A stretch of 52,744 bases of DNA, taken from contig JAPLXU010000018.1 of assembly GCA_026395915.1 (NCBI GenBank), positions 23,832-76,575 of the forward strand, in the 5' to 3' direction. Source of the stretch: Candidatus Nomurabacteria bacterium. GTDB taxonomy: Bacteria > Patescibacteriota > Minisyncoccia > Phycocordibacterales > UBA9973. The notes below the pieces were generated by a model. That model saw only the letters and a program-made list of their open reading frames with translations. It was not told the origin of the DNA and did not search any database. The position numbers were made by a program, and so were the translations under genes. This document shows positions 1-52,744 of the stretch, piece after piece. How positions within the stretch are numbered: position 1 is the first letter of the stretch; the number at the start of each line of letters is the position of its first letter.

Positions 1-996
1 AGCGTCACAGGGTTCATCACCCATAAAATATTTTGAACCGAGACCGTTACAAACAGGACAAGCTCCATAAGGAGAATTGAAAGAAAACAAACGGGGCTCG
101 ACTTCTGGAAAAGAGAAGCCGTCATTCTTGCAAGCGAATTTTGCAGAAAGAATGAATTCATTAGAATCTAGACCCCCTCCTTTCTCCTCCCCCTTATTAA
201 GGGGGAGGTTGGGTAGGGGTCCTATTTTAATAGCCACCAATCCATCAGACTCAATAAGCGCTCGTTCGATAGCTTCAGAAAGTCGCATACGGCTATTTTC
301 TTTGTTTTCTGCGAATTCCTGTACAGCAAAATGATCCACTAAAATATCAATATTGTGAGCTTTGTTCTTAGAAAGAGTAATTTGCTCACGAAGTTTTTTC
401 ATCGCGCCGTCGAGGCGAATCTCGGCAAAACCTTTTCCGAGCAAATCATAAAGCAACTGGTAATATTCCCCTTTTCTGCCACGAACTACCGGAGAAAAAA
501 TACTAATTTGAGAATCTTCCGAAGAGAAATTCTTCTTCGGAAGATTCTCTACTTTCCCCAAAACAAAATTTAAAATTTCCTCGTTTGAAAGTTTTTTTAT
601 TTCTTCTCCGCATTGCGGGCAGTGCGGGTGTCCGATACGCGCATACATCACTCGCAGATAATCATAAATTTCTGTGATCGTTGCTACCGTCGAACGCGGA
701 TTGTTGGAACGAGATTTTTGATCGATGGAAATTGCCGGCGAAAGACCGGTGATTTCATCAACGTCTGGTTTCGGCATCTGGTTCAAGAATTGCCGAGCGT
801 AAGAAGAGAGCGATTCTACATATCGCCTCTGTCCTTCCGCAAAAATAGTGTCAAAAGCAAGCGAGGACTTGCCGGATCCAGAAACACCAGTAATAACCAC
901 CATTTTATTGCGTGGCATCTCAACATCTATGTTTCTTAGATTGTGAGTCCTAGCCCCTTTAACTATTATTTTATCTATATTTTCTTGATTTTTCAT
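1..996 (-). CDS. uvrA: Excinuclease ABC subunit A (UvrA), N-terminal ~332 codons; 3' end lies outside the window
   Basis: Absent from the ORF track because it runs off the edge. Reverse complement from ATG (996-994) reads [71 protein letters not shown] (Walker A). Further on: [11 protein letters not shown] and [21 protein letters not shown] zinc-finger motifs. The frame is open to position 1. Confidence 0.9.
171..221. repeat. GC-rich palindromic element (CCTCCCC-loop-GGGGAGG family), in-frame inside uvrA
   Basis: gaccccctcctttctCCTCCCCCttattaaGGGGGAGGttgggtaggggtc: 8-bp core stem plus outer GACCCC/GGGGTC pairing. Translated in uvrA as [17 protein letters not shown]. Close relatives at 20149-20217 and 33553-33619. 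Confidence 0.7.
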
Positions 997-1099
997 TTGA
1001 TTTTAACGTAATAAACACAACGACACCCCGCCGTCTCCATAGGGGGTGTGTATCAATATTTAACTCGGTCTAGTATAGCAGAAAAATTTTAAAAGTCTT

Positions 1100-3421
1100 C
1101 TATTTCTCTTTCTTCCCCAAACGTTCTTTTAATACTCCAATTTCATCTCGCAATATCGCCGCGGTTTCGAAGTCCAATTCTTTCACAGCCTTATTCATTT
1201 CCTTCTCTTTTATTTTAATTATTTTTTCATAAATAAGATTGCCCCGCTCTTCATCAGACAAAATCTGATTCCATAATTCGGAATTAACTTTCTTGCGTCC
1301 GAGTTTTTCCTCTTGGCTGAGTTCTTTGGAATAAGCTTTCTTGAAAACTTCCAAATCAAGTTTGAGTTCCGCATTTACGATTTTTCCATGCTCGCTTTCC
1401 ATCTCTTCAGTAATATCTTTTATCTTTTTTACTATAGTTTTAGGAGTAATACCGTGTTTTTTGTTATAAGCAAGTTGAATATTTCGACGGCGAGCGGTTT
1501 CTTTTAAAGCGTATTCGATGGCGCTTGTCATGACATCGGCGTATAAAATAACTTTACCTTCGCTGTTCCTCGCGGCGCGACCGATAACTTGAATAAGCGA
1601 CGTTTCAGAACGCAAAAATCCCGCTTTGTCAGCATCCAGAATTCCAATCAAAGCAACTTCAGGCAAATCGAGCCCTTCTCGCAGCAAGTTTACACCAACT
1701 AAAACATCAAATTCGCCTTTTCGAAACTGTGTGAGAATCTTGATTCGTTCCATTGTTTTTATATCACTGTGCAGATACTCCGCTTTTATTTTTTTGTCTT
1801 TCAAATAGACAGAAAGATCTTCCGCCATCTTTTTTGTCAGTGTTGTAGCCAGAATGCGAAAACCTTTTGCGATTGTTTTTTCCGCCTCAGCGATGAAATC
1901 TTGAATTTGGCCGGGAAAAAGCGAGAAGTTTTCTTTTTTGGGTGTCTCGCAAGCCGACGGGCCGAGAGGCAGCGCTGGGACAGCAGTCCCAGACAGCGAC
2001 CCAAAAAAGGAAGACTTATCGCTTTTTCCGAAAATTTTACTTTCAGAAACCGGTCTCACTACGGTCTCCGGATCCACGAGCCCAGTCGGACGAATTATTT
2101 GCTCCACAATTTGTTCGCTCTGCGTTCTTTCTTGTTCGCTCGGAGTCGCGCTGGTGTAAATGACGGAACTGATTCTTTTTTGAAATTCCTCATATTTGAG
2201 AGGCCTGTTGTCTTTTGCTGATGGCAGACGAAAACCGTATTCCACAAGGGTATTTTTGCGAGAAGCATCTCCAGCATACATACCTTGGAGTTGGGGCAGG
2301 GTGACGTGTGATTCGTCGATAATTGTCAAAAAACCTGTCTTTGGAAAATATGAAAGCAACGTTTCTGGCGGTTCCCCTTCCGCTTTCCCAGACAAATGTC
2401 TCGAATAATTTTCAATCCCGTTACAATAACCGATCTCTTTTATCATCGCTAAATCATAATTTGTTCTTCTTTTGATTCTTTCCACTTCTAGCAATTTACC
2501 TTCTTTTTTGAATTTTTTAAGTTGAACTTCTAATTCCTTTTTAATATTCACTAAAGCCTTTTTCTTTTTTTCATCCTCAGTTATAAAGTGTTTGGCAGGA
2601 AAAATAAAAATATTTTTTTCCCCGCCTTCATCGCTATGCCAGCCCGAATCGCTACGCGAAGCGTTGCTGGCGGGCGAAGCATTGCGGGCAGGTTCTTTCA
2701 AAATTTGTGACGAGATTGGATCTATTTTAAGAATTTTTGAAATTACCCCTCCTGATATTTCAACTTGATACATAATAGACTCTGAAACAGGCATGAATTC
2801 CACCCTAGATCCGAGGGAACGAAAACTGCCGGGTGTAAGGTCTGCATTTGTGCGTTCGAAATGTATAGCAATGAGAGATTTCATCAAAGCCATCCTGTCC
2901 ATCTTTTGTCCAACCTCTAATTTAAGATTAACTTTTTCATATTCCTCCGGAGAACCCAAACCATAAATACAAGACACTGAAGCGACTATGATGACGTCAG
3001 GACGAGTGAGAAGAGCTTGAGTGGAAGCATGGCGAAGCATGTCTATCTCTTTGTTGATAGAAGCGTCCTTTTCGATATAAGTATCCGAGGCCGGCATGTA
3101 AGCTTCCGGTTGGTAGTAATCATAGTAAGAAACGAAATAGTGCACAGCAGAATTTGGAAAAAATAATTTAAACTCCTGCGCGAGTTGGGCGGCGAGAGTT
3201 TTATTGTGAGCTATCACCAGGGTCGGTTTGTTGTATTCCGCTATCACGTTTGCCATTGTGAAAGTTTTCCCCGTGCCTGTGGCCCCGAGCAATGTTTGTT
3301 TCTTCATTCCCTTTTTGAGCCCTTCACAGAGCTTCGAAATAGCCGAGGGTTGATCACCGCTTGGCTCCCAAGGCTTGCACAACTTGAAAATATTGGACTT
3401 TTTCTCCTCTCTTTTTAACAT
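1100..3421 (-). CDS. uvrB: Excinuclease ABC subunit B (UvrB), 773 aa, enlarged by two GC-rich insertions
   Basis: GATGTGKTFT Walker A, RPTGLVDP, ATTLTKKMAEDLSVYL, C-terminal UVR-like coiled coil (FETAAILRDEI). ATG start at 3421. Confidence 0.95.
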   Translation of the reverse strand: MLKREEKKSNIFKLCKPWEPSGDQPSAISKLCEGLKKGMKKQTLLGATGTGKTFTMANVIAEYNKPTLVIAHNKTLAAQLAQEFKLFFPNSAVHYFVSYYDYYQPEAYMPASDTYIEKDASINKEIDMLRHASTQALLTRPDVIIVASVSCIYGLGSPEEYEKVNLKLEVGQKMDRMALMKSLIAIHFERTNADLTPGSFRSLGSRVEFMPVSESIMYQVEISGGVISKILKIDPISSQILKEPARNASPASNASRSDSGWHSDEGGEKNIFIFPAKHFITEDEKKKKALVNIKKELEVQLKKFKKEGKLLEVERIKRRTNYDLAMIKEIGYCNGIENYSRHLSGKAEGEPPETLLSYFPKTGFLTIIDESHVTLPQLQGMYAGDASRKNTLVEYGFRLPSAKDNRPLKYEEFQKRISSVIYTSATPSEQERTQSEQIVEQIIRPTGLVDPETVVRPVSESKIFGKSDKSSFFGSLSGTAVPALPLGPSACETPKKENFSLFPGQIQDFIAEAEKTIAKGFRILATTLTKKMAEDLSVYLKDKKIKAEYLHSDIKTMERIKILTQFRKGEFDVLVGVNLLREGLDLPEVALIGILDADKAGFLRSETSLIQVIGRAARNSEGKVILYADVMTSAIEYALKETARRRNIQLAYNKKHGITPKTIVKKIKDITEEMESEHGKIVNAELKLDLEVFKKAYSKELSQEEKLGRKKVNSELWNQILSDEERGNLIYEKIIKIKEKEMNKAVKELDFETAAILRDEIGVLKERLGKKEK
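1912..2046. repeat. ~135-bp nested palindromic insertion in uvrB (63-bp GC-rich core 1940-2002 plus ~30-bp inverted arms)
   Basis: Arms cgggaaaaagcgagaagttttcttttttg (1912-1940) and ccaaaaaaggaagacttatcgctttttccg (2001-2030) are imperfect reverse complements. The core GGGTGTCTCGCAAGCCGACGGGCCGAGAGGCAGCGCTGGGACAGCAGTCCCAGACAGCGACCC recurs in inverted orientation in pcrA. It encodes an extra ~44 aa between VRPV and GQIQDF, the region that lies between conserved UvrB motifs. Confidence 0.8.
2620..2690. repeat. Second GC-rich imperfect palindrome, in-frame in uvrB
   Basis: cccgccttcatcgctatgccagc ... gctggcgggcgaagcattgcggg with ends pairing (GCCAGC/GCTGGC, CCCGC/GCGGG) around a CGCT-acgcga-AGCG centre. 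Translated as PARNASPASNASRSDSGWHSDEGG. Strong local GC excess against AT-rich flanks. Confidence 0.5.
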
Positions 3422-3625
3422 AAACCTATCCTATCACAAGTAAATGAATTATTGATTCAAGTGATAAGTCAACTCACTAGTATAGCCAAAGCTGTCATAA
3501 GCTTTAAATATAATATGATAAGCCAACGCGGAGCTTACTATTGTGAATACTAAAAAATAGACCAGCGTTAAATTAATTCTATGTTTATTGATCATTCAGT
3601 GATTATATCACTTTGAAAAATTTTG

Positions 3626-3698
3626 TGCGCCCGGTTGGGATCGAACCAACGACCTTATCCTTAAAAGGGATCTGCTCTACCGACTGAGCTACGGGCGC
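3626..3698 (-). tRNA. tRNA-Lys (anticodon UUU), 73 nt, no encoded CCA
   Basis: Reverse complement GCGCCCGTAGCTCAGTCGGTAGAGCAGATCCCTTTTAAGGATAAGGTCGTTGGTTCGATCCCAACCGGGCGCA. It has a 7-bp acceptor stem, GCTC/GAGC D-stem, CTTTTAA anticodon loop and GTTGG-TTCGATC-CCAAC T-arm. Confidence 0.9.
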
Positions 3699-3740
3699 AT
3701 ACTTGAAAATATATATGAAATAAGGGTAAAAATCAAGACA

Positions 3741-4388
3741 TTAAAAAACTTCCAACAAAAACTGTTCAAAAACAGACTCAGCGTCGCGACCTTCCTTACG
3801 CGCTTCGGGTAAGAGATATGAAAGACGAGACGCAAAACCTTTGAGTTCGGGTTCAGAGAACTTTCGAAAATTTTTCTTAATTATCATATCTTTGATTTTC
3901 CAAAAAAGAACGCCGATAAGTTCTTCCATCCCTACCCCTTTGTCCATCGCCTGCCTGAAATAAATCCACATATTCAATTTGTCTTTTTTTTCAAACGCAT
4001 TTGCCACTAAAAAGTTGTCAAATTTTTCTTTTTTTTCTTTTGGTAGCTCAAAGACATTTATTTTCGCGCCGACTTTTTTGAAAGCGTCCAATATGGGTTT
4101 ATTTAATTTACTTTCTAAAAATATGAAAGAATTAGTTGATTTTTCCATTAACTTTAATTTCTCCAGAATGAAATCTCTAGTTTCTTCGTATTCAAAAATA
4201 TTAGAAAACACTACCGCGGATTTTGCAGAAAAAAGACTGGAGCCGGAATACAAGCTCTCGATTTGTGCAGAATTAAAATTATTTCTACTCACAGGAAAAA
4301 TCTCCACAACGCTGGGTATTGATTTCACAAATTTCTCATGAGAAACAAGTTTATTTTTGGCGTCGTCTCCGCAAAAAAGATAAATCAT
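3741..4388 (-). CDS. Possible DNA polymerase III delta subunit-like protein (HolA-like), weak assignment
   Basis: The N-terminus MIYLFCGDDAKNKL resembles the HolA start (iyLfyGed). At 215 aa it is short for HolA. No other motif recognised. Confidence 0.4.
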   Translation of the reverse strand: MIYLFCGDDAKNKLVSHEKFVKSIPSVVEIFPVSRNNFNSAQIESLYSGSSLFSAKSAVVFSNIFEYEETRDFILEKLKLMEKSTNSFIFLESKLNKPILDAFKKVGAKINVFELPKEKKEKFDNFLVANAFEKKDKLNMWIYFRQAMDKGVGMEELIGVLFWKIKDMIIKKNFRKFSEPELKGFASRLSYLLPEARKEGRDAESVFEQFLLEVF

Positions 4389-4400
4389 AATTGAAAAGAA

Positions 4401-4880
4401 TTAAAACTTCACCGCTTTTTTGTACTCGGTGTAAGGAACACCATATCTCTCTTCCAGAATCCGTTCCTGTTTTTCCAAAAAGATAAATTTTGAGATGAGA
4501 AAAGAAATAATCGTGAAAGAAACCACAAACGGCGCGTCCGCGATAATACCGAAACCCAAAATCAAAAAGAAGAGTCCCCAATGTGTCGGAGTTCTGGTGA
4601 AACAATACGGCCCCCTGCAAAAAGTTTCCTTGCTGAGATTCTCTGTTTTTAAATTTCGCGAAGTCTTTTGCGCCCAGATAATTAACAAACTGGCAAATAC
4701 CAAAAAAATAATGCCAACTGGAATCGCGAAAGTGCCAGTGAATATTTTGAATCTGAAAGTAATATCCAAACAAACGCCGATCAAAAATAGAATAAAATAC
4801 ATGGTGTAAGAATGCGCCAGAATTCTGTGTACTCTGTTTTTGTGAGGTCTGCTATCTAATGTTTTATCCTCTATTTCCAT
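4401..4880 (-). CDS. Membrane methyltransferase-like protein (ICMT/PEMT-type), polytopic
   Basis: Four hydrophobic segments. GPYCFTRTPTHWGLFFLILG resembles the GPYrxvRHPxYxG motif of isoprenylcysteine/phospholipid methyltransferase family proteins. Confidence 0.55.
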   Translation of the reverse strand: MEIEDKTLDSRPHKNRVHRILAHSYTMYFILFLIGVCLDITFRFKIFTGTFAIPVGIIFLVFASLLIIWAQKTSRNLKTENLSKETFCRGPYCFTRTPTHWGLFFLILGFGIIADAPFVVSFTIISFLISKFIFLEKQERILEERYGVPYTEYKKAVKF

Positions 4881-4964
4881 TTCCTTATTATACTACAAAA
4901 TTTCCTATTTTACCTCTCCAAAATTGTCTCCTCGGTTTACTGAATTTTAACTTTATATTTTGCC

Positions 4965-5624
4965 TCAACTTTTTTTCAGAATATCTTTAACCCTCTTTTC
5001 CCAAAGCTTTTTCCTGCTTTCAATTAATACCACTTCCTTACCTTTATATTTTGTTAAACGCTCGCACATATTTTTTATTGATAACTCCTCAAAGCTCATT
5101 ATAGAATCAACTATCCAATTTGTTATTTCAGATATGTTTTTTTCAGGTAATCCCCTAAAACATTCTGCTATTTGCTTTCGATAATATTCTATCTTTGGTC
5201 CTTTACCTAATCTTAAAAGCCAAGCTATGTGCCTAGAGTTGGAGAAATATTTTCCTTCTTTAAGCTCTGACAACATTTCATTAAATGAAAAGTCTAATGG
5301 AGTATCCTGAAAACTGACTTCAAGATTATATTCATTTTTTATTTCAGTTTTTAATTTATCACAAACCCTTTTTATTCTCTCTAGAACTTGTTCCTCATCT
5401 TCACCATCATTTAAAAGAGAGTCATACATAACCTGAATGTCTAAATCGGAATTTCCTTCCCTATAACCCAAAACGGTGGAACCGAAAGGAACTATTCCAA
5501 CAAAACTTTTCTCCTTACATAATTCATCATTGATTCTATCAATAACACGTAATTCCCTTTTACTTTCATGCCCTTCTGTATCTCTAAATATAAAAAGTTT
5601 TTTCTCAAAAGAAATATCTTCCAT
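4965..5624 (-). CDS. Nucleotidyltransferase-domain protein (Pol-beta superfamily)
   Basis: GIVPFGSTVLGYREGNSDLDIQV contains the G-S ... D-x-D minimal NTase signature. The C-terminal part looks helical. Confidence 0.6.
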   Translation of the reverse strand: MEDISFEKKLFIFRDTEGHESKRELRVIDRINDELCKEKSFVGIVPFGSTVLGYREGNSDLDIQVMYDSLLNDGEDEEQVLERIKRVCDKLKTEIKNEYNLEVSFQDTPLDFSFNEMLSELKEGKYFSNSRHIAWLLRLGKGPKIEYYRKQIAECFRGLPEKNISEITNWIVDSIMSFEELSIKNMCERLTKYKGKEVVLIESRKKLWEKRVKDILKKS

Positions 5625-5649
5625 AGAAAATATTATACCACCTAATACT

Positions 5650-8064
5650 CTATTTTACCTCTCCAAAATTGTCTCCGGAACCTGAATGCACTTCAAGTGG
5701 AATATCAGTTTTGTAATGCAAATACGACCTTTCGAGCACGTTTTGCATGGCGTTTTTTATTATTTTTTCAGCTTTTTCCAAAACACCATCCTCTATTTCA
5801 TAAACAAGTTCGTCGTGAATTTGCAAGACGAGATGAGCTTTGTCTAAAAGCTTCCCCTCTTTCAAATCTTCTTCCGTGTATCTGATAGCGAGCTTGATGA
5901 TGTCCGCTGTGGCTGTGCCTTGGATCGGAGCGTTTATCGCTGTTCGTTCTGCCATGTTTTTCAAAAATGGAATTCTGGAATTTATATTTGGAAAATATCT
6001 GCGTCTGCCGAACAAAGTCTCAGTGTAAGAATTTTTCAAGGCAAATCTTTTTACCTCTTCCAAATAATCTCGCACGCCGGAAAATTGATTGAAATAATTG
6101 TCGTAAAATTTTTGCGCTTCCTCGCGAGTACCTCCGAGATTTTTTCGCAGAGATGAAACTCCCATACCGTAAATTATACCGAAATTTATAACTTTCGCTT
6201 TGCGACGCATCTCACTGTCAACTTTATCCAAAGGTACACCAAAAACAAACGAAGCGACTCCGGAATGAATATCTTTTTTCTCGCGAAAGATCTGTGTCAT
6301 CTTTTTATCCCCCGACATCATCGCCGCCACACGCAATTCAATCTGACTATAATCAAAAGCGCAAAGCTTGGAGCCTTTACCCGCAATAAACCCGCCACGA
6401 ATTTTTTTACCCAACTCAGTTTTTATCGGCAAGTTCTGCAAATTCGGATCCTGTGAAGAAAATCTCCCCGTCGTTGTGCCATTTTGTAAAAATTTTGCAT
6501 GGAGTCTGTTGTCCTCGCCTGTCATTTTTGGAATTACATCAATATAAGTGGAAAGTAATTTTTGTAATTCACGATAAGCTAAAATTTCTTTGATTATCGG
6601 ATTTTCTTCCTCCAATTCTTCCAACACAGAAACTTTTGTGGAAAAAGAACCAGAGGCATTTTTCTTTTTACTTGATTTCATACCCATTTTTCCAAACAAT
6701 ACTTCGCCCATTTGTTTAGGAGAATTGATATTGAATTCCGTGCCCGCCATTTTATATATTTTCGAGGTGAGCTTGTCCAGTTCCTCATGATACTCGGCCG
6801 ATAAATTTTTAAAATATTTTTTGTCTATCAAAATTCCATAATCTTCCATTTCTTTCACTGCGCTCATTATTGGGCGTTCAATTTCTGAATATATTTTATC
6901 CAGTTTATTTTCTTTCAGCTGGTCGAAAATATAATCGTAGGCGGTCTCAAAGGAATCCGTGTTTGCAAACAATAAGATATCGCTCAATTGGGGATTTGAA
7001 ATATCGGAATTTATGAGCCAAAGAGCTATGCTAGCTTCTTGAAGCTTGATGGGGGAAGAAAAATTCAGAGAATTTTCTAGTGGTCTGGCCGGGGCGAGGG
7101 GCCCCGGGGAACCGAGGACCCTAGAAAATTCTTCTGGATTTTTCTTCTCTTCCCTTCCAAAGAAATTTTTCAGACGTCCAAACAAACTTCTAAATTCAAA
7201 CTTGGCAAAAACTTGTTCCACTTTTTTCGGATCCACTGTCTCCCAAAAAGTTTTATCCGGCAGAACAAAATCCACGGGCGCGTCTGTTCTGATTTTAGCC
7301 AAGGTTTTTGAAAAAAGCGCTTCCTCTTCGTTGTTTTTTATCAACTCTATCATCCTCTTGCTTATACCGGCCTTTTCAAAAATTTCTTCATCTTTTCTTA
7401 TTTTTTTGTAAATTTCTTCAATAGTTCCAAAAGTTGAAATCAAAATCGTGGCTGTCTTTTCTCCGATGCCTTTGATGCCTTTGATGTTGTCGGACGGATC
7501 TCCGCGCAATCCTTTGTAGTCCGGCAAAAGTTTCGGTTTGAACCCAAAACGATTTACGACTGCGTCCTCGTCATATAAAATTGTGTCATTGATACCTTTT
7601 TTCAAAGTGTAAACCTGCACTTTTTTATCATCTACCAATTGCATCGTGTCCATATCACCCGACGCAATAATTATATTCACATCATTGTTCTTCATTTGCT
7701 CGACTATCGTCCCAATGACATCATCAGCTTCGAAACCCGGACAGTCGTACATGGGAATGCCAAAAGCTTCAAATATAGAGCGAGAATTTTTTAATTGCAT
7801 AATGAGCGCGTCGTCAGCTTTTGCTCGCCCGGCTTTGTATGCGTCATAAGCTTCGTGTCTGAATGTTTTCTGTGGTAAGTCATAACAGGCCACAATAAAG
7901 TCCGGTTTCAAATCTGTAATTATCTTCATCAGCATTGAAGAAAGCCCATACAAAGCGCCCGTCGGTTCGCCCTTGGAAGACAAAAACTCAGGCAAGGCGT
8001 GATAGGCGCGATGGATTATAGCGTGAGAATCGAGCAAAACAAGAGTTCTTGTATCTTTAGGCAT
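5650..8064 (-). CDS. polA: DNA polymerase I (5' nuclease plus polymerase domains), start reassigned to MPKDTRTLVLLDSHAIIHRAYHALP
   Basis: 5'-nuclease N-terminus, motif A DYSQIELRV, motif B RRKAKVINFGIIYG, motif C QIHDELV. The track ORF extends to 8193, but the conserved protein begins at the ATG at 8064-8062. Confidence 0.93.
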   Translation of the reverse strand: MPKDTRTLVLLDSHAIIHRAYHALPEFLSSKGEPTGALYGLSSMLMKIITDLKPDFIVACYDLPQKTFRHEAYDAYKAGRAKADDALIMQLKNSRSIFEAFGIPMYDCPGFEADDVIGTIVEQMKNNDVNIIIASGDMDTMQLVDDKKVQVYTLKKGINDTILYDEDAVVNRFGFKPKLLPDYKGLRGDPSDNIKGIKGIGEKTATILISTFGTIEEIYKKIRKDEEIFEKAGISKRMIELIKNNEEEALFSKTLAKIRTDAPVDFVLPDKTFWETVDPKKVEQVFAKFEFRSLFGRLKNFFGREEKKNPEEFSRVLGSPGPLAPARPLENSLNFSSPIKLQEASIALWLINSDISNPQLSDILLFANTDSFETAYDYIFDQLKENKLDKIYSEIERPIMSAVKEMEDYGILIDKKYFKNLSAEYHEELDKLTSKIYKMAGTEFNINSPKQMGEVLFGKMGMKSSKKKNASGSFSTKVSVLEELEEENPIIKEILAYRELQKLLSTYIDVIPKMTGEDNRLHAKFLQNGTTTGRFSSQDPNLQNLPIKTELGKKIRGGFIAGKGSKLCAFDYSQIELRVAAMMSGDKKMTQIFREKKDIHSGVASFVFGVPLDKVDSEMRRKAKVINFGIIYGMGVSSLRKNLGGTREEAQKFYDNYFNQFSGVRDYLEEVKRFALKNSYTETLFGRRRYFPNINSRIPFLKNMAERTAINAPIQGTATADIIKLAIRYTEEDLKEGKLLDKAHLVLQIHDELVYEIEDGVLEKAEKIIKNAMQNVLERSYLHYKTDIPLEVHSGSGDNFGEVK
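7051..7154. repeat. ~104-bp palindromic insertion in polA (AT-rich inverted arms, GC-rich core)
   Basis: The left arm gggggaagaaaaattcagagaattttctag (7051-7080) is an imperfect reverse complement of ctagaaaattcttctggatttttcttctcttccc (7121-7154). Core: tggtctggccggggcgaggggccccggggaaccgaggacc. Translated as ...PEEFSRVLGSPGPLAPARPLENSLNFSSP... in the linker between the nuclease and polymerase domains. Confidence 0.7.
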
Positions 8065-8100
8065 TGTGTAAATTATACCATTTAAGCTACAATATATAAA

Positions 8101-8858
8101 TGAGCAAGGACTCCCCTTGCTCAAAATTATGTCTAAGAATATAATAGGCAGATGTACAGAAAAACACCATTTGCGGAAAATGAACATTATCATATTTATT
8201 CTCGAGGAGTAGAAAAACGCAAAATATTTTTAAATACGAAAGACTACAACCGTTTTGTTGCCCTCTTGTACATAATGAACCAAACTGATCCATTCAGAAT
8301 GGACAATTTCATGCGCGAAAATAAAAATAATTTAACAAACATTTTCAATGAGGAAAGAAATAAACCTCTCGTGTCAATATTGGGTTATTGTTTAATGCCA
8401 AATCATTTTCATTTGATTTTATACGAACGCACAGAAAATGGAATAAGTAAATTCATGGGCAAGCTCTTAACTGCCTACTCAATGTATTTCAATACAAAAT
8501 ACGAACGAAGTGGTCCCCTTCTGACAAGACCATTCCGATCGGAACATATTAGTAGTGAATCACAATACATGTATATATTTTCTTATATTCATCTCAACCC
8601 ACTCTCAATTATTGATAAAACATGGAAAGAGGATGGCGTGAAAAACAAAAACATGGCAAAAGATTTTTTAGAAAACTATCAATTTTCAAGCTTTCAAGAC
8701 TTTCTCGAAAAAGATCGACCAGAAAAAATAATACTAGATTTTTCGTTAATTCCAGAATATATAAAGAATATGGAATTAGGTTTTAAAACATACGAGCAGT
8801 TATTTCAAGAAAATATCAATGCAAAACAACAGAGTTGAGCAAGGGGAGTCCTTGCTCA
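8101..8858 (+). mobile_element. REP-RAYT-REP unit: Y1/HUH (IS200-like, REP-associated) transposase gene bracketed by perfect inverted 23-nt hairpins
   Basis: 8101-8123 tgagcaaggactccccttgctca and 8836-8858 tgagcaaggggagtccttgctca are exact reverse complements. Each is a 9-bp stem with a 5-nt loop. The right hairpin includes the transposase stop codon. Confidence 0.8.
8152..8838 (+). CDS. REP-associated tyrosine transposase (RAYT) / IS200-like Y1 transposase
   Basis: HUH motif in GYCLMPNHFHLILYE and catalytic-Tyr region YIFSYIHLNPL. 228 aa with an ATG start. Confidence 0.85.
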   Translation: MYRKTPFAENEHYHIYSRGVEKRKIFLNTKDYNRFVALLYIMNQTDPFRMDNFMRENKNNLTNIFNEERNKPLVSILGYCLMPNHFHLILYERTENGISKFMGKLLTAYSMYFNTKYERSGPLLTRPFRSEHISSESQYMYIFSYIHLNPLSIIDKTWKEDGVKNKNMAKDFLENYQFSSFQDFLEKDRPEKIILDFSLIPEYIKNMELGFKTYEQLFQENINAKQQS

Positions 8859-8866
8859 GTTGGGGA

Positions 8867-8896
8867 AAATGAAAACCGCCCTCCCAAACGGTTTTC
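8867..8896 (-). terminator. Hairpin with short U-tract downstream of the 222-aa gene
   Basis: GAAAACCG (8871-8878) pairs with CGGTTTTC (8889-8896) across a 10-nt loop. On the minus strand it is followed by ATTTTCCCC. Confidence 0.35.
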
Positions 8897-8937
8897 ACTG
8901 TTGGTTGAGCGGTTTGTTTTGATGGGAGGGAACAAAG

Positions 8938-9606
8938 TTACTGTTGCGGGGTAACGACACGAGGCTGATACTGGGCACGCCAGACGAAGTCGTCCGAGAA
9001 CTCGTCGACGTACACCCAGAGCTGACCAAAGTCGCCGAAGCTCACGAGGGCAACGAAGACATTTGATAGATCGTCCTTGACAGGTTCGTCGTCCTTCGTG
9101 ACCACAGCAAAAACAGAATACCTATCTTTACACAACTTCTTGGAGTGTGTGTTGCTAAGATTGGCAAGATGACCTCTGTGTAATCGTCGTTGCTCAAGTT
9201 GAAGGGCAGTATTCCCCAAAAAATCTGGGAACTTACCATTTTCAACAAGCTCATCGACAACAACTTTGATTGCCGGCGCCGGCTTGCACTTGCCAAGCAG
9301 GCTCTCGCCGAAAACCCCACCCGGAAAGACACCGCTTTCCTCCAGCGTTTTCTTGCCATCGGTGGCGCCGACGATAATCACTTCCGTTTCAAACAGGCGA
9401 CGGAGATAAACTTTCTCAGCGACCTGATTTACGATGTCCTGAAGAATTCCCGCGACCTTTTCTGGGTCACGGACTCCGTCCATGATCATTTTTCCGACCA
9501 TGATATAGAGTTTCCAAAGACGCTCATAAACATTTCCGACAACCACAACTGCGTTATTTTTGTTACCCACAATTACCTCTCTTATTTTTATGTTATGTGC
9601 ATTCAC
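8938..9606 (-). CDS. Hypothetical protein, 222 aa, GC-rich foreign-looking gene (GTG start)
   Basis: Long ORF whose composition and GC-rich third codon positions (e.g. gac gag ttc tcg gac gac ttc gtc tgg cgt gcc) contrast sharply with the AT-rich neighbours. No motif recognised. Confidence 0.55.
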   Translation of the reverse strand: MNAHNIKIREVIVGNKNNAVVVVGNVYERLWKLYIMVGKMIMDGVRDPEKVAGILQDIVNQVAEKVYLRRLFETEVIIVGATDGKKTLEESGVFPGGVFGESLLGKCKPAPAIKVVVDELVENGKFPDFLGNTALQLEQRRLHRGHLANLSNTHSKKLCKDRYSVFAVVTKDDEPVKDDLSNVFVALVSFGDFGQLWVYVDEFSDDFVWRAQYQPRVVTPQQ

Positions 9607-9759
9607 CCGTTACTCACAGGTATAGTCCGAGCATTCGGACAATTTACAGGATTACTCCTGCGTTTTCTGACTCTCACAAAATTATATATCTTTTAAATAA
9701 AAAGTCAATAGGGTTATTCCTACATTCAATAACGAAAATGTTGTATCATAAGAGGATAC

Positions 9760-11457
9760 ATGGCTCCATTTGACGAAGAAAAACAAAATAAACAACTGGA
9801 TGACTTGCATAAACAGGAAGAAGAACAGCTGGTGGCAACTTTGGCGGAATCAAAATACGATCTCCCTTATGTCGACCTCTATCGTCTCGGCATAGACAAC
9901 GAAGCTCTCCGAACTATATCGCACGAAGACGCAATGAAAATGAACGTGGCGCCTTTCAAGCTTTTCGGGAAAAATATTTTCATCGCTGTTCGTTCTCCGT
10001 CGGACGATCTTTTCAAAACGCTTAGAGACGATATGGGGAGAAAAAATTTAACTCCCACTTTTTACATGGCTTCGAACGCAAGCTTGAACAAAGTCTGGGA
10101 TAGATACAAGGAAATTTCCATGGCGGAAAGTTCGTTAGTCGGAGGGGTGGATATTTCCGGAGAAGTTCTAGAAGAAACTGCCAAAAAAATACAAAAAATG
10201 CAGGACATCCAAAAAATGGTGACCGAAGCATTGGAAGGAAACAAAATTCATAAAATTTCTCGACTGCTTGAAATAATTCTAGCTGGTGGAATCGCTATTA
10301 AAGCTTCCGACATACACATCGAACCGGAAAAAGAAAGAGGCAGGTTGCGCTTGCGTCTCGATGGCGTTCTGCAAGACGTTAATTTTTTCGGATTGGATGT
10401 TTATCATCTGCTCAATTCTCGCATCAAGCTTTTGTCGGGCATGAAATTAACTTCAAAAATTGCGCAAGACGGACGTTTCAGCATCATGGAGAAAGACGAA
10501 GAGATAAGCATCCGTACCTCCCTCATTCCTGGGGCCTACGGCGAATCGATCGTGATGCGTATTTTGGATCCAAAATCTATCCAGGTAAAACTTGAAGAAA
10601 TCGGCATAGAACCTTTTCTCTTTTCCGTCATTGAGCAGGAAATCGCAAAACCAAATGGATTGATACTCGTCACCGGTCCGACTGGTTCCGGAAAAACGAC
10701 AACTCTTTACGCGTTCCTCCGAAAAATTTATTCTCCAGAAATAAAAATAATAACAATCGAAGATCCGATCGAATATCACTTGACCGGAATAACTCAAACT
10801 CAAACAAACGAAGAAAAAGGCTACACTTTCGTGGAAGGCTTGCGTTCAGCTCTCCGTCAAGATCCAGACGTGGTGATGGTCGGAGAAATCCGCGATAGAG
10901 AAACAGCCGAGATCGCCGTGCAATCCGCCCTGACCGGCCACATAGTCTTTTCCACCTTGCACACGAACAACGCAGCCGGCGTCATCCCCCGATTGATTGA
11001 TCTAGGAGTGAATCCGAAAATATTGGTTTCGGCTCTTTCCCTCTCCATAGCTCAACGTTTGGTCCGTAAGTTGTGTCCATTTTGCAAAAAAGAAAAAGCT
11101 CCGACAGAAAAAGAAGCTCAAACTATCAAAACAGTTATGGAAAGCATCAAAGCGGAAGGAAAAAATCTTTCAAATTATAATATAAATCCCGACGCGCCTA
11201 TTAAACTTTTCTCAATTGTTGGCTGTGAAAAATGCAATATGCTCGGATACAAAGGACGAATCGGTATCTTTGAAGCGATAAAAACAGACGAAGCAATAGA
11301 AAAAATAATGCCAGCGAATCCGAGCGAACACGAGATCAAAAAAGTCGCGCGAGCGCAAGGCATACTCTCGATGCGTCAAGACGGCATAGTAAAAATCCTA
11401 AACGGAATAACATCGCTTGAAGAAGTACAGAGCGTCGTGGATTTGAATGAGGAATAA
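9760..11457 (+). CDS. pilB: Type IV pilus / type II secretion assembly ATPase (PilB/GspE family)
   Basis: Walker A LVTGPTGSGKTTTLYA, Asp box, Walker B VVMVGEIRD, His box STLHTN, C-terminal tetracysteine CPFC...CEKC. AGAGGA Shine-Dalgarno 7 nt upstream. Confidence 0.9.
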   Translation: MAPFDEEKQNKQLDDLHKQEEEQLVATLAESKYDLPYVDLYRLGIDNEALRTISHEDAMKMNVAPFKLFGKNIFIAVRSPSDDLFKTLRDDMGRKNLTPTFYMASNASLNKVWDRYKEISMAESSLVGGVDISGEVLEETAKKIQKMQDIQKMVTEALEGNKIHKISRLLEIILAGGIAIKASDIHIEPEKERGRLRLRLDGVLQDVNFFGLDVYHLLNSRIKLLSGMKLTSKIAQDGRFSIMEKDEEISIRTSLIPGAYGESIVMRILDPKSIQVKLEEIGIEPFLFSVIEQEIAKPNGLILVTGPTGSGKTTTLYAFLRKIYSPEIKIITIEDPIEYHLTGITQTQTNEEKGYTFVEGLRSALRQDPDVVMVGEIRDRETAEIAVQSALTGHIVFSTLHTNNAAGVIPRLIDLGVNPKILVSALSLSIAQRLVRKLCPFCKKEKAPTEKEAQTIKTVMESIKAEGKNLSNYNINPDAPIKLFSIVGCEKCNMLGYKGRIGIFEAIKTDEAIEKIMPANPSEHEIKKVARAQGILSMRQDGIVKILNGITSLEEVQSVVDLNEE

Positions 11458-11460
11458 AAT

Positions 11461-11838
11461 ATGAAAAAAAATATCTTGTCGATTTTAATAATTGTAATTT
11501 CTATAATAATTTTTACTGTTTCGGTTATATATATTCAGTACGGTGCATCTATAAAACCAGAACTCTCAATTCAAATCCATGAGTTGTGTAATGTGAAGTT
11601 CGGTTGCAATTATTATAGTTTAGCTAATATCTTTATCTTCGTAATTATCATTCCTATCTTTTTTTTACTTTATTTTCGAAACAATCTATCATTAACAGAC
11701 AAGAATGACAAAAATTATTTTAAGGTCGAGGGGGAAAAACCTAAGTTGTTATACAAAAAGATATTTTATATTCTCTGCTTGATTATCATTTATGTAGGAG
11801 CAATCGCTTATTATACATATTTAGTCTTCGGCAGTTAA
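11461..11838 (+). CDS. Small integral membrane protein (3 TM), hypothetical
   Basis: Begins 4 nt after pilB. Hydrophobic segments ILSILIIVISIIIFTVSVIYI, IFIFVIIIPIFFLLYF and FYILCLIIIYVGAIAYYTYLVF. No prepilin motif. Confidence 0.45.
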   Translation: MKKNILSILIIVISIIIFTVSVIYIQYGASIKPELSIQIHELCNVKFGCNYYSLANIFIFVIIIPIFFLLYFRNNLSLTDKNDKNYFKVEGEKPKLLYKKIFYILCLIIIYVGAIAYYTYLVFGS

Positions 11839-11863
11839 TTTAAGGCATGATTTCCAAATATTT

Positions 11864-12685
11864 CTATTCTATCTCCCCTTTAAATACAAACTGAGCTTCT
11901 CCGCGAAGAATTATCTCACCTTTTTCGTTTTCTGATAAATACAATTTTCCGCCTGGGAATTCCAAGGTAATTTCTTTCTGCGTTAGGTCTTGCCTAACGC
12001 GATTTTTTAGAATTGCATACACAGCGCAGGCGCCTGTGCCACAGGCTAGAGTTGCCCCGCAACCTCTCTCCCAAACTTTTACTTTGAAATAATTGTCAGA
12101 AACTTTTTCTACGAATTCCACATTTATTTTGTTTGGAAAATGTGAATTATTTTCAATTTTCGGACCGACTTGAGATATGTCGATATCAGAAACGTTTTTC
12201 ACAAATCCGACAGCATGCGGATTGCCCATAGAAACAAAACTAAATTCAATGTTTTCAAGGACGAGAGGACTGTTTGGAAAATCAGCATGAGAAAACACAG
12301 GCGCTCCCATGTTTACAGAAAAACTTCCGTTATTATTACACGTAATTTCTTTTATTCCTGCTCTTGTATCGATCTGCAGTTCTTTCAGTTTAGCTTTTGT
12401 TTGTTCTAAAAAGAATTTGGCGGTGCATCTCACTCCATTCCCGCACATTTCCGCCAAAGTTCCGTCAGCGTTGTAATAATTCATAAAACAATCTGCTTGT
12501 GGTGAGCCTGCCGAATCCGCTTTTTTTGATGACTCGAGAAGAATCACGCCGTCTCCCCCTATACCAAAATGCCGATCACACAAAAGTTTTACTTTTTCTG
12601 CTTCGGGAACGCCAAAATGCCCTTCACGATTGTCTATCATGATAAAATCATTCCCGGCGCCGTGATATTTGTAAAATTCAATCAT
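11864..12685 (-). CDS. dapF: Diaminopimelate epimerase
   Basis: FYKYHGAGNDFIMIDN, catalytic cysteines in MCGNGVRC and ACGTGACA. Confidence 0.9.
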   Translation of the reverse strand: MIEFYKYHGAGNDFIMIDNREGHFGVPEAEKVKLLCDRHFGIGGDGVILLESSKKADSAGSPQADCFMNYYNADGTLAEMCGNGVRCTAKFFLEQTKAKLKELQIDTRAGIKEITCNNNGSFSVNMGAPVFSHADFPNSPLVLENIEFSFVSMGNPHAVGFVKNVSDIDISQVGPKIENNSHFPNKINVEFVEKVSDNYFKVKVWERGCGATLACGTGACAVYAILKNRVRQDLTQKEITLEFPGGKLYLSENEKGEIILRGEAQFVFKGEIE

Positions 12686-12713
12686 GTTTATATTATAATC
12701 TTTCCTTAAAAAA

Positions 12714-13634
12714 TTAGCTGATAAGCGTCCCTTCCGAATTCAAATCCCAAAATGGTCTTACTTGCAAAGGAATTCTTTTTTCTTTAACTTCATTCAGTGT
12801 TTTGGGGTGCACTAAACCGAGAGCTGTGGTTTTTAAAAGTTCGTCGAGACGGTCGTAAGTGAGAGAATCAATTTTCTTTGCATTTTCATTGCCGGACAAC
12901 TTTGGATTTTTATCCATGACGCCCGGGACATCTTTCCAAAGAACAACTCTGTTCGCTCGAAGCAAATTGCCCAAAATGCCAGCAGTGTAATCGCTGCCTT
13001 CCCTACCCAAAGTTGTCATGAATCTCGTATTGTTTTCCTTTTTGTTCTCATAGAATCCGATAAAACCTTGAGTGATAATATTTTTATGAGATTTGAACAT
13101 CTGTTCGGTAATTTGTAATTTTAAATTTTCATAAGTAGCTTGTTTGTCGACATTCGCGGAATTAAAATTAGAATCCGTGCATAAAAAATCAGTGGCAAAA
13201 ACGAGTTTGTTCGGAACATTCATAAAAGAAAAATAATTGCTGACAATCAAACTCGCCAATATTTCTCCAAAAGGCACAATCTGGTCGTAAACAAGCTTAG
13301 CGTCTTTTGAATGCCCAATATCGGCGAGAGTTTTATTTATCTTTTTAAAAACATCTTCAATGATGCCGAAAACCACATGCCCAGCAGGAAAAAGTTCTGA
13401 CGCGATACCAATATGAAAAGCTTTTAACTCGTTTACAGTTTTTTCGCTTTCTTTTTCCTCTCTGCTTACATAACTTTTCACTATTTTTTCCAGATTATTA
13501 GTAGTCTTGCCGAAAGCGGAAAATACATTCACAGTGTGAGTTTCAGAAGAAAAACTTTTAAATACTTCAAGCAAATGTTTAACCGGAACAGCTCCGTCTA
13601 AAATACCTCCGCCAAATTTATTTACTACAATCAT
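12714..13634 (-). CDS. lysC: Aspartate kinase, catalytic (amino-acid kinase) domain only, no ACT domains
   Basis: MIVVNKFGGG start (KFGG motif), GREGSDYTAGILGNLLRANRVVLWKDVPGVMDKNPK. It ends at ...RPFWDLNSEGTLIS, the usual end of the kinase domain. Start moved to the ATG at 13634 so it no longer overlaps asd. Confidence 0.8.
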   Translation of the reverse strand: MIVVNKFGGGILDGAVPVKHLLEVFKSFSSETHTVNVFSAFGKTTNNLEKIVKSYVSREEKESEKTVNELKAFHIGIASELFPAGHVVFGIIEDVFKKINKTLADIGHSKDAKLVYDQIVPFGEILASLIVSNYFSFMNVPNKLVFATDFLCTDSNFNSANVDKQATYENLKLQITEQMFKSHKNIITQGFIGFYENKKENNTRFMTTLGREGSDYTAGILGNLLRANRVVLWKDVPGVMDKNPKLSGNENAKKIDSLTYDRLDELLKTTALGLVHPKTLNEVKEKRIPLQVRPFWDLNSEGTLIS

Positions 13635-13647
13635 AAATTTATTAAAT

Positions 13648-14649
13648 TTAAATAAGACCTTTGTTACACAAATATTCCGCAATCTGCACCGCGTTGGTCG
13701 CCGCTCCTTTGCGCAGATTGTCGGCTACAATCCACATATTAAGAGCTTTATCTTTTGATTCATCACGTCTGAGTCGACCCACAAAAACTTCGTCTTTGCC
13801 ATTCGCGTAAATAGGCATAGGGTATTGCGCATTTTTCACATCATCCACAACCACGACTCCCGACATTTCAGAAAGCAACTTTTTTACTTTTTCTAAATCA
13901 TAGTCTTTCTCGAATTCGACGTTCACTGACTCGGAATGCCCACCTATGACTGGCACCCGGACTGTGGTTGCGGTTATTTGGATATTTTTGTCGCCCAATA
14001 TTTTCCTCGTCTCATTCACCATTTTCATTTCTTCTTTTGTATATCCGTTAGGAAGAAAAACATCAATCTGCGGAATCAGATTAAGGTCAATCGGATACTT
14101 GTAAATCATTTCTCCTTTCACGCCCTGCCGTTCATTCATCAGCTGATCTACCGCTTTTTTGCCCGTGCCGGTCACCGACTGATATGTCGAGACAACTATT
14201 CTTTTTATTTTGAATTTTTTGTGTAAAGGATAAAGCGCCATGACCATTTGGATAGTCGAACAATTTGGATTGGCAATAATTTTGTCTTTTTTGGTTAAAA
14301 CATTTCCATTGATCTCGGGTACGACAAGTTTTTTGGAAGAATCCATTCTCCATGCAGAAGAGTTGTCGATCACGACGGCTCCTATTTCCGCAAAAGCCGG
14401 AGCCCACTCCAGAGAAGCAGACCCACCAGCCGAAAACAAAACAATGTCTGGTTTTTGCGCAATAGCATCTTTAACAGAAATGATCTTATGAGATACTCCA
14501 TTGAACTTTATGGTCTTGCCGACTGATTTTTCGCTCGCGACTGGAAATAACTTGAGAACTGGGAATTTTTTCTCTTCTAAGACTTTCAACATGGTCCTGC
14601 CGACCAATCCAGACGATCCAACTACTGCAATTTTTCTCTTTTTAATCAT
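13648..14649 (-). CDS. asd: Aspartate-semialdehyde dehydrogenase
   Basis: N-terminal Rossmann motif VVGSSGLVG, active-site NPNCSTI, GHSESV. Confidence 0.92.
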   Translation of the reverse strand: MIKKRKIAVVGSSGLVGRTMLKVLEEKKFPVLKLFPVASEKSVGKTIKFNGVSHKIISVKDAIAQKPDIVLFSAGGSASLEWAPAFAEIGAVVIDNSSAWRMDSSKKLVVPEINGNVLTKKDKIIANPNCSTIQMVMALYPLHKKFKIKRIVVSTYQSVTGTGKKAVDQLMNERQGVKGEMIYKYPIDLNLIPQIDVFLPNGYTKEEMKMVNETRKILGDKNIQITATTVRVPVIGGHSESVNVEFEKDYDLEKVKKLLSEMSGVVVVDDVKNAQYPMPIYANGKDEVFVGRLRRDESKDKALNMWIVADNLRKGAATNAVQIAEYLCNKGLI

Positions 14650-14664
14650 TATATTTCGATTCGT

Positions 14665-15897
14665 TTATAATTTAAAATTGTCTCGGATACTTTTTACTGC
14701 TTTTTCTATGTCTTCACGATGTCCAAAAGCGGTCAAACGCAGATAGCCTTCTCCAGCCGTTCCGAAACCACAGCCGGGGGTGCCAATGACGTGCGCTTCA
14801 TTCAAAAGCTTGTCGAAGAATTCCCAAGAGCTCAAACCTTTCGGATTTTTCACCCAAATATACGGAGCATGTTCCCCACCGAAAACTTTGAAACCGAGTT
14901 TCAATAAATTATCTTTTATAATTTTTGCATTCCTCATATAATATCCAACCATCTCCTTGCTTTCTTTTAGACCTGCCGGCGACAAGACCGCCACCGCACC
15001 CGCTTGAGCAACATTCGACGCGCCATTGAACATTGTGCCCTGTCTCCTCCCCCAAAGACTGTTGACCTTGCCTCTTTGTGTCCCTTCGATAACTAAATCC
15101 ATTGGCACGACTGTCCAACCAAGGCGAACACCGGTAAAACCTGACCATTTTGAAAAGCTGTTAATTTCGATAGCGCATTTTTTCGCTCCCTCTATTTCAT
15201 AAATACTTTTTGGCAAAGATTGGTCGGAAATATATTCGACATAAGCCGCGTCATAAATGATAACTGCTTTATTTTTTATTGCGTAATCAATAAAAGTTTC
15301 CAGCTGTTTTTTTGTAGCGACAGAACCAGTAGGGTTATTAGGATTGCAAAGATAAATTATGTCTACCTTTTCTTTTGGAGGGACAGGCACAAAGCCGTTC
15401 TTTTCATTGCACTCCATATACACCAGACCCTCATATTTTCCATCAACTAACTCTCCCGTCCTACCGGCGATGACAGTGCTATCCAAATATGCTGGGTAAA
15501 CCGGATCAGAAATTGCCACGATATTATTTGAACCAAAAATTGACTGAATGTTTGCGAGATCTGTCTTTGCGCCGTCGTTAACAAAAATTTCTTGCGCCTC
15601 TAAATTAATATTTTTTGTTTTATAAAAATTAATGAGAGCATTTTGCAGTTTTATATTTCCCTCTTTCCCCTCTGCGTCTTGATATCCAGTGTATGTTTTA
15701 ACATTGCCAAGCCTTTCTACGCCTTCCATCATTCCTTTGACGACAAAGGGTGACAAGGGTTCTGTCGTATCGCCAACTCCGAGTCGCATGACCCCTACAC
15801 CTGGTTTTTTTTCGATAAAATCTCTTGTGCGTTTTGCTATTTCGGAAAATAAATATCCTCTCTGCAATTTATCAAAATTTTTATTGATGGTAGCCAT
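14665..15897 (-). CDS. dapL: LL-diaminopimelate aminotransferase
   Basis: MATINKNFDKLQRGYLFSEIAKR N-terminus typical of DapL. PLP-lysine context NSFSKWSGFTGVRLGW. Confidence 0.85.
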   Translation of the reverse strand: MATINKNFDKLQRGYLFSEIAKRTRDFIEKKPGVGVMRLGVGDTTEPLSPFVVKGMMEGVERLGNVKTYTGYQDAEGKEGNIKLQNALINFYKTKNINLEAQEIFVNDGAKTDLANIQSIFGSNNIVAISDPVYPAYLDSTVIAGRTGELVDGKYEGLVYMECNEKNGFVPVPPKEKVDIIYLCNPNNPTGSVATKKQLETFIDYAIKNKAVIIYDAAYVEYISDQSLPKSIYEIEGAKKCAIEINSFSKWSGFTGVRLGWTVVPMDLVIEGTQRGKVNSLWGRRQGTMFNGASNVAQAGAVAVLSPAGLKESKEMVGYYMRNAKIIKDNLLKLGFKVFGGEHAPYIWVKNPKGLSSWEFFDKLLNEAHVIGTPGCGFGTAGEGYLRLTAFGHREDIEKAVKSIRDNFKL

Positions 15898-15912
15898 ATA
15901 TAATTGCCGAAA

Positions 15913-16815
15913 TTAAATTAATTTTAATTCTTTTAAAACTTTTTCTATCGGGGCTCTATTTTTGTCCTCGATGGAAGTGAGGGGCAATCTCAAACTCTCC
16001 TTGATAAATCCCATCATTGCCAAGGCTGTCTTGACTGGAATCGGATTAGACTCGATAAAATTTACGTTCATTAATCCTAAAAGATCATAGTGCAATTTTC
16101 TGGCTTCTTTCATGTCGCCTGCGAGCGCCCGATGTATCATTTCGGAAAACAGTTTGGGAACTTCGTTGCATACTACAGAAATGCAACCATGACCGCCAAG
16201 CGCGATAAGTGGCAAAGCGAGAGAATCATCTCCGCATAACACCATGAAATCTTTCGGCCCATTCTTCGCCGTTTCGTTTATTATTTCCATCATCTGATTG
16301 AGAGATCCAGAAGCTTCTTTGACTGCTTTCACTTGTGGCACTTCTCGCGCAATTCGCACGATGGTCGCGGGAGAAACGTTAGAACCAGTCCTGCCCGGGA
16401 CATTGTATATGATAATCGGTAGATCTACGGCTTTGGCAATTTCTTTGAAATGAAGAACGAGACCGTTTGGCGTCGGCTTGTTGTAATAAGGGGTCACGTG
16501 AAGCAAACCATCGGCGCCCGCGGCTTTGGCTAGAAGAGAAAAATTAATCGCTTTCTTTGTGTCATTCGAACCCGCGCCGGCAATTACCGGAACTTTTCCT
16601 GAAACTGTTTTGACTACCGTTTTAATAACAGTGGAATATTCTTCTTCATCCAAAGTAGCCGCTTCCCCCGTGGAACCGCAGACAACTATCGCATCCGCCC
16701 CTCCTTTTAATTGATACAGGACTAATTTTTCCAAAGCTGGCAAATCCAAATCTCCGTTTTTTTCAAATGGTGTAACTATGGCAGGAATTGAACCAAAAAA
16801 TTTTACGTTTTTCAT
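15913..16815 (-). CDS. dapA: 4-hydroxy-tetrahydrodipicolinate synthase
   Basis: VCGSTGEAATL, Schiff-base lysine context VKAVKEASGS. 300 aa. Confidence 0.92.
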   Translation of the reverse strand: MKNVKFFGSIPAIVTPFEKNGDLDLPALEKLVLYQLKGGADAIVVCGSTGEAATLDEEEYSTVIKTVVKTVSGKVPVIAGAGSNDTKKAINFSLLAKAAGADGLLHVTPYYNKPTPNGLVLHFKEIAKAVDLPIIIYNVPGRTGSNVSPATIVRIAREVPQVKAVKEASGSLNQMMEIINETAKNGPKDFMVLCGDDSLALPLIALGGHGCISVVCNEVPKLFSEMIHRALAGDMKEARKLHYDLLGLMNVNFIESNPIPVKTALAMMGFIKESLRLPLTSIEDKNRAPIEKVLKELKLI

Positions 16816-16833
16816 ATTTTTTTATAAACTTAT

Positions 16834-17571
16834 TTATAATATATCTTCAAAAGAATACATGCCTTTTTTGTTTTTTATAAATTCAGCCGCAAGCAAAGAT
16901 CCCTTCGCAAAACCGACTCTGCCATAAGCTTGGTGAGACAGAGTTATGCCATCCGCGTTGCTATCGAACACCACTTCGTGAAAGCCTGGGTTTCTGCCAC
17001 CTCGGACAGAAGCAAAATGAAGTTCGTTTGGATTGATTTGTCTATTTAGTTTTTCTGTTTGGATAGATTTTTTAGCTGGGAAATTTTCTAAAATTTTTCC
17101 CGCGATTTTCAACGCTGTGCCAGAAGGGCTGTCTAACTTGCCACTGTGGTGAACTTCAAATCCATAAACGTCATACTCCGGAAATTTGGCGAAAAGCTTT
17201 GACGAGTTAGCCACCATTTTTAAAAAGATATTGGCTCCGACGGAAAAATTTGCGCCGTATATTAAACCTATTTTATACTTTTCGACTATCTTTTTGACTT
17301 TTTCCATGTCACCATACCACCCTGTCGTGCCGATCACTAAATTTTTCCCGAGTTTTGCAATTTGTTCGATATTTTTGAGCACTACATCTTTTGAAGTGAA
17401 ATCAATCGCAATGTCTGCTTTGGCAATACCTTCCAAATCCAGACTTTCGTCTTTATTTTTTTTAAAACTAGTTGAAACCACCTCAAAATTTTCAGAATCA
17501 CGACACAAAGCATCGATTTCGTGACCCATTTTGCCGAAACCGATCAAGGCAATTTTTATTTTACTTTTCAT
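16834..17571 (-). CDS. dapB: 4-hydroxy-tetrahydrodipicolinate reductase
   Basis: GFGKMG nucleotide-binding N-terminus and EVHHSGKLDSPSGTA signature. Confidence 0.9.
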   Translation of the reverse strand: MKSKIKIALIGFGKMGHEIDALCRDSENFEVVSTSFKKNKDESLDLEGIAKADIAIDFTSKDVVLKNIEQIAKLGKNLVIGTTGWYGDMEKVKKIVEKYKIGLIYGANFSVGANIFLKMVANSSKLFAKFPEYDVYGFEVHHSGKLDSPSGTALKIAGKILENFPAKKSIQTEKLNRQINPNELHFASVRGGRNPGFHEVVFDSNADGITLSHQAYGRVGFAKGSLLAAEFIKNKKGMYSFEDIL

Positions 17572-17665
17572 ATCTCTCTATAATACAACTGCAGACTATA
17601 ATGTTAACTTTTTTAACATTAACCTTGCAATTTGGACTTTTTGTAAAATCTGTTAAAATACTGTT

Positions 17666-18322
17666 ATGATCAAAATACAACCCATCGTGCGGGACATCTT
17701 ACTGGGAGAACTAGAGGCCTTGTTCGCTTTGACTAATGGCTATATGAATATGAGCAGTTATGCGTACCGCATCAAGCCTTTAGTGGAAGCGCGAACCAAA
17801 AAACAAGTTACCATCACGAGCTTGGTCGTTTCCCTTTCACGTTTGCGCAAGGAATTTAAAAAAGAGTCCCCTCTTATCCGAGAAGTCCATATAAAAAATA
17901 TCACGACAAAATTGCCATTGTCGGAAATGGTTTACGAAAACAATCAAAAATTTTTAGAAAAATTTGAAACGTTGCATAAAAAAATATCCGTTACGAGAGA
18001 AGATTTCTTTATAGCGACCATCGGCACGCACGAGGTAGATATAATAGCTTCGTCGAATTTGGCTGACAAAATAATAAAACATTTTGTGATAAAACCGAAA
18101 ATTATAAATCATGGGTTAACCGCAATCGGAATTTCCCTCGATTCAGAAGTTTTCAACATGCCAAACGTCTTCTTTTCTCTCTTGTCAGTAACTGCCCGCG
18201 CCCGAATAAATATCGAAGAGCTCATATCGACATCAACTGAATTGATTTTTGTTGTGGCTGAAAAAGATTTCAGTAAAACCGTCGCTTTGTTTTCGGAACT
18301 GCATAGAAAAGTAAATATTTAA
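17666..18322 (+). CDS. Stand-alone ACT-domain protein (aspartokinase regulatory-domain-like C-terminus), divergent from the dap operon
   Basis: The C-terminal ~70 aa GLTAIGISLDSEVFNMPNVFFSLLSVTARARINIEELISTSTELIFVVAEKDFSKTVALFSELH follow the ACT pattern of aspartokinase C-termini. The N-terminal ~130 aa are unassigned. Confidence 0.5.
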   Translation: MIKIQPIVRDILLGELEALFALTNGYMNMSSYAYRIKPLVEARTKKQVTITSLVVSLSRLRKEFKKESPLIREVHIKNITTKLPLSEMVYENNQKFLEKFETLHKKISVTREDFFIATIGTHEVDIIASSNLADKIIKHFVIKPKIINHGLTAIGISLDSEVFNMPNVFFSLLSVTARARINIEELISTSTELIFVVAEKDFSKTVALFSELHRKVNI

Positions 18323-18344
18323 GCATGACGAAACTTGTCGCAAT

Positions 18345-18493
18345 AAAAAAAGCATTAATCTCTAAACAATCCTTTTGAAGCTGGGCTCCAAGAGTAACAA
18401 ATTATTAGAGGATAGCACCAGCGAAGATAAATCTTGCCAGAACGTCCTATGCAAATCCGTATAACCAATGGCTGATTGCTTAGAGATTAATGC
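18345..18493 (-). ncRNA. Candidate ~150-nt structured small RNA (unknown class) closed by a 20-bp stem and followed by a U7 tract
   Basis: Minus-strand GCAUUAAUCUCUAAGCAAUC (18493-18474) pairs with GAUUGUUUAGAGAUUAAUGC (18371-18352): 19 Watson-Crick pairs plus 1 G-U. It is immediately followed by UUUUUUU (18351-18345). Internal hairpins include UUGGAGC-CCA-GCUUCAA and CUGGCAAGAU-UU-AUCUUCGCUGG. It lies in a 369-nt gap between converging/diverging genes. Confidence 0.35.
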
Positions 18494-18568
18494 CTTCTTG
18501 CTCCGCGAACGGTGTAAGTTAGAGTTAAAACCTCTAAAACTATTTTACTACAAAGAAAACTTTTCAAG

Positions 18569-18577
18569 TGCTATAAT
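18569..18577 (+). promoter_or_regulatory. Extended -10 promoter element (TGcTATAAT) upstream of ruvB
   Basis: TG at 18569-18570 and TATAAT at 18572-18577. This would give a ~110-nt leader before the ruvB ATG at 18692. Confidence 0.35.
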
Positions 18578-18691
18578 GTTGATAGCTCTGTGCATACTGT
18601 GTTGATAACTGTATCACAGGCATAGTGTAGCATATTACGAAATAAAAGTCAACCCCGTCGCGTATAAATAACAGCTAAAGTTCAAAAAACC

Positions 18692-19711
18692 ATGGAAAAT
18701 AAGGATAAAAAGGAGAAAACTGAAGATGTCGTCTTAGACCAGACCTTACGTCCAGCGCGTTGGGATGATTATATCGGCCAAAAACACATAAAAGACAACG
18801 TTAAAATTCTTTTGCGCGCGGCTGAGGAACGCGGGCACATTCCCGAGCATATTCTTTTCTATGGACCTCCGGGACTCGGCAAAACTACCCTTGCACACTT
18901 GATCGCCAAAGAAACTGGCAGGCAAATGAAAACAACTTCCGGACCGACGATTGAAAAAGTTGGCGACTTGGCCTCTATTTTGACTAATCTTGCGCCTGGC
19001 GACATACTTTTCATAGACGAAATCCACAGACTGAACAAAATGGTTGAAGAAATCCTCTACCCTGCCATGGAGTCCGGCGTTTTGGATATCATCATCGGTA
19101 AAGGTCCTTCGGCTCGCACCATCCAGCTCGACCTCCCGCCTTTTACCTTGATCGCCGCCACCACTAGAGTCGCTCTCATCTCTTCTCCGCTTCGTTCGCG
19201 ATTTTCCGGCGGGGTTTTTAGATTAGAATTTTATTCAAACGAAGAAATCGCAAAAATAATCGAGAGATCGAGCAAACTTTTAAATATTTCTCTCGAAGAA
19301 GAAGCCTTGAAAGAAATCGCAAAGAGAAGCAGGTTCACTCCCCGCACAGCAAACTACTTTTTAAAACGCTGTCGCGACTTTGCGCAAGTGAATAAAAAGG
19401 GAAATAAAAATTTAGATCAGAAAATAGTGAAAGACGCTTTGAACATGCTCGCTGTGGATGACATCGGCTTGAATTCGTCTGATAGAAAATTCCTCGAAAT
19501 ACTTATTGAAAAATTTAATGGCGGACCTGTCGGTTTGAAAACTATGGGAGCGGCGATGTCCGAAGAAGAAGCGACCGTGGAAGAAGTCATAGAGCCATAC
19601 TTAATCCAGCTTGGACTCTTGGAAAGAACAGCCCGTGGCCGTGTCGCGACTCGAAAAGCGTATGAGCATTTAGATTTTGAATTTAAAGAAAAACAAGAGA
19701 AACTTTTGTAA
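18692..19711 (+). CDS. ruvB: Holliday junction branch migration ATPase RuvB
   Basis: LRPARWDDYIGQ, Walker A GPPGLGKTTLA, Walker B LFIDEIHRL, sensor region AATTR, winged-helix C-terminus. Confidence 0.95.
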   Translation: MENKDKKEKTEDVVLDQTLRPARWDDYIGQKHIKDNVKILLRAAEERGHIPEHILFYGPPGLGKTTLAHLIAKETGRQMKTTSGPTIEKVGDLASILTNLAPGDILFIDEIHRLNKMVEEILYPAMESGVLDIIIGKGPSARTIQLDLPPFTLIAATTRVALISSPLRSRFSGGVFRLEFYSNEEIAKIIERSSKLLNISLEEEALKEIAKRSRFTPRTANYFLKRCRDFAQVNKKGNKNLDQKIVKDALNMLAVDDIGLNSSDRKFLEILIEKFNGGPVGLKTMGAAMSEEEATVEEVIEPYLIQLGLLERTARGRVATRKAYEHLDFEFKEKQEKLL

Positions 19712-19781
19712 AAAAAGGTAATAGAAAAAGCCGCCAGTGTTCTTTTCTAAAAGGAAAGTCTTAACGACTTTGAGATATTCA

Positions 19782-19810
19782 CCGGAGGGGACTCTTGCGA
19801 GCCCCTCCGG
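19782..19810. terminator. Strong GC hairpin (GNRA loop on the minus strand) between ruvB and a GC-rich mini-ORF; possible bidirectional terminator without a clear U-tract
   Basis: CCGGAGGGGaCTC-ttgc-GAG-CCCCTCCGG: 12 bp with one bulged A. The loop reads GCAA on the minus strand. Confidence 0.35.
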
Positions 19811-19850
19811 CAAGGATTTCCTGACTTTACCGTTGTTTGCCGGTGCTTGG

Positions 19851-20015
19851 CTAAACGGTGCTATTGGCGCCCGCGACGTTCATCTTGGCGGCGGTGTACC
19901 CCAGGCCCACGAAATCGGCGATATTGGCCTTGGCGTTAGCGCCCACGTGACCTGTCGGCGCCGGATGACCATTCGCTGTGTTCTTCTGACCGATGATGTG
20001 CCAATTTGGTTTCAT
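19851..20015 (-). CDS. Possible 54-aa GC-rich mini-protein (MKPNWHIIGQKNTANGHPAPTGHVGANAKANIADFVGLGYTAAKMNVAGANSTV)
   Basis: Below the ORF-track size cut-off. ATG at 20015-20013 and TAG at 19853-19851. Strongly GC-biased third codon positions, unlike the host genes. No clear SD. Confidence 0.3.
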   Translation of the reverse strand: MKPNWHIIGQKNTANGHPAPTGHVGANAKANIADFVGLGYTAAKMNVAGANSTV

Positions 20016-20136
20016 ATGCTGTCGTCTTGTTTCTACTATCGTTTACTGCAACGATCAGCTCCCACACCTAATTTGGCATCGAAAGAGCTGACCGTATTTA
20101 ATGATAGCCCTATCTAAATATACGTCAATAAGCGCC

Positions 20137-20145
20137 TGTGGATAA
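20137..20145 (-). promoter_or_regulatory. Perfect DnaA-box consensus (TGTGGATAA = TTATCCACA reverse) upstream of ruvC
   Basis: Exact 9-mer match to the E. coli-type consensus. Isolated copy. Confidence 0.3.
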
Positions 20146-20148
20146 CTC

Positions 20149-20217
20149 AACCCCCTAACCCCCTTATCAGGGGGAATGAATTTCGCCTCCCCTGACAAGG
20201 GGAGGTTGGGAGGGGTT
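20149..20217. repeat. Double-hairpin GC-rich palindromic element (same architecture as 33553-33619), just upstream of ruvC
   Basis: aaCCCCCtaaCCCCCttatcaGGGGGaatgaatttcgCCTCCCCtgacaaGGGGAGGttgggaGGGGtt: two stem-loops plus outer pairing. The track ORF 20176.. reads through it, but RuvC starts at 20242. Confidence 0.75.
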
Positions 20218-20241
20218 GTAAAAAATGTTAAACTTCTTGTT

Positions 20242-20742
20242 ATGAGAATTTTAGGAATCGATCCGGGATTTGAGAGATTGGGCATCGCTGTACTCGATCC
20301 TGCTCTCCGCAAGGAGCGAGGTGAGAAAGATCATTGCGTAGTTTTTTCGGAATGTTTCAAGACTTCCAGCAAGTTGGGTTTTTCTGAACGACTAAACTTG
20401 ATAGGTAAAGAAGTCCACAAAATAATAAAAGAATACAAGCCGGAGATTCTCGCCATCGAGACTTTATTTTTGAACACAAATCAAAAGACGGTGATGCGCG
20501 TCGCTGAAGCGCGCGGAGTTGTGATTTATGAAGCGTCTTCGGCTGGACTCAAAGTCTTTGAAGCTTCCCCGCCCCAGATAAAGATAGCGACGACGGGTTA
20601 CGGCAGAGCGAACAAAGAGCAAATTATGAAAATGGTAAAAATATTGGCCGAAATGGATACTTCCAAAACTTCTGACGACGAACTAGATGCTATAGCGATA
20701 GCTTTGACTGCTTTTGCGCATTTGAAAGTGTTAAAAAAGTAA
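20242..20742 (+). CDS. ruvC: Crossover junction endodeoxyribonuclease RuvC (start reassigned to MRILGIDPG)
   Basis: MRILGIDPGFERLGIAVLD catalytic Asp motif, AIETLF, DELDAIAIALTAF C-terminal acidic motif. Confidence 0.9.
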   Translation: MRILGIDPGFERLGIAVLDPALRKERGEKDHCVVFSECFKTSSKLGFSERLNLIGKEVHKIIKEYKPEILAIETLFLNTNQKTVMRVAEARGVVIYEASSAGLKVFEASPPQIKIATTGYGRANKEQIMKMVKILAEMDTSKTSDDELDAIAIALTAFAHLKVLKK

Positions 20743-20838
20743 AAATATATCAATATCAGCGACTTTCGCAGGCTGGCGAGCCGAGAATGAGCAAATTTTC
20801 AGCAGAAAATTATGCGACGGTGATATTGATATATTTTT
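20741..20838. repeat. 98-bp palindromic element with perfect 18-bp terminal inverted repeats; core shared with the rsmA insertion at 47695-47806
   Basis: AAAAATATATCAATATCA (20741-20758) is the exact reverse complement of TGATATTGATATATTTTT (20821-20838). The internal hairpin AATTTTC-agca-GAAAATT lies within a 19-nt identity (aaattttcagcagaaaatt) to the rsmA element on the opposite strand. The element overlaps the ruvC stop codon by 2 nt. Confidence 0.8.
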
Positions 20839-20848
20839 ACTTTTGGAC

Positions 20849-20857
20849 TTATCCACA
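20849..20857 (+). promoter_or_regulatory. Perfect DnaA-box consensus TTATCCACA in the ruvC-tyrS intergenic region
   Basis: Exact 9-mer. Confidence 0.3.
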
Positions 20858-20937
20858 CTTTGGGTCATTTTGCTATTGCCAAGTCTTTTTGATTTTGGTA
20901 CAAAGTATGGAATTAGAAGCGGGTCGCTTTAATAAAA

Positions 20938-20971
20938 TTTCCGCCAAAGGCGGATCCGCCTTTGGCGGAAA
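20938..20971. repeat. 34-bp perfect palindrome centred on GGATCC
   Basis: TTTCCGCCAAAGGCGGATCCGCCTTTGGCGGAAA. It can form one long hairpin, or two short ones (CCGCC-aaa-GGCGG and CCGCC-ttt-GGCGG). Confidence 0.85.
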
Positions 20972-20988
20972 AAATAAAAATAAAAAAA

Positions 20989-21129
20989 ATGAGTTACGAT
21001 GAGGAAGATGAAATTGATGGAAGTTTTAAAATAGGCGCTGATGAAGATGAACTCGGCGAGCCACTCGACATGCCGGAAGAAATAGCTGACTTCGGATTGG
21101 ACGAAGAAGATCCGGACAAAGATAGATAA
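20989..21129 (+). CDS. Possible 46-aa highly acidic mini-protein (MSYDEEDEIDGSFKIGADEDELGEPLDMPEEIADFGLDEEDPDKDR)
   Basis: ATG at 20989, TAA at 21127-21129, and a strong intrinsic terminator 7 nt downstream. No SD; below the ORF-track cut-off. Confidence 0.35.
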   Translation: MSYDEEDEIDGSFKIGADEDELGEPLDMPEEIADFGLDEEDPDKDR

Positions 21130-21135
21130 GTGATT

Positions 21136-21168
21136 AAAAAAAACGGAAGCAAGGCTTCCGTTTTTTTT
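21136..21168. terminator. Bidirectional intrinsic terminator (A8-hairpin-T8) shared by the mini-ORF and tyrS
   Basis: aaaaaaaaCGGAAGCaagGCTTCCGtttttttt. The T-run overlaps the tyrS stop codon. Confidence 0.8.
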
Positions 21169-22366
21169 AATCTACTAGGATTTTCACAAACTTTTTTTTG
21201 CCTATTTTGAGTGTCAGATCGCTTGTGATTTTTGCATTCTGGTCAGTTATGTTTTCGTTTTTCTCCAAATCATGCGCGCCGTTCCCTAGAACGAGCCTTC
21301 GCCATTCCCCTTTCGACGATAGAATTTTATTTTTTACCAAGACTTCGCTCAAAAGCTCCCCTGCTTGGCACTTTATTTCTTCCATTTCGTCAGGAATTTC
21401 TTTTTTCTGAAAAGTGTTTGAAAAATTCTCTTCGGCAACTTTAGCGGAGGCCTCGTCGTGAAGTTGTGTGACTATAATAGATGCGACTCGTTTCTTAAGC
21501 GTCATAGCATCTTTTTTAAGATTGAACTTATTGATTTCTTCCATAGGCACATCCGTCAAGAGCGTGAACATTGGAATAATGGCGTCATCTCCTAAAGACA
21601 TAATCTTTCCAAATAATTCGGGGGCTGGATCGGTTAGTCCAACAACATTGCCTTCGCTTTTGCCGATTTTCACGCCTTTAGAATCGGAAAGCAGAGGCGT
21701 CGTCATCACAAATTTCTCTTTGTTTTTCATTGCTCGCATAAGCGTTCGTCCAGCAAGCATATTGAAGGTTTGATCGCTTCCGCCCAATTCAAGATCTACA
21801 TCCATTGCAACCGAATCATAGCCTTGGAGAAGAGGATACAGAAACTCGCGCAAGTTTATAGTCTCACCAGCTTTTAAGCGTTCTTGGAACATGTCTCTTT
21901 CGATTAGCTGTTGAACGGAAAAATTTTGCGCAATGTTAAGAATATCGACTTTGGTTAATTTGTCTAACCAATCGCCGTTGTAAAGTATTTTTATTGGATT
22001 TGGTCCATCAAAACGAACCACTTTGGAAGCTTGAGAGAGGTAGTCTTTTGCATTGACTCGTAATTCTTCTTTCGTAAAAAATTTTTCCCTTGTTTGTTTC
22101 TTTCCTGTCGGATCTCCCGCTGTGCCTGTGCCATCGCCGATCAGAAAAATAACCTCATGACCCAAGTCCTGCCACTGCCTGTGTTTGCGCAAACCAACCA
22201 TGTGACCTATATGAAGTCTGTCTCCTGTCGGATCGAATCCTTGGTAGAGACGAAGTTTTTTGCCAGAGCGCAAGAGCTCTTCTAATTTTTCTTTAGTGGG
22301 ATAAATTCTATCAACTCCTCTCGTAAGTAGTTCTTGAATCTTATCTTCTTTCTTTTCCGTTTTCAT
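21167..22366 (-). CDS. tyrS: Tyrosine--tRNA ligase
   Basis: HIGH motif in GDRLHIGHMVG, KMSKS-like KIGKSEGN, C-terminal S4-like domain. Confidence 0.92.
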   Translation of the reverse strand: MKTEKKEDKIQELLTRGVDRIYPTKEKLEELLRSGKKLRLYQGFDPTGDRLHIGHMVGLRKHRQWQDLGHEVIFLIGDGTGTAGDPTGKKQTREKFFTKEELRVNAKDYLSQASKVVRFDGPNPIKILYNGDWLDKLTKVDILNIAQNFSVQQLIERDMFQERLKAGETINLREFLYPLLQGYDSVAMDVDLELGGSDQTFNMLAGRTLMRAMKNKEKFVMTTPLLSDSKGVKIGKSEGNVVGLTDPAPELFGKIMSLGDDAIIPMFTLLTDVPMEEINKFNLKKDAMTLKKRVASIIVTQLHDEASAKVAEENFSNTFQKKEIPDEMEEIKCQAGELLSEVLVKNKILSSKGEWRRLVLGNGAHDLEKNENITDQNAKITSDLTLKIGKKKFVKILVD

Positions 22367-22405
22367 ACTCGGATTCTAGCACATTTACTGATATAATTAA
22401 AACTC

Positions 22406-24928
22406 ATGGGAAAAATCAGAAAAATGTTGAAAAATAGGAAATTGATCAAGAATATCGTCTTTTTGGCGGTTGGGATTTTCATTTTATTTGTTGGAATCGT
22501 AATTATGTGGCTCTCCTCTTTAAAAATTCCGGATTTTCATTCTTTCAACAACAGAAAAATTGAGAACTCTACAAAAATATATGACCGTACAGGAAAAGTT
22601 TTGCTTTACGACATTCATCAAGACACAAAAAGGACAGACATACCTTTCGAGCAAATGAGCCTAAACATAAAGAACGCTACGGTTGCTATCGAGGACTCCG
22701 AATTTTACAACCATGGCGGTATACGAATCACATCAATAGTCCGCGCGGTTCTTTCGAATTTGTTTCATGTTGGAATAGGTGGCGGAGGTTCGACCATAAC
22801 TCAACAACTAGTGAAAAACACTCTTCTGACTTCGGAAAAATCCTACATCAGAAAAATAAAAGAGTGGGTTCTGGCAATAAAAATAGACAACTCTATGCCG
22901 AAAGAAAAAATTTTGGAGGCGTATTTAAATGAAGCTCCTTATGGCGGAAATGTTTACGGCATAGAAGAAGCGAGCAAGACTTACTTTGGTAAAGACGCTA
23001 TTGATCTGACTTTGGCAGAGGCTGCTTATCTGGCAGCAATCCCGCAAGCTCCGACAACACTCTCGCCTTACGGAAAAAACAAAGACAAGCTGGAGACTAG
23101 AAAAAACTTAGTGCTTTCGCGGATGCTTGAAGTCAACTTCATTTCCAAAGAAGAATATGGCAACGCAAAAAAGGAAAAAGTGGTCTTTGTTCCGCAAGCG
23201 ACAGGCGGTATAAAAGCACCTCACTTTATTTTCTTTATTAAAGACTACCTCGAACAAAAATATGGGAGCGACGCTTTGCAAAGTGGATTGAAAGTTACAA
23301 CAACTTTAGATTATGATTTACAAGCAAAAGGTGAGCAGATCGTAAAAGAGGGCGCCTTGCAAAATGAAAAAGATTGGGGTGGAAAAAATGCCAGCCTCGT
23401 GGCAATAGATCCAAAAACAGGACAGATTTTGACAATGGTCGGCTCGCGGGATTATTTCGACAAAGAAATAGACGGGAATTTCAATGTAGCGATTGCTTCG
23501 AGACAGCCTGGCTCATCTTTTAAGCCTTTTGTGTACGCTACCGCTTTCAATGAGGGCTTTACACCAGACACTGTGCTATTTGACCTGCCTACTGAGTTCC
23601 AAGCAACCTGCGACGCCCTCGGCAAAGCTATACCTCCCCACGATCAAAAAAATTGCTACATGCCGAACGATTATGATGGAAAATATCGTGGACCTATGAG
23701 TCTGCGAGACGCTTTGGCGCAATCGATCAACATTCCAGCAGTAAAACTTTTATATCTCACCGGAATCAGCGCTTCGCTCAAAACAGCGCAGGACATGGGC
23801 ATAAGCACTCTCGGAGACGGCAATCAATACGGTCTGACGCTTGTTATTGGAGGCGGAGAAGTTTCGCTTCTTGATATAACTTCGGCTTATAGCGTCTTCG
23901 CGAATAACGGTGATAGAAACCCTTATACTGGAATTTTAAAAGTTGAAAATGGAAATGGAAAAGTTTTGGAAGAATTCAATCCGAACCCGCAGACTGTTTT
24001 GCCGAAAAATACAGCATTAACAATTTCTGATGTTTTGTCTGATGAAAAAGCTAGACAGCCGACTTTCGGAGCGCATTCGGTTCTCTATGTGTCTAATGGA
24101 AATGTGGCTGTAAAAACTGGAACGACGAACGACAACAAGGATGCTTGGACTGTGGGCTATACGCCGTCGGTTGCTGTCGGCGTTTGGGCCGGAAATAATG
24201 ACAATGTCCCTATGAAAAAGGGGGGAGCGGCAGTAGCCGGACCAATTTGGAATAAATTCATAAATGAAGCGCTCAAAATTTATCCAGCAGAAAAATTTGA
24301 AAAGCCAAACTTGGTCGTCGACCCTAATATAGTAAAACCAGTCCTCCGCGGATTTTGGCAAGGAAATGAAAATTTCTTCGTAGACAAAATTTCAGGGAAG
24401 CTTGCGACGGCTCTTACACCAAAAGAAACAACTGTGGAAAAAGTAATAACTAACGTTCATTCCATTCTCTATTGGATAAATAAAAATGATGTCAACGGAC
24501 CATCACCATCAAATCCCGCGAGTGACTCGCAATTTGATCATTGGGAAACACCTATACAGAACTGGTGGGCGCAAAATAGTGGAAATTACTCAGTAACGAC
24601 CTTAAATGATAAACCGGTCATGCAGGACGATGTGCATACCGATCTAACGAAGCCGATCGTCTCAATAATAGAACCAACTAATTACACAACTTACCTACCC
24701 AATCAAAAAATAAATTTGAAAATTTCGAGTTCGGGCACTTATCCACTTACAAAAATAGACGTTTTTGTAAATAACATATATTTAGAAACTGTGGAGGCTC
24801 CTTTTATTTTTTCTTTCACTCCATCTGGACTGGAAAACTTGCAAGCAGAAAATGAACTGAAAATAATTGCGCATGACAGCGTCTATAACAGCAGTGAGAC
24901 TGCTGTGACATTCAAGGTGCAACAATAG
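22406..24928 (+). CDS. Class A penicillin-binding protein (glycosyltransferase plus transpeptidase) with a C-terminal extension
   Basis: N-terminal TM. GT51 motifs EDSEFYNHGG and GGSTITQQL. Transpeptidase motifs SSFKP (SxxK), SIN and KTGTT. The last ~230 aa are unassigned and look beta-rich. Confidence 0.92.
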   Translation: MGKIRKMLKNRKLIKNIVFLAVGIFILFVGIVIMWLSSLKIPDFHSFNNRKIENSTKIYDRTGKVLLYDIHQDTKRTDIPFEQMSLNIKNATVAIEDSEFYNHGGIRITSIVRAVLSNLFHVGIGGGGSTITQQLVKNTLLTSEKSYIRKIKEWVLAIKIDNSMPKEKILEAYLNEAPYGGNVYGIEEASKTYFGKDAIDLTLAEAAYLAAIPQAPTTLSPYGKNKDKLETRKNLVLSRMLEVNFISKEEYGNAKKEKVVFVPQATGGIKAPHFIFFIKDYLEQKYGSDALQSGLKVTTTLDYDLQAKGEQIVKEGALQNEKDWGGKNASLVAIDPKTGQILTMVGSRDYFDKEIDGNFNVAIASRQPGSSFKPFVYATAFNEGFTPDTVLFDLPTEFQATCDALGKAIPPHDQKNCYMPNDYDGKYRGPMSLRDALAQSINIPAVKLLYLTGISASLKTAQDMGISTLGDGNQYGLTLVIGGGEVSLLDITSAYSVFANNGDRNPYTGILKVENGNGKVLEEFNPNPQTVLPKNTALTISDVLSDEKARQPTFGAHSVLYVSNGNVAVKTGTTNDNKDAWTVGYTPSVAVGVWAGNNDNVPMKKGGAAVAGPIWNKFINEALKIYPAEKFEKPNLVVDPNIVKPVLRGFWQGNENFFVDKISGKLATALTPKETTVEKVITNVHSILYWINKNDVNGPSPSNPASDSQFDHWETPIQNWWAQNSGNYSVTTLNDKPVMQDDVHTDLTKPIVSIIEPTNYTTYLPNQKINLKISSSGTYPLTKIDVFVNNIYLETVEAPFIFSFTPSGLENLQAENELKIIAHDSVYNSSETAVTFKVQQ

Positions 24929-24929
24929 A

Positions 24930-26564
24930 CTATTTTACGGCGTCCAATTCCAAATGAAAAGTAGAGCCTTTCCCCTCGCCTTCTGACTCTCCCCAGACCT
25001 TGCCATGATGCGCTCCTATAATTAACTTTACCGAATATAGACCGTAGCCTGTGCTGTCTATGTTTACATGCACAGAATCCTTACCTCGTCCGCCTTCGGT
25101 GAAAAGGACTTTTTTGTCTTCGTCGTTGATACCCACGCCTGTGTCTTTGACTGAAAATTTCACTTTACCATCACCATCCTCGAGCCCGATTACTATCTTC
25201 CCTTCTTTTGTGTATTTGATGGAATTGTCGATCAAATTATTAACAGCTTCTTTGAGCCAAAAAGCATCACCCATAACATCATAAATATCTTTTTTATTAT
25301 TATGAATGTCGCTTTCCATTTTAAGTCCTTTGGCTTCGGCTTGGATTTTTTTCTCTTCTATCGCTTTAAGGATTATATCTTTGAAATCGATTTTCTTAAG
25401 CTCATATTTGACCGTTCCGCTTGACAGATTCGAGGCATTTAAGACGAGATCAACTGTCTGGATTCCTGCATTGTCGGATTCGAGACCTTGCTCGGCTCTC
25501 TTTTTCACTTCTGGATTTATATTGCCGAAAGTTCCATCAAGTAAACCAGCAAAAATGTATTTGGAGTGAGTGAAAGAACCTTTGACTTTGTGGGTAATGA
25601 GGTGAACGAGACTTTCCCTTTGTTTGAGCAAGTCTTGAAGTTTTGTATTAAGTTTTTCGATATGCACTCTCTGATCCGACTCCCTTTTAAAATTTCTGAA
25701 AAGAATGACACTCAGGCTCGCAGCTATAAACATGGATAGTACAATAAGCAATCGATTAGTTGCATTATCAATAAAGAACAACTGCCCTCCCATCATGATT
25801 ATAAAACCTACAACCAAATAATGAGAACCCAATATTTTAACATTAAAAATATCAAGCTCGAACACAGAATAAATGATGGCGACAAGAAACACTGGTAGAA
25901 CGAATAAGCTGTATAAATTGGCATTATAATTGCCAGTTATCGACGAAATATATTCTGTTACACCAAAGATTGAGAGGAACAAAAACATAGAACCGAGCAA
26001 TATCAAATCAGTTTTCTTTTGTTTCCAAGAAAGTTTTCTGAAAAATGGAACCACCATAAAAACGAGGATTATGAGAAGTATCATTCCCTCAACTACCAAT
26101 TTGTATTGACCTAAAAAGTCGTTGTTAAAGGCTTCGCAGACGGGGTAGTTGAAACCTGTCACTGATTGCTGGGTGATAGTTATAAAAAATGCTGGAACAG
26201 TGATAAGGAAAAGGACTATTTTGTAGACGTAAGATATGTCGGATTTTTTCACGAAAACGGTGGCAAAATAAAGACCCAGCGCGTAGAATACTATTTCTAT
26301 GTAATCAAGAAAGGACCAGAGAGTGTAAATAAGATGATAACCATTTGTTGTCCAAATAATATAATCTCCAATCAACCAAAGTGAGAAAAAAACAACAAAA
26401 GCGAGAAAAACTTTCGAAAAAAGATTAAATTTCGATTTAATAAATACAAAAACCCCTAGAATGAGTGAAAGAATTACTGGGATAATGTGAGAATAGCTGG
26501 CAATTACTCTTAGTGAGTTTGTAGTTTCATAACATGTATTTATTGCTGCATTTACATCAATCAT
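24930..26564 (-). CDS. Sensor histidine kinase with a polytopic (~8 TM) N-terminal membrane domain; no response regulator nearby
   Basis: H-box region SLVHLITHKVKGSF. HATPase_c motifs NLIDNSIKYT, DTGVGI, GYGLYSVKLII and GSTFHLEL. Confidence 0.8.
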   Translation of the reverse strand: MIDVNAAINTCYETTNSLRVIASYSHIIPVILSLILGVFVFIKSKFNLFSKVFLAFVVFFSLWLIGDYIIWTTNGYHLIYTLWSFLDYIEIVFYALGLYFATVFVKKSDISYVYKIVLFLITVPAFFITITQQSVTGFNYPVCEAFNNDFLGQYKLVVEGMILLIILVFMVVPFFRKLSWKQKKTDLILLGSMFLFLSIFGVTEYISSITGNYNANLYSLFVLPVFLVAIIYSVFELDIFNVKILGSHYLVVGFIIMMGGQLFFIDNATNRLLIVLSMFIAASLSVILFRNFKRESDQRVHIEKLNTKLQDLLKQRESLVHLITHKVKGSFTHSKYIFAGLLDGTFGNINPEVKKRAEQGLESDNAGIQTVDLVLNASNLSSGTVKYELKKIDFKDIILKAIEEKKIQAEAKGLKMESDIHNNKKDIYDVMGDAFWLKEAVNNLIDNSIKYTKEGKIVIGLEDGDGKVKFSVKDTGVGINDEDKKVLFTEGGRGKDSVHVNIDSTGYGLYSVKLIIGAHHGKVWGESEGEGKGSTFHLELDAVK

Positions 26565-26576
26565 AATTTGATTTAT

Positions 26577-27380
26577 TTAAGGTATTAATGTTTTGATTTT
26601 TGGATGATAAGAAATCCAAAGTTCATCGGTTTCTATGTCCATCGGCTCGAGAGGTACAATAAGTGGCTTGACGCCAACTATATTTATCACATTTTCTACA
26701 GATGGCAATACGACTTCTTTTGTAAAATCACCTTCAGAATTTTTTGATGTCAGAAAATTTTCAAATAAAACACCAAAACAAGAGCAGAGCAGAAAGAAAT
26801 TTGTGTAATAATAAATTGCCTTACCACCATTTTTTTTAAACCAACCAGAAGCATCACAAAAATTATCATCTTTCATGTTGTATTCATGTATGGTAAATAA
26901 TCGCTTGTGAAAATCAGTTAAAGATTCGCCCCAAAGTGTTTTGGCATCTTTGATTTTTTTTCCATTATGTGAATTGAAGTCAATTACCGTTATTTTTTCA
27001 ACATTATAATCGCCATTTTTACTACACTTCTTTTGTATGTGTAGTTGTCCAAGAGAATGCTTGAATTCATTGTTTGAAGTGAATTTGTCTTCGTGATATT
27101 CAAAAATAACAGGGTGTAAGCCATTTTCTTTTGTTAGAGCCAAAAACCTTTTAGTTTCATGATTTGGGGTAGCAACTTGCCTGAAAAGAACGCCACATCT
27201 TTTGTTTTTTAATATCTCGGGAATATCTCCTTTTAGTAATTTCTCAACTTTTGCCATCAATACCGGGTCTTTCCTGCGTTCATCCAAAAGCCGAAGCGCT
27301 TCGGAAAGTGGCGTATAAACAATCTGATTGAATATATTATGGTCGTTCATTATTGTGTTGTAGTCTCCAATTTTGATCAT
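26577..27380 (-). CDS. Hypothetical protein, 267 aa, no recognisable motif
   Basis: Clean ORF with an ATG start, 12 nt downstream of the kinase gene start and 3 nt from the next gene. Looks cytoplasmic. Confidence 0.5.
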   Translation of the reverse strand: MIKIGDYNTIMNDHNIFNQIVYTPLSEALRLLDERRKDPVLMAKVEKLLKGDIPEILKNKRCGVLFRQVATPNHETKRFLALTKENGLHPVIFEYHEDKFTSNNEFKHSLGQLHIQKKCSKNGDYNVEKITVIDFNSHNGKKIKDAKTLWGESLTDFHKRLFTIHEYNMKDDNFCDASGWFKKNGGKAIYYYTNFFLLCSCFGVLFENFLTSKNSEGDFTKEVVLPSVENVINIVGVKPLIVPLEPMDIETDELWISYHPKIKTLIP

Positions 27381-27383
27381 ATT

Positions 27384-27755
27384 TTAATTTCCAGTAGAAT
27401 TTTCCAACGTACTGCAAGATTCTCCGGCATCTGAGTTTTCAACACATTTAACCGGCTCGCATTTTATTGCCCCGGTTTCACAGACGCTTGTGCAATCTTC
27501 ATTTGCGCACTTTTTGAAGTCACTAGCATTCAAGCTAAATCTCTTAAAACTAGATAGGTCGTTTGGTGGGCAGTCGTCGGGATTAGAACAATCGCGCTGA
27601 AAACAGACTTCTTTCAATGGATCACAGGCAACCTCTACAACAAAGCTGTAATCTTCTTTGTAGTAAAAAAAATAGAAAGCACAAAAAATAGCAACCGCGC
27701 AACTGATACCTATTAACCACAAAAACCAATTACTTTCTCTATCTTCTGTTGGCAT
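27384..27755 (-). CDS. Membrane-anchored cysteine-rich protein, 123 aa
   Basis: N-terminal TM WFLWLIGISCAVAIFCAFYFFYY followed by an exported domain with 12 Cys (CDPLKEVCFQRDCSNPDDCPP...CANEDCTSVCETGAIKCEPVKC). Confidence 0.5.
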   Translation of the reverse strand: MPTEDRESNWFLWLIGISCAVAIFCAFYFFYYKEDYSFVVEVACDPLKEVCFQRDCSNPDDCPPNDLSSFKRFSLNASDFKKCANEDCTSVCETGAIKCEPVKCVENSDAGESCSTLENSTGN

Positions 27756-27787
27756 AAGATTAGTATACTATAAATTTATTAATTAGT

Positions 27788-28885
27788 TTACCTATTCATC
27801 GGCATGATGAGATAAAGGAACGATTGGTCGGAAACTGGCGATACAACCAAGGGGCTTGAAGCCCCAGAAAATTTTATAGACACGCTGTCGGTGGTGATTG
27901 ACTGGAAACAATCCAAAAAGTATTTATAATTAAATCCTAGCTCAATATTTTCTCCGGTTATGGCAGCATCTAAATATGTCTTATTTTCTCCAATATCATT
28001 GTTCGCGGATGAAAGTTCAAAAACCTTCTCTTTTGGCGCGATTTTCAGATTTACTTGATTGAATTTGTCTGAGAAGATATTAGAAATTTTGAGCGCATTC
28101 AATAAGTCCTGTTTTAAAACGACTGCGTTTGTTCCGGATGTTTTGGGAATAATTTGGCGATAATCTGGAAAAACTCCGTCAATTACTCGTGAAGTCAGAT
28201 AAATACCGTCTGAAGAGAAAGAGATTTGATTCTTATTGAAACAAACTTTAATAACCGAACTAGACTCCCCAAAGATTCTCAATATCTCGGAAATATTTTT
28301 GAATGGGATAAGTATGCCTCCTATTTCTGGTAGCCCTTTCATTTTGATTTTTTTCTCAGCCAACCTAAAAGAGTCTGTAGAGACGAAAACTAAATTATCC
28401 TCGTTAGTATACATAAACACACTCGAAATCTCTGGCTTAACATCAGAAAAAGAAGAACTGTAATAAACCGATTTTATGCCATCTATAAGTTTTTTTGAAT
28501 CCATCTCAAAAGTCGTTCCTGTTACTCTCGGAATAGTCGGAAAATCGTCGTGCGGTTGACCTTTTAGTTTTATTTTGCTTTTTTTTGTCTGAATTAACAA
28601 ATTACCATCAATACTTTCTAAAAAAACATTCTCGTTTTGAAAAACATTAGAAAAGACACCATTCAAAACTGATCCAGAAATAGCCACAATCCCCTCTTTT
28701 TCTATTTTTGCTGGAATTTCTACTTCAATACCCAAACTTAAATTCGTAGATCGGAGTTTGAGTGATTTACCTGATACAATCAAAAGAATCGAATTTAAAA
28801 TTGGTAGAGTTAAATTTTTACCAGTAATTTTTTCAACTAAGGAAACTTTGGTTTTTATTTCTTCTATTTTGCATTCTAGTTTCAT
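27788..28885 (-). CDS. dnaN: DNA polymerase III beta sliding clamp
   Basis: 365 aa, located immediately downstream of dnaA. Typical N-terminus MKLECKIEEIKTKVSLVEKITGKNLTLPILNSILL and C-terminus LYLIMPMN. Confidence 0.9.
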   Translation of the reverse strand: MKLECKIEEIKTKVSLVEKITGKNLTLPILNSILLIVSGKSLKLRSTNLSLGIEVEIPAKIEKEGIVAISGSVLNGVFSNVFQNENVFLESIDGNLLIQTKKSKIKLKGQPHDDFPTIPRVTGTTFEMDSKKLIDGIKSVYYSSSFSDVKPEISSVFMYTNEDNLVFVSTDSFRLAEKKIKMKGLPEIGGILIPFKNISEILRIFGESSSVIKVCFNKNQISFSSDGIYLTSRVIDGVFPDYRQIIPKTSGTNAVVLKQDLLNALKISNIFSDKFNQVNLKIAPKEKVFELSSANNDIGENKTYLDAAITGENIELGFNYKYFLDCFQSITTDSVSIKFSGASSPLVVSPVSDQSFLYLIMPMNR

Positions 28886-29014
28886 ATGTTTATATTTTTT
28901 ATATTTAAATTATTAATACTATTAGATGCCTTGATAAGTGGATAACTTTTTTTATTTATAATTTATAAGGCTATGGAATAATTTTATTTTTAATTTAAGT
29001 CTAATAACTTTTGA
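28886..29014. promoter_or_regulatory. Very AT-rich dnaA-dnaN spacer with a near-consensus DnaA box; candidate oriC half / DNA-unwinding region
   Basis: AGTGGATAA at 28937-28945 (8/9 match to the TTATCCACA reverse). Long A/T runs such as tttttttatttataatttataa. Classic position between dnaA and dnaN. Confidence 0.45.
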
Positions 29015-30373
29015 TTACTTGAACATGATTCGTATTTGCTCCAATTCTTGTAAAAGTTGTGGGTCGGTTTTCAGATCGTTTTTAATTTTTAGACAAGAGT
29101 GTATGACAGTCGTGTGATCTTTTCCACCGAGTTTCTGCCCGATTAATGGATACGACACATTAAAGTCTTCTCGAAGTAAGAACATCACCACCTGTCTCGC
29201 TTTTACTATCTCTTTTTTTCTTGTTTTTTCATAAACAGACGCCTCTTCTAGTTTATAATATTCGCTTACGACTTTTACAACATCTTTTATGGCCATATTC
29301 CTTTTCGGTTTCATGTTGTTTTTTAGTAAACCTTTCACTTCTGCTAATGTTGGAGGCCTATTTCTTAAGCGATATTGGCAGATTATAGCGTTTAAGCTCC
29401 CTTCGAGCTCTCGGATATTGCCATCTACAGAAGAAGCGACATATTCCAATACTTCTTGATCCAAATTAATATCAAGCTCTTGTAGTTTCACTTTCAAAAT
29501 AGCAAGACGAGACTCATAATCTGGTGGAGAAATGTCCACAATCATGCCGGCGGCAAAACGAGACTTCAAGCGGTCTGCTAATTCGGGTATATAATTCGGA
29601 TGTTTATCAGAGGAAAAAATAATTTGTTTGCTGTTCTCGTGAAAAGTGTTGAATGTGTGGAAAAGTTCTTCCTGAATTTTTTCCATTTTGCCTATGAATT
29701 GAATATCATCAATAATTAAAAGATCATATTTACGATATTTTTCTTTGAAAGAATTTGCTTTATTGCTCTGCAGTGAATTTATAAAGTCGGTCGCGAATTT
29801 TTCCAAAGTCATGTAATGGACTTTTTTATTCGGATATTTTTCTTTAATTGAGTTCCCTACTGCTTGAATTAAGTGAGTTTTGCCAAGTCCCGTGCCTCCG
29901 TAAATAAAGAAAGGATTGTATTTGGTGCCGGGACTGTCGATTATAGCGAGACTTGCGGCGTAAGCGAGCTCGTTGAAAGATCCCACTATGAAGGAATTAA
30001 AATGATAACGAGGGTTCAAGTTGTCCTCTGGATTGATATAAAGGTCTTTTAGGGGTAGTTCTTTGTTTACATAGCTTGTATTTTCCCCTATTCGGATTGG
30101 TTCCAGCTTTGTCGTCTCTACTTTAGTGATCATGTATTCCACTGCGCGCATGTTTTCATAAGCATCCGCTATGGTCTTGGTGATAAGTTTGTGATATTTG
30201 TTTATAAGCCAATCACGCACGAATTCATTTGGCACGCCAATATAAATAATGCCTGTTTCCTCTTTTACAATACATGTGTTTTTAAACCAAGTGCTAAAGT
30301 TTGCTTTTGACATACCCGCCTCGATTTCCACTAAACAATTTTTCCAAAGTTGTTTTATATCCATTAGTTTCAT
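29015..30373 (-). CDS. dnaA: Chromosomal replication initiator protein DnaA
   Basis: Walker A GGTGLGKTHL, Walker B LLIIDDIQF, DnaA-box binding C-terminus GGKDHTTVIHSCLKI. Confidence 0.95.
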   Translation of the reverse strand: MKLMDIKQLWKNCLVEIEAGMSKANFSTWFKNTCIVKEETGIIYIGVPNEFVRDWLINKYHKLITKTIADAYENMRAVEYMITKVETTKLEPIRIGENTSYVNKELPLKDLYINPEDNLNPRYHFNSFIVGSFNELAYAASLAIIDSPGTKYNPFFIYGGTGLGKTHLIQAVGNSIKEKYPNKKVHYMTLEKFATDFINSLQSNKANSFKEKYRKYDLLIIDDIQFIGKMEKIQEELFHTFNTFHENSKQIIFSSDKHPNYIPELADRLKSRFAAGMIVDISPPDYESRLAILKVKLQELDINLDQEVLEYVASSVDGNIRELEGSLNAIICQYRLRNRPPTLAEVKGLLKNNMKPKRNMAIKDVVKVVSEYYKLEEASVYEKTRKKEIVKARQVVMFLLREDFNVSYPLIGQKLGGKDHTTVIHSCLKIKNDLKTDPQLLQELEQIRIMFK

Positions 30374-30421
30374 ATTATACTATTTGCGCAAGTTTTGATA
30401 ATTTTAAAAAGTTATTAAACT

Positions 30422-30442
30422 TGTTGATAAACTGTGGATAAA
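30422..30442. promoter_or_regulatory. Two adjacent DnaA boxes upstream of dnaA (TGTTGATAA, TGTGGATAA)
   Basis: 30434-30442 is a perfect reverse consensus. 30422-30430 has one mismatch. Confidence 0.5.
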
Positions 30443-30446
30443 AATT

Positions 30447-30485
30447 CCCCCCCCCTCCTTTCAGGAGAGGGTAAGGGGTGAGGTG
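30447..30485. repeat. GC-rich palindromic element in the dnaA-rpmH spacer (same subfamily as the jag insertion, opposite orientation)
   Basis: The reverse complement cACCTCACCCCTTaCCCTCTCCTgaaaggagggg matches 32187-32208 aACCTCACCCCTTcCCCTCTCCT at 21 of 22 positions. Confidence 0.7.
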
Positions 30486-30506
30486 TATTTGATTTTTTGC
30501 CAGAAA

Positions 30507-30515
30507 TGTTATAGT
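30507..30515 (+). promoter_or_regulatory. Extended -10 element (TGtTATAGT) 9 nt upstream of the rpmH ATG; implies a near-leaderless mRNA
   Basis: TG at 30507-30508, TATAGT at 30510-30515, ATG at 30525. No SD in between. Confidence 0.3.
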
Positions 30516-30524
30516 ATTGAACGC

Positions 30525-30659
30525 ATGTCATTCACATACAATCCAAAAAAGAGAAAAAGAGCTCGAAGTCACGGTTTTTTGGTTAGATCCAGAATAAAGA
30601 CAGGCAAGAAAGTTCTAAAGAGAAGACGCCAAAAAGGCAGGAAAAAACTCAGTGTTTAG
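30525..30659 (+). CDS. rpmH: 50S ribosomal protein L34
   Basis: Below the ORF-track cut-off. [44 protein letters not shown] is a typical L34, in the canonical position before rnpA. Confidence 0.9.
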
Positions 30660-30671
30660 TCTGGTTTCTTT

Positions 30672-30998
30672 ATGCTTCCTAAAAACAGAAGGGCAAATAA
30701 GAAGGATATTGACTTGCTCTTTAAGAGTGGTAGCTCTGTCAGTTTTCCTAATTTAACTTTTAAATTTATTAAAAGTAGCAAAGATATTCCTTCTCGCATT
30801 TCTTTTATTGCGCCAAAAAACGTTGCCAAGAAGGCGGTAGATAGAAATCGTTTAAGACGTTTGGGATATATTGTGTTAAAAAATCATATTGGCGGCTCCC
30901 CTCTTGGTATTGTTGGCGTTTTTATCTTTAGAAAATACCAAGATGATGTTTCAATACTCGAAAATGAAATTAAAAAAATACTCGATAAGATTAATTGA
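30672..30998 (+). CDS. rnpA: Ribonuclease P protein component
   Basis: 108 aa basic protein in the rpmH-rnpA-yidD-yidC context. Contains KKAVDRNRLRRL (RNR motif). Confidence 0.85.
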   Translation: MLPKNRRANKKDIDLLFKSGSSVSFPNLTFKFIKSSKDIPSRISFIAPKNVAKKAVDRNRLRRLGYIVLKNHIGGSPLGIVGVFIFRKYQDDVSILENEIKKILDKIN

Positions 30999-31179
30999 TT
31001 TTTATCAGAAGCATATTTCTCCTTTTATAAAGCCGAGCTGTGTTTTTTATCCGTCTTGTTCGGAATATACCAGACAAGCGGTAGAAAAATACGGTGCGCT
31101 CAAAGGTTTTTATCTGGGATTTTTTAGGATTTTACGTTGTCATCCATGGCAAAAGAATCATATTGATCCAATTCCTTAA
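30964..31179 (+). CDS. yidD: Membrane protein insertion efficiency factor YidD
   Basis: IDFYQKHISPFIKPSCVFYPSCSEYTRQAVEKYGALKGFYLGFFRILRCHPW. Start placed at MKLKKYS; it overlaps the rnpA 3' end. Confidence 0.8.
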   Translation: MKLKKYSIRLIDFYQKHISPFIKPSCVFYPSCSEYTRQAVEKYGALKGFYLGFFRILRCHPWQKNHIDPIP

Positions 31180-31219
31180 TTTTCTGGTGTTTTTTCATGT
31201 TTTCATATAGAATGGGAAC

Positions 31220-31969
31220 ATGATTCATAGTGTTTGGAATGCCATTTTATATCAACCATTAATCAATGCTCTCGCCTTCTTGGTTTCTATTGTCCCAGGC
31301 GGAGATGTAGGTATTGCAGTTATTATTTTGACCATTTTGGTTAAGTTATTGCTCTTCCCTTTCTCCCAAAAATCGATTAAAAATCAAGCGGCGATGGTTA
31401 TGCTTGCCCCAGAACTTGATAAAATAAAGAAAAGTGGAGCGAGCAAAGAGGAACAAGCGAAATTAACATTTGAACTTTACAAAAAGCATAAAACCAACCC
31501 ATTTTCAGGCTGTCTTTTGGTTTTGATTCAGATCCCCATCATTTTTGCTCTCTACTATGTTTTTCTGAAAGGCATAAAATTTGACGGCGGACTTCTTTAT
31601 TCTTTTGTTCATACCCCTCCCCACCTCAATATGATTTTCTTGGGTATTATTGATCTTTCCGCAAAAAGTTTGCCTTTGGCGATTCTGGCTGGGATATCTC
31701 AATATCTCCAAGCTCACTTTATGCCGCAACAAAAAACCACCGCAGGAGCTTCTGGCTCTTTTGGAGAGAGTTTTGGCAAAAGCATGCAGATGCAGATGAA
31801 ATATATCTTCCCTTTTCTTATAGCTTGGATCGCCTATAGCATTTCTGGCGCAGTTGCGTTATATTGGGTTACGAGTAACATCTTTGCTGTAGGCCAGCAA
31901 ATTTACGTGAAAAAGACGGAAAAGAAGGTATTGGATAAAGAGGTTGAAGTATTGATTTCTGAAAAATAA
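31220..31969 (+). CDS. yidC: Membrane protein insertase YidC (short form)
   Basis: Five TM segments, LLFPFSQKS, amphipathic KKHKTNPFSGCLLVLIQIPIIFALY. Confidence 0.88.
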   Translation: MIHSVWNAILYQPLINALAFLVSIVPGGDVGIAVIILTILVKLLLFPFSQKSIKNQAAMVMLAPELDKIKKSGASKEEQAKLTFELYKKHKTNPFSGCLLVLIQIPIIFALYYVFLKGIKFDGGLLYSFVHTPPHLNMIFLGIIDLSAKSLPLAILAGISQYLQAHFMPQQKTTAGASGSFGESFGKSMQMQMKYIFPFLIAWIAYSISGAVALYWVTSNIFAVGQQIYVKKTEKKVLDKEVEVLISEK

Positions 31970-31980
31970 ACAACAAAAAT

Positions 31981-32475
31981 ATGGATAAGCAAGAGATACA
32001 AAATTTAATAAAGGAAATGATTGAAAAGATAGGGGTTGCAATAACAAAGATTGATATTGTTGAAGACGGCCCACATAACACATGGTTTTCAATTGAAGTT
32101 AACGAACCACACTTTTTCTTGGGACGCGAGGGAGAAGCGCTTTACGCTTTGAACCACCTTGTTCGCAGAATAACTGAAGACAAGAACCTCACCCCTTCCC
32201 CTCTCCTTGTTAAGGAAAGGGGTGGAGAGCAGAGCCAAATCCTAATTGATATTAATGGTTTTCAAAAAAAGCGAGTGGAAAATATTCGCGCAATAGCCCA
32301 TATGATGGGAGAGCGAGCCAGATATTTCAAATCAAGCATAGAAGTCGACCCGATGTCAGCCTTCGAACGCAGGATAGTCCACGAGTTTTTATCTAATGAG
32401 ACTGACTTAAAAACCGAATCAACAGGCTTCGGCCCTTCTCGCCGAGTGGTGATAAAGTACGTCGGGAATCTTTAA
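31981..32475 (+). CDS. jag: RNA-binding protein Jag/KhpB (KH plus R3H domains) carrying an in-frame palindromic insertion
   Basis: Canonical position after yidC. R3H motif in SAFERRIVHEFL. Confidence 0.85.
   Translation: MDKQEIQNLIKEMIEKIGVAITKIDIVEDGPHNTWFSIEVNEPHFFLGREGEALYALNHLVRRITEDKNLTPSPLLVKERGGEQSQILIDINGFQKKRVENIRAIAHMMGERARYFKSSIEVDPMSAFERRIVHEFLSNETDLKTESTGFGPSRRVVIKYVGNL
32187..32229. repeat. GC-rich palindromic element in-frame in jag
   Basis: cctcaccccttcccctctccttgttaaggaaaggggtggagag: CTCTCC/GGAGAG and ACCCCTTCC/GGAAAGGGGT pairings. Translated as NLTPSPLLVKERGGEQ. Confidence 0.7.
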
Positions 32476-32578
32476 AATAAAACTTTTTCCGGTACAGATT
32501 TTTTGAAGCTTAAAAAATCCTGAAGTTTGCTCGCCGTCGCTCGCAAAACCCCTTCAAAAGTTTATTTTAAAGATTCCC

Positions 32579-33943
32579 TTATTTAAGAGAAAATTCCCAT
32601 AGATAAGAATCTTTTTTGTTCACAAAAAATAAGTAATTTCCACTGTCGTCTAGAGCAAGTTTTATGCCATCTATTTCTCCCACAGCAATTGTGACTGGAT
32701 CTAGTATCATTGTCCCGTTTCCGGTTTTCACATCTATTTTCCAAATTTGGTCGTTGAAAGACATTTCTCCTTGATACCAAGTATCGGGATATTCTCCTAT
32801 ATTTATTAATTTTGGTACAGCGCAATAAATAGTATCGCTTGCTTTACCCCAAACGCATTTTTCCGGTAGAGTTTTTACTCCTAACACATCGGAATTCCTT
32901 GTGTCTGTGTGATAAATATTGATTGATAAATTGCTGTCGCCATAAAGTATCAGCTTCCCATTAGGGCTTGCAAGTGTGGTCAGTCCGTTTATTTCGCCTA
33001 GAATTTTAGTTAAATTTTTACCCGATCCGTCCATGCTGTATATATACCCCGGAATATTTGCGGAAGGTTTGGTTGAGAGAGTGATGAGGTTGGCAGTTGG
33101 CCAAAGCGATAGCCATTCTGTAAAAGGAGAATCGAATATCTGAGTCTTCTTGTTTGTTAACAAGTTTAGAATCACACCTATCATATCGTCTCCGCTATCA
33201 AACAAGTAAAACACCTTTGAAGTATCTGGCGAGATACTTATATCTTTCACATTATCAGGCAAAAAGTTTCCTTTAATTTCGTTATTTCCTGTCACATCTG
33301 CTCCCAATAACTCTTTCGGAAGGGTTCCAACGAAAGTTTCGATAGTCCTGTCATTTCCTTTTAAATGTCGCATTACGACAGATTCCCCGTGGTTACCGAA
33401 ATATGCATCATGCACTTTAGGTATTATAGTTGAAGAAAATTTTTGCTCTTTTATTTTATCGGCAAAGGTTTGGTAAATATTTCCAGTTGCTATGTCCACA
33501 TATCTCAAAGCCGGCGCGAATTCAGTTGGTGGAGGAGTTGGCTTCTTGGTTTGACCCCCCGAACCCCCCTTAGCAGGGGGGACGCCCTCCCCTGATAAGG
33601 GGAGGGTTGGGGTGGGGTTTGTTATTACCGTTGGAACCTCTTTTAATCTTTCTTTTTGAAAAACTGCAAATCCCGCTATGGGCATACTCGAAATTTTTAT
33701 CAATTTTAACACTGGTGTGTTTGTGACAGGAGGAATATATCCTGAAACATCTACTGGGGGCGTTGTAACTGGAGGCGTCGGCTTGTTGTTGTTTCCGAAT
33801 GGATTGAATTGTGAAAAAAAGTTTGTGCCCCCGCTGTTATCCCCCGGCGCGGTTGTTCCTTTTTGGAAATACAAAAATCCAAAAACGGCGATTACCACGA
33901 GGATTGAGATTATTATTAAAAGTATAAAATTTCTTTTTGACAT
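32579..33943 (-). CDS. Membrane-anchored exported protein with a Pro/Thr-rich linker and PD40/TolB-like beta-propeller-type repeats (last gene of the T4SS-like locus)
   Basis: N-terminal TM FILLIIISILVVIAVFGFLYF, PTPPVTTPPV linker, recurring SPDTSKVFYLF / SPNGKLILYG / DDSGNYLFFV motifs. Confidence 0.6.
   Translation of the reverse strand: MSKRNFILLIIISILVVIAVFGFLYFQKGTTAPGDNSGGTNFFSQFNPFGNNNKPTPPVTTPPVDVSGYIPPVTNTPVLKLIKISSMPIAGFAVFQKERLKEVPTVITNPTPTLPLSGEGVPPAKGGSGGQTKKPTPPPTEFAPALRYVDIATGNIYQTFADKIKEQKFSSTIIPKVHDAYFGNHGESVVMRHLKGNDRTIETFVGTLPKELLGADVTGNNEIKGNFLPDNVKDISISPDTSKVFYLFDSGDDMIGVILNLLTNKKTQIFDSPFTEWLSLWPTANLITLSTKPSANIPGYIYSMDGSGKNLTKILGEINGLTTLASPNGKLILYGDSNLSINIYHTDTRNSDVLGVKTLPEKCVWGKASDTIYCAVPKLINIGEYPDTWYQGEMSFNDQIWKIDVKTGNGTMILDPVTIAVGEIDGIKLALDDSGNYLFFVNKKDSYLWEFSLK
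33553..33619. repeat. Double-hairpin GC-rich palindromic element, in-frame in the 454-aa gene
   Basis: gaCCCCCCgaaCCCCCCttagcaGGGGGGacgCCCTCCCCtgataaGGGGAGGGttggggtGGGGtt. Same two-hairpin plan as 20149-20217. Translated as NPTPTLPLSGEGVPPAKGGSGGQ. Confidence 0.75.
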
Positions 33944-33952
33944 AAGTTAACT

Positions 33953-34927
33953 TTATTTATTTGGAGTCCATTTTCCTCCTGCTGTGACACAAGCGCCTTG
34001 GTAAGTATGTTGTGGGATACTACAAGTTCCTGTTCCAACCGCCCCGGGCAGTACTGGAGTTGTGGTCCATGTTCCTTTACCTGCACAATCTTCTGCTGTT
34101 GTAAATTGAGGAACGCTGCAGACGCCGGAAGTATTTGTTGCTGCAGATTGAATAGCAGGTGAGGTAACTGTTGCAGATGGAGTCCATGTCCCTTTACCTG
34201 CGCAGTCTTCTAATGTTGTGAATTGAGGGATACTGCAAGTGCCTGAAGGTATACTTACGGATACATTTGGCGGATTAATATCAGAGTTTAATAGATCTGG
34301 GTTTATAGTATAAAGGAGAGCATAGGCGCCGAGGGCTATCAAAAGTCCGAAAATTGCTTGCATTATCCTCTCCTTGCCCGCTTCTTTTGTGTGAGAAAGT
34401 TCGCTCGTCATGTATTCTATTCCTCCCACGACTATCATTACTACAGACAAAACCGCGCATAGGCCGATGAATAATTTTATCATTGGGTTTAAATACGCGC
34501 TCAAACCACCTGTGGTGCTGACATTATTGCTGGCATCACCAACATTGGGTAATGGAGCCAAAAGCTGATAAGTTGTATTTGTTGGAGATGTCACTGGTGC
34601 TGCTGGGTTTATGGTTACTGATGTATTTAGATTATTTTGTATTGCTGCTGGTGCTACATCTTGGCTAGCCCTATCTTGTATATAGTGTATTGTGTTAGCA
34701 GCAGCAGTTCTTTGTGCTAATAATTGGTTATATCTTTGTAAGTTTGCTCCTACAGCTGGCCTGCTTGATACAATATCAAATTCTGTTTGAGTTGAAGTTA
34801 TTATTGCTTGTTGAGCAGCTATTTGTGTTATCTCTGTGTCTGTCAGAGCTCGCGCGCTCACTTGTTTTATCGGACTAAAGAGTCCAATCATAACGATAAC
34901 TATTAAAATGTATTTTAGGTATTTCAT
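33953..34927 (-). CDS. T4SS pilin-like protein (VirB2/TrbC-type two-helix core) with long N-terminal region and C-terminal triple Cys-pair repeat
   Basis: Signal peptide MKYLKYILIVIVMIGLFSPIKQVSA. Core IKLFIGLCAVLSVVMIVVGGIEYMTSELSHTKEAGKERIMQAIFGLLIALGAYALLYTI fits the Gram-positive/CPR T4SS-pilin pattern. The C-terminus has 3 copies of C-S-[IV]-P-Q-x-T-x5-C-x2-[AK]-G-x-W-T. Confidence 0.6.
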   Translation of the reverse strand: MKYLKYILIVIVMIGLFSPIKQVSARALTDTEITQIAAQQAIITSTQTEFDIVSSRPAVGANLQRYNQLLAQRTAAANTIHYIQDRASQDVAPAAIQNNLNTSVTINPAAPVTSPTNTTYQLLAPLPNVGDASNNVSTTGGLSAYLNPMIKLFIGLCAVLSVVMIVVGGIEYMTSELSHTKEAGKERIMQAIFGLLIALGAYALLYTINPDLLNSDINPPNVSVSIPSGTCSIPQFTTLEDCAGKGTWTPSATVTSPAIQSAATNTSGVCSVPQFTTAEDCAGKGTWTTTPVLPGAVGTGTCSIPQHTYQGACVTAGGKWTPNK

Positions 34928-34928
34928 T

Positions 34929-35915
34929 TTAAAATTCTATATTTATCTCTTTGCTTGCTGTTTCAAAGATTTTATCTTTACTTGTAATATCAAGTCTTAA
35001 TTTAGAAGTCCCGTGTGTCCCCTCTTTTACTTGGAGTGGCATCAGGTATTTCTTATAATTTGTCAGATTTACTGAATTATCGTTTATGAGCCAGCTCCAA
35101 ACAAGTGATGGGGTCAGTATTTCTTCTGGCGAAATAAAATATGGCGCTGCCACAATCATATCACTCCCCCCTTGCATTTTGTGTGGGTCGGTGAGCGAAT
35201 GCTCCCAAATCGTTCCGAGGTTGGTGTCATTTCTATAAAATAATATTTTTGGTTGAGCTGTTCTTATGTCTATGTTCGCGTCGGATGAATATTTTTGATC
35301 CACAGTTGAAGCTGTGACAGAAATATTGTTTGAATCTTCCAAATAATCATTAACAAAAACGAAAAAGTTTTTGCCGTAGCCTGAACCATCTACATTGTTA
35401 GTGTAATCTTTTTTCCAAGCGTAAGTCATGTTTTGCGGAGAAACATAACTCGAACCGTTTCTTATTTCTGGCATAGCCACCACTTTCACTTCGCTGTCTG
35501 GTGTGGGCAAGGCTTTGCCTCTATAAAAAGGCGGAACATAAGAATCATTTGCTTGCCAGAGCAGAACCATCACGGAAGGCCTTATCGTTATATTTGTTTG
35601 TATAGGACCATCTGGCAGGGATATGGTGGCAACAACGTTTGTTTCTGCCCCGAGAGTGGGCGCAGTGGTGGAAAATGATTTATCCCCAACCCCAGAAGCG
35701 ATTGTTTTGCCATTTACAGACCAAGATATCAAGACGCTGTCCAAATTGTTCTCGTAACTTTTCAGAGTGATAGTTGTGTTTTCAAATGGCGCAGGATTAG
35801 GAGGCACGATATCAACCAAAATACCACTGGATGAATCAGCATTTGCTTTTAAAGCAAAACCCACAAACACCGCAAGTATCGTGATTAAACATAATGACGA
35901 AAATTTAAACCTCAT
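34929..35915 (-). CDS. Secreted hypothetical protein, 328 aa (T4SS-like locus)
   Basis: Signal peptide MRFKFSSLCLITILAVFVGFALKANA. Composition looks beta-rich. 1-nt gap to the pilin-like gene. Confidence 0.55.
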   Translation of the reverse strand: MRFKFSSLCLITILAVFVGFALKANADSSSGILVDIVPPNPAPFENTTITLKSYENNLDSVLISWSVNGKTIASGVGDKSFSTTAPTLGAETNVVATISLPDGPIQTNITIRPSVMVLLWQANDSYVPPFYRGKALPTPDSEVKVVAMPEIRNGSSYVSPQNMTYAWKKDYTNNVDGSGYGKNFFVFVNDYLEDSNNISVTASTVDQKYSSDANIDIRTAQPKILFYRNDTNLGTIWEHSLTDPHKMQGGSDMIVAAPYFISPEEILTPSLVWSWLINDNSVNLTNYKKYLMPLQVKEGTHGTSKLRLDITSKDKIFETASKEINIEF

Positions 35916-35927
35916 AGTTTAAGTATA

Positions 35928-37790
35928 TCACTTTTTAATTTCTGACGCTTCTAGTTCCGCTTTGGCCTTTTTATTTGATAATATTTGCGATGGATCGGAA
36001 GTAATAATCTGATCCTCTATATATGAAGCGATGATTTTTATGGCGACGTGTTTCAATCCGGCGAAAAATATGCCTTCCCCGACGCTCGATTCCAAAAGAA
36101 GGTATTTTTCCTCATCCGTCAGATTGAAAGTTTTTTGCAAAATATCTATGGTGGTCGGAGATTGTTTTAATAACATCTGAATTGAAGAGTTGGTGATTAT
36201 AGGCACGCCGTAGGGGGACTTCATAAAGTCAGCTGCGTCTTGGGTAATTGTGGAAAGCCCCAAATAATATTTTCTACCTCTTTTGGCGATGGAGTAAAGG
36301 AAAGAAGCAGTGTCTTCTGATTTCATCATCCACCAAGCCTCATCGACAACCAGTAAACGCTTTTTCAAATTCTTGCGTATAGCGTTCCAAATAAAGTGCA
36401 TGACTATGTACATAGCGACCGGTTTTAATTCGTCCTCCATATCGCGGACAGAAAAAACGACGAATTTTTTGTTTATATCAACATTACTCGGTCTGTTTAG
36501 AAATGTTGCCCAAGAGCCTTTTGTATATTTCGCTAAACGAGTAACTATCGATTCGCTTCCATCCATTCCACTAAGCACCATTTCAAAGTCCGAAAGAAGC
36601 GGAGGTTCAATATTTGAAAAATCAGATTCCGGTGTGATGTCTTTTATGGCATAAGTTTCCGAAATAGCTCGATCCACTAGCGAATCTTCTTCAGGTGTAA
36701 GTCCTCCAAGCATCAATCGGAAAAGCCCGACTAAGTTTATAGTGTTAGATCGGAGGACGTCTTCTGCTGTCTCGTCTTCGCGCGGTATCGGCAAATCAAA
36801 AGGGTTCATGTGGTGGTCTGATGAAAGAGAAATGTTGAAATATCGTCCGCCCACTGCTTCTGCCAAGAATTCGTATTCCCGTTCCGGATCGATGACTATC
36901 ACGTCAGTATCAAACATTAGAGATCGGAGAATTTCCAGCTTTGTCGCGTAAGACTTTCCCGAACCAGATTTGGCGAAAGTCACTGAATTGTAGTTCTCTA
37001 AGCTGAATCTGTCGAAGATAACTAGGGACGAATTGTGTCTGTTGATGCCGTAAAGAATTCCTTTATCAGAAGTCAGGTCGAAAGAAATAAACGGAAAAAT
37101 ACTGGAAAGCGGTTCAGAGTTTAATTTCTGATGGATATTCAAGAGATCGGTATTTATCGGTATGACGCTTTTGAAACCGGTTTCTTGTTGGAAAAGCGCA
37201 GGTTTGATGTAAATCAATTTTGATTCAAGTATTGATTTTATTTCATTTTCTATTTTAAACAATTCCATGTCATTGTCGGCGTAAATCGTGATATAAATGC
37301 CAACGTCAAACATTTTTTCTTGGGCTTGAATCAAGTTGTCGCGGAGCCCTTCTAGGTCTTGATAAGAAGTATCAAGCATCGGGTCGCGCACCATACCTTT
37401 CGTGTTTCGCGCATTTATTTGGCTTTGAACTTCGGCGACTTTTTTCTGAAACTGTCGCAACATCAGGGATGTGTCTATCGGATGGATGAAAATTGAGATA
37501 TCAAAAATTTTGTCTAAATTTATTATTGGAGAAAACCAGTTGTCAGTCAAAAATCTCGGATAAGACATTATGAAAAATGTGCGAGCGATTTTGTCGCCCA
37601 AGTTTATGGATTTTGATTCGATCTTGAGCGCAGAAGGAGCTATTATGTCTTGAAGTTCCAGACTCGCCGATTCATAGATTTGTTCTGGCAACACCGCCAA
37701 CATGGAAGCGTTTGCGCCATCTGAAGCGGAGCTTGTTTCAGCAACGCCAGTCTCACTTTTTTTCTTTTTAAATATATCTAAAATTCCCAT
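35928..37790 (-). CDS. virB4: VirB4/TraC/PrgJ-type T4SS ATPase (C-terminal two-thirds of a Gram-positive-type VirB4)
   Basis: DIIAPSALKIESKSINLGDKIARTFFIMSYPRFL, Walker A FAKSGSGKSYATK, Walker B RLLVVDEAWWMM, later GLSTITQD. Confidence 0.88.
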   Translation of the reverse strand: MGILDIFKKKKSETGVAETSSASDGANASMLAVLPEQIYESASLELQDIIAPSALKIESKSINLGDKIARTFFIMSYPRFLTDNWFSPIINLDKIFDISIFIHPIDTSLMLRQFQKKVAEVQSQINARNTKGMVRDPMLDTSYQDLEGLRDNLIQAQEKMFDVGIYITIYADNDMELFKIENEIKSILESKLIYIKPALFQQETGFKSVIPINTDLLNIHQKLNSEPLSSIFPFISFDLTSDKGILYGINRHNSSLVIFDRFSLENYNSVTFAKSGSGKSYATKLEILRSLMFDTDVIVIDPEREYEFLAEAVGGRYFNISLSSDHHMNPFDLPIPREDETAEDVLRSNTINLVGLFRLMLGGLTPEEDSLVDRAISETYAIKDITPESDFSNIEPPLLSDFEMVLSGMDGSESIVTRLAKYTKGSWATFLNRPSNVDINKKFVVFSVRDMEDELKPVAMYIVMHFIWNAIRKNLKKRLLVVDEAWWMMKSEDTASFLYSIAKRGRKYYLGLSTITQDAADFMKSPYGVPIITNSSIQMLLKQSPTTIDILQKTFNLTDEEKYLLLESSVGEGIFFAGLKHVAIKIIASYIEDQIITSDPSQILSNKKAKAELEASEIKK

Positions 37791-37803
37791 ATATTAATAG
37801 TTG

Positions 37804-37902
37804 AAAGTTATAAAGTTCATAAAGTTATAAAGTGAATTATACATTAAATTTTTGTTTTTTGATTTTACTTGATAAACTTTCCACTTTAAAACTTTTTACT
37901 TG
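37804..37902. promoter_or_regulatory. Symmetric pentamer array in the 121-nt gap inside the locus: 4x AAAGT then 5x ACTT(T/G) in inverted orientation
   Basis: AAAGT at 37804, 37812, 37821 and 37829. ACTT[T/G] at 37867, 37876, 37883, 37891 and 37898. Spacing is 7-9 nt. Confidence 0.35.
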
Positions 37903-37911
37903 AAGATTAAG

Positions 37912-38550
37912 CTATTCCAGCTTAATCTTCCCTTCCAATTCCCCCGGATTGAAAACTTTATAAAATACTTCCACAACTTCTTCTGTACCCAACTGAACTG
38001 ATTTTATGCCACAACGACTGAGTCCCTGTTCTATGACCCCTACCCTTTCTTCAAGTTGGGATCTTTTTTCTTCAAAATCTTCCTGTTTTGCCAAATTCAT
38101 CTCTGCTTTATTTTTTTTGGTGAAAAATCTTGAAAGTATTCCAGAATCCGATTTCAAAACTGTGTGAGTGTACGGGATAACTACAAAAAAGCTTTTGGTC
38201 ATTATACTTACCGACTCGGTGAAATTTCTGATAAATTCTATATATTCTTTTGTCTGTAATTTAAGCAAAGGTTCGCTTTGTACTTTCATCCTATCTTCCA
38301 AAAGCAAGAGATAAGGTCGGATATCCAGCCTTCTGCTTTGGATCGATATTTGAATGGCGAAGTCTAAAGTGTTGAGGAAACTTTGAAACTGAAGGATAGT
38401 TGCCTTTTGTTCGTCATCTGATTTCAAAGAAAGGTTGACTGAGTTCGCGAGCACGATCGCGCGCAAGCCGCCGTCTTTGAGCACGATTACTCCATCGCGG
38501 ACTTCCTTGATCGGTACAAATTCTTGAGTTGCTTTTGCGTTTAATGCCAT
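37912..38550 (-). CDS. VirB4 N-terminal-domain-like protein (212 aa), apparently the detached N-terminal third of VirB4
   Basis: QEFVPIKEVRDGVIVLKDGGLRAIVLANSVNLSLKSDDEQKATILQFQSFLNTL matches my recollection of the N-terminal pattern of Gram-positive conjugative VirB4 proteins (vPIkdI.dGiI.tkDg.y.kilev.pinf.LkS..Eq..ii..f..fL). Confidence 0.5.
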   Translation of the reverse strand: MALNAKATQEFVPIKEVRDGVIVLKDGGLRAIVLANSVNLSLKSDDEQKATILQFQSFLNTLDFAIQISIQSRRLDIRPYLLLLEDRMKVQSEPLLKLQTKEYIEFIRNFTESVSIMTKSFFVVIPYTHTVLKSDSGILSRFFTKKNKAEMNLAKQEDFEEKRSQLEERVGVIEQGLSRCGIKSVQLGTEEVVEVFYKVFNPGELEGKIKLE

Positions 38551-38551
38551 A

Positions 38552-38989
38552 TTATTTATTGTTTATATGCTTGCTTAAATCTAACACATCCAAACTCCAA
38601 GCCAAATCTCGCAACTTGTTCCCGCCTAGTCGGACTGAATTCTCTAATTTTTCTCTACCCTCTGTGTTTTCCAAAGTTTGTCCTACTTGTTTGTTTTTGT
38701 CGATTTTTTTCGTGCGTCTTTTCCAAATATAAAGCTTGCTTTGGAAAGAATAATTAAAAGCCGCTTCGATCATATCAATGAAAGGTTTGTTGTTTGGGCG
38801 ATAACGAGCGAGAGCTATAGAAAATCCTGCCACGATCAAAATCGGGATTGCGCCCAAGAACAGTCCCAACAATTTATAAAGCACAAAACACAGACCTGCT
38901 CCACCTGCCAAGTAAACAAACTCCTTGAAAGTAAACGGTCCAAAGATTTTGTCTTCTATGTCCAAAAATTGTGGTACTTTGAATTGCAT
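38552..38989 (-). CDS. PrgI-family (VirB3-like) two-TM T4SS protein; start reassigned to MQFKVPQFLDIEDK
   Basis: MQFKVPQFLDIEDKIFGPFTFKEFVYLAGGAGLCFVLYKLLGLFLGAIPILIVAGFSIALA is the PrgI-family signature N-terminus with two TM helices. The track ORF's upstream extension overlaps the preceding gene. Confidence 0.7.
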   Translation of the reverse strand: MQFKVPQFLDIEDKIFGPFTFKEFVYLAGGAGLCFVLYKLLGLFLGAIPILIVAGFSIALARYRPNNKPFIDMIEAAFNYSFQSKLYIWKRRTKKIDKNKQVGQTLENTEGREKLENSVRLGGNKLRDLAWSLDVLDLSKHINNK

Positions 38990-38993
38990 AATT

Positions 38994-39650
38994 TTATTCT
39001 GGTGCCAAACGATACGGATCTGCATTTTTTGGGTAAGCTTTTGGCGCTTGTGGCAGAGGAGTGCTTCCGGCTTTTGTGATATTCTCAAGTGAATGGTCGG
39101 TTTTGACTGCCGGAATTTGCACAGTGCCAGACAGTTTTTGCGCCAAGATTGTCTGGACTGGTTCCGGATTTTCTATTTTCTTCAATATATCTTCCCTGTT
39201 TTCCGCGGGTTTTTCTCCACCTACTATCTCCAATTTTTCAGGAACGATTTCAATGCCAACAGAGCTTAGAACTTTCATATCATTCACATCATTTTTTTCA
39301 ATTTTTACAAACGTTTTTTTTCTCTCAATATTTTTGATTAATTCTTCACGGATTTTTTTGAAAACCAGATCATTCATTTCGTTTACCAACTCGTTTGCAG
39401 CCATTTTTGAAATTTTCAGTCGATTTTCCAACTCTTTCGGATAATCTTTTCCGCTGACAAGCCCGCAAAGCAGTAATTCCGTTTCGAGTTCTAGGTCACC
39501 CAACTGCTCAAAGGTGTATCCATACTTGCTTCGAAGTTCCAAGACAGCTGTTTTCCAATCAATAGCGTCAATAGCGTTAGCAGTTTCGAGTGGCAACTCC
39601 CTTTTGGCTTTTTCTATCTTTATTTTTAACAAATCTACTGTGTCATCCAT
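38994..39650 (-). CDS. Cytoplasmic hypothetical protein, 218 aa, paralogue of the upstream 170-aa gene
   Basis: Shares LP-x-ET-x2-AI-x3-DW ... KY ... ET-x-L-x-L-x-GL ... Y ... EN with the 39665..40177 product. No TM. Confidence 0.55.
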   Translation of the reverse strand: MDDTVDLLKIKIEKAKRELPLETANAIDAIDWKTAVLELRSKYGYTFEQLGDLELETELLLCGLVSGKDYPKELENRLKISKMAANELVNEMNDLVFKKIREELIKNIERKKTFVKIEKNDVNDMKVLSSVGIEIVPEKLEIVGGEKPAENREDILKKIENPEPVQTILAQKLSGTVQIPAVKTDHSLENITKAGSTPLPQAPKAYPKNADPYRLAPE

Positions 39651-39664
39651 AATATTATTATACC

Positions 39665-40177
39665 TTATTTATTCCCCTCTTGAGGGGTGGCTGAAAGCCG
39701 GGGTGGAAATATCTGTCCACCTCCCTCCGACTTATGGTCGGAGTGCTCCTCAAGAGGAGAATTTTCGCGTGTCGGTTTTACAAATGCGGAATAATCTCCG
39801 CCGGAAAGGATAAAATCAAGATTTTGCTCCGGACTCGGATTCTTGGCTTTCAGATTTTTTTTGACTTTTTCTTCCAAAAGGTCGCCAATCGGAGTGAATA
39901 TTTTTTGAAAGGCTTCTCCGGCGATTTTCTCCGCTTCTTCTTTGCTGGTGCCAACCTCATTTTCGATATTTTGTGCGTAATAGTTTCCGTCTTCCAAGCC
40001 GACGAGAACCAACAAAGTTTCCACTTGCAAATTGTTTATCTCGCTTTCGTCAAACAGATATTTTTTGCCGATTTCTTCAGTAATGCTTCCCCAATCCAAA
40101 GAATTGATAGCCTCTTGAGTCTCTCTTGGCAATTTTGCAATTTCGTCTTGAATTATTTGTTTTAATTTTTCTGTCAT
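39665..40177 (-). CDS. Cytoplasmic hypothetical protein, 170 aa, paralogue of the 218-aa gene; C-terminal 30 aa encoded by a palindromic element
   Basis: See the motif list for 38994..39650. The ORF reads through the element at 39672-39761 and stops at a TAA just beyond it. Confidence 0.55.
   Translation of the reverse strand: MTEKLKQIIQDEIAKLPRETQEAINSLDWGSITEEIGKKYLFDESEINNLQVETLLVLVGLEDGNYYAQNIENEVGTSKEEAEKIAGEAFQKIFTPIGDLLEEKVKKNLKAKNPSPEQNLDFILSGGDYSAFVKPTRENSPLEEHSDHKSEGGGQIFPPRLSATPQEGNK
39672..39761. repeat. 90-bp MITE-like element with 16-bp imperfect TIRs and three internal stem-loops (copy 1)
   Basis: TTCCCCTCTTGAGGGG...CTCCTCAAGAGGAGAA (TIR 14/16). Internal stem-loops GGCT-gaa-AGCC, GGTGGA-aatatctg-TCCACC and CTCCGAC-ttatg-GTCGGAG. 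It shares 22-nt and 18-nt identical ends with 47296-47379. Confidence 0.8.
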
Positions 40178-40183
40178 AAATTT

Positions 40184-42514
40184 TTAATGATGTTCTCCAC
40201 TTTCTCCTTTAGGTGCTTCGTGCTTTTCCTCCTTTTTCTCTTCATGTTTAGGGGCTGGAGCATGTCCTCCGCCTCCTCCACCATGTCCCTTACTCCCACC
40301 AGAGCTTTCTATTTTTGATTCCATTCTTATTTTATGATTGGCTTCTCTAACTGTACGTCTACCCAGATCAGTCTTGTTGTATTTTCCTCCAGTAAAGAAG
40401 CGATTCCATTTTTCTTCTCTTTCTGCGTATGCCCATTTTCTGCTTCTATTTTCTGTCTCTATGTGGTGCTCGGCTTCCGGGATGAGGTTATCTTCATAGT
40501 CATTTATTGAATATTCTTTTTCTTTTTCCTCTTTTGTTTCTGGATCAATGAATTTTACCTTCTTTTTTGCAGTTGTACTATATCTTTTCAATTTCCCTTC
40601 ATCTTCTTTTCTTAGAGCACTAAATTCTGTAGGTTGAAAATCTGTTCCACTCTTTATCGCTTTCTTGTGCTCTTTTAGTTCTGCTAATTTGTTTTCAGAT
40701 TTTTCGTAAGCATCTTTATCTGCTTGGGTAGCTGTGGAAGATGTTGATTTTTTCTTTAAATCATCTCTATTTGTTCTTGCTCCCTTGATTCTTTCATCAA
40801 GCATTTTTATGTCATGAGAATATTCATTTAGAAGTTCTTGGTGATCTTCTTTAAGTGTGTTCAATTTTTGTTTTGATTCTTCATCTTCTCCGACCTCAAG
40901 CTGTTTTGCTCTTTCTTGTCGCTTCTTAACTTTGTCAGCTCTTGCTTGCAAATATCCACCTTCTTTTCCTTTTCCTAAATCTATTCCACCTGCTTTAGCC
41001 AAAGTTCCAAGCGGAGTGTTTCTTATATCAAAAGAAGCTTTGGAACCATAATTTACTGTTCTCAAAGCCATTCTGCTGGCAGCGCCTCCAAATCCGGTTC
41101 CCTTTGCAGCGTCTTGCAAACCTTTGCTACTTGCCGCTTTTGCAGCAAGTCCGCCAATCATTCCTGTTGCCCCTACGCCCGTTGCCAAAGCTGCCGCGCC
41201 CAATGCCATACCTCCGACTTTTAACGCTATTTCTCCAAATTCTCCTCCTCCTTTCTTTGCAAATTCGGTCGCCTTCAAAAGTATCGCCATGACTATTATT
41301 GCTGGTATCAAGATACCCAAAATAGTTCCTAGTATCGTCGTTGTATCCCCTCTAGTAAATTTGGATATATTTGGCAATAGCATAAATATAAGATATATGA
41401 AGAACATAAAAATTGGCGCCATAAACGATGTTGCGATTAGACGTTTAAGCCAAGCATCCCATCCGAGATATTCAACGCCAGCTAGTTTTGGTACCGTCCA
41501 AGACATAAAAGCGAAAGGAGAAAATATAATTAACATCCAAAGTTCTATTAATCTTCCTATGAACATGAGGCCGGCTATGAAAAAGGCGTAAGCGGCAAAT
41601 AACATAATTGCCCCAGCGATTACCATTATTCCAAGTGTTAAAGCGAAAGGTAAATCTGATGACGTTGCCTTAACGCCATTAACTGTTGTTGTTTTTAGTA
41701 AAGTTATAGTATTTTGTGTTATTAATTGAGTAGCGTCAAAAGTTTTCCACATCGCCCCAGATATGTCTTTTCCTCCTTGGAGTGCTGGATCACTCGGCCT
41801 AGATGAGCCGTTTGCATTTTGTGTACTAACATCAAGTTTATTATAAAAAATTAGAGCCAAGACGTTGGAGGAATCAATAACAATTTTTGTGAAAAACATA
41901 GAAAAATTTATAAGCAAAGCCATAATTACCACTTTGGCTATCATTTTTTTTGTTTCGTGACCTAGTCCTAAGATTGTTTGAATAGCTATATAAAGCAAAA
42001 CAAGAATGAAGAAAATATTAGAAATGTCTCTGACGACCGCCCATGCGACGGGAACAAAGCCAGAAGCGCTTGTCACAGAAGGACCTATTCCAATATTGAT
42101 CATAACATCAAAAAACTGCGCTGAAAGCCAGAGAATCCAAGAAGGAAGTTGAAAAATAGTGTAATAAAAAACTAATAACAAACATCCATTAAACCAAGTA
42201 GTTGGTGAGACTCCACAACCGTCATTAATTGCTCCTTTGAAGGCACTATCGCCTGATGATGTTGCCGTTGATGTTGTTGTTGATGATGCTGTCGGTGACC
42301 CTGTCGATGCTGTCGGTTGTGTTGGTGGATTTTGCTGAACATAATTTGTTGGAGCTGAAGCTGGAGAGTCAACACTTGGAACGCCAAAACTTGGATCAAA
42401 TGTTTGTGATGTATTGGAAGAATTATTTAATGCTTGCGCATTCACCTGCGCTATCGGACCAAAAAGTCCGACCAGAATAATCAGTATTAAAATGTATGAT
42501 ATAAATCTTTTCAT
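40184..42514 (-). CDS. VirB6/TrbL-like polytopic membrane protein with Ser/Thr/Pro-rich exported linker, long charged coiled-coil tail and Gly/His-rich C-terminus
   Basis: Signal peptide MKRFISYILILIILVGLFGPIAQVNA, at least 7 hydrophobic helices over residues ~110-470, then KKRQERAKQLEVGEDEESKQKLNTLKEDHQELL..., ending GGSKGHGGGGGGHAPAPKHEEKKEEKHEAPKGESGEHH. Confidence 0.6.
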   Translation of the reverse strand: MKRFISYILILIILVGLFGPIAQVNAQALNNSSNTSQTFDPSFGVPSVDSPASAPTNYVQQNPPTQPTASTGSPTASSTTTSTATSSGDSAFKGAINDGCGVSPTTWFNGCLLLVFYYTIFQLPSWILWLSAQFFDVMINIGIGPSVTSASGFVPVAWAVVRDISNIFFILVLLYIAIQTILGLGHETKKMIAKVVIMALLINFSMFFTKIVIDSSNVLALIFYNKLDVSTQNANGSSRPSDPALQGGKDISGAMWKTFDATQLITQNTITLLKTTTVNGVKATSSDLPFALTLGIMVIAGAIMLFAAYAFFIAGLMFIGRLIELWMLIIFSPFAFMSWTVPKLAGVEYLGWDAWLKRLIATSFMAPIFMFFIYLIFMLLPNISKFTRGDTTTILGTILGILIPAIIVMAILLKATEFAKKGGGEFGEIALKVGGMALGAAALATGVGATGMIGGLAAKAASSKGLQDAAKGTGFGGAASRMALRTVNYGSKASFDIRNTPLGTLAKAGGIDLGKGKEGGYLQARADKVKKRQERAKQLEVGEDEESKQKLNTLKEDHQELLNEYSHDIKMLDERIKGARTNRDDLKKKSTSSTATQADKDAYEKSENKLAELKEHKKAIKSGTDFQPTEFSALRKEDEGKLKRYSTTAKKKVKFIDPETKEEKEKEYSINDYEDNLIPEAEHHIETENRSRKWAYAEREEKWNRFFTGGKYNKTDLGRRTVREANHKIRMESKIESSGGSKGHGGGGGGHAPAPKHEEKKEEKHEAPKGESGEHH

Positions 42515-42568
42515 TATTTTATTTTTACCAACTTTCTACTTTGCGTCCGAAACAGAATTATGTTGTAT

Positions 42569-45058
42569 CTAATTCGATGTGATATTTACAATGAATGTCT
42601 GGGTGTGCGTTGTTGAAGAATCTCTCACCACAACCAAAGTCGAACCTGGTGTGCCACCGGCTGTAATTATGAGAGAACTACCACTGATTCGAGCTGTTGC
42701 TACAGCTGCGTTTGGCGGAGTCTGGATACTATAACCCCCTGAACCACCGGTTATTGTCGCATTTCCATTTCTCCAACCTCCACCGAAACCACCACTAACT
42801 ATGACGCTCGCCGGAGTGACCGAAAGATCATTCACAATAATATTCACAAGGAAGGTTTGAAGATTTGTTGTTGATGAGTCTTGGACTGCGACTTGGGTAT
42901 TTCCACTTTTAACGCCTGTAATTGTGAGAGAGGTAGGAGTGGCAGACAAAATTTGCGCGTTTGCTATCGTCGCATCTGGTTGAGTTTGGATAATGTAAGG
43001 CAATACACCACCGGTTATTGGGACGTTGACCGTTTGCGTAGTGCCAGTGGAAACGCTTTGCGGATTGACTACCAAAGGAACAAACGGCTTTGTTGAAATA
43101 TTGACGCTGACATTTTTTGGCGGTGTTGATGAATCTTGAATTATGATTGCTGTTTGTTGGTCTTTAAGTAGTCCTGTAACTATGAGATTGTTACCTTCGA
43201 TTCGCGCGTTTGCCACGGCCGTATTCATTTCTATGGATATACTATAAGGTGGTACACCGCCGGATATAGGCACACTAACTGCTTGACCAATACTGGCTGA
43301 AATATTTTGTTGAACGATTAGATCTTGGCGACCACCTATTAGAATGTTTATTCTGACGACTTTTGCCGGACTGGAAGAATCTTTTATTTCAACATAAGTC
43401 GAACCTGGCGCTATGCCGATAATGACCAGACTTGCGTCGGTAAAGACCGCTATTGCTTTTGTTTCATCAGAACCAGTTTGCATACTGTAATTTCCTTGGC
43501 CGCCAGATATAGTTACAGACTTTGATTGATTCATGTCGATTGGCAAGTCTAGTACATGGTTGACTCCATTTGCGAGGAGCGCTCCTATCTCATTTACTGT
43601 GACATTAATGACGGCTGTTTTTGAAGGTGTTGACGAATCAAACACTGTGACTATGGCTGGAGTGGTGGTTGGTGTGTTTCGAGCAGTGATCACAAGTTTT
43701 GGACCAGAAGAACCGGAAGTGTCTATAGCGGCAACTACTTTCGCTTTTGAATCGGCTGATTGATTTACGTAATATGGAGCCTTGCCGCCGCGTATATTTG
43801 TGCTGGTCCCTTGTCCTACACTCACTGAAACATTTTGTGGAATATCGAGAGAAGTGGCAATGTTGGTTGACGTAGTTATTGTGTTTGAACCGCTAAAGGT
43901 ATTGCCGTTATAACTCCAATTATCTGCTGAAGCAGATGGACTTATCGTGCCTGCAAGCGCGTTCAGACCTTTATCCATGAAGTGACCTATTAACGCGTCA
44001 AGAATTGCTGACAAGCTATTACCCAATGCCGCGGCAAGTTCGCTTTGTCTGTAATTTGAACTAAGCGCTGTCATTATTTGATTTCCAGCCACTGAACCCG
44101 GGGTTGTATTTACTAAACCACCTGGGCAGGTGTTGTCGATTTCCCACTCATATTCTGCCTCATTTTTTGCTTCAGACCATGCTAGAGATCCGGCAGCTCC
44201 AGTACTTGGATCAAAAGGATGTTCTTTGACATACTTAGATTCATTGAAACTTGGTTGTAGAAATTCATTTGTGCCATTGTTATAATTTGAGTTGGTTGGA
44301 CAAGTTTGCGGAGACAAGAAACCCATTCCTTGTTGCAACAAATTTTGTATTTTTTGCGCCGGAGCTACCAATGTTCCCTCTAAATGGCTTGCTAGATTTT
44401 GTTGGATTATCCCTTGGAATCCGAGATAATTATTTTGCGGATATTGCGTGTTTATCAAAAATCCATTCCATCCCCCGTAATTAAAATCATTTCTGTATCG
44501 AACTAAAAGATCAGGATCGTTTATCACAGTGCTCAAAGTATATTGCGCGTTGTCTGCCAGCTGTCTTTTGTAGCTACTTATGACATTAAGCGCGGTTTGT
44601 GGACCGAAAGGAAATCTGAAAGTATCATAACCAATCATATCCACCAGGCGTCTCACTTCGGATTTGGCTATGTCTTTAAAGAAAGATTCAGGATTTTCTA
44701 TAAAAAGCGGAGAGCCGTGGAAATCCGAATTTATCCAATTAATTGTAGCCTGAGTCATTTTTGCTAAAATTGATTTAGCAATCGTCATAAGAATTCTTTC
44801 AAGAATCTTTTGCGCTTTTCCCCAAAGATTAGTAGCGGTATTTGTGACTGTTGAACCTGAAGTTACCACATGGAGAGCTTGAGATAACCAACCTGCTGTC
44901 TCTTGAGGTATATCACTGGTTGGCACTGCAATCGCCGCTGTGCTTCCTGGTCCCACGGCCTCTGTCTGTTTTGGTATGGAAAATAAAACACTAGGCAACA
45001 ACATTAAAGTAATTAGTACGACCGATATGAATTTTATTGTTTTATCTTTTGTTGTCAT
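42569..45058 (-). CDS. Large exported protein: unassigned ~400-aa N-terminal domain plus five tandem ~85-aa Ig-like repeats
   Basis: N-terminal TM/signal FISVVLITLMLLPSVLFSIP. Five repeats (DNA ~42572-43855) share ...GG-x2-PY/Y-x-[IV]-...A-x-[IA]...L-x-I-x-G...G-x-T-x-V-x-[IV]-x-DSS-[ST]-...-[IV]-N-[IV]. Confidence 0.65.
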   Translation of the reverse strand: MTTKDKTIKFISVVLITLMLLPSVLFSIPKQTEAVGPGSTAAIAVPTSDIPQETAGWLSQALHVVTSGSTVTNTATNLWGKAQKILERILMTIAKSILAKMTQATINWINSDFHGSPLFIENPESFFKDIAKSEVRRLVDMIGYDTFRFPFGPQTALNVISSYKRQLADNAQYTLSTVINDPDLLVRYRNDFNYGGWNGFLINTQYPQNNYLGFQGIIQQNLASHLEGTLVAPAQKIQNLLQQGMGFLSPQTCPTNSNYNNGTNEFLQPSFNESKYVKEHPFDPSTGAAGSLAWSEAKNEAEYEWEIDNTCPGGLVNTTPGSVAGNQIMTALSSNYRQSELAAALGNSLSAILDALIGHFMDKGLNALAGTISPSASADNWSYNGNTFSGSNTITTSTNIATSLDIPQNVSVSVGQGTSTNIRGGKAPYYVNQSADSKAKVVAAIDTSGSSGPKLVITARNTPTTTPAIVTVFDSSTPSKTAVINVTVNEIGALLANGVNHVLDLPIDMNQSKSVTISGGQGNYSMQTGSDETKAIAVFTDASLVIIGIAPGSTYVEIKDSSSPAKVVRINILIGGRQDLIVQQNISASIGQAVSVPISGGVPPYSISIEMNTAVANARIEGNNLIVTGLLKDQQTAIIIQDSSTPPKNVSVNISTKPFVPLVVNPQSVSTGTTQTVNVPITGGVLPYIIQTQPDATIANAQILSATPTSLTITGVKSGNTQVAVQDSSTTNLQTFLVNIIVNDLSVTPASVIVSGGFGGGWRNGNATITGGSGGYSIQTPPNAAVATARISGSSLIITAGGTPGSTLVVVRDSSTTHTQTFIVNITSN

Positions 45059-45107
45059 TTTGTTATTTTATTATACCTTGTATCAATCCTGTAGTGAAGC
45101 CCTATTT

Positions 45108-46058
45108 CTACTCCGACAATTTTTGATTAATGGCTGTTGCCAAACTATTTAAATCTGATTCCAATTGAGTAGCATTTTCTTGATATTTGCTTATACCGCC
45201 TAAAGCTACGATAGTATCGTTGTCATAAAGTTTTATGTCGCTTAGATTTTCCGCTACCTTTTCAAGAGAATTTATAACGTTCAAGTGCAAAGTAGAAATG
45301 GATTCTGGCACGCTTGCCTTTACCATTGCGTTTATTACGTTAGTCATTTGTTTAATGATTGGATCAAGTTTTACAAGTGCGCTTGTGTCAACAGTATTTT
45401 CATCAACCATGAATTTTTGCAACACATCCAATATGGTGTAATCTGTTGCCGGATATTTTTTATAAATACTACCCAGAGACGCGTTGTAATTTTTAAAAGC
45501 TTGGACAGTGCTGTTTGTAGTTTTTACATCAAGAATAGAAAACACTTTTCTCTGTGGAGGATTTTGAATCTTGCTTGCCAAAGAAGCACTCAATGTTTCT
45601 ATCGTTGCTTGATCCATAGTTCCATTTTGGCTGGCGGCCGCCACAGTAGCAAAAAGTTCTCTTGAAAACTGTTCTGTTTGGGTTAATTTTTCTACGCCGT
45701 TGTTATTTCCATTCGTTGTTGTTGCACTGTTTCCTTGTTGGGTTCTTAATTTATTTATTGCCACACTGTCCGGTATTCCCGGAGTGGTTTCTTTTTTCGT
45801 TGGATCAAGTCCATACAAATTTTCTTGCCAATCGGGTATCCCATCGCCATCGGTGTCTTTGTTCACCAAGTCCTGCACTGTCATGTTGCTGTAAGCCAGT
45901 CCACTTTCCTGATTTACTCCCTGATATGTTTCTTTATTTTTGAAAATAGATGTGGTCTTTAAGAGAAAGAGAACAACGAGAAATAGCGCAGCCAAAGCGA
46001 TTAAAATTATTCTCTTATGTTTTGACCAAATTATTTTAATGGCAATATAATTATACAC
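45108..46058 (-). CDS. Membrane-anchored exported protein, 316 aa, with DTDGDGIPDWQE calcium-binding-type motif (first gene of the T4SS-like locus; GTG start)
   Basis: TM IILIALAALFLVVLFLL. DTDGDGIPDWQENLYGLDP resembles a thrombospondin type-3 repeat. The remainder looks helical. Confidence 0.5.
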   Translation of the reverse strand: MYNYIAIKIIWSKHKRIILIALAALFLVVLFLLKTTSIFKNKETYQGVNQESGLAYSNMTVQDLVNKDTDGDGIPDWQENLYGLDPTKKETTPGIPDSVAINKLRTQQGNSATTTNGNNNGVEKLTQTEQFSRELFATVAAASQNGTMDQATIETLSASLASKIQNPPQRKVFSILDVKTTNSTVQAFKNYNASLGSIYKKYPATDYTILDVLQKFMVDENTVDTSALVKLDPIIKQMTNVINAMVKASVPESISTLHLNVINSLEKVAENLSDIKLYDNDTIVALGGISKYQENATQLESDLNSLATAINQKLSE

Positions 46059-46093
46059 CTTTTTGTAAAGTAAACTAGCTTTTTTGGTGGATA

Positions 46094-46102
46094 TGTTATA
46101 AT
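46094..46102 (+). promoter_or_regulatory. Extended -10 element (TGtTATAAT) 6 nt upstream of the ATG at 46109; implies a leaderless mRNA
   Basis: TG at 46094-46095, TATAAT at 46097-46102, ATG at 46109. No room for an SD. Confidence 0.35.
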
Positions 46103-46108
46103 TCTTTC

Positions 46109-47119
46109 ATGAGATTATTTTGCTTATTTATTCTTTTTGCTTTTTTCTTTTCTTTCCATGTTGTTTTTGCCGATTGCGCTATTACCTCTGTATTGAGGGT
46201 GGGTTCTAAAGGTGCTGAAGTGCAATGTCTTCAAGGAAAGCTAGGGGTAGTTACTGATGGTAGCTTTGGTCCCTTGACCAAGGGCGCGGTGATAGCTTTT
46301 CAATCAAGCAACGGATTGGTAACTGATGGAATAGTCGGACATTTGACTCTTTTAGCGCTCAATCGTGTTAATATCGCGACAAATGAAGGTAATTACCCAA
46401 CGGGTTGCGCAGGAATCACAGGATACAGCATACTTACTGGTATCAAGTGCGATAGTGTTCTAAATAATCCAGTACCTAATAATGCAAATTCAACCCCTTC
46501 GATAGTCAATAATAACAATCAAACTCCACAATCTGGAGTGAGCACCAATAACACGCCGACTAATCCAAACCTTGTGAATTTAGACCAATTTATCAATACA
46601 GTTGTTGAAATTGGCAAAAGAAATGGCAAGAACGATCAGGAACTTAAACTCATAGCTGACAATCTAAAAAAAGTTATTGCAAGTAGTGATATGGATTACA
46701 ATAAAGCGTTTAAAGAACTGCTTATTAATGAGAGTAAACTGAGTGTTAATTCTAACAACAAATCGCTTTTATCCGCTTTTGACAAAGTTGTTGGAAAGGC
46801 GCTTTCTTTTTTGGGAATTACCCCCTCGATAGCTCAAGCTTCTGCCGGTATACCATTTGGTGGCGCACTGATTTTTCCATTTTTTTGCCCTTACAATGCA
46901 AATTGGATGATAGAAATAGAACCCCTCCCTCCGAGTTACGCAGTGCTTCTCAGTTATTATCCTGGAACTCAAGGATTTGCAAGCTATAATATACCTTTTA
47001 CTACATGGTTACTTGGAACTTACTCACCGCCTGGTGTTTGTATGATACCCGGCACTCCTGTTTATGTCATTCCCACTCAAGGTACTATTACTCCAGTGGT
47101 GGGTTCGTCTCCTCTCTAG
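46109..47119 (+). CDS. Secreted peptidoglycan-binding-domain protein with Asn-rich linker and unassigned C-terminal domain
   Basis: Signal peptide. PG_binding_1-like segment GSKGAEVQCLQGKLGVVTDGSFGPLTKGAVIAFQSSNGLVTDGIVGHLTLLAL. Linker NNPVPNNANSTPSIVNNNNQTPQSG. Confidence 0.72.
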   Translation: MRLFCLFILFAFFFSFHVVFADCAITSVLRVGSKGAEVQCLQGKLGVVTDGSFGPLTKGAVIAFQSSNGLVTDGIVGHLTLLALNRVNIATNEGNYPTGCAGITGYSILTGIKCDSVLNNPVPNNANSTPSIVNNNNQTPQSGVSTNNTPTNPNLVNLDQFINTVVEIGKRNGKNDQELKLIADNLKKVIASSDMDYNKAFKELLINESKLSVNSNNKSLLSAFDKVVGKALSFLGITPSIAQASAGIPFGGALIFPFFCPYNANWMIEIEPLPPSYAVLLSYYPGTQGFASYNIPFTTWLLGTYSPPGVCMIPGTPVYVIPTQGTITPVVGSSPL

Positions 47120-48152
47120 CTAAAACAATCCAATCCGCGAGCGACAAATCTTCCGCTCTTTTGTTTCCTAAGCCTTCTAAAACGGAAGCAAGGCTTCCGT
47201 TTTTTGATAGAGTTTTTAGATTAGAAGATAGCTTTTTTCTTTTGTGCGCAAAGCCCGTTTTTACTATTTCCCAGAATTTTTGCTCATCAACCTTATTCCC
47301 CTCTTGAGGGGTGGCTCGTTCGCGAGACGGGGTGGATGCATTTCCACCTCCCCCTAAAGGGTACTCCTCAAGAGGAGAATTGAAATTCTTCCTTGAAATA
47401 TTTTTTATCGAAATTATCGCCGAGTCTACTTTTGGCGCTGGCGAAAAATATCTTTTTTCAACTTTTGCGATCATTTTTGGTTCACCATATGCTTTGACCG
47501 AGATAGATAGGATGCTTTCTTTCTTGCCCGCCATAGCTTTAGCGGAGGAGGGGCTATTTCCAATTATTCTCTGTGCGACTTCGTGCTGAACCATGAGAAC
47601 CATCATTTCTGGCTGATGCGTTTCTTCTAAAAATTTTTTTAAAATCGCGCCGGTGATGTTGTAAGGAATGTTGGCGATGATTTTGTAGGTTTTAGGGTTT
47701 GGTAAAATGTTTTCGGACTCACCACAAAAATTTTCTGCTGAAAATTTTCTCTGTTCGTTGCCGTCGCAACTCCCAAGGGTTCGCTCGAAAACATTTTGCC
47801 AAACCCTTGTAATGTCGAATTTTAATATGTCATCATGTACTAGTACGAGGATACCTGAAGTGATTTGTTCTGCGAATTTGATTTTCAAGAATTCAAAAAG
47901 TTCGTAGTCTTTTTCCACAGCGATTACTGTTCCCGCTTTTTCTAGAAGTTTTTCCGTGAGCGCTCCCCTGCCTGGCCCGATTTCTAAAATCACATCATCC
48001 TGCTTTATTTCCCCCACCTCGATAATTTTTCGGAGAGCTGTCTCCGATTTTAGAAAATTTTGCCCTAATGATTTTTTTGCTCTTATAAAGGTACCACTTT
48101 TTGCGATAGCAGAACTTGGTACCTTTTTATTTTTTTTATAATATCTTTTCAT
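47088..48152 (-). CDS. rsmA: 16S rRNA (adenine1518/1519-N6)-dimethyltransferase RsmA/KsgA, 354 aa, enlarged by two palindromic insertions
   Basis: KKSLGQNFL, SAM motif VILEIGPGRGALT, ANIPYNITGAIL, C-terminal RAEDLSLADW. ATGA start/stop overlap with pcrA. Confidence 0.9.
   Translation of the reverse strand: MKRYYKKNKKVPSSAIAKSGTFIRAKKSLGQNFLKSETALRKIIEVGEIKQDDVILEIGPGRGALTEKLLEKAGTVIAVEKDYELFEFLKIKFAEQITSGILVLVHDDILKFDITRVWQNVFERTLGSCDGNEQRKFSAENFCGESENILPNPKTYKIIANIPYNITGAILKKFLEETHQPEMMVLMVQHEVAQRIIGNSPSSAKAMAGKKESILSISVKAYGEPKMIAKVEKRYFSPAPKVDSAIISIKNISRKNFNSPLEEYPLGGGGNASTPSRERATPQEGNKVDEQKFWEIVKTGFAHKRKKLSSNLKTLSKNGSLASVLEGLGNKRAEDLSLADWIVLAREETNPPLE
47179..47205 (+). terminator. Intrinsic terminator for the PG-binding gene, lying inside the convergent rsmA coding region; exact 27-nt copy of the tyrS terminator
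   Basis: aaaaCGGAAGCaagGCTTCCGtttttt is identical to 21140-21166. It lies 60 nt after the stop at 47119. On the other strand it encodes KNGSLASVLE of RsmA. Confidence 0.6.
47296..47379. repeat. 84-bp MITE-like element (copy 2 of 39672-39761), in-frame in rsmA
   Basis: Same ends and the same central GGTGGA...TCCACC stem. The first stem-loop is replaced by CTCG-ttcg-CGAG. Translated as NSPLEEYPLGGGGNASTPSRERATPQEGNK; copy 1 gives NSPLEEHSDHKSEGGGQIFPPRLSATPQEGNK. Confidence 0.8.
47695..47806. repeat. 112-bp palindromic element with 21-bp TIRs (20/21), in-frame in rsmA; core shared with 20741-20838
   Basis: GGGTTTGGTAAAATGTTTTCG...CGAAAACATTTTGCCAAACCC. Internal hairpins AAAATTTTC-tgc-TGAAAATTTT and GTTGC-cgtc-GCAAC. 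It accounts for ~37 extra aa between HDDILKFDITR and YKIIANIPYN. Confidence 0.8.
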
Positions 48153-50206
48153 ATATAAATTGTTTTTATCCCAGTTTTTTCTCCCTCTTTTTCTAATAAA
48201 TCTGCTGGGATGTCACTAATAAATTCTGAAGGCGCGTTTATTTGGCGTGAACCGAAAATCGTGCGGAAATTTGCGAATGATAAAAATAACTTTTCTTTTG
48301 CGCGTGTAATTGCCACATAAAAAAGCCTGCGTTCTTCTTCTTTATCTGCGCCCACTTCTTCGTTGCTTTTTTGGTGCGGGAAAAGTCCGTCCTCCAAGCC
48401 GGTGACGAAAATATATTTGAATTCAAGCCCTTTTGAAGCGTGCACAGTCATCAGTTTGACTGCGTTTATTGTTTCTTTTTTTTCCCCTCTCTCTATCAAG
48501 CTGTCTTGATCGGAAGCAAGCGAAGCGTCTTCTAAAAGTTTTTCTATACCGAGACCATTTTCGAGATTATCGTATTTTAAGGCCAGTGTTGCAAGCTCTT
48601 TTATGTTTTCCAATCTTTCGATATCTTCCTCGGTACCGGACGAAAGTTCATTTTCAATACCTGATTTTTTCACCACAAATTTTATTACCTGACTGGTTTT
48701 TTCTTGTTTTATTTTTTCTCTTATTTCTTCAAGTATTTTATAAAAATTGTCGATTTTGATTTTCATTTTCACCGGCAAGTTTTCTTTTTCGCCAGAAAAC
48801 ATTTTTGCTAAGGTAGTTTTGCCGATTCCTCGCGTTGGGAAATTTATTATTCTTTTTATATCAGAAAGACTGTCGGGATTGAGCGCAGCGCGGAGATAAG
48901 CGAGAGTGTCTTTTATTTCTTTTCTCTCGAAAAATTTAATCCCCAAAACCTGATATGGAATGTTGTATCGAAGCATAGCTTCCTCAAGCGCCCGAGATTG
49001 GAAATTCGCGCGGTAAAGAACTGCGATACTGGACAAAATGTTCTCAGATTCTGATAGTTCCGCAGGTTCTTCCTTCTCGGGGTCGCTGTCTCCGCGTGTT
49101 CGCGGAGCGCTGCCTCTCGGCTCGTCAGCCTGCGAGACACCCCGACAAGAAAGACCTGCAGAACTATCCAGTATCTCCAAAATTTTTGTTGCAACGAATT
49201 CTGCTTCATCGTTTTCTTCCAATGCTTCGTAGAGGCCTATTTTTTCTCCAGTCTCGTTTTTTGTGAATAGATTTTTGTCTGGTCTGTATTTATTTTTTTT
49301 AATTACGACGTTTGCAGCCTCCAATATGTTCTTTGTTGACCGATAGTTTTCCTCCAACAAAACTATTTTCGCGTTAGGATAATCTTTTTCAAAACTCAAA
49401 ATATTTTTCAAATTCGCTCCGCGCCAAGAATAGATATTCTGGTCTGCGTCTCCGACGACGCAGATGTTTTTGTGGTTTTCCGCCAGCATTTTTGCCATCA
49501 AATATTGCACTTCGTTTGTGTCCTGATACTCGTCTATGTGGATGTATTCCCATTTTTCTTGATATATTTTTCTGATTTCAGCATTATCCTTCAACAATTT
49601 TGTGGCTTTCAAAAGCAAGTCGTCGAAATCAAGCGAATTTTCTTTTGTTTTCCGTTTTTCATACAAGTTCCAGACTTGAGCCACCATCCTGCCGTAGGCA
49701 CTCTTCTCCCCTTCTTCATAATCCGACAATTGGACGAATTTTCCCTTTTCCCGAGATATAATATTTTTTATTTTTTTCGGATCGTATTGTTTTGGGTCTA
49801 TTCCGATCTCTTTCAATATTTCTTTTATGAGAGTTGTGCTTTCTGACTCATCTAAAATGCTGAAGTATCTTGTGAGTCCGAGCAACCTAGCATTTTCTTT
49901 TATAATATAAACCCCGAGAGAATGAAAAGTGCTGACGAATGGAATTCTCTCTTGGCCTTTCACGTTTTTTTCAATTTCGGCAATAACACGCTCGCGCATT
50001 TCTTTTGCCGCTTTGTTGGTAAAAGTGACAGCCAAAATTCGCTCAGGATCAACTCCATTTTTTATCAGATTCACAATCCTGTGCGTTATGGTTTTAGTTT
50101 TTCCCGCGCCAGCGCCGGCAACAATAAGAAGCGGACCATCCGAATGGATCGCCGTTTCTTTTTGTTCTTTATTTAGTCCCGATAGGTGTTGTGTGTCTGT
50201 ATTCAC
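48149..50206 (-). CDS. pcrA: ATP-dependent DNA helicase PcrA/UvrD (GTG start), carrying a ~135-bp palindromic insertion
   Basis: LNKEQKETAIH, AGAGAGKTKT, DEYQDTN, VGDADQNIYSWRGA, TVHASKGLEF, YVAITRAKE. Confidence 0.92.
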   Translation of the reverse strand: MNTDTQHLSGLNKEQKETAIHSDGPLLIVAGAGAGKTKTITHRIVNLIKNGVDPERILAVTFTNKAAKEMRERVIAEIEKNVKGQERIPFVSTFHSLGVYIIKENARLLGLTRYFSILDESESTTLIKEILKEIGIDPKQYDPKKIKNIISREKGKFVQLSDYEEGEKSAYGRMVAQVWNLYEKRKTKENSLDFDDLLLKATKLLKDNAEIRKIYQEKWEYIHIDEYQDTNEVQYLMAKMLAENHKNICVVGDADQNIYSWRGANLKNILSFEKDYPNAKIVLLEENYRSTKNILEAANVVIKKNKYRPDKNLFTKNETGEKIGLYEALEENDEAEFVATKILEILDSSAGLSCRGVSQADEPRGSAPRTRGDSDPEKEEPAELSESENILSSIAVLYRANFQSRALEEAMLRYNIPYQVLGIKFFERKEIKDTLAYLRAALNPDSLSDIKRIINFPTRGIGKTTLAKMFSGEKENLPVKMKIKIDNFYKILEEIREKIKQEKTSQVIKFVVKKSGIENELSSGTEEDIERLENIKELATLALKYDNLENGLGIEKLLEDASLASDQDSLIERGEKKETINAVKLMTVHASKGLEFKYIFVTGLEDGLFPHQKSNEEVGADKEEERRLFYVAITRAKEKLFLSFANFRTIFGSRQINAPSEFISDIPADLLEKEGEKTGIKTIYI
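49033..49171. repeat. ~135-bp nested palindromic insertion in pcrA: same core as the uvrB element, in the opposite orientation relative to the host gene
   Basis: The reverse complement of core 49079-49143, GGGGTGTCTCGCAGGCTGACGAGCCGAGAGGCAGCGCTCCGCGAACACGCGGAGACAGCGACCCC, aligns along its length with 1940-2002. The arms ctgatagttccgcaggttcttccttctcgggg and ccccgacaagaaagacctgcagaactatccag are imperfect reverse complements. It encodes ~45 extra aa (DSSAGLSCRGVSQADEPRGSAPRTRGDSDPEKEEPAELSESENIL). Confidence 0.8.
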
Positions 50207-50279
50207 ACTTGAAATATAACATCTTGTGTTGAATTTTAATAATTATATTTAAGTAATTAGAATAAAACCGCGATTTATT

Positions 50280-52580
50280 TTAATGTCTATTCCACCAACT
50301 CCTATCTCCCTCTTTGTAGGGATAATGTTCTTCTATCCAAGAGTTACTTTTTCCATCTTTCTTTGCTTTTTCTCTTTGATCAGTTATTTTTTCTATTCTA
50401 GCCTTTCTTTCCCAATCCTTTTCTACTTTTGGCGCGTTCGTTGCTTGTTTGAGCTGTTCTTCAATTTTTTCTCTAATTTCTGCTTGTTGTTTTGCCTCCA
50501 CTTCTGCCTTAGCCAGTTTATTGGAAAAAGCTGCTTCTTTCTCTGCTAACTTTTTTTCAAATTCCGCTTGCATTTTTTTCTCTATCTCTGCTCTGATTTC
50601 ATCAGGAGTTAGAGTCTTTGGCGCAGATACTGTGTTTGTTTCTGCCGTCGTTCCCCCTTGGATATGTAAATAATGGTCAATAGCGGTTTTATTTTCAGTA
50701 GCAAAATTCTCTTTGTCCTGTTGCGTTTTTAGTTGCTCTTTTAAAAGTTTACTATAAGTTTCACCTTGACCAGAATTTGTCCTTGCATAATCAAAAAAAT
50801 TCTGATTAGCAAGACCCTCTATCTTAATTTTTTTCATAAATTCTTTATAAGTAGCAATTTCGTCTGCGGATAAATCTGAATCTGAAGGAGTCGGTATCGA
50901 TTCACCATTTTCATAACGTCTCATAGCTACATAATTTGTATCTGTAGAAAATTTCTTTTCGTCCTGTTTCGCTTTTTTTGCCACATTTAAGAGTTCATTA
51001 TAAGTAGAGTCTTTTTTATTAGGGTTTGCCTTTACATAGTCTATAAAATTTTGCTCTGCAGTGTTCACTGCCTTAACTTTACTCACATATTCTTTATAGA
51101 TGGCAACGTCGCTTGCGGATAAAGCGGAATCGTGGTTGTTTGGCGCTGTATTTTTTTCTACTGTTGTTGCTTTTTGTGCTGGTTCTGGGGCTTTTACCGT
51201 GTTAGTCATTAATCCCGCCGCTTCGGATATGTTTCCCACTTTAGATACATAAGTTTTCCTAGCCACATTTTTTGTATTTTTATCAACATGTTTTTCTACA
51301 ACTTTTCTAGTTGGAGCGTGAACTGATTTCTCGCCTAGATATTCTCCGGCTTTCTTTGCTGTAATACCACTACCAATGCCGAGCACAGTTGCTAAACCAA
51401 GACGTAACCAATTTCTTTTTAGCCATCCTGGTTTTTTGTATTTTTCTTTAAGCTCTTTTGGACTAAGAGGCAAAGGGGGAGGTACAGGCTCGTCTTCTAG
51501 TTTTATCGTTGGCAGTTTTATTTCCTGCGTCTGCGCTTTTGGTGGTTTTGGTGGCAATTCTATTCTCACCGTTAATTCTTGTTTAGAAGCATCAAAAGGT
51601 AGATCTTCTCCGTTTTTACCTTTATATTCGATCACTCTTCCAGTTTTTTTATCATAGGTTTTCATGGTGCCATCTCTAAAAACCCTTATCAATGATTTTC
51701 CTCCTTTATCATCAAATTCTTGATCTATTTCAAGAGACTTAGGGTCTTCTCTTACTTGAGTATTATCCTCTGGTGGCGTTGCTAGCGGAGGTGTTTCTGG
51801 GACACTTGGCTCCACTGTCTGCTTTAGTGGTGGAACTTTTTCTGGTTCCTTCGCAGTTTTTATTGTTTCAGCTTGTTGTGGAAGTGGCGTTGGATCTTTC
51901 TCCTTTTTTGCCGGTTCAGGATTTGGTGCTTTTGATGGAGGAAGCGGTGTTTCTACTACTGGTTTTCGTTTGACAGGCTGAGGTTCGTTTGACAGTTTTC
52001 CTTTTTGTACTACCTCATATCTATGTGTACCCCTTTCTAGAACAGCAGGAATACACAAGGTAACATTTCCAGGTGTGATTTCACTACCAGGCTTTTCATT
52101 TTCACTCTTTTTAATAAAACTATTCGAATCAAGCTCATAGTCAAACACTCCGAACCCTTTTGGTTCCCTCTCAAAAAATTTTTCACTATCACCTGGTTTA
52201 GGAAATAAAAGCAGTGAACCTTTTTCTTGAACTAAAATATAGTTTAGTGGATTATCTTCTTTATTTTTAGTGAAAAATAATTTATCAGCGCCACCGTTTC
52301 TATAAATCTCCCCAACTTGAGCACCTGGATATCTAGCTTGAATTATTCCTTTGAGGGTTTTCAAAATATATTCTGGTTTAGGCTTGCAAAAATCAACGAA
52401 GATTTCTCCTAGCCTTTCTCTCATTTCTTGGAGTTCTAGATCTGCGCCTCCTCTTTCATTTGGTAGTAGCGACGAGGCAACCCCTTTTTCCGCTCCATCG
52501 AATAAGTCCTTTAAGCCTTCCGCCACTTCTCTTCTTGGAATATTATTTTGTCTTCCGTCTATCATATTTGTATTATACAT
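50280..52580 (-). CDS. Large bitopic hypothetical protein (~766 aa from the ATG at 52580): cytoplasmic N-domain, Pro-rich region, one TM, two ~70-aa tandem repeats and a coiled coil
   Basis: TM NWLRLGLATVLGIGSGITA. Repeats SASDVAIYKEYVSKVKAVNTAEQNFIDYVKANPNKKDSTYNELLNVAKKAKQDEKKFS and SADEIATYKEFMKKIKIEGLANQNFFDYARTNSGQGETYSKLLKEQLKTQQDKENFA. Coiled coil KKMQAEFEKKLAEKEAAFSNKLAKAEVEAKQQAEIREKIEEQLKQ. The track start at 52589 is a TTG. Confidence 0.6.
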   Translation of the reverse strand: MYNTNMIDGRQNNIPRREVAEGLKDLFDGAEKGVASSLLPNERGGADLELQEMRERLGEIFVDFCKPKPEYILKTLKGIIQARYPGAQVGEIYRNGGADKLFFTKNKEDNPLNYILVQEKGSLLLFPKPGDSEKFFEREPKGFGVFDYELDSNSFIKKSENEKPGSEITPGNVTLCIPAVLERGTHRYEVVQKGKLSNEPQPVKRKPVVETPLPPSKAPNPEPAKKEKDPTPLPQQAETIKTAKEPEKVPPLKQTVEPSVPETPPLATPPEDNTQVREDPKSLEIDQEFDDKGGKSLIRVFRDGTMKTYDKKTGRVIEYKGKNGEDLPFDASKQELTVRIELPPKPPKAQTQEIKLPTIKLEDEPVPPPLPLSPKELKEKYKKPGWLKRNWLRLGLATVLGIGSGITAKKAGEYLGEKSVHAPTRKVVEKHVDKNTKNVARKTYVSKVGNISEAAGLMTNTVKAPEPAQKATTVEKNTAPNNHDSALSASDVAIYKEYVSKVKAVNTAEQNFIDYVKANPNKKDSTYNELLNVAKKAKQDEKKFSTDTNYVAMRRYENGESIPTPSDSDLSADEIATYKEFMKKIKIEGLANQNFFDYARTNSGQGETYSKLLKEQLKTQQDKENFATENKTAIDHYLHIQGGTTAETNTVSAPKTLTPDEIRAEIEKKMQAEFEKKLAEKEAAFSNKLAKAEVEAKQQAEIREKIEEQLKQATNAPKVEKDWERKARIEKITDQREKAKKDGKSNSWIEEHYPYKEGDRSWWNRH

Positions 52581-52607
52581 TGTAACCAAATATTAACAAG
52601 ACTCTGT

Positions 52608-52744
52608 TTAGTTAACCTTCAGAGGTGACACTTTTAATTGATAATCTCGCCACTTTTCAATTGGTATCATTCCATTAAGATATTTTCCTAAATGTATTCT
52701 ATCATAGTTGTACCAATGCAAATATTCTTCTAAACTTTTCCATG
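52608..52744 (-). CDS. 3' end of a DDE (rve-type, IS3/IS481-like) transposase/integrase gene; 5' part outside the window
   Basis: The reverse complement reads ...WKSLEEYLHWYNYDRIHLGKYLNGMIPIEKWRDYQLKVSPLKVN*. The YN-x2-R-x-H-x3-L-x-G-x2-P tail is typical of the integrase-core C-terminus. Confidence 0.6.
   Translation of the reverse strand, partial: WKSLEEYLHWYNYDRIHLGKYLNGMIPIEKWRDYQLKVSPLKVN

Follow-up and report, generated by a model that had tools for sequence, protein, structure and literature searches.

The palindromic segment at 1914-2029, inside uvrB, is probably a copy of a non-autonomous, structure-defined family of mobile DNA repeats of the Patescibacteria that resembles the Rickettsia palindromic elements (RPEs) in function. 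Our analysis shows a repeat family, an insertion that is present or absent among close relatives, a secondary structure supported by covariation, and a restricted use of reading frame. We refer to the repeat as family A, and to the whole stretch of DNA analysed (52,744 nucleotides) as the window. The uvrB copy comprises the following features:

1100-3421, minus strand: uvrB, encoding 773 amino acids
1914-2029, plus strand: family-A element in uvrB (whole palindrome), from its inverted arms, its fold and the covariance model R1
1914-1942: left arm of the outer stem, 29 nt, 86% complementary to its partner at 2001-2029
2001-2029: right arm of the outer stem, partner of 1914-1942
1942-2000, plus strand: conserved three-way-junction core, from alignment A5 (columns 27-85) and pair counts
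1952-1963, plus strand: hairpin 1, AGCC-GACG-GGCC
1972-1997, plus strand: hairpin 2, a variable 5-bp stem (GGGAC/GTCCC) with loop AGCA
1916-2044, minus strand: UvrB codons 460-502, with no counterpart in solved UvrB structures

These arms bear out the nested palindrome that the initial annotation had described in this gene. Model R1 matches the copy at 1917-2026 on the plus strand (104.6 bits, E 4.5e-25), the folding z-score is -5.8, and the G+C content of the core is 71%, compared with 39% for the whole window. As the core reads in its sense direction on the plus strand, the copy lies antisense to uvrB. On the protein side, residues 460-502 are unmatched in an alignment to the solved UvrB 9gy7_E, and the segment is missing from distant UvrBs as well as from several orthologues at 80-89% identity; it is thus an insertion, as had been proposed, and not an ancestral part of the protein. 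It is also in frame, stop-free and a multiple of three in length, again as first described. The 45-residue string given in the initial annotation includes about 5 residues of the host linker, and the net gain relative to the closest orthologues without the element is 40 residues (120 nt). If translated, the insert would give peptides such as FFGSLSGTAVPALPLGPSACETPK, and its insertion point is in what we take to be the linker joining the two RecA-like domains of UvrB. An AlphaFold2 model of UvrB built from a shallow alignment had a mean pLDDT of 43 and was unusable for loop placement.

A second copy lies in pcrA:

48149-50206, minus strand: pcrA
49053-49168, minus strand: family-A element in pcrA, from its inverted arms, its fold and R1
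49082-49140, minus strand: core of the pcrA copy, sense to pcrA
49119-49130, minus strand: hairpin 1
49085-49110, minus strand: hairpin 2, stem CCGCG/CGCGG with loop AACA

Positions 1930-2014 in uvrB and the reverse-complemented stretch 49068-49152 of pcrA align along 85 nt with 79% identity (blastn E = 5e-16), and the local alignment score of 49 lies far outside shuffled expectation (8.5 ± 1.4, maximum 14, in 1000 shuffles). The only divergent stretch is an internal hairpin stem that is still paired in both copies, in agreement with the earlier statement that the two genes share a core except for one hairpin. R1 matches the pcrA copy at 49055-49166 on the minus strand (108.8 bits), and its folding z-score is -10.7. 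In the protein, residues 348-390 (window positions 49037-49165) stand in place of 5 residues of 1pjr, in a loop directly ahead of the 'VLYRxNxQSR' motif, and peptides such as GVSQADEPRGSAPR would be expected if it is translated. Because uvrB and pcrA are both on the minus strand, the two copies are opposite in orientation relative to their host genes.

We searched species-representative genomes for family members using a 21-nt pattern of the hairpin-1 core, which had 3 matches in the window and 0 in shuffles. The search recovered at least 117 stretches, almost all from Patescibacteria metagenome-assembled genomes (MAGs); as the pattern required hairpin 1, the apparent breadth of the family depends on that motif. 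Beyond what the search demanded, 61 of 105 analysable copies also have the remainder of the core. Each element measures about 80-125 bp and has a conserved core of ~59 nt with two small hairpins, enclosed by an outer stem of 15-30 bp that differs in sequence in every copy while keeping its complementarity. Hairpin 1 has the consensus GGCY-GACG-RGCC, and hairpin 2 consists of any 5-bp stem with the loop AGCA. Covariation across the 61 copies supports this structure: 85.5% of cells paired, compared with 65.7% in shuffles (a value reached by 0 of 500), double-sided changes numbered 644 against 233 ± 18, and the covariation score was 0.515 against 0.157, or 0.11-0.23 when partners were slid. Hairpin 2 was paired in 99.7% of cases, with up to four pair types per position. 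Identity between copies was 34% in the outer 18 nt and ~95% in the core, the latter figure being partly a product of the search by construction, and the core is nearly invariant across several candidate phyla. Within genomes, the 5-bp stem of hairpin 2 was shared by four of seven same-genome pairs, compared with about 0.06 expected per pair, and in one of these pairs (L030/L061) the arms were shared as well; this one stem behaves like a lineage 'barcode', and its sharing points to amplification or conversion within genomes.

The family had no match in Rfam at gathering or permissive thresholds (sub-threshold chance hits only), and is not described in the searchable literature. A scan of viral contigs returned one high-G+C chance match without the rest of the core, and a search with the encoded peptide, a short query, was nearly empty.

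The initial annotation was right that the segment is a repeat but underestimated its scope, as the family spans the Patescibacteria and has sister families in the same window. Three further elements lie in the window:

20735-20844, plus strand: intergenic copy between ruvC and an aminoacyl-tRNA synthetase gene (pattern match 20766-20786; R1 80.9 bits; alignment A3)
32465-32577, minus strand: intergenic element of the same architecture with a weak family match (R1 19.5 bits, E 0.008)
47695-47806, minus strand: related element, family B, in frame in ksgA/rsmA (R1 31.1 bits, E 8e-6)

The copy at 20735 combines a family-A hairpin 1 with an AT-rich hairpin 2 of the ksgA type; the family-B element has the same layout as family A, and has 23 nt of hairpin 2 in common with that intergenic copy. 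Several sister families accompany family A in the window, which holds about ten hairpin elements, seven of them intragenic (two in uvrB, two in ksgA, and one each in polA, pcrA and a hypothetical gene). GC skew gave no usable position for the origin, because gene strand dominates the skew.

Open reading frames span 53 of the 105 copies, in both orientations, with hosts that include PcrA/UvrD, UvrB, TGT, TsaD, Fmt, RecG, Dus, a class-I aminoacyl-tRNA synthetase and a pseudouridine synthase. Where the frame is at least 250 amino acids long, all 22 sense copies are read as '..GVSQADGPRGSA..DSDP', and 17 of the 19 antisense copies as '..GSLS..ALPLGSSACETP'. These frame statistics suggest that the element is translated. 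The orientation of the core relative to the host gene varies even at a single pcrA site; that the core is found in either orientation points to the DNA level and not to the mRNA level. GC-rich copies, mostly labelled Kaiserbacteria, are sited between real genes, for example between rpsN and rpsH or between an ABC ATPase and its permease, and a leader-peptide or small-ORF reading of them was rejected on this ground.

The uvrB site itself is polymorphic. Of 23 UvrBs at 80-89% identity, 4 have an empty site, 1 has a short insert, 6 carry family A and 12 carry other families; these states are distributed patchily over the tree, and at least five element families occupy the same codon position among close relatives. 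Between orthologous uvrB copies, identity is 93-100% in the core, 62-85% in the arms and 20-60% in the hairpin-2 stem, against 44-50% at the four-fold degenerate sites of these genes; the core is thus constrained beyond synonymous sites. One orthologous copy (L120) was located through the protein and not through the pattern, which makes this check unbiased. Pairing is kept even where the stem extends into host codons. No target-site duplication is visible at ORF copies; overall, the longest direct repeat is 3.5 nt compared with 3.2 nt in shuffles, an excess owed to the conserved GCGAG flank of one subfamily. The GC-rich intergenic copies mostly labelled Kaiserbacteria have flanks of the form ..AGCGAG / CGAGCG.., with possible direct repeats of 4-9 bp.

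One may postulate, though we consider it unlikely, that Y1/HUH transposases (RAYT or IS200-like) mobilise the folded hairpins, in a REPIN-like system adapted to open reading frames. Such enzymes recognise structure with little sequence, and the window encodes a candidate:

8152-8838: RAYT-like Y1 gene with the HUH motif NHFHL and a YIHLNP motif

This gene has inverted flanking hairpins in the classical RAYT layout, its homologues each have their own short flanking hairpin, whose apex is conserved and whose stem varies, and at one homologous locus (L092) the flanking hairpin also occurs in frame within the RAYT ORF. The hairpin flanking the gene in the window is not family A, however, and occurs nowhere else in the window; family-A arms, moreover, are no conserved REP units. 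No family-A copy was found in 80 homologous RAYT loci (about 310 kb of CPR contigs), and a RAYT lies within 4 kb at only 3 of the 117 family-A loci and is adjacent at none. Because its 80 homologous loci lack a family-A core, we reject RAYT as an established partner; no transposase or other partner linked to the family was found, nor does the window contain a parent IS with the same ends.

Another interpretation, to which we assign a low probability, is that the core is a nucleic-acid signal beneficial to the host (a binding site or structural punctuation, in DNA or RNA) that is selected locus by locus, with its spread incidental. The near-identity of the core in orthologous copies despite nearly saturated synonymous sites, its near-invariance across candidate phyla, and the pairing retained within host codons would all fit this interpretation; strong core conservation in old, vertically inherited copies is unlike a decaying selfish insertion and would fit a host-level function too. 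Against it, the core has no fixed orientation, and it sits in spacers as well as in ORFs and in genes unrelated to one another; close relatives lack the element at the same site or carry other families there; the core is absent from the same 310 kb of other CPR contigs; and there is no Rfam match.

It is highly improbable that the segment goes untranslated, being spliced out or bypassed by the ribosome in the manner of the 'byp' elements of yeast mitochondria, which are hairpins that the ribosome bypasses. The mRNA hairpin would be very stable (-59 to -78 kcal/mol), but removal or bypass would need neither the frame, nor freedom from stops, nor a single frame per orientation, and of the 41 copies in long ORFs 39 conform to exactly these restrictions; the net length is a multiple of three; and as both orientations occur, there is no single RNA sequence common to the copies. 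Lastly, the reading of the segment as an ancestral part of UvrB, a chance similarity or a local template-switch palindrome, in favour of which there is nothing beyond family A at the same UvrB site in five relatives, is refuted by the solved UvrBs and four close orthologues without it, by the same core in more than ten unrelated gene families and many genomes, and by shuffles that never come near the observed score.

The mobile-repeat interpretation that we favour would entail the following course of events. Family copies would have landed in the UvrB inter-domain linker and the PcrA loop, and genic copies would survive only if their length keeps the frame, no stops arise and the core falls in a permitted frame; this frame, one per orientation, would give a peptide rich in Gly, Ser, Pro, Ala and Asp, and translation of the surviving copies would presumably yield a surface loop. 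Following insertion, the stems may drift, with complementarity kept by selection on the hairpin or by templated (quasipalindrome) correction, and the constancy of the core may reflect selection for recognition, gene conversion between copies, or both. The most likely route of spread would be as folded single-stranded DNA, whose junction core is recognised by a structure-specific enzyme acting in trans.

RPEs are repeats of ~100-150 bp with palindromic ends that form several families, occur in frame in housekeeping genes and in intergenic regions, encode a characteristic peptide for each family, and have no known transposase (in part after PMC10969869). Family A likewise is a repeat in the ~100-150 bp range with palindromic ends and many copies that lies in frame within unrelated protein-coding genes and encodes a conserved peptide. 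The resemblance to RPEs that the initial annotation had noted holds as an analogy and not as membership, since the terminal arms of family A change from one copy to the next and conservation is confined to the three-way-junction core at the centre, which inverts the pattern of a normal repeat consensus. The hosts also differ (Patescibacteria here, Alphaproteobacteria for RPEs), as do the hairpin-stem 'barcode' and the occurrence of different families at one codon position. Judged from host and composition, with RPEs compared by description, sequence homology to an RPE consensus seems unlikely.

Other known repeats show partial likenesses. REPs and REPINs are hairpin-forming repeats recognised by shape, and the RAYT-like gene with its inverted flanking hairpins, together with the in-frame hairpin at L092, recalls them; REPIN arms are two conserved inverted REP units, however, whereas family A has unconserved arms and a conserved branched centre, REPs are extragenic whereas half of family A is intragenic, and the RAYT gene is neither flanked by the dispersed family-A repeat nor associated by locus with it. 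Like the MITEs Correia, ERIC, BOX and Nezha, family A is non-autonomous, foldable, of similar size and occasionally fused in frame, but MITEs are defined by conserved terminal inverted repeats, target-site duplications and a parent IS; the terminal inverted repeats of family A are not conserved between copies, its ORF copies show no target-site duplication, and the window contains no parent IS. The family is not a classical MITE, REP or REPIN. Integron attC sites are recognised as folded single strands of 57-141 nt, with conserved structure, largely free sequence and a variable terminal structure that is sometimes branched. Family A resembles them in length range and in structure conserved over largely free sequence, but lacks the R and L boxes (RYYYAAC / GTTRRRY), has variable ends and no cassette array or integrase context, and has copies within essential or core genes. 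The GC clusters and hairpin elements of fungal and sponge mitochondria are GC-rich repeats that invade AT-rich genomes, coding regions included, as family A does; these are organellar, however, and share neither sequence nor the branched conserved core. No curated covariance-model family in Rfam is matched by the element.

We give somewhat less than even credence to a broader interpretation, in which these repeats constitute an undescribed class of mobile DNA in Patescibacteria, specified by a branched hairpin and not by terminal repeats, routinely inserted in frame at recurrent hot spots of essential genes, with families replacing one another and with dedicated recognition or conversion machinery that keeps it functional and is not of a known transposase type; if this is true, lineage-specific insertions in CPR proteins would stem in large part from this class. 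CPR genomes are tiny and streamlined, and yet the window carries about ten hairpin elements. The repeats inflate protein lengths, can break MAG alignments and gene calls, and could serve as lineage markers. The combination of a constant core with free, covarying stems offers a handle for finding the recognising protein, possibly a structure-specific DNA enzyme of a new kind. Should translation occur, the elements would be a general means of giving conserved enzymes new loops across a large part of the bacterial tree.

The uvrB and pcrA genes each carry a copy of family A, a GC-rich hairpin repeat in which a three-way-junction core of ~59 nt (hairpins 1 and 2) lies within a variable outer stem.

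Features of the window, with scores of matches to the family A covariance model
1100-3421, minus strand: uvrB
uvrB copy: match, 104.6 bits
2615-2701: second uvrB insertion (UvrB residues 241-269), in-frame, structured, 64% G+C
2620-2699: structured GC island in uvrB
7055-7147: match in polA, 19.9 bits
8152-8838, plus strand: Y1/HUH transposase-like ORF, similar to REP-associated tyrosine transposases (RAYT-like); Pfam Y1_Tnp 34.9 bits, above the cut-off
20735-20844: intergenic match, 80.9 bits
32465-32577: match, 19.5 bits
33531-33625: structured GC island
47295-47380: structured GC island in ksgA
47695-47806: match in ksgA, 31.1 bits
48149-50206, minus strand: pcrA
pcrA copy: match, 108.8 bits

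The uvrB core (71% G+C, compared with 39% for the window) is enclosed by arms of 29 nt each at 1914-1942 and 2001-2029, which are 86% complementary. Positions 1930-2014 match the reverse complement of 49068-49152 in pcrA over 85 nt at 79% identity (blastn E 5e-16), and the core similarity proposed in the initial annotation is borne out by a local score of 49, far above the 8.5 ± 1.4 of 1000 shuffles. In the predicted fold of both copies, a long stem closes a three-way junction bearing two small hairpins (folding z-scores of -5.8 for uvrB and -10.7 for pcrA); the two copies diverge in sequence in the outer stem and in one of the inner hairpins, with pairing kept in both.

The extra UvrB segment had also been read as an insertion, and this reading holds: residues 460-502 have no counterpart in the aligned solved UvrB 9gy7_E, and the segment is absent from 4 of 22 close homologues. 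PcrA residues 348-390 stand in place of five residues of 1pjr. On the basis of known UvrB structures we place the UvrB site where the two RecA-like domains meet, the model predicted in this analysis being too poor for placing it. Among the 22 homologues (80-89% identical and, judging by their names, from Paceibacterota and Nomurabacteria), the interval from 'RPVSE' to 'YPGQIQ' comprises only 4 residues in four and 8 residues in one, holds family A in five, and holds other inserts in the remaining 12; these belong to four or more additional families, and the window's ksgA contains two of them. The empty allele has the DNA sequence ..GTGAGTGAAAAAAACAAATACAAAGGTCAA.., relative to which the window's uvrB has a net gain of 120 nt. 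A tree built from gap-free alignment columns, and hence free of all inserts, shows a patchy distribution of site states, with different families in sister sequences.

The UvrB alignment shows two hot spots (columns 397-437 and 549-600), occupied in most close relatives by differing element families, with family A in both orientations, as well as about six further, rarer insertion sites. The second insertion in the window's uvrB encodes ..EPARNASPASNASRSDSGWHSDEGGEK.., which is missing in 9gy7_E and most close relatives and partly common to the homologue P0033. Two in-frame palindromic elements are also found in ksgA/rsmA (47295-47380 and 47694-47807, with peptides LEEYPLGGGGNASTPSRERATPQEGN and ERTLGSCDGNEQRKFSAENFCGESE), and their families recur at the UvrB hot spot elsewhere (P0006/P0055 and P0010/P0024). 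The polA element, a GC-rich palindrome that keeps the reading frame, separates the 5'-3' exonuclease domain from the polymerase domain and resembles the 'GLAGVGDPGNRGPEQK' family at the UvrB hot spot of P0002, P0033 and P0034.

The hairpin-1 search pattern, TCGCARGCYGRCGRGCCGAGA, matched the window three times (1947, 20766 and 49115) and shuffled sequence never. With one genome per species, at least 117 stretches matched, nearly all in MAGs whose records label them Paceibacterota, Nomura-, Kaiser-, Harrison- or Doudnabacteria, Minisyncoccia, Parcubacteria or 'Saccharibacteria'; two of the matches listed look like chance. The rest of the core, GT[GC]TC..GAGAG[GT][CG]AGCGCT-N5-N4-N5-AGACAGCGAC, was not imposed by the search and is also present in 61 of 105 analysable copies, while other copies combine the same hairpin 1 with an AT-rich hairpin 2, as in the window's intergenic copy. 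A group of GC-rich intergenic copies (loci L008, L015, L018, L030, L042, L050, L053, L089, L097, L100, L114 and others), labelled mostly Kaiserbacteria and also Parcubacteria, 'Saccharibacteria' or simply bacterium, has additional conserved flanks, ~25 nt ending ..AGCGAG on the left and CGAGCG.. on the right, with possible direct repeats of 4-9 bp; often such a copy directly precedes a start codon inside an operon. No target-site duplication was seen at ORF copies.

In a gap-free alignment of the 61 copies, 85.5% of cells pair compared with 65.7% in shuffles (none of 500 reached 85.5%), double-sided changes number 644 against 233 ± 18, and covariation scores 0.515, where shuffles give 0.157 and slid partners 0.11-0.23. 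Hairpin 2 is 99.7% paired across 29 distinct 5-bp stems, its loop is AGCA in 48 of the 61 copies, and identity between copies is 34% over the outer 18 nt. Hence the sequence of the stems is free, but their pairing is fixed. As invariance of the core columns is partly by construction, orthologous uvrB copies from the window, L044 and L120 (the last found via protein) served as an independent check: the core is 93-100% identical, the arms 62-85% and the hairpin-2 stem 20-60%, compared with 44-50% at four-fold degenerate sites of the same genes.

ORFs span 53 of the 105 copies (32 sense and 21 antisense, by core orientation relative to the host gene), and 51 are not spanned. Where the ORF is 250 aa or longer, every one of the 22 sense copies reads as ..GVSQADGPRGSA..DSDP.. 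and 17 of 19 antisense copies as ..GSLS..ALPLGSSACETP..; most of the remaining frames are also open, though their products would be rich in Arg and Cys. This frame use is consistent with selection on a translated peptide. Among the hosts are PcrA/UvrD (at least two sites), UvrB (two sites), TGT, TsaD, Fmt, RecG, Dus, a class-I aaRS, a pseudouridine synthase and a ComEA-like protein. At one pcrA site the core occurs in either orientation depending on the genome, and could have been flipped by recombination between the inverted arms.

The best NCBIfam match of the RAYT-like ORF is REP-associated tyrosine transposase, below cut-off. Within 8098-8861, inverted 21-nt hairpins, GAGCAAGG-N5-CCTTGCTC (8102-8122 and 8837-8857), border the gene and have no other occurrence in the window; the gene itself shares ~40 nt with the start of polA. 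At least ~580 relatives were confirmed in metagenome contigs; because family A is absent from all 80 loci kept, each of which has its own short flanking hairpin, a RAYT partnership with family A is unsupported. Even so, the likeliest kind of partner is still an enzyme of the Y1/HUH type. At L092, the flanking REP-like hairpin also lies in frame (2194-2225) within the RAYT ORF (1999-2748), encoding ..KTSRQGGSLTGK...

Several other structures occur in the window: a strongly folding, GC-rich two-hairpin segment at 33531-33625 within the hypothetical ORF 32579-33943, a strongly folding 154-nt intergenic palindrome upstream of ruvB (18346-18499), a perfect 34-nt palindrome (20938-20971), and a 27-nt terminator-like hairpin, AAAAAACGGAAGCAAGGCTTCCGTTTT, after an aaRS gene (21132-21172) and again in the 3' end of ksgA (47179-47205). 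A type IV secretion-like cluster (32579-46058, minus strand) encodes TraG/VirB4-like ATPase, pilin-like, PrgI-like and several large hypothetical proteins. The stretch 27788-30672 is probably the replication origin region, given the 130-bp spacer of 15% G+C (28886-29014) between dnaN and dnaA (minus strand) and the divergence of yidC and jag on their other side. The six best family matches lie on the plus strand left of this spacer and on the minus strand right of it, a post hoc pattern expected by chance ~3% of the time; L091 carries both orientations 1 kb apart.

Family A lacks defining features of classical MITEs, REP/REPIN elements and attC sites, and has no match in Rfam. The likeness to Rickettsia palindromic elements initially suggested stands as a functional resemblance. 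Insertions already known in CPR are in rRNA genes, and we found no CPR description of this element in the literature; as coverage of the searchable literature was incomplete, its novelty is probable rather than certain. Four of seven same-genome pairs have a common hairpin-2 stem (expectation ~0.06 per pair), and one of the pairs, L030/L061, shares arm sequence too, whereas hairpin 2 differs between orthologous copies in different genomes. The pattern is consistent with copies being amplified, or undergoing gene conversion, inside each genome, together with constraint on the core across genomes.

Follow-up and report, generated by a model that had tools for sequence, protein, structure and literature searches.

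Palindromic repeats of the BoxC/PIT/TM type have been known for about 30 years and are conserved in hundreds of genomes; the BoxC, PIT and TM_ECO repeats are said to have been described by Bachellier and colleagues in the 1990s and by Hoyne et al. in 2000, and we know of no function or means of spread for them. The Rickettsia palindromic elements (RPEs) were reportedly described by Ogata et al. in 2000, and the association of REP and REPIN sequences with RAYT genes is reportedly due to Nunvar in 2010 and to Bertels and Rainey in 2011.

According to Holder et al. (2015; PMC4666352), BoxC/PIT/TM repeats obey a class II rule by which a third block mirrors the purine arm, G standing opposite G and T or A opposite A. 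The same study found no evidence for triplex formation by BoxC in vivo, tied the BoxC repeats to local instability, found no mobile partner for them and pointed out that purine-motif triplexes do not form in RNA. RPEs are mentioned in both PMC10969869 and PMC1779305.

The stretch of DNA considered here (the window, 52,744 nucleotides, corresponding to C4:23832-76575) belongs to a Candidatus Nomurabacteria genome of 812 kb and 39% G+C, represented by 20 contigs in an assembly that is 96% complete. A sequence-only reading had proposed that the window contains two copies of a MITE-like element, one of them within rsmA; the observation was confirmed and its statements on the sequence hold, with the refinements given below. 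The left ends are identical over 22 nt, TTATTCCCCTCTTGAGGGGTGG being present exactly twice in the window (39669-39690 and 47293-47314) and not once in 100 shuffles, and the central stem GGTGGA...TCCACC is common to both copies. The right ends share CTCCTCAAGAGGAGAATT, whereas the 18-mer put forward earlier, which starts with TA in one case and TG in the other, contains one mismatch. As had also been seen, the first hairpin differs in sequence (GGCT-gaa-AGCC in copy 1, CTCG-ttcg-CGAG in copy 2), and the same is true of the third (CTCCGAC-ttat-GGTCGGAG in copy 1, CCC-taaa-GGG in copy 2). Both copies lie on the plus strand within minus-strand ORFs, in identical orientation and reading frame, giving NSPLEE...GGG...ATPQEGNK, and the claim that two host proteins, RsmA and the 170-aa product of a secretion-like locus, possess the same cassette is thus supported. 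The boundaries of copy 2, set by codon alignment with empty orthologues, had to be moved outward from 47296-47379 to 47295-47381. A census of the genome yielded more copies at C7:63214-63336, C2:79497 and C2:80189.

Table 1. Position of the two repeat copies, of their host ORFs and of the parts of the rsmA copy, in window coordinates.
Feature	Position	Strand	Description
rsmA/ksgA, 354 aa	47088..48152	-	Pfam RrnaAD E=8e-49; PDB alignment; AlphaFold2 model; NSPLEEYPLGGGGNASTPSRERATPQEGNK
Repeat copy 2, net insert in rsmA	47295..47381	+	87 nt, 29 codons, RsmA N258-N286; ATT at both ends
Left terminal hairpin	47298..47311	+	CCCCTC 47298-47303, loop TT, GAGGGG 47306-47311; invariant in 33 aligned copies
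H1, hypervariable connector hairpin	47315..47326	+	CTCG-TTCG-CGAG
Third block GGGGTG	47329..47334	+	mirrors purine arm GAGGGG, T opposite A; rule from PMC4666352 and genome-wide test
Right module	47345..47380	-	CTCCTC-TT-GAGGAG 47364-47377; H3 CCC-TTTA-GGG 47352-47361; third block GAGGTG 47345-47350
Repeat copy 1, 92 nt	39671..39762	+	codes for the 31 C-terminal residues of the 170-aa ORF
170-aa ORF in T4SS-like locus	39665..40177	-	NSPLEEHSDHKSEGGGQIFPPRLSATPQEGNK, then stop; stop one codon past copy 1

Copy 1 constitutes the C-terminal tail of the 170-aa ORF, the neighbours of which encode a TraG/VirB4-like ATPase and a TrbC/VirB2-like pilin, as in a type IV secretion-like locus; in the genome G005 (L009) an orthologous copy of this insertion is found, with different H1 and H3. 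As to rsmA, its SAM-binding and NIPYN motifs are intact and the gene carries two further lineage-specific inserts besides the 87-nt repeat. What has entered the coding sequence of rsmA, and is tolerated there, is one copy of a GC-rich palindromic DNA repeat with a dispersed distribution.

The repeat is built as a head-to-head dimer of a module of ~45 nt, consisting of a pyrimidine arm, a purine arm, a hypervariable, perfectly paired hairpin and a mirror block. The left module reads, on the plus strand, CCCCTC-TT-GAGGGG, TG, H1, AC, GGGGTG and the right module, on the minus strand, CTCCTC-TT-GAGGAG, TA, H3, G, GAGGTG, so that the two differ in one triplet, C/G/G being replaced by T/A/A in all three blocks, a difference that is invariant in 33 aligned copies. 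The third block GGGGTG doubles as the 5' half of the central stem GGTGGA/TCCACC (47331-47348), this stem being the pairing of the two third blocks with each other. The ends form 17-nt terminal inverted repeats (ATTCCCCTCTTGAGGGG and CTCCTCAAGAGGAGAAT) of an element whose length varies from 75 to 105 nt. On both strands it is predicted to adopt a cloverleaf fold (z -4.5 to -6.8), in which the ends pair over 16 bp to close a structure bearing three hairpins. In the folded dimer, G.T mispairs are conserved at three places in 32-33 of the 33 aligned copies. In the genus, 12 of 14 copies are bordered by ATT on either side, and this ATT could belong to the element.

In its sequence, the repeat follows the class II intrastrand-triplex rule of BoxC/PIT/TM, the usual 3-nt connector being swapped for a hairpin of free sequence. 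A strict genome scan, in which a pyrimidine-arm hairpin had to be followed by a mirror block within 34 nt and five block-shuffled genomes served as control, detected 56 three-block motifs in the whole genome as opposed to none in the five shuffles; within these 56 motifs, 27 of which lie in long ORFs, the third block tracks more than 30 different arm sequences. The rsmA-type family offers a three-block rule with built-in tests, namely a covarying triplet and a hairpin connector whose sequence is free.

The likeness to BoxC/PIT/TM extends beyond the pyrimidine arm, purine arm and G/T mirror block, all of which are found in both modules: these repeats, too, are GC-rich, multi-copy and conserved across many bacterial genomes, occur often in inverted pairs, are subject to local gain and loss and have no known mover. 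Furthermore, BoxC-like units (family B, TM_ECO-like) are found at the same RsmA site in other Nomurabacteria. On the other hand, the connector, which is of 1-6 nt in the ITxF definition, is here a hypervariable hairpin of 10-20 nt; with a first loop of 2 nt and a second made of TG, hairpin and (A)C, amounting to 10-30 nt, the rsmA-type repeat exceeds the short loop of that definition. Its arms are of 6 instead of ~10 nt, two units joined head to head make up its 85-nt cloverleaf, and its copies can be in frame within genes, in contrast to TM_ECO, described as "always intergenic" for E. coli (PMC4666352). A comparison with the TM_ECO consensus CCCTCGCCCCTTTGGGGAGAGGGTTAGGGTGAGGGG revealed no likeness, the arms being CCCCTC in the rsmA-type repeat and CCCTCGCCCC in TM_ECO.

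With RPEs the repeat shares the short palindromic form, the residence in a reduced genome, in frame within essential protein-coding genes that are read through and whose ORFs stay open, the location in surface or linker regions of the host proteins and the lack of a known mover. It differs from them, by description, in phylum, sequence family and size (75-105 vs ~100-150 nt), as well as in its triplex-type modules, its cross-phylum occurrence and its candidate partner, DUF559. Like REP/REPIN-RAYT systems, it is made of hairpin units, either single or paired as inverted doublets, and a small gene can be bracketed by inverted copies of its own repeat, with family-specific pairing; the bracketed gene, however, encodes a Vsr-like DUF559 nuclease instead of a Y1 (HUH) transposase, and REPs are normally extragenic and species-specific, unlike the rsmA-type repeat. 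Finally, bacterial MITEs such as Correia, ERIC and Nezha (PMC10969869) are likewise small and endowed with terminal inverted repeats and a long foldback, are patchy among related genomes and are occasionally inserted in frame (PMC10969869). The label "MITE-like" is apt inasmuch as the element is dispersed and has inverted repeats, yet this is no classical MITE: no longer element bounded by the same ends was found in the genome, hence no parent IS with an end-sharing DDE transposase; comparisons of filled and empty sites gave no clean target-site duplication, ATT ends being present in most copies but not in all; and each end is a hairpin in its own right, accompanied by a third mirror block. 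By analogy, the rsmA insert may be said to behave like a Rickettsia palindromic element and to be built like BoxC/PIT with a hairpin connector.

The scan of the genus and of GTDB genomes supplied, among the matches listed, 161 modules in non-identical contexts, in which the connector between purine arm and third block takes 120 distinct sequences with 66 distinct stems. A Watson-Crick stem of at least 4 bp is present in 78% of the connectors as compared to 12% of shuffled connectors. Orthologous insertions retain their ends and swap their hairpins, as seen in tsaD (G005 vs G028), in the 170-aa ORF (G000 vs G005) and in the rsmA of six species, and H1 and H3 variants are assorted as mosaics among copies. 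Variant counts, stem rate and hairpin swaps therefore indicate that constraint applies to the fold of the connector and leaves its sequence free. The structure-preserving replacement of the first hairpin, noticed earlier in the two window copies, turns out to be a property of the whole family and finds its explanation in an architecture that constrains the fold of the connector alone.

GNA triloops account for 46 of the 120 connector loops and 41 of these 46 are closed by C-G, a combination that is the signature of very stable DNA minihairpins. Since C-G-closed GNA triloops dominate and the element occurs in either orientation relative to its host genes, the hairpins look like hairpins of single-stranded DNA and not of RNA; accordingly, of the earlier proposal of a UUCG-type loop the retention of form stands, whereas a comparison with RNA UUCG-type loops seems less fitting. 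In an RNAalifold analysis of 33 copies the stems were invariant, hence with zero covariation, and the variable hairpins could not be aligned by MAFFT, for which reason they were analysed by script.

Eighteen of 42 distinct full copies are located inside long ORFs, mostly with frame-preserving lengths; the in-frame hosts include rsmA, the 170-aa ORF, tsaD and others, and their ORFs stay open. Fourteen of the 18 genic copies are read on the minus strand (NSPLEE...TPQEG), with a length divisible by 3 in 12 cases; the remaining four use two further frames, both on the plus strand, and their lengths all preserve the host frame; the copies outside long ORFs are distributed 9/12/3 over the three length classes. 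At each end TGA is present in one frame, within the loop of the CTCTTGAGG hairpin, and that frame is never used. The rsmA insert itself has a net length that is a multiple of three and is stop-free in the frame read. This pattern of length and frame is what a filter that lets through only insertions with an open frame would leave, and it argues that the insert is translated, not removed from the RNA; its translation product is probably a disordered loop.

In RsmA, residues 250-288 (39 in all) correspond to 11 residues in B. subtilis KsgA (6ifs), where the matched stretch leads from the last strand of the methyltransferase domain to the first helix of the C-terminal domain. An AlphaFold2 model built with 65 homologues has pLDDT >90 in the core and ~50 in a coil (251-289) between strand 244-250 and helix 290-300, the structural mapping called for by the sequence-only reading thus placing the insert in a flexible interdomain linker that is predicted to be disordered. 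The orthologue alignment, also suggested there, shows that ~19 of 30 genus orthologues are empty at this site, where they read ISRKxFxxNKIxEExFW; the segment is not native RsmA sequence.

Among the 116 nearest RsmA homologues that could be scored, 39 carry this repeat family, 35 are empty and 42 hold other inserts, namely 14 BoxC-like units of family B, 13 repeats of a third triplex family and 15 other, unclassified ones. These states are scattered over the RsmA tree, and well-supported small clades hold three or four of them. When the insert columns are left out of the tree building, this repeat family requires 30 changes (shuffled mean 32.8), a gain/loss number made uncertain by the weak resolution of the RsmA tree; no fewer than 6 changes are imposed by well-supported branches alone. 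Between species, sequence identity amounts to 80-96% in the element as compared to 64-75% in the rest of rsmA, and in the rsmA of six species a 36-nt core and the far end of the element are fully identical. In addition, of two genes that are 95% identical one has the full copy and the other an 18-nt footprint resulting from a deletion between CTCCTC repeats. The patchy states, the gap between element and gene divergence and the footprint qualify the RsmA site as a hotspot of gain, replacement and loss, and copies appear to have been gained, overwritten and lost repeatedly at what would be a permissive site; because the junctions shift by a few codons between lineages, homing and a merely permissive linker are inseparable here. 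As is the case with RPEs, triplex-type repeats can thus reside in essential genes of ultra-small bacteria and be translated there into linker loops, and GC-rich low-complexity inserts in Patescibacteria proteins should be annotated as inserted repeats, not as lineage-specific functional domains.

The left end of the repeat was found in 6 of the 37 genus genomes searched, the reversed-pattern control giving 0 matches. A module pattern of 23 specified bases matched at least 120 stretches from genomes labelled with at least 15 phyla, these labels being those of MAG records, in which binning errors may be included. Among the matches listed, the labels comprise Nomuraibacteriota, Minisyncoccota, Saccharimonadota, Bacillota, Thermotogota and Nitrospirota, together with Bacteroidota/Ignavibacteriota (Kapaibacteria), one match being a complete chromosome; full dimers with this right end are, within the same set, mostly from CPR lineages, the module occurring outside CPR either single or as module, spacer and inverted module. 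The same pattern had 0 matches among 2.9 million viral contigs, and Rfam returned nothing at the gathering score and nothing meaningful at E <=10. Literature searches for the exact end sequence found none, and those for palindromic or in-frame repeats in CPR/Patescibacteria found nothing relevant.

This genome has four DUF559 genes, and triplex-type repeats flank every one of them; the family differs from gene to gene, and in the same 96%-complete assembly none of the four is flanked by the rsmA-type family. Of 32 DUF559 genes of the genus, 24 are flanked by strict motifs (14 on both sides, 10 on one side), their flank windows containing ~55 such motifs as compared to ~5 expected from the density in the distal flanks. 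In G005, a 156-aa DUF559 ORF (Pfam E=3e-22) is bracketed by inverted modules of the rsmA-type family; it starts just before one module and terminates with the TGA found in the other module's hairpin loop. Among eight loci from other phyla, six have a DUF559 gene within 170 bp of a module, and two DUF559 gene-plus-module units from such loci are in frame within restriction-modification genes. The gene is placed in two ways, either inside the dimer or between outward-facing modules. All-against-all clustering of the ORFs near 144 modules yielded no recurrent neighbour save DUF559. The link between DUF559 and the repeats is strong as an association; it is correlative, mechanism aside. RAYT (Y1_Tnp) was also considered as a partner: the eight Y1_Tnp genes in this genome have either other simple hairpins or none in their flanks, and since these hairpins are never of the rsmA-type family the Y1_Tnp genes were rejected.

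The occurrence of the family across many phyla and its relationship with BoxC/PIT point to selfish or neutral inserted DNA that is read as protein, and we consider it probable, with good confidence, that the segment is an inserted and translated triplex-type repeat undergoing turnover at a permissive site and spreading with the aid of DUF559, the last step being graded separately below. Were the element a structured RNA, regulating in cis or processing itself in the mRNA, with the cloverleaf selected as RNA, the strong folds predicted on both strands, the conservation of closing and central stems and the UUCG, CUUG and GNRA-like loops of some copies would be accounted for; this is nevertheless very improbable, given the lack of any Rfam match even at E <=10, the presence of copies between genes and, with respect to host genes, in either orientation, a frame-preserving length bias of genic copies that would be needless if the RNA were removed, the dominance of C-GNA-G DNA minihairpins among the loops and the fact that purine-motif triplexes are not formed in RNA (PMC4666352); the paired stems, moreover, never vary, so that covariation gives no support. 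It is scarcely credible that the shared peptide NSPLEE...GGGG...TPQEGN is a functional module under amino-acid-level selection that has been shuffled between proteins: it is indeed read in the same frame in rsmA, in the 170-aa ORF, in a 609-aa ORF on C7 and in many RsmA homologues, but elsewhere two other frames of genic copies are used and yield unrelated peptides (IPLLRGG..., NSPLEGW...), over half of the copies are outside long ORFs, the segment is predicted to be disordered, and the nucleotides of the core, whatever the codon position, are 100% identical between species with genes of ~70% identity. As for the idea that the segment has long been part of the RsmA linker by vertical inheritance and resembles copy 1 by coincidence or convergence, the similar peptide at the same place in 39 of 116 close homologues would fit; the chances of this are virtually nil in view of ends identical over 22 and 18 nt, with 0 expected by chance, of many homologues that are empty or hold other repeat families at the site, of an element far more conserved than the surrounding gene and of a family dispersed in unrelated genes and spacers. 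The conserved structure of the inserted repeat would act on single-stranded DNA, not on RNA or protein.

A different question is whether a dedicated enzyme participates at all. Spread by host recombination, gene conversion and palindrome slippage, with DUF559 merely settling beside the repeats (e.g., as a safe landing), would agree with the failure to find a target duplication, with loss through deletion between short direct repeats within the palindrome, with the mosaic of hairpin modules among copies, with a genome such as this one that has copies of the family yet no cognate DUF559 gene, and with the local instability of BoxC in the absence of a mobile partner (PMC4666352). We regard this as unlikely, if worth serious attention, in that 23 exact bases across at least 15 phylum labels are hard to obtain without horizontal transfer of an active unit, the flanks of DUF559 genes are strongly enriched in repeats, and the pairing looks family-specific (four genes and four families in this genome).

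Vsr-type enzymes act at T:G mismatches. It is a real possibility, a little short of probable, that genes for the DUF559 (Vsr-like PD-(D/E)xK) nuclease, themselves bracketed by modules, assist in propagating or homogenising the repeats; more tentatively, the triplex-type dimers could be the non-autonomous half of an undescribed mobile element whose enzyme is the DUF559 nuclease and not a transposase. In such a mechanism the nuclease would recognise the extruded or single-stranded fold of the dimer, may exploit the conserved G.T mispairs present in it and would then trigger the repair-driven copying or overwriting of repeats, the RsmA hinge being possibly a recurrent landing site. DUF559 is in any case a testable enzyme candidate for triplex-type repeats. 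If this were true, the same DUF559 reasoning would account for the BoxC/PIT repeats of E. coli, orphans that adjoin ycjD, a DUF559 gene that lies 168 bp from TM_ECO #9 (positioned with Table 1 of PMC4666352).

The rsmA genes of two contigs from Hainich groundwater (L185 and L186) are 95% identical and differ in that one contains the full repeat whereas the other has an 18-nt single-hairpin footprint; the pair is a clean case of the repeat having been lost through a deletion between CTCCTC direct repeats.

RsmA contains two further inserts. The longer one, at aa ~124–156, is lacking in most orthologues and is found also in the genomes G019 and G021; the corresponding site in G013 is occupied by the family of the 85-nt repeat found in UvrD/PcrA and UvrB. 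Because its peptide has matches in other genomes, in ORFs that encode unrelated proteins, this insert looks like one more in-frame repeat family. At the position of the short, lineage-specific insert (aa ~199–210) other orthologues have differing short inserts; in the AlphaFold2 model the pLDDT is 45–60 at the former and <50 at the latter insert.

The two copies of the 85-nt repeat, which belongs to a family other than that of the 87-nt rsmA element, are 81% identical, their central hairpin being exchanged with preservation of the structure (GGGAC-TGCT-GTCCC vs CCGCG-TGTT-CGCGG).

Each of the four DUF559 (Vsr-like nuclease) genes of the source genome is flanked by a separate family of triplex repeats, and in other genomes units consisting of DUF559 and a module are found in frame within ORFs of 980–1130 aa, some of which are restriction-modification genes. 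As to the Y1_Tnp (RAYT-like transposase) genes, eight are present in the genome, the majority having their own flanking hairpin; the one bracketing the gene in the window (27 nt, GAGCAAGG-ACTCC-CCTTGCTC) occurs in 8 copies across the genome. One copy of a terminator-like hairpin lies within the 3′ end of rsmA, where the convergent gene 46109..47119 overlaps it, and one of the additional triplex-type modules, that in the 454-aa ORF, adjoins the T4SS-like genes.

Coordinates of the repeats, inserts and associated genes (window positions unless a contig is named)
Feature	Position	Remarks
85-nt repeat	49068-49152	in frame in UvrD/PcrA helicase, 48149..50206 (-)
85-nt repeat, second copy	1930-2014	inverted; in frame in UvrB, 1100..3421 (-)
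Second RsmA insert	47690-47800	in frame; RTLGSCDGNEQRKFSAENFCGES
Third RsmA insert	~47520-47560	GNSPSSAKAMAGK
Y1_Tnp (RAYT/IS200-like) gene	8098-8861	inverted hairpins on both sides
Terminator-like hairpin, 27 nt	47179-47205; 21138-21164	AAAACGGAAGCAAGGCTTCCGTTTTTT; copies mutually inverted
Triplex-type module, other family	171-208	within long ORF
Triplex-type module, other family	20150-20216	
Triplex-type module, other family	33554-33618	within 454-aa ORF, 32579..33943
DUF559 genes, source genome (contig:position)	C11:67423; C2:24915; C1:18124; C3:51863	
DUF559 loci, other genomes	G034:C8; G026:C23; G010:C43; L149; L151

Follow-up and report, generated by a model that had tools for sequence, protein, structure and literature searches.

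A palindromic insert in the pcrA reading frame of a Candidatus Nomurabacteria genome and a widespread family of structure-conserved palindromes in Patescibacteria

Some of the GC-rich elements of mitochondrial genomes insert into coding sequence, and mobile GC-rich hairpins in AT-rich mitochondrial genomes are bypassed during translation. The hairpin structure of the mitochondrial GC elements is under constraint; they have short target duplications, nest and merge, and are mobilised by an unknown mechanism (PMC4478555). Rickettsia palindromic elements (RPEs) contribute extra peptide segments judged compatible with protein folds, each RPE family encoding one conserved peptide, and MITEs are sometimes fused in-frame to genes (review, PMC10969869). 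By analogy, the RPEs appear to be the closest described counterpart of the insert discussed here, which lies in pcrA of a Candidatus Nomurabacteria bacterium. The window, i.e., the whole stretch of DNA that was analysed, comprises 52,744 nucleotides (contig JAPLXU010000018.1). The explanation that we favour, and hold to be likely without regarding it as settled, is that the pcrA insert is a copy of a large, non-autonomous and structure-defined family of mobile palindromes that ribosomes read through where it lies in permissive protein loops. The family has not been filed previously and is widespread in Patescibacteria (Candidate Phyla Radiation). The locus is organised as follows.

48149-50206, minus strand: host gene pcrA, UvrD-family helicase, 685 aa
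49051-49171, minus strand: whole palindromic element, 121 nt (from sequence, DNA fold and covariance model R1)
49140-49171, minus strand: 5′ arm of stem P1, CTGGATAGTTCTGCAGGTCTTTCTTGTCGGGG, encoding LDSSAGLSCRG
49083-49139, minus strand: conserved three-way-junction core, 57 nt (alignment columns 17-73, pair counts, RNAalifold)
49119-49130, minus strand: hairpin H1 (P2b), GGCT-GACG-AGCC (columns 26-29 pair with 34-37)
49091-49106, minus strand: hypervariable hairpin H2 (P3 tip), TCCGCG-AACA-CGCGGA
49051-49082, minus strand: 3′ arm of stem P1, CCCCGAGAAGGAAGAACCTGCGGAACTATCAG, encoding PEKEEPAELSE
49033-49050, minus strand: ESENILSS-coding tail outside the element (PcrA orthologs; likeness to an arm of the ksgA insert)

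The core-forward strand of this copy is the minus strand, i.e., the sense strand of pcrA, and the 57-nt core encodes GVSQADEPRGSAPRTRGDSD. As DNA the element folds at -43.1 kcal/mol (z -8.46), with the two arms forming a stem of ~30 bp, and it scores 98.9 bits with R1. Its 3′ arm bears the extra bulged nucleotide of the family. The outermost CTGGAT of the 5′ arm overlaps host Leu-Asp codons, which are also present in two alleles without a family insert (L118 and L119). A preliminary description of this DNA gave the protein sequence around the insert exactly (...ATKILEILDSSAGLSCRGVSQADEPRGSAPRTRGDSDPEKEEPAELSESENILSSIAVLYRAN...) and placed the insert at 49033-49171. The palindrome accounts for 49051-49171 of that span, while the remaining 18 nucleotides fall outside it. 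This tail resembles an arm of the ksgA insert at 47705-47800 in the window, and PcrA orthologs with another palindromic family end in ...GESENILS(E/S)-IAVLYRAN. The other family occupies the same PcrA site in other species and is also present in the window's ksgA. Judged from these similarities, the tail is probably a remnant distal arm of that other family.

Residues 348-390 of the window's PcrA align with only ~5 residues in the solved PcrA structure 1PJR, and the insert is positioned between the helix and the strand that flank residues 345-351 of 1PJR. Relative to the ortholog without the family insert (L118), the net gain is ~38 aa. In the AlphaFold model, residues 350-388 have pLDDT <50 and no secondary structure; the model is of moderate quality (mean pLDDT 66, pTM 0.48) and serves only as a basis for predicting that the insert is unstructured. 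The state of the site before insertion cannot be read cleanly, since the L119 allele is not truly empty (it retains GEGNIF, a remnant of another family) and the L118 allele carries a 12-nt mini-palindrome at the insert site. Moreover, no strain-level comparison of filled and empty alleles underlies this reading of the PcrA site, as an exact look-up of the window's PcrA gave no entry and the closest PcrA ortholog is 84% identical.

A sister copy is located in uvrB at the other end of the window.

1100-3421, minus strand: host gene uvrB, 773 aa, in which the insert reads GKSDKSSFFGSLSGTAVPALPLGPSACETPKKENFSLF
1914-2029, plus strand: sister copy, 98.8 bits with covariance model R1
1943-1999: core of the sister copy; H1 at 1952-1963; H2 at 1976-1991 (TGGGAC-AGCA-GTCCCA)

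The unoccupied uvrB allele of L117 reads RPISEKGKYPGQIQD. The core of the uvrB copy reads forward on the plus strand, which is antisense to the gene. A repeat search of the window matched 1930-2014 with 49068-49152 (85 nt, 79% complementary); as both host genes are on the minus strand, the pcrA and uvrB copies are oppositely oriented. The 16-mer GCCGAGAGGCAGCGCT has exactly two occurrences in the window, with a chance expectation of 0.17 matches at no more than 3 mismatches. The proposal that the two inserts are one element in opposite orientations, each giving an unrelated, stop-free peptide, is thereby upheld, including the common 57-nt core. The same is true of the reported hairpin swap: CTGGGAC-agca-GTCCCAG in uvrB (1975-1992) corresponds to CTCCGCG-aaca-CGCGGAG in pcrA (49090-49107, minus strand), and four of the five inner pairs differ, with every change compensated (GGGAC/GTCCC and CCGCG/CGCGG). 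The outer arms likewise differ between the copies and, as claimed, are self-complementary within each (uvrB, 1914-1942 and 2001-2029, 86%). The window elements (116-121 nt in pcrA and uvrB) have DNA fold z-scores of -5.2 to -8.5, and no shuffled sequence folds equally well. GC skew does not switch between uvrB and pcrA; opposite orientation of the two copies with respect to the replication fork is therefore probable, though only inferred.

A third, diverged copy is intergenic and overlaps the ruvC stop codon.

20735-20844, plus strand: third copy (subfamily B), 54.5 bits with R1, E 4.8e-13
20735-20761 and 20818-20844: its arms, 96% complementary
Its hairpins: H1, GGCTGGCGAGCC; H2, AATTTTC-AGCA-GAAAATT

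This copy is not a decaying relic: its H2 recurs in other genomes, and it therefore represents a separate subfamily with relatives in L087 (79-165), L055 (2975-3059) and L070 (1691-1773). In total, the window holds at least nine GC-rich structured inserts, several of them in essential genes (pcrA, uvrB twice, polA, and ksgA twice).

A core-pattern scan over species-representative genomes, to whose listed matches all copy counts given here refer, recovered at least 115 family copies in at least 77 species-level Patescibacteria genomes of 29-58% GC. The true family copies among those listed come exclusively from Patescibacteria MAGs; the pattern also matched a few times outside Patescibacteria, but without the core. 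Many of the listed copies are orthologous, so the counts are not counts of independent events. No core-pattern match was found in viral contigs; hence, there is no sign of phage carriage. The elements are 95-125 bp long, GC-rich, and without coding capacity of their own. All listed copies fold as a three-way junction with a common, gap-free architecture, made up of a long variable stem P1 (the arms), the hairpin H1, and the hypervariable hairpin H2. Helix P2 consists of an invariant TCTC/GAGA base, a GCA bulge, a 4-bp tip (H1), and a GACG loop, and helix P3 of an invariant GCGC/G-a-C-a-GC base, a hypervariable 5-bp tip (H2), and an AGCA loop. Sequence is conserved in the junctions, bulges and loops, and pairing alone in the helices; alignment columns 38-49 and 66-74 are invariant because the search pattern was constructed that way.

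Among 107 distinct copies, 96.3% of the pair cells are Watson-Crick or G-U, compared with 75.2% after shuffling and ~42% with slid partners. None of 500 shuffles reached the observed pairing, and 678 cells are double changes. Each of the five inner H2 pairs has undergone 30-53 compensated changes as against 0-1 one-sided changes, and in H1, where 98.6% of the cells are paired, double changes occur in all four pairs across copies. The 115 copies listed contain at least 55 distinct H2 hairpins, in which 674 of 690 pairs (97.7%) are Watson-Crick. RNAalifold independently recovers the same hairpins and the outer stem, the sole difference being the register of the invariant P2a base. PcrA protein orthologs that were gathered without the DNA pattern show matching residue covariation (SAPRARGDS, SAVLPSTDS, SAGAAAPDS, SAVPVGTDS, and SAPSADGDS). 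The suggestion that secondary structure rather than sequence is kept, together with the statistical check over more copies by which it was to be judged, has thus stood up, as compensated changes dominate. The stems also carry asymmetries. A 1-nt bulge lies ~15 bp from the junction in the 3′ arm, with the extra base in the right arm in 78 of the copies listed, in the left arm in 19, and absent in 16. On the core-forward strand, arm mismatches are G-T in 45 cases vs A-C in 16 (16 vs 1 in intergenic copies). In H1 and H2 together the figures are 4 and 7; without a G-T excess there, the strand-specific signal of the arms is absent from the small hairpins.

Of the copies listed, 45 are sense, 41 antisense, and 29 intergenic. 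At annotated host sites (PcrA, TsaD, Tgt, UvrB, Fmt, IleS, KsgA, and a terpene-cyclase-like protein) there are 61 copies, 30 sense and 31 antisense; orientation is biased neither by gene direction nor, as far as can be inferred, by replication. Inspection by eye added one copy each in Def-, RluA- and MnmA-like ORFs. In PcrA, TsaD, Tgt, UvrB and Fmt, one and the same orthologous site is found filled in either orientation, and the arm asymmetries flip along with the core. Whole elements have flipped repeatedly at orthologous sites. Alleles of the host sites in other species are without the element or carry a different family. In AT-rich genomes the copies are mostly intragenic, and in GC-rich genomes extragenic, many of the latter lying 6-26 nt after a stop codon.

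A three-way junction with conserved junctions and loops and covarying helices is the usual signature of a functional RNA. This raises the possibility that the covariation reflects selection on an RNA fold, either a cis-acting mRNA element (for stability, as an RNase III site, or as a translational pause) or an independent small RNA. The G-T excess on one arm strand fits this possibility, and a hairpin shortly after a stop codon could protect or terminate the transcript. However, beside stop codons it is mostly the reverse-core strand, with A-C and not G-U mismatches, that is transcribed, and H1 and H2 contain hardly any G-U (0-2 among the 107 copies at each pair). The ~1:1 orientation to the host mRNA, with flips at the same orthologous site, means that half of the copies give the transcript the reverse complement. 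In addition, no Rfam family is matched: a search of the whole window with Rfam 15 at the gathering score gave only one tRNA, and at E up to 10 the region 48980-49220 gave noise matches only. On balance we regard an RNA-level function as unlikely. A hammerhead-like reading of CUGACGA in H1 was also considered and rejected, as the covariation backs the H1 pairing and not GCC-GAGA-GGC, and Rfam gave no ribozyme.

At the protein level, all 61 annotated copies keep the host reading frame and bring no stop codon into it, and each orientation makes use of a single frame (35 of 45 sense and 38 of 41 antisense copies). Together with the strong conservation of GVSQADxPRGSA...DSDP in PcrA orthologs and the retention of inserts in essential genes of species with ~80% protein identity, this could be taken to mean that the insert is a selected peptide module, a flexible and charged loop in PcrA, UvrB and other proteins. 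Such an interpretation is very improbable in our judgement. The same site in reverse orientation encodes an unrelated peptide, GSLS..ALPLGSSACETP, the corresponding site in other species has a different family or no copy, and the loop is predicted to be disordered. What is conserved is instead the nucleotide core, whichever way it is oriented and also where the copy is intergenic. The single frame is explained by palindromic symmetry and stop avoidance: in copies from AT-rich genomes both mirror frames are open (67 of 69 and 66 of 69), and because in a palindrome the mirror frame is open too, either orientation is tolerated. Removal or skipping at expression, by excision from the RNA or by ribosomal bypassing as with the yeast mitochondrial "byp" elements, would give a PcrA without the extra residues, and the long perfect stem would place the two host junctions side by side. 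Neither the open frames of all annotated copies nor the strongly non-random frame use would be needed if the insert were skipped, and we give this idea hardly any credence. Within genes, the elements persist only where they are in-frame, stop-free, and in permissive loops.

How the copies came to be where they are can be addressed by comparing arms and flanks. It was suggested initially that the arms are fold-back duplications of flanking sequence. More generally, palindromes could grow in situ by fold-back or template-switching of host flanks without any mobility, the cores being a common mutational outcome or ancient vertical insertions. The arms are copy-specific and only weakly site-linked (left-arm identity 0.65 at the same site, 0.54 in the same genome, and 0.57 with neither), orthologous arms diverge with compensation, and flanking codons of filled alleles have shifted to better pairing (e.g., GGG AAA TAC CCC to GGA AAA...TTT CCC). 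In both pcrA and uvrB, the ~6 bp at the outer ends of the palindrome also overlap host codons that unoccupied alleles possess, but this is the only overlap, and fold-back survives for these base pairs alone. As the main source of the arms it is contradicted by near-identical full elements, arms included, at unrelated loci of one genome (MFVF01; two of them are flanked by TAG/TAG and CTA/CTA), by a UvrB loop in which different lineages carry elements whose arms are unrelated (L103 vs L012 and L117), and by the 1-nt bulge, which recurs at a fixed distance at unrelated sites. Among 44 copies from GC-rich genomes, 18 have direct CGAG repeats outside both arms, at corresponding distances, where chance predicts ~0.6. 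Finally, the 57-nt core recurs with the same junction sequence at no fewer than ten unrelated gene sites and in intergenic DNA, in genomes of 29-58% GC, which excludes convergence. Growth in place therefore seems quite unlikely, and the family spreads, or has spread, as a unit that lands in or beside genes. Target-site duplications were not seen at intragenic copies.

Within-genome pairs of copies have identical H2 stems in 23 of 51 cases vs 3.45 expected; without MFVF01 the figures are 13 of 41 vs 2.9. With stratification by GC class, p=0.0002. The pairs that share H2 have unrelated arms and often a different H1. Hence, H2 stems are genome-specific and arms copy-specific, a feature newly found here. 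Arms that differ within one genome are unlike the trace of a transposase that binds terminal inverted repeats. At orthologous sites the copies have the look of vertical inheritance, but their core is nearly invariant, which is not expected of a dead passenger; either each resident copy is constrained, or the cores are repeatedly homogenised. No mobilising enzyme has been identified, and no obvious parent IS was present in the 8-kb loci around copies. The window does contain a Y1_Tnp gene (IS200-like transposase, PF01797, 34.9 bits) at 8152-8838. It is flanked by different, inverted hairpins, GAGCAAGG-ACTCC-CCTTGCTC (GAGCAAGG-nnnnn-CCTTGCTC), and not by the family core, and the homologs in L049 and L024 each have simple hairpins of their own on both sides, again not the core. 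With homologs in 2 of 117 loci, about the chance level, a link to this transposase has not been shown.

Under the mobile-palindrome explanation, a structure-specific enzyme acting in trans is inferred to use the folded DNA as its substrate, either as a single-strand hairpin or as a cruciform. H2 would then be a genome-specific recognition tag for this enzyme, comparable to what is seen with REPs and Y1 transposases or attC sites and integron integrases. Selection on the fold may maintain pairing, probably aided by templated correction from arm to arm. The inserts would pass through transcription and translation and end up as passenger peptides, in PcrA as GVSQADEPRGSAPRTRGDSDP within a disordered loop at the surface, although no transcript or peptide data are available. 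A more speculative version, possible but doubtful at present, is a two-part system in which a genome-encoded factor reads the three-way-junction DNA with H2 as an address tag and drives both inversion and copying of whole elements. Each genome's copies would be kept matched to the factor, with H2 in common despite differing arms and often H1. If correct, this would add a new class of structure-guided DNA elements in which specificity hairpin and enzyme co-evolve, distributed over a major bacterial radiation and residing in its DNA-repair and tRNA-modification genes.

Patescibacteria have tiny genomes that are thought to be streamlined, yet the inserts in the window suggest a large load of mobile or structural DNA. 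Gene callers translate such inserts silently, so that protein families of Patescibacteria are inflated and distorted. The family is also an unusually clean natural case of compensatory DNA evolution, in which intermediates are almost absent among the many hairpin variants and the tags are genome-specific. It could show whether selection or templated correction or conversion keeps palindromes intact, and could lead to a new structure-specific DNA enzyme. Moreover, the conserved core is a simple marker for carrier lineages, and the insert sites map permissive loops in conserved enzymes.

Among known systems, attC sites resemble the present family in that structure and a few bases are conserved, stems vary, and an extrahelical base is fixed on one strand. 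However, their layout is the opposite, the R''/L''-L'/R' boxes being outermost and the centre variable, and they occur in cassette arrays beside an integrase, of which nothing of the kind was seen here. MITEs (e.g., Correia, ERIC, Nezha) are likewise non-autonomous, ~100 bp, palindromic overall and multi-copy. The direct CGAG repeats and the TAG/TAG and CTA/CTA flanks may be short target duplications of the kind MITEs have, although none is seen at intragenic copies. What defines a MITE is its ends, terminal inverted repeats that copies have in common with each other and with a parent IS; in the present family conservation is lowest at the ends and highest in the centre, so that conserved terminal repeats are lacking. 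The fungal mitochondrial GC clusters, double-hairpin and "byp" elements are also mobile GC-rich hairpins in AT-rich genomes. They differ in being organellar and ~30-80 nt long, and some are bypassed in translation, whereas our evidence points to read-through. To our knowledge, a three-way junction with a long closing stem has not been described for them.

REPs and REPINs with their RAYTs (Y1 HUH) are dispersed GC-rich hairpins, the REPs being recognised as folded single-stranded DNA. A repeat that is homogeneous within and divergent between genomes is matched here by the H2 stem only, and the short conserved flanking tetranucleotide by CGAG in GC-rich lineages. The window even has a Y1_Tnp gene flanked by inverted hairpins, but these are a different hairpin, so that flanking by the same repeat is not satisfied. 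REPs are extragenic, 20-40 nt long and conserved over the entire palindrome, in contrast to the 95-125 nt, branched core and mostly intragenic location in AT-rich genomes of the present element, which fails the extragenic criterion. With respect to palindromes derived from IS200/IS605, for which insertion 3′ of a fixed tetra- or pentanucleotide and recognition of the hairpins as single-stranded DNA are expected, CGAG is found at both ends in GC-rich lineages and arm G-T exceeds A-C on one strand, without orientation bias.

Like the RPEs, the family consists of short palindromic repeats without coding capacity, with many in-frame insertions in unrelated housekeeping genes of reduced, AT-rich genomes and no identified transposase. 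Two RPE criteria are met, namely a stable-hairpin repeat of ~100-150 bp (116-121 nt, z -5.2 to -8.5, at least 115 copies) and in-frame location in unrelated coding genes (61 annotated copies, all open). The criterion of one peptide per family is not met, given the nearly equal orientations, the flips at the same site and the two unrelated peptides. The hosts are Patescibacteria and not Rickettsia, and nothing indicates that the two kinds of element are related in sequence. The present family further differs from RPEs in its conserved three-way-junction centre, around which the arms and one hairpin vary with compensation, and in an H2 that is specific to the genome.

The window is AT-rich (39% GC), and its protein matches indicate that it comes from a member of the Patescibacteria resembling Nomurabacteria. 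Alignment of its PcrA, whose product includes ...ATKILEILDSSAGLSCRGVSQADEPRGSAPRTRGDSDPEKEEPAELSESENILSSIAVLYRAN..., with the solved PcrA structure 1PJR is split into residues 5-347 and 391-675, and the 43 residues between the two blocks face ~5 residues of chain. An ortholog that lacks this insert (locus L118) has only DKGSIASD at this point, giving a net gain of ~38 aa and bearing out the extra PcrA segment reported in the preliminary description. The segment is encoded by a GC-rich island (72% GC), and a related island is present in uvrB:

1100-3421, minus strand: uvrB, with the related island at 1914-2029
48149-50206, minus strand: pcrA, with the palindrome at 49051-49171
49140-49171 and 49051-49082: arms of the pcrA palindrome
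49083-49139: core of the pcrA palindrome

The insert had been placed at 49033-49171; the palindrome itself accounts for 49051-49171, and 49033-49050 (ESENILSS) falls outside it and resembles an arm left behind by a different element family. The 1PJR comparison positions the insert between a helix and the motif-IV strand, and an AlphaFold model of moderate quality predicts it to be unstructured (pLDDT <50 at residues 350-388). In a repeat search of the window, 1930-2014 and 49068-49152 came out as inverted repeats of 85 nt (79% complementary), and hence the pcrA and uvrB copies are oppositely oriented relative to their hosts, as first proposed. A 16-mer common to both copies occurs twice, where 0.17 occurrences with up to 3 mismatches would be expected. 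The proposed hairpin swap is exact: CTGGGAC-agca-GTCCCAG in uvrB corresponds to CTCCGCG-aaca-CGCGGAG in pcrA, with four of five inner pairs changed and every change compensated. Each copy also has the strong secondary structure inferred earlier (z -5.2 to -8.5; 0/200 shuffles equally stable).

The element is multi-copy, defined by its structure and widespread in one bacterial radiation. Scanning one genome per species with the exact pattern GAGAGGCAGCGC-N16-GACAGCGAC gave matches at at least 117 loci. The full core is present in 115 of the matches listed, including the window's two; these represent 77 genomes of 29 to 58% GC, labeled Nomurabacteria, Kaiserbacteria, Vogelbacteria, Paceibacterota, Parcubacteria and similar. 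The few non-Patescibacteria matches among those listed lack the core, and the core pattern has no match in viral contigs. The 107 distinct copies align without gaps across 86 columns. The search pattern itself fixes columns 38-49 and 66-74, which are therefore invariant; outside them, conservation of GTGTCTCGCAG and of the loop of H1, the tip of helix P2, remains 90% or higher. With a covariance model derived from the alignment, one more copy was identified in the window:

20735-20844: third, diverged copy, intergenic and overlapping the ruvC stop codon (54.5 bits)

Lower-scoring relatives that the model detected in the loci define subfamilies that have H1 and P2 in common and differ in their P3 hairpins. 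The spacer downstream of ruvC also contains a perfect 15-bp palindrome, TTTCCGCCAAAGGCGGATCCGCCTTTGGCGGAAA, at 20935-20974, ~90 nt from the third copy. No Rfam family matches the element, and a full-text search of the accessible open literature found no description of palindromic inserts in Nomurabacteria or CPR genes.

The structure tested comprises the arms (P1); P2a (TCTC/GAGA) followed by a GCA bulge; H1, with a 4-bp stem (P2b) and a GACG loop; the junction GGCA; and P3, with the base GCGC/G-a-C-a-GC and the tip H2 (T-A plus five variable pairs and an AGCA loop). Cells of the alignment predicted to pair do so in 96.3% of cases compared with 75.2% after shuffling (0/500 reach the observed value) and 40-48% for slid partners, while double-change cells number 678 against 188 and 79-126, respectively. 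Many copies are orthologous, so that cell counts are not event counts. The five inner H2 pairs each show 30-53 double changes and 0-1 one-sided changes, and the H1 pairs 2-44 double changes. H2 occurs as 55 distinct hairpins in the 115 listed copies, and 674/690 of its pairs are Watson-Crick. RNAalifold independently recovers P1, H1 and P3; its pairing of the invariant P2a base is shifted by two columns from the tested structure. Moreover, in a PcrA protein alignment collected without any DNA pattern, the residue variants SAPRARGDS, SAVLPSTDS, SAGAAAPDS, SAVPVGTDS, SAGPAGPDS, SAVRARTDS and SAPSADGDS are each compatible with a perfect stem. The suggestion that structure rather than sequence is conserved, through compensated and not random differences, thus holds across the collected copies.

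The element inserts in or beside genes and stays in-frame in either orientation. By open-frame context, 45 listed copies are sense, 41 antisense and 29 intergenic. Conserved flanking motifs define host sites in PcrA (two sites), TsaD, Tgt, UvrB (two sites), Fmt, IleS, KsgA and a terpene-cyclase-like protein, where 30 listed copies are sense and 31 antisense; single copies lie in the Def, RluA and MnmA ORFs (identified by eye). Both orientations occur at one and the same orthologous site (sense/antisense: PcrA 11/4, TsaD 7/6, Tgt 3/12, Fmt 1/2), and likewise in UvrB. Small arm asymmetries move with the core where orientation differs, and therefore the whole palindrome, not its center alone, is inverted. 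Each orientation uses one frame, and the resulting peptides are unrelated, as anticipated: 35/45 sense copies encode GVSQADxPRGSA..., and 38/41 antisense copies encode GSLS..ALPLGSSACETP. These mirror frames are open in 67/69 and 66/69 copies from AT-rich genomes, and the other four frames in 26-67%. A palindrome that is in-frame is automatically in-frame once flipped, and flips are therefore tolerated. Where genome GC is 45% or more, most copies fall between genes and adjoin gene ends, as judged from crude ORF calls. In GC-rich Patescibacteria, the distance to a stop codon is often 6-26 nt, or that to a start codon ~10 nt.

This family occupies the PcrA site, a hot spot, in one or other orientation in most of the 120 closest orthologs; others carry a different family (ERTLGRSDGDGQRKFSAENFRGESENIL), some nest both, and a few have neither. 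A function of the encoded peptide is unlikely, since a single site may hold either of two unrelated peptides, a member of another family, or nothing from this family. The conserved pairing might instead reflect an RNA function; random orientation with respect to transcription and a near absence of G-U pairs make this unlikely as well. Arm mismatches read on the core-forward strand favor G-T over A-C (45 to 16; 16 to 1 in intergenic copies), which, uncorrected for shared ancestry, gives a hint of independent folding by one strand. The bias is absent from H1 and H2 (4 vs 7).

Copies within a genome tend to carry the same H2. An identical stem is found in 23/51 same-genome pairs (3.45 expected; maximum 12 over 5000 permutations), and in 13/41 (2.9 expected) without genome MFVF01; permutation within GC classes raises the expectation to 4.5 (p=0.0002). 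Such pairs lie in different genes, with unrelated arms and often different H1, and H2 differs between genomes at orthologous sites. This implies either homogenization of a very short core tract within a genome or a trans-acting partner that keeps H2 at a genome-specific sequence.

The preliminary description raised fold-back duplication of host flanks as a source of the arms. Four observations argue that the arms instead come with the element, a reading based on sequence comparison. Unrelated loci of MFVF01 carry complete elements that are nearly identical, CTGTCCGGGGAAAATTCTCTTTTTGGGGG-core-CCCCCAAAAAGAGAATTTTCCCCGGACAG, two of them bordered by TAG/TAG and CTA/CTA; within one UvrB loop, the arms of L103 are unrelated to those of L012 and L117; an extra nucleotide on the 3′ arm ~15 bp from the junction recurs at unrelated sites (right arm in 78 copies, left in 19, none in 16; exactly position 15 in 43); and a loose consensus, YTTTTnnGGGG, persists in the inner arm. 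What survives of the proposal concerns the ends: in both pcrA and uvrB, the outer ~6 bp of the palindrome overlap host codons also found in insert-lacking alleles: CTG GAT (PcrA) and GGR AAA ... CCC GGC (UvrB). Because flanking codons in filled alleles are changed toward better pairing, the stem may be extending outward into host sequence. Among copies from genomes with 45% GC or more, 18/44 lie between direct CGAG repeats that are equally far (17-22 nt) from the junction on the two sides (~0.6 expected), compared with 0/68 in AT-rich genomes; the invariant P2 helix likewise has CGAG as its 3′ strand. Loci with direct (G)CGAG(Y) at equal core distance are L005, L007, L010, L016, L017, L020, L028, L037, L041, L050, L052, L054, L062, L074, L089, L095, L102 and L112.

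The window encodes one transposase with the classic RAYT/REP layout:

8152-8838, plus strand: IS200-like Y1 (HUH) transposase (PF01797, 34.9 bits vs cut-off 23; HFH and YIHLNP motifs)
8098-8124 and 8835-8861: flanking inverted hairpins GAGCAAGG-ACTCC-CCTTGCTC

Its flanking hairpins in the window are not the element studied here, and each of the homologs in L049 and L024 lies between hairpins specific to its own species. It is only a candidate mobilizer, with no link demonstrated. The adjoining ORF (8938-9606, 222 aa), without a Pfam match, has stretches of 62-67% GC in a 39% GC genome and may be foreign DNA. An identical terminator-like hairpin, ACGGAAGCAAGGCTTCCGT, at gene ends 21143-21161 and 47182-47200 also flanks and interrupts the L024 homolog (5537-6097), and is therefore a REP-like repeat shared between species.

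Other structured inserts occur in the window. A second GC-rich uvrB insert (2614-2702; fold -34 kcal/mol), unrelated to the first, encodes PARNASPASNASRSDSGWHSDEGGE. The DNA polymerase I gene (5650-8193, minus strand) contains an in-frame GC-rich palindrome (7050-7147, ~30-bp arms) that encodes EEKKNPEEFSRVLGSPGPLAPARPLENSLNF and, owing to its similar architecture, scores a weak 19 bits with the family model. ksgA/rsmA has two more inserts, 47291-47372 and 47705-47800 (354 aa vs 288 aa in L118). The latter belongs to the ERTLG..QRKFSAENF..ESENIL family, which also occupies the PcrA site in other species and has a copy in L118 ksgA; a member of the pcrA/uvrB palindrome family sits at that ksgA site in one species (L092). 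A GC-rich multi-hairpin insert at an open-frame end (39672-39743) has CCCCTCTTGAGGGGTGGCT in common with 47291-47372. Finally, a double-hairpin family (CCCCCTTAnnAGGGGG / CCTCCCCTGAyAAGGGGAGG) has copies at 185-222, 20151-20218 and 33555-33625, two within long open frames and one at the ruvC start.

The helices of the element covary, its H2 is genome-specific and target-like flanks are present in one lineage. We infer that it is most likely a non-autonomous mobile palindrome, the folded DNA of which would be the substrate of an unidentified structure-specific enzyme, with in-gene copies being translated passengers. By analogy, its closest counterparts would be the Rickettsia palindromic elements, in-frame palindromes in housekeeping genes (PMC10969869). 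REP/REPIN-RAYT systems, MITEs and fungal mitochondrial GC clusters (PMC4478555) are relatives in kind. The element fails the defining test of MITEs, as its termini are not conserved, and those of REPs, as most copies in AT-rich genomes are intragenic and the Y1 transposase and its homologs examined are not flanked by this repeat. The attC sites of integrons resemble it in logic only.
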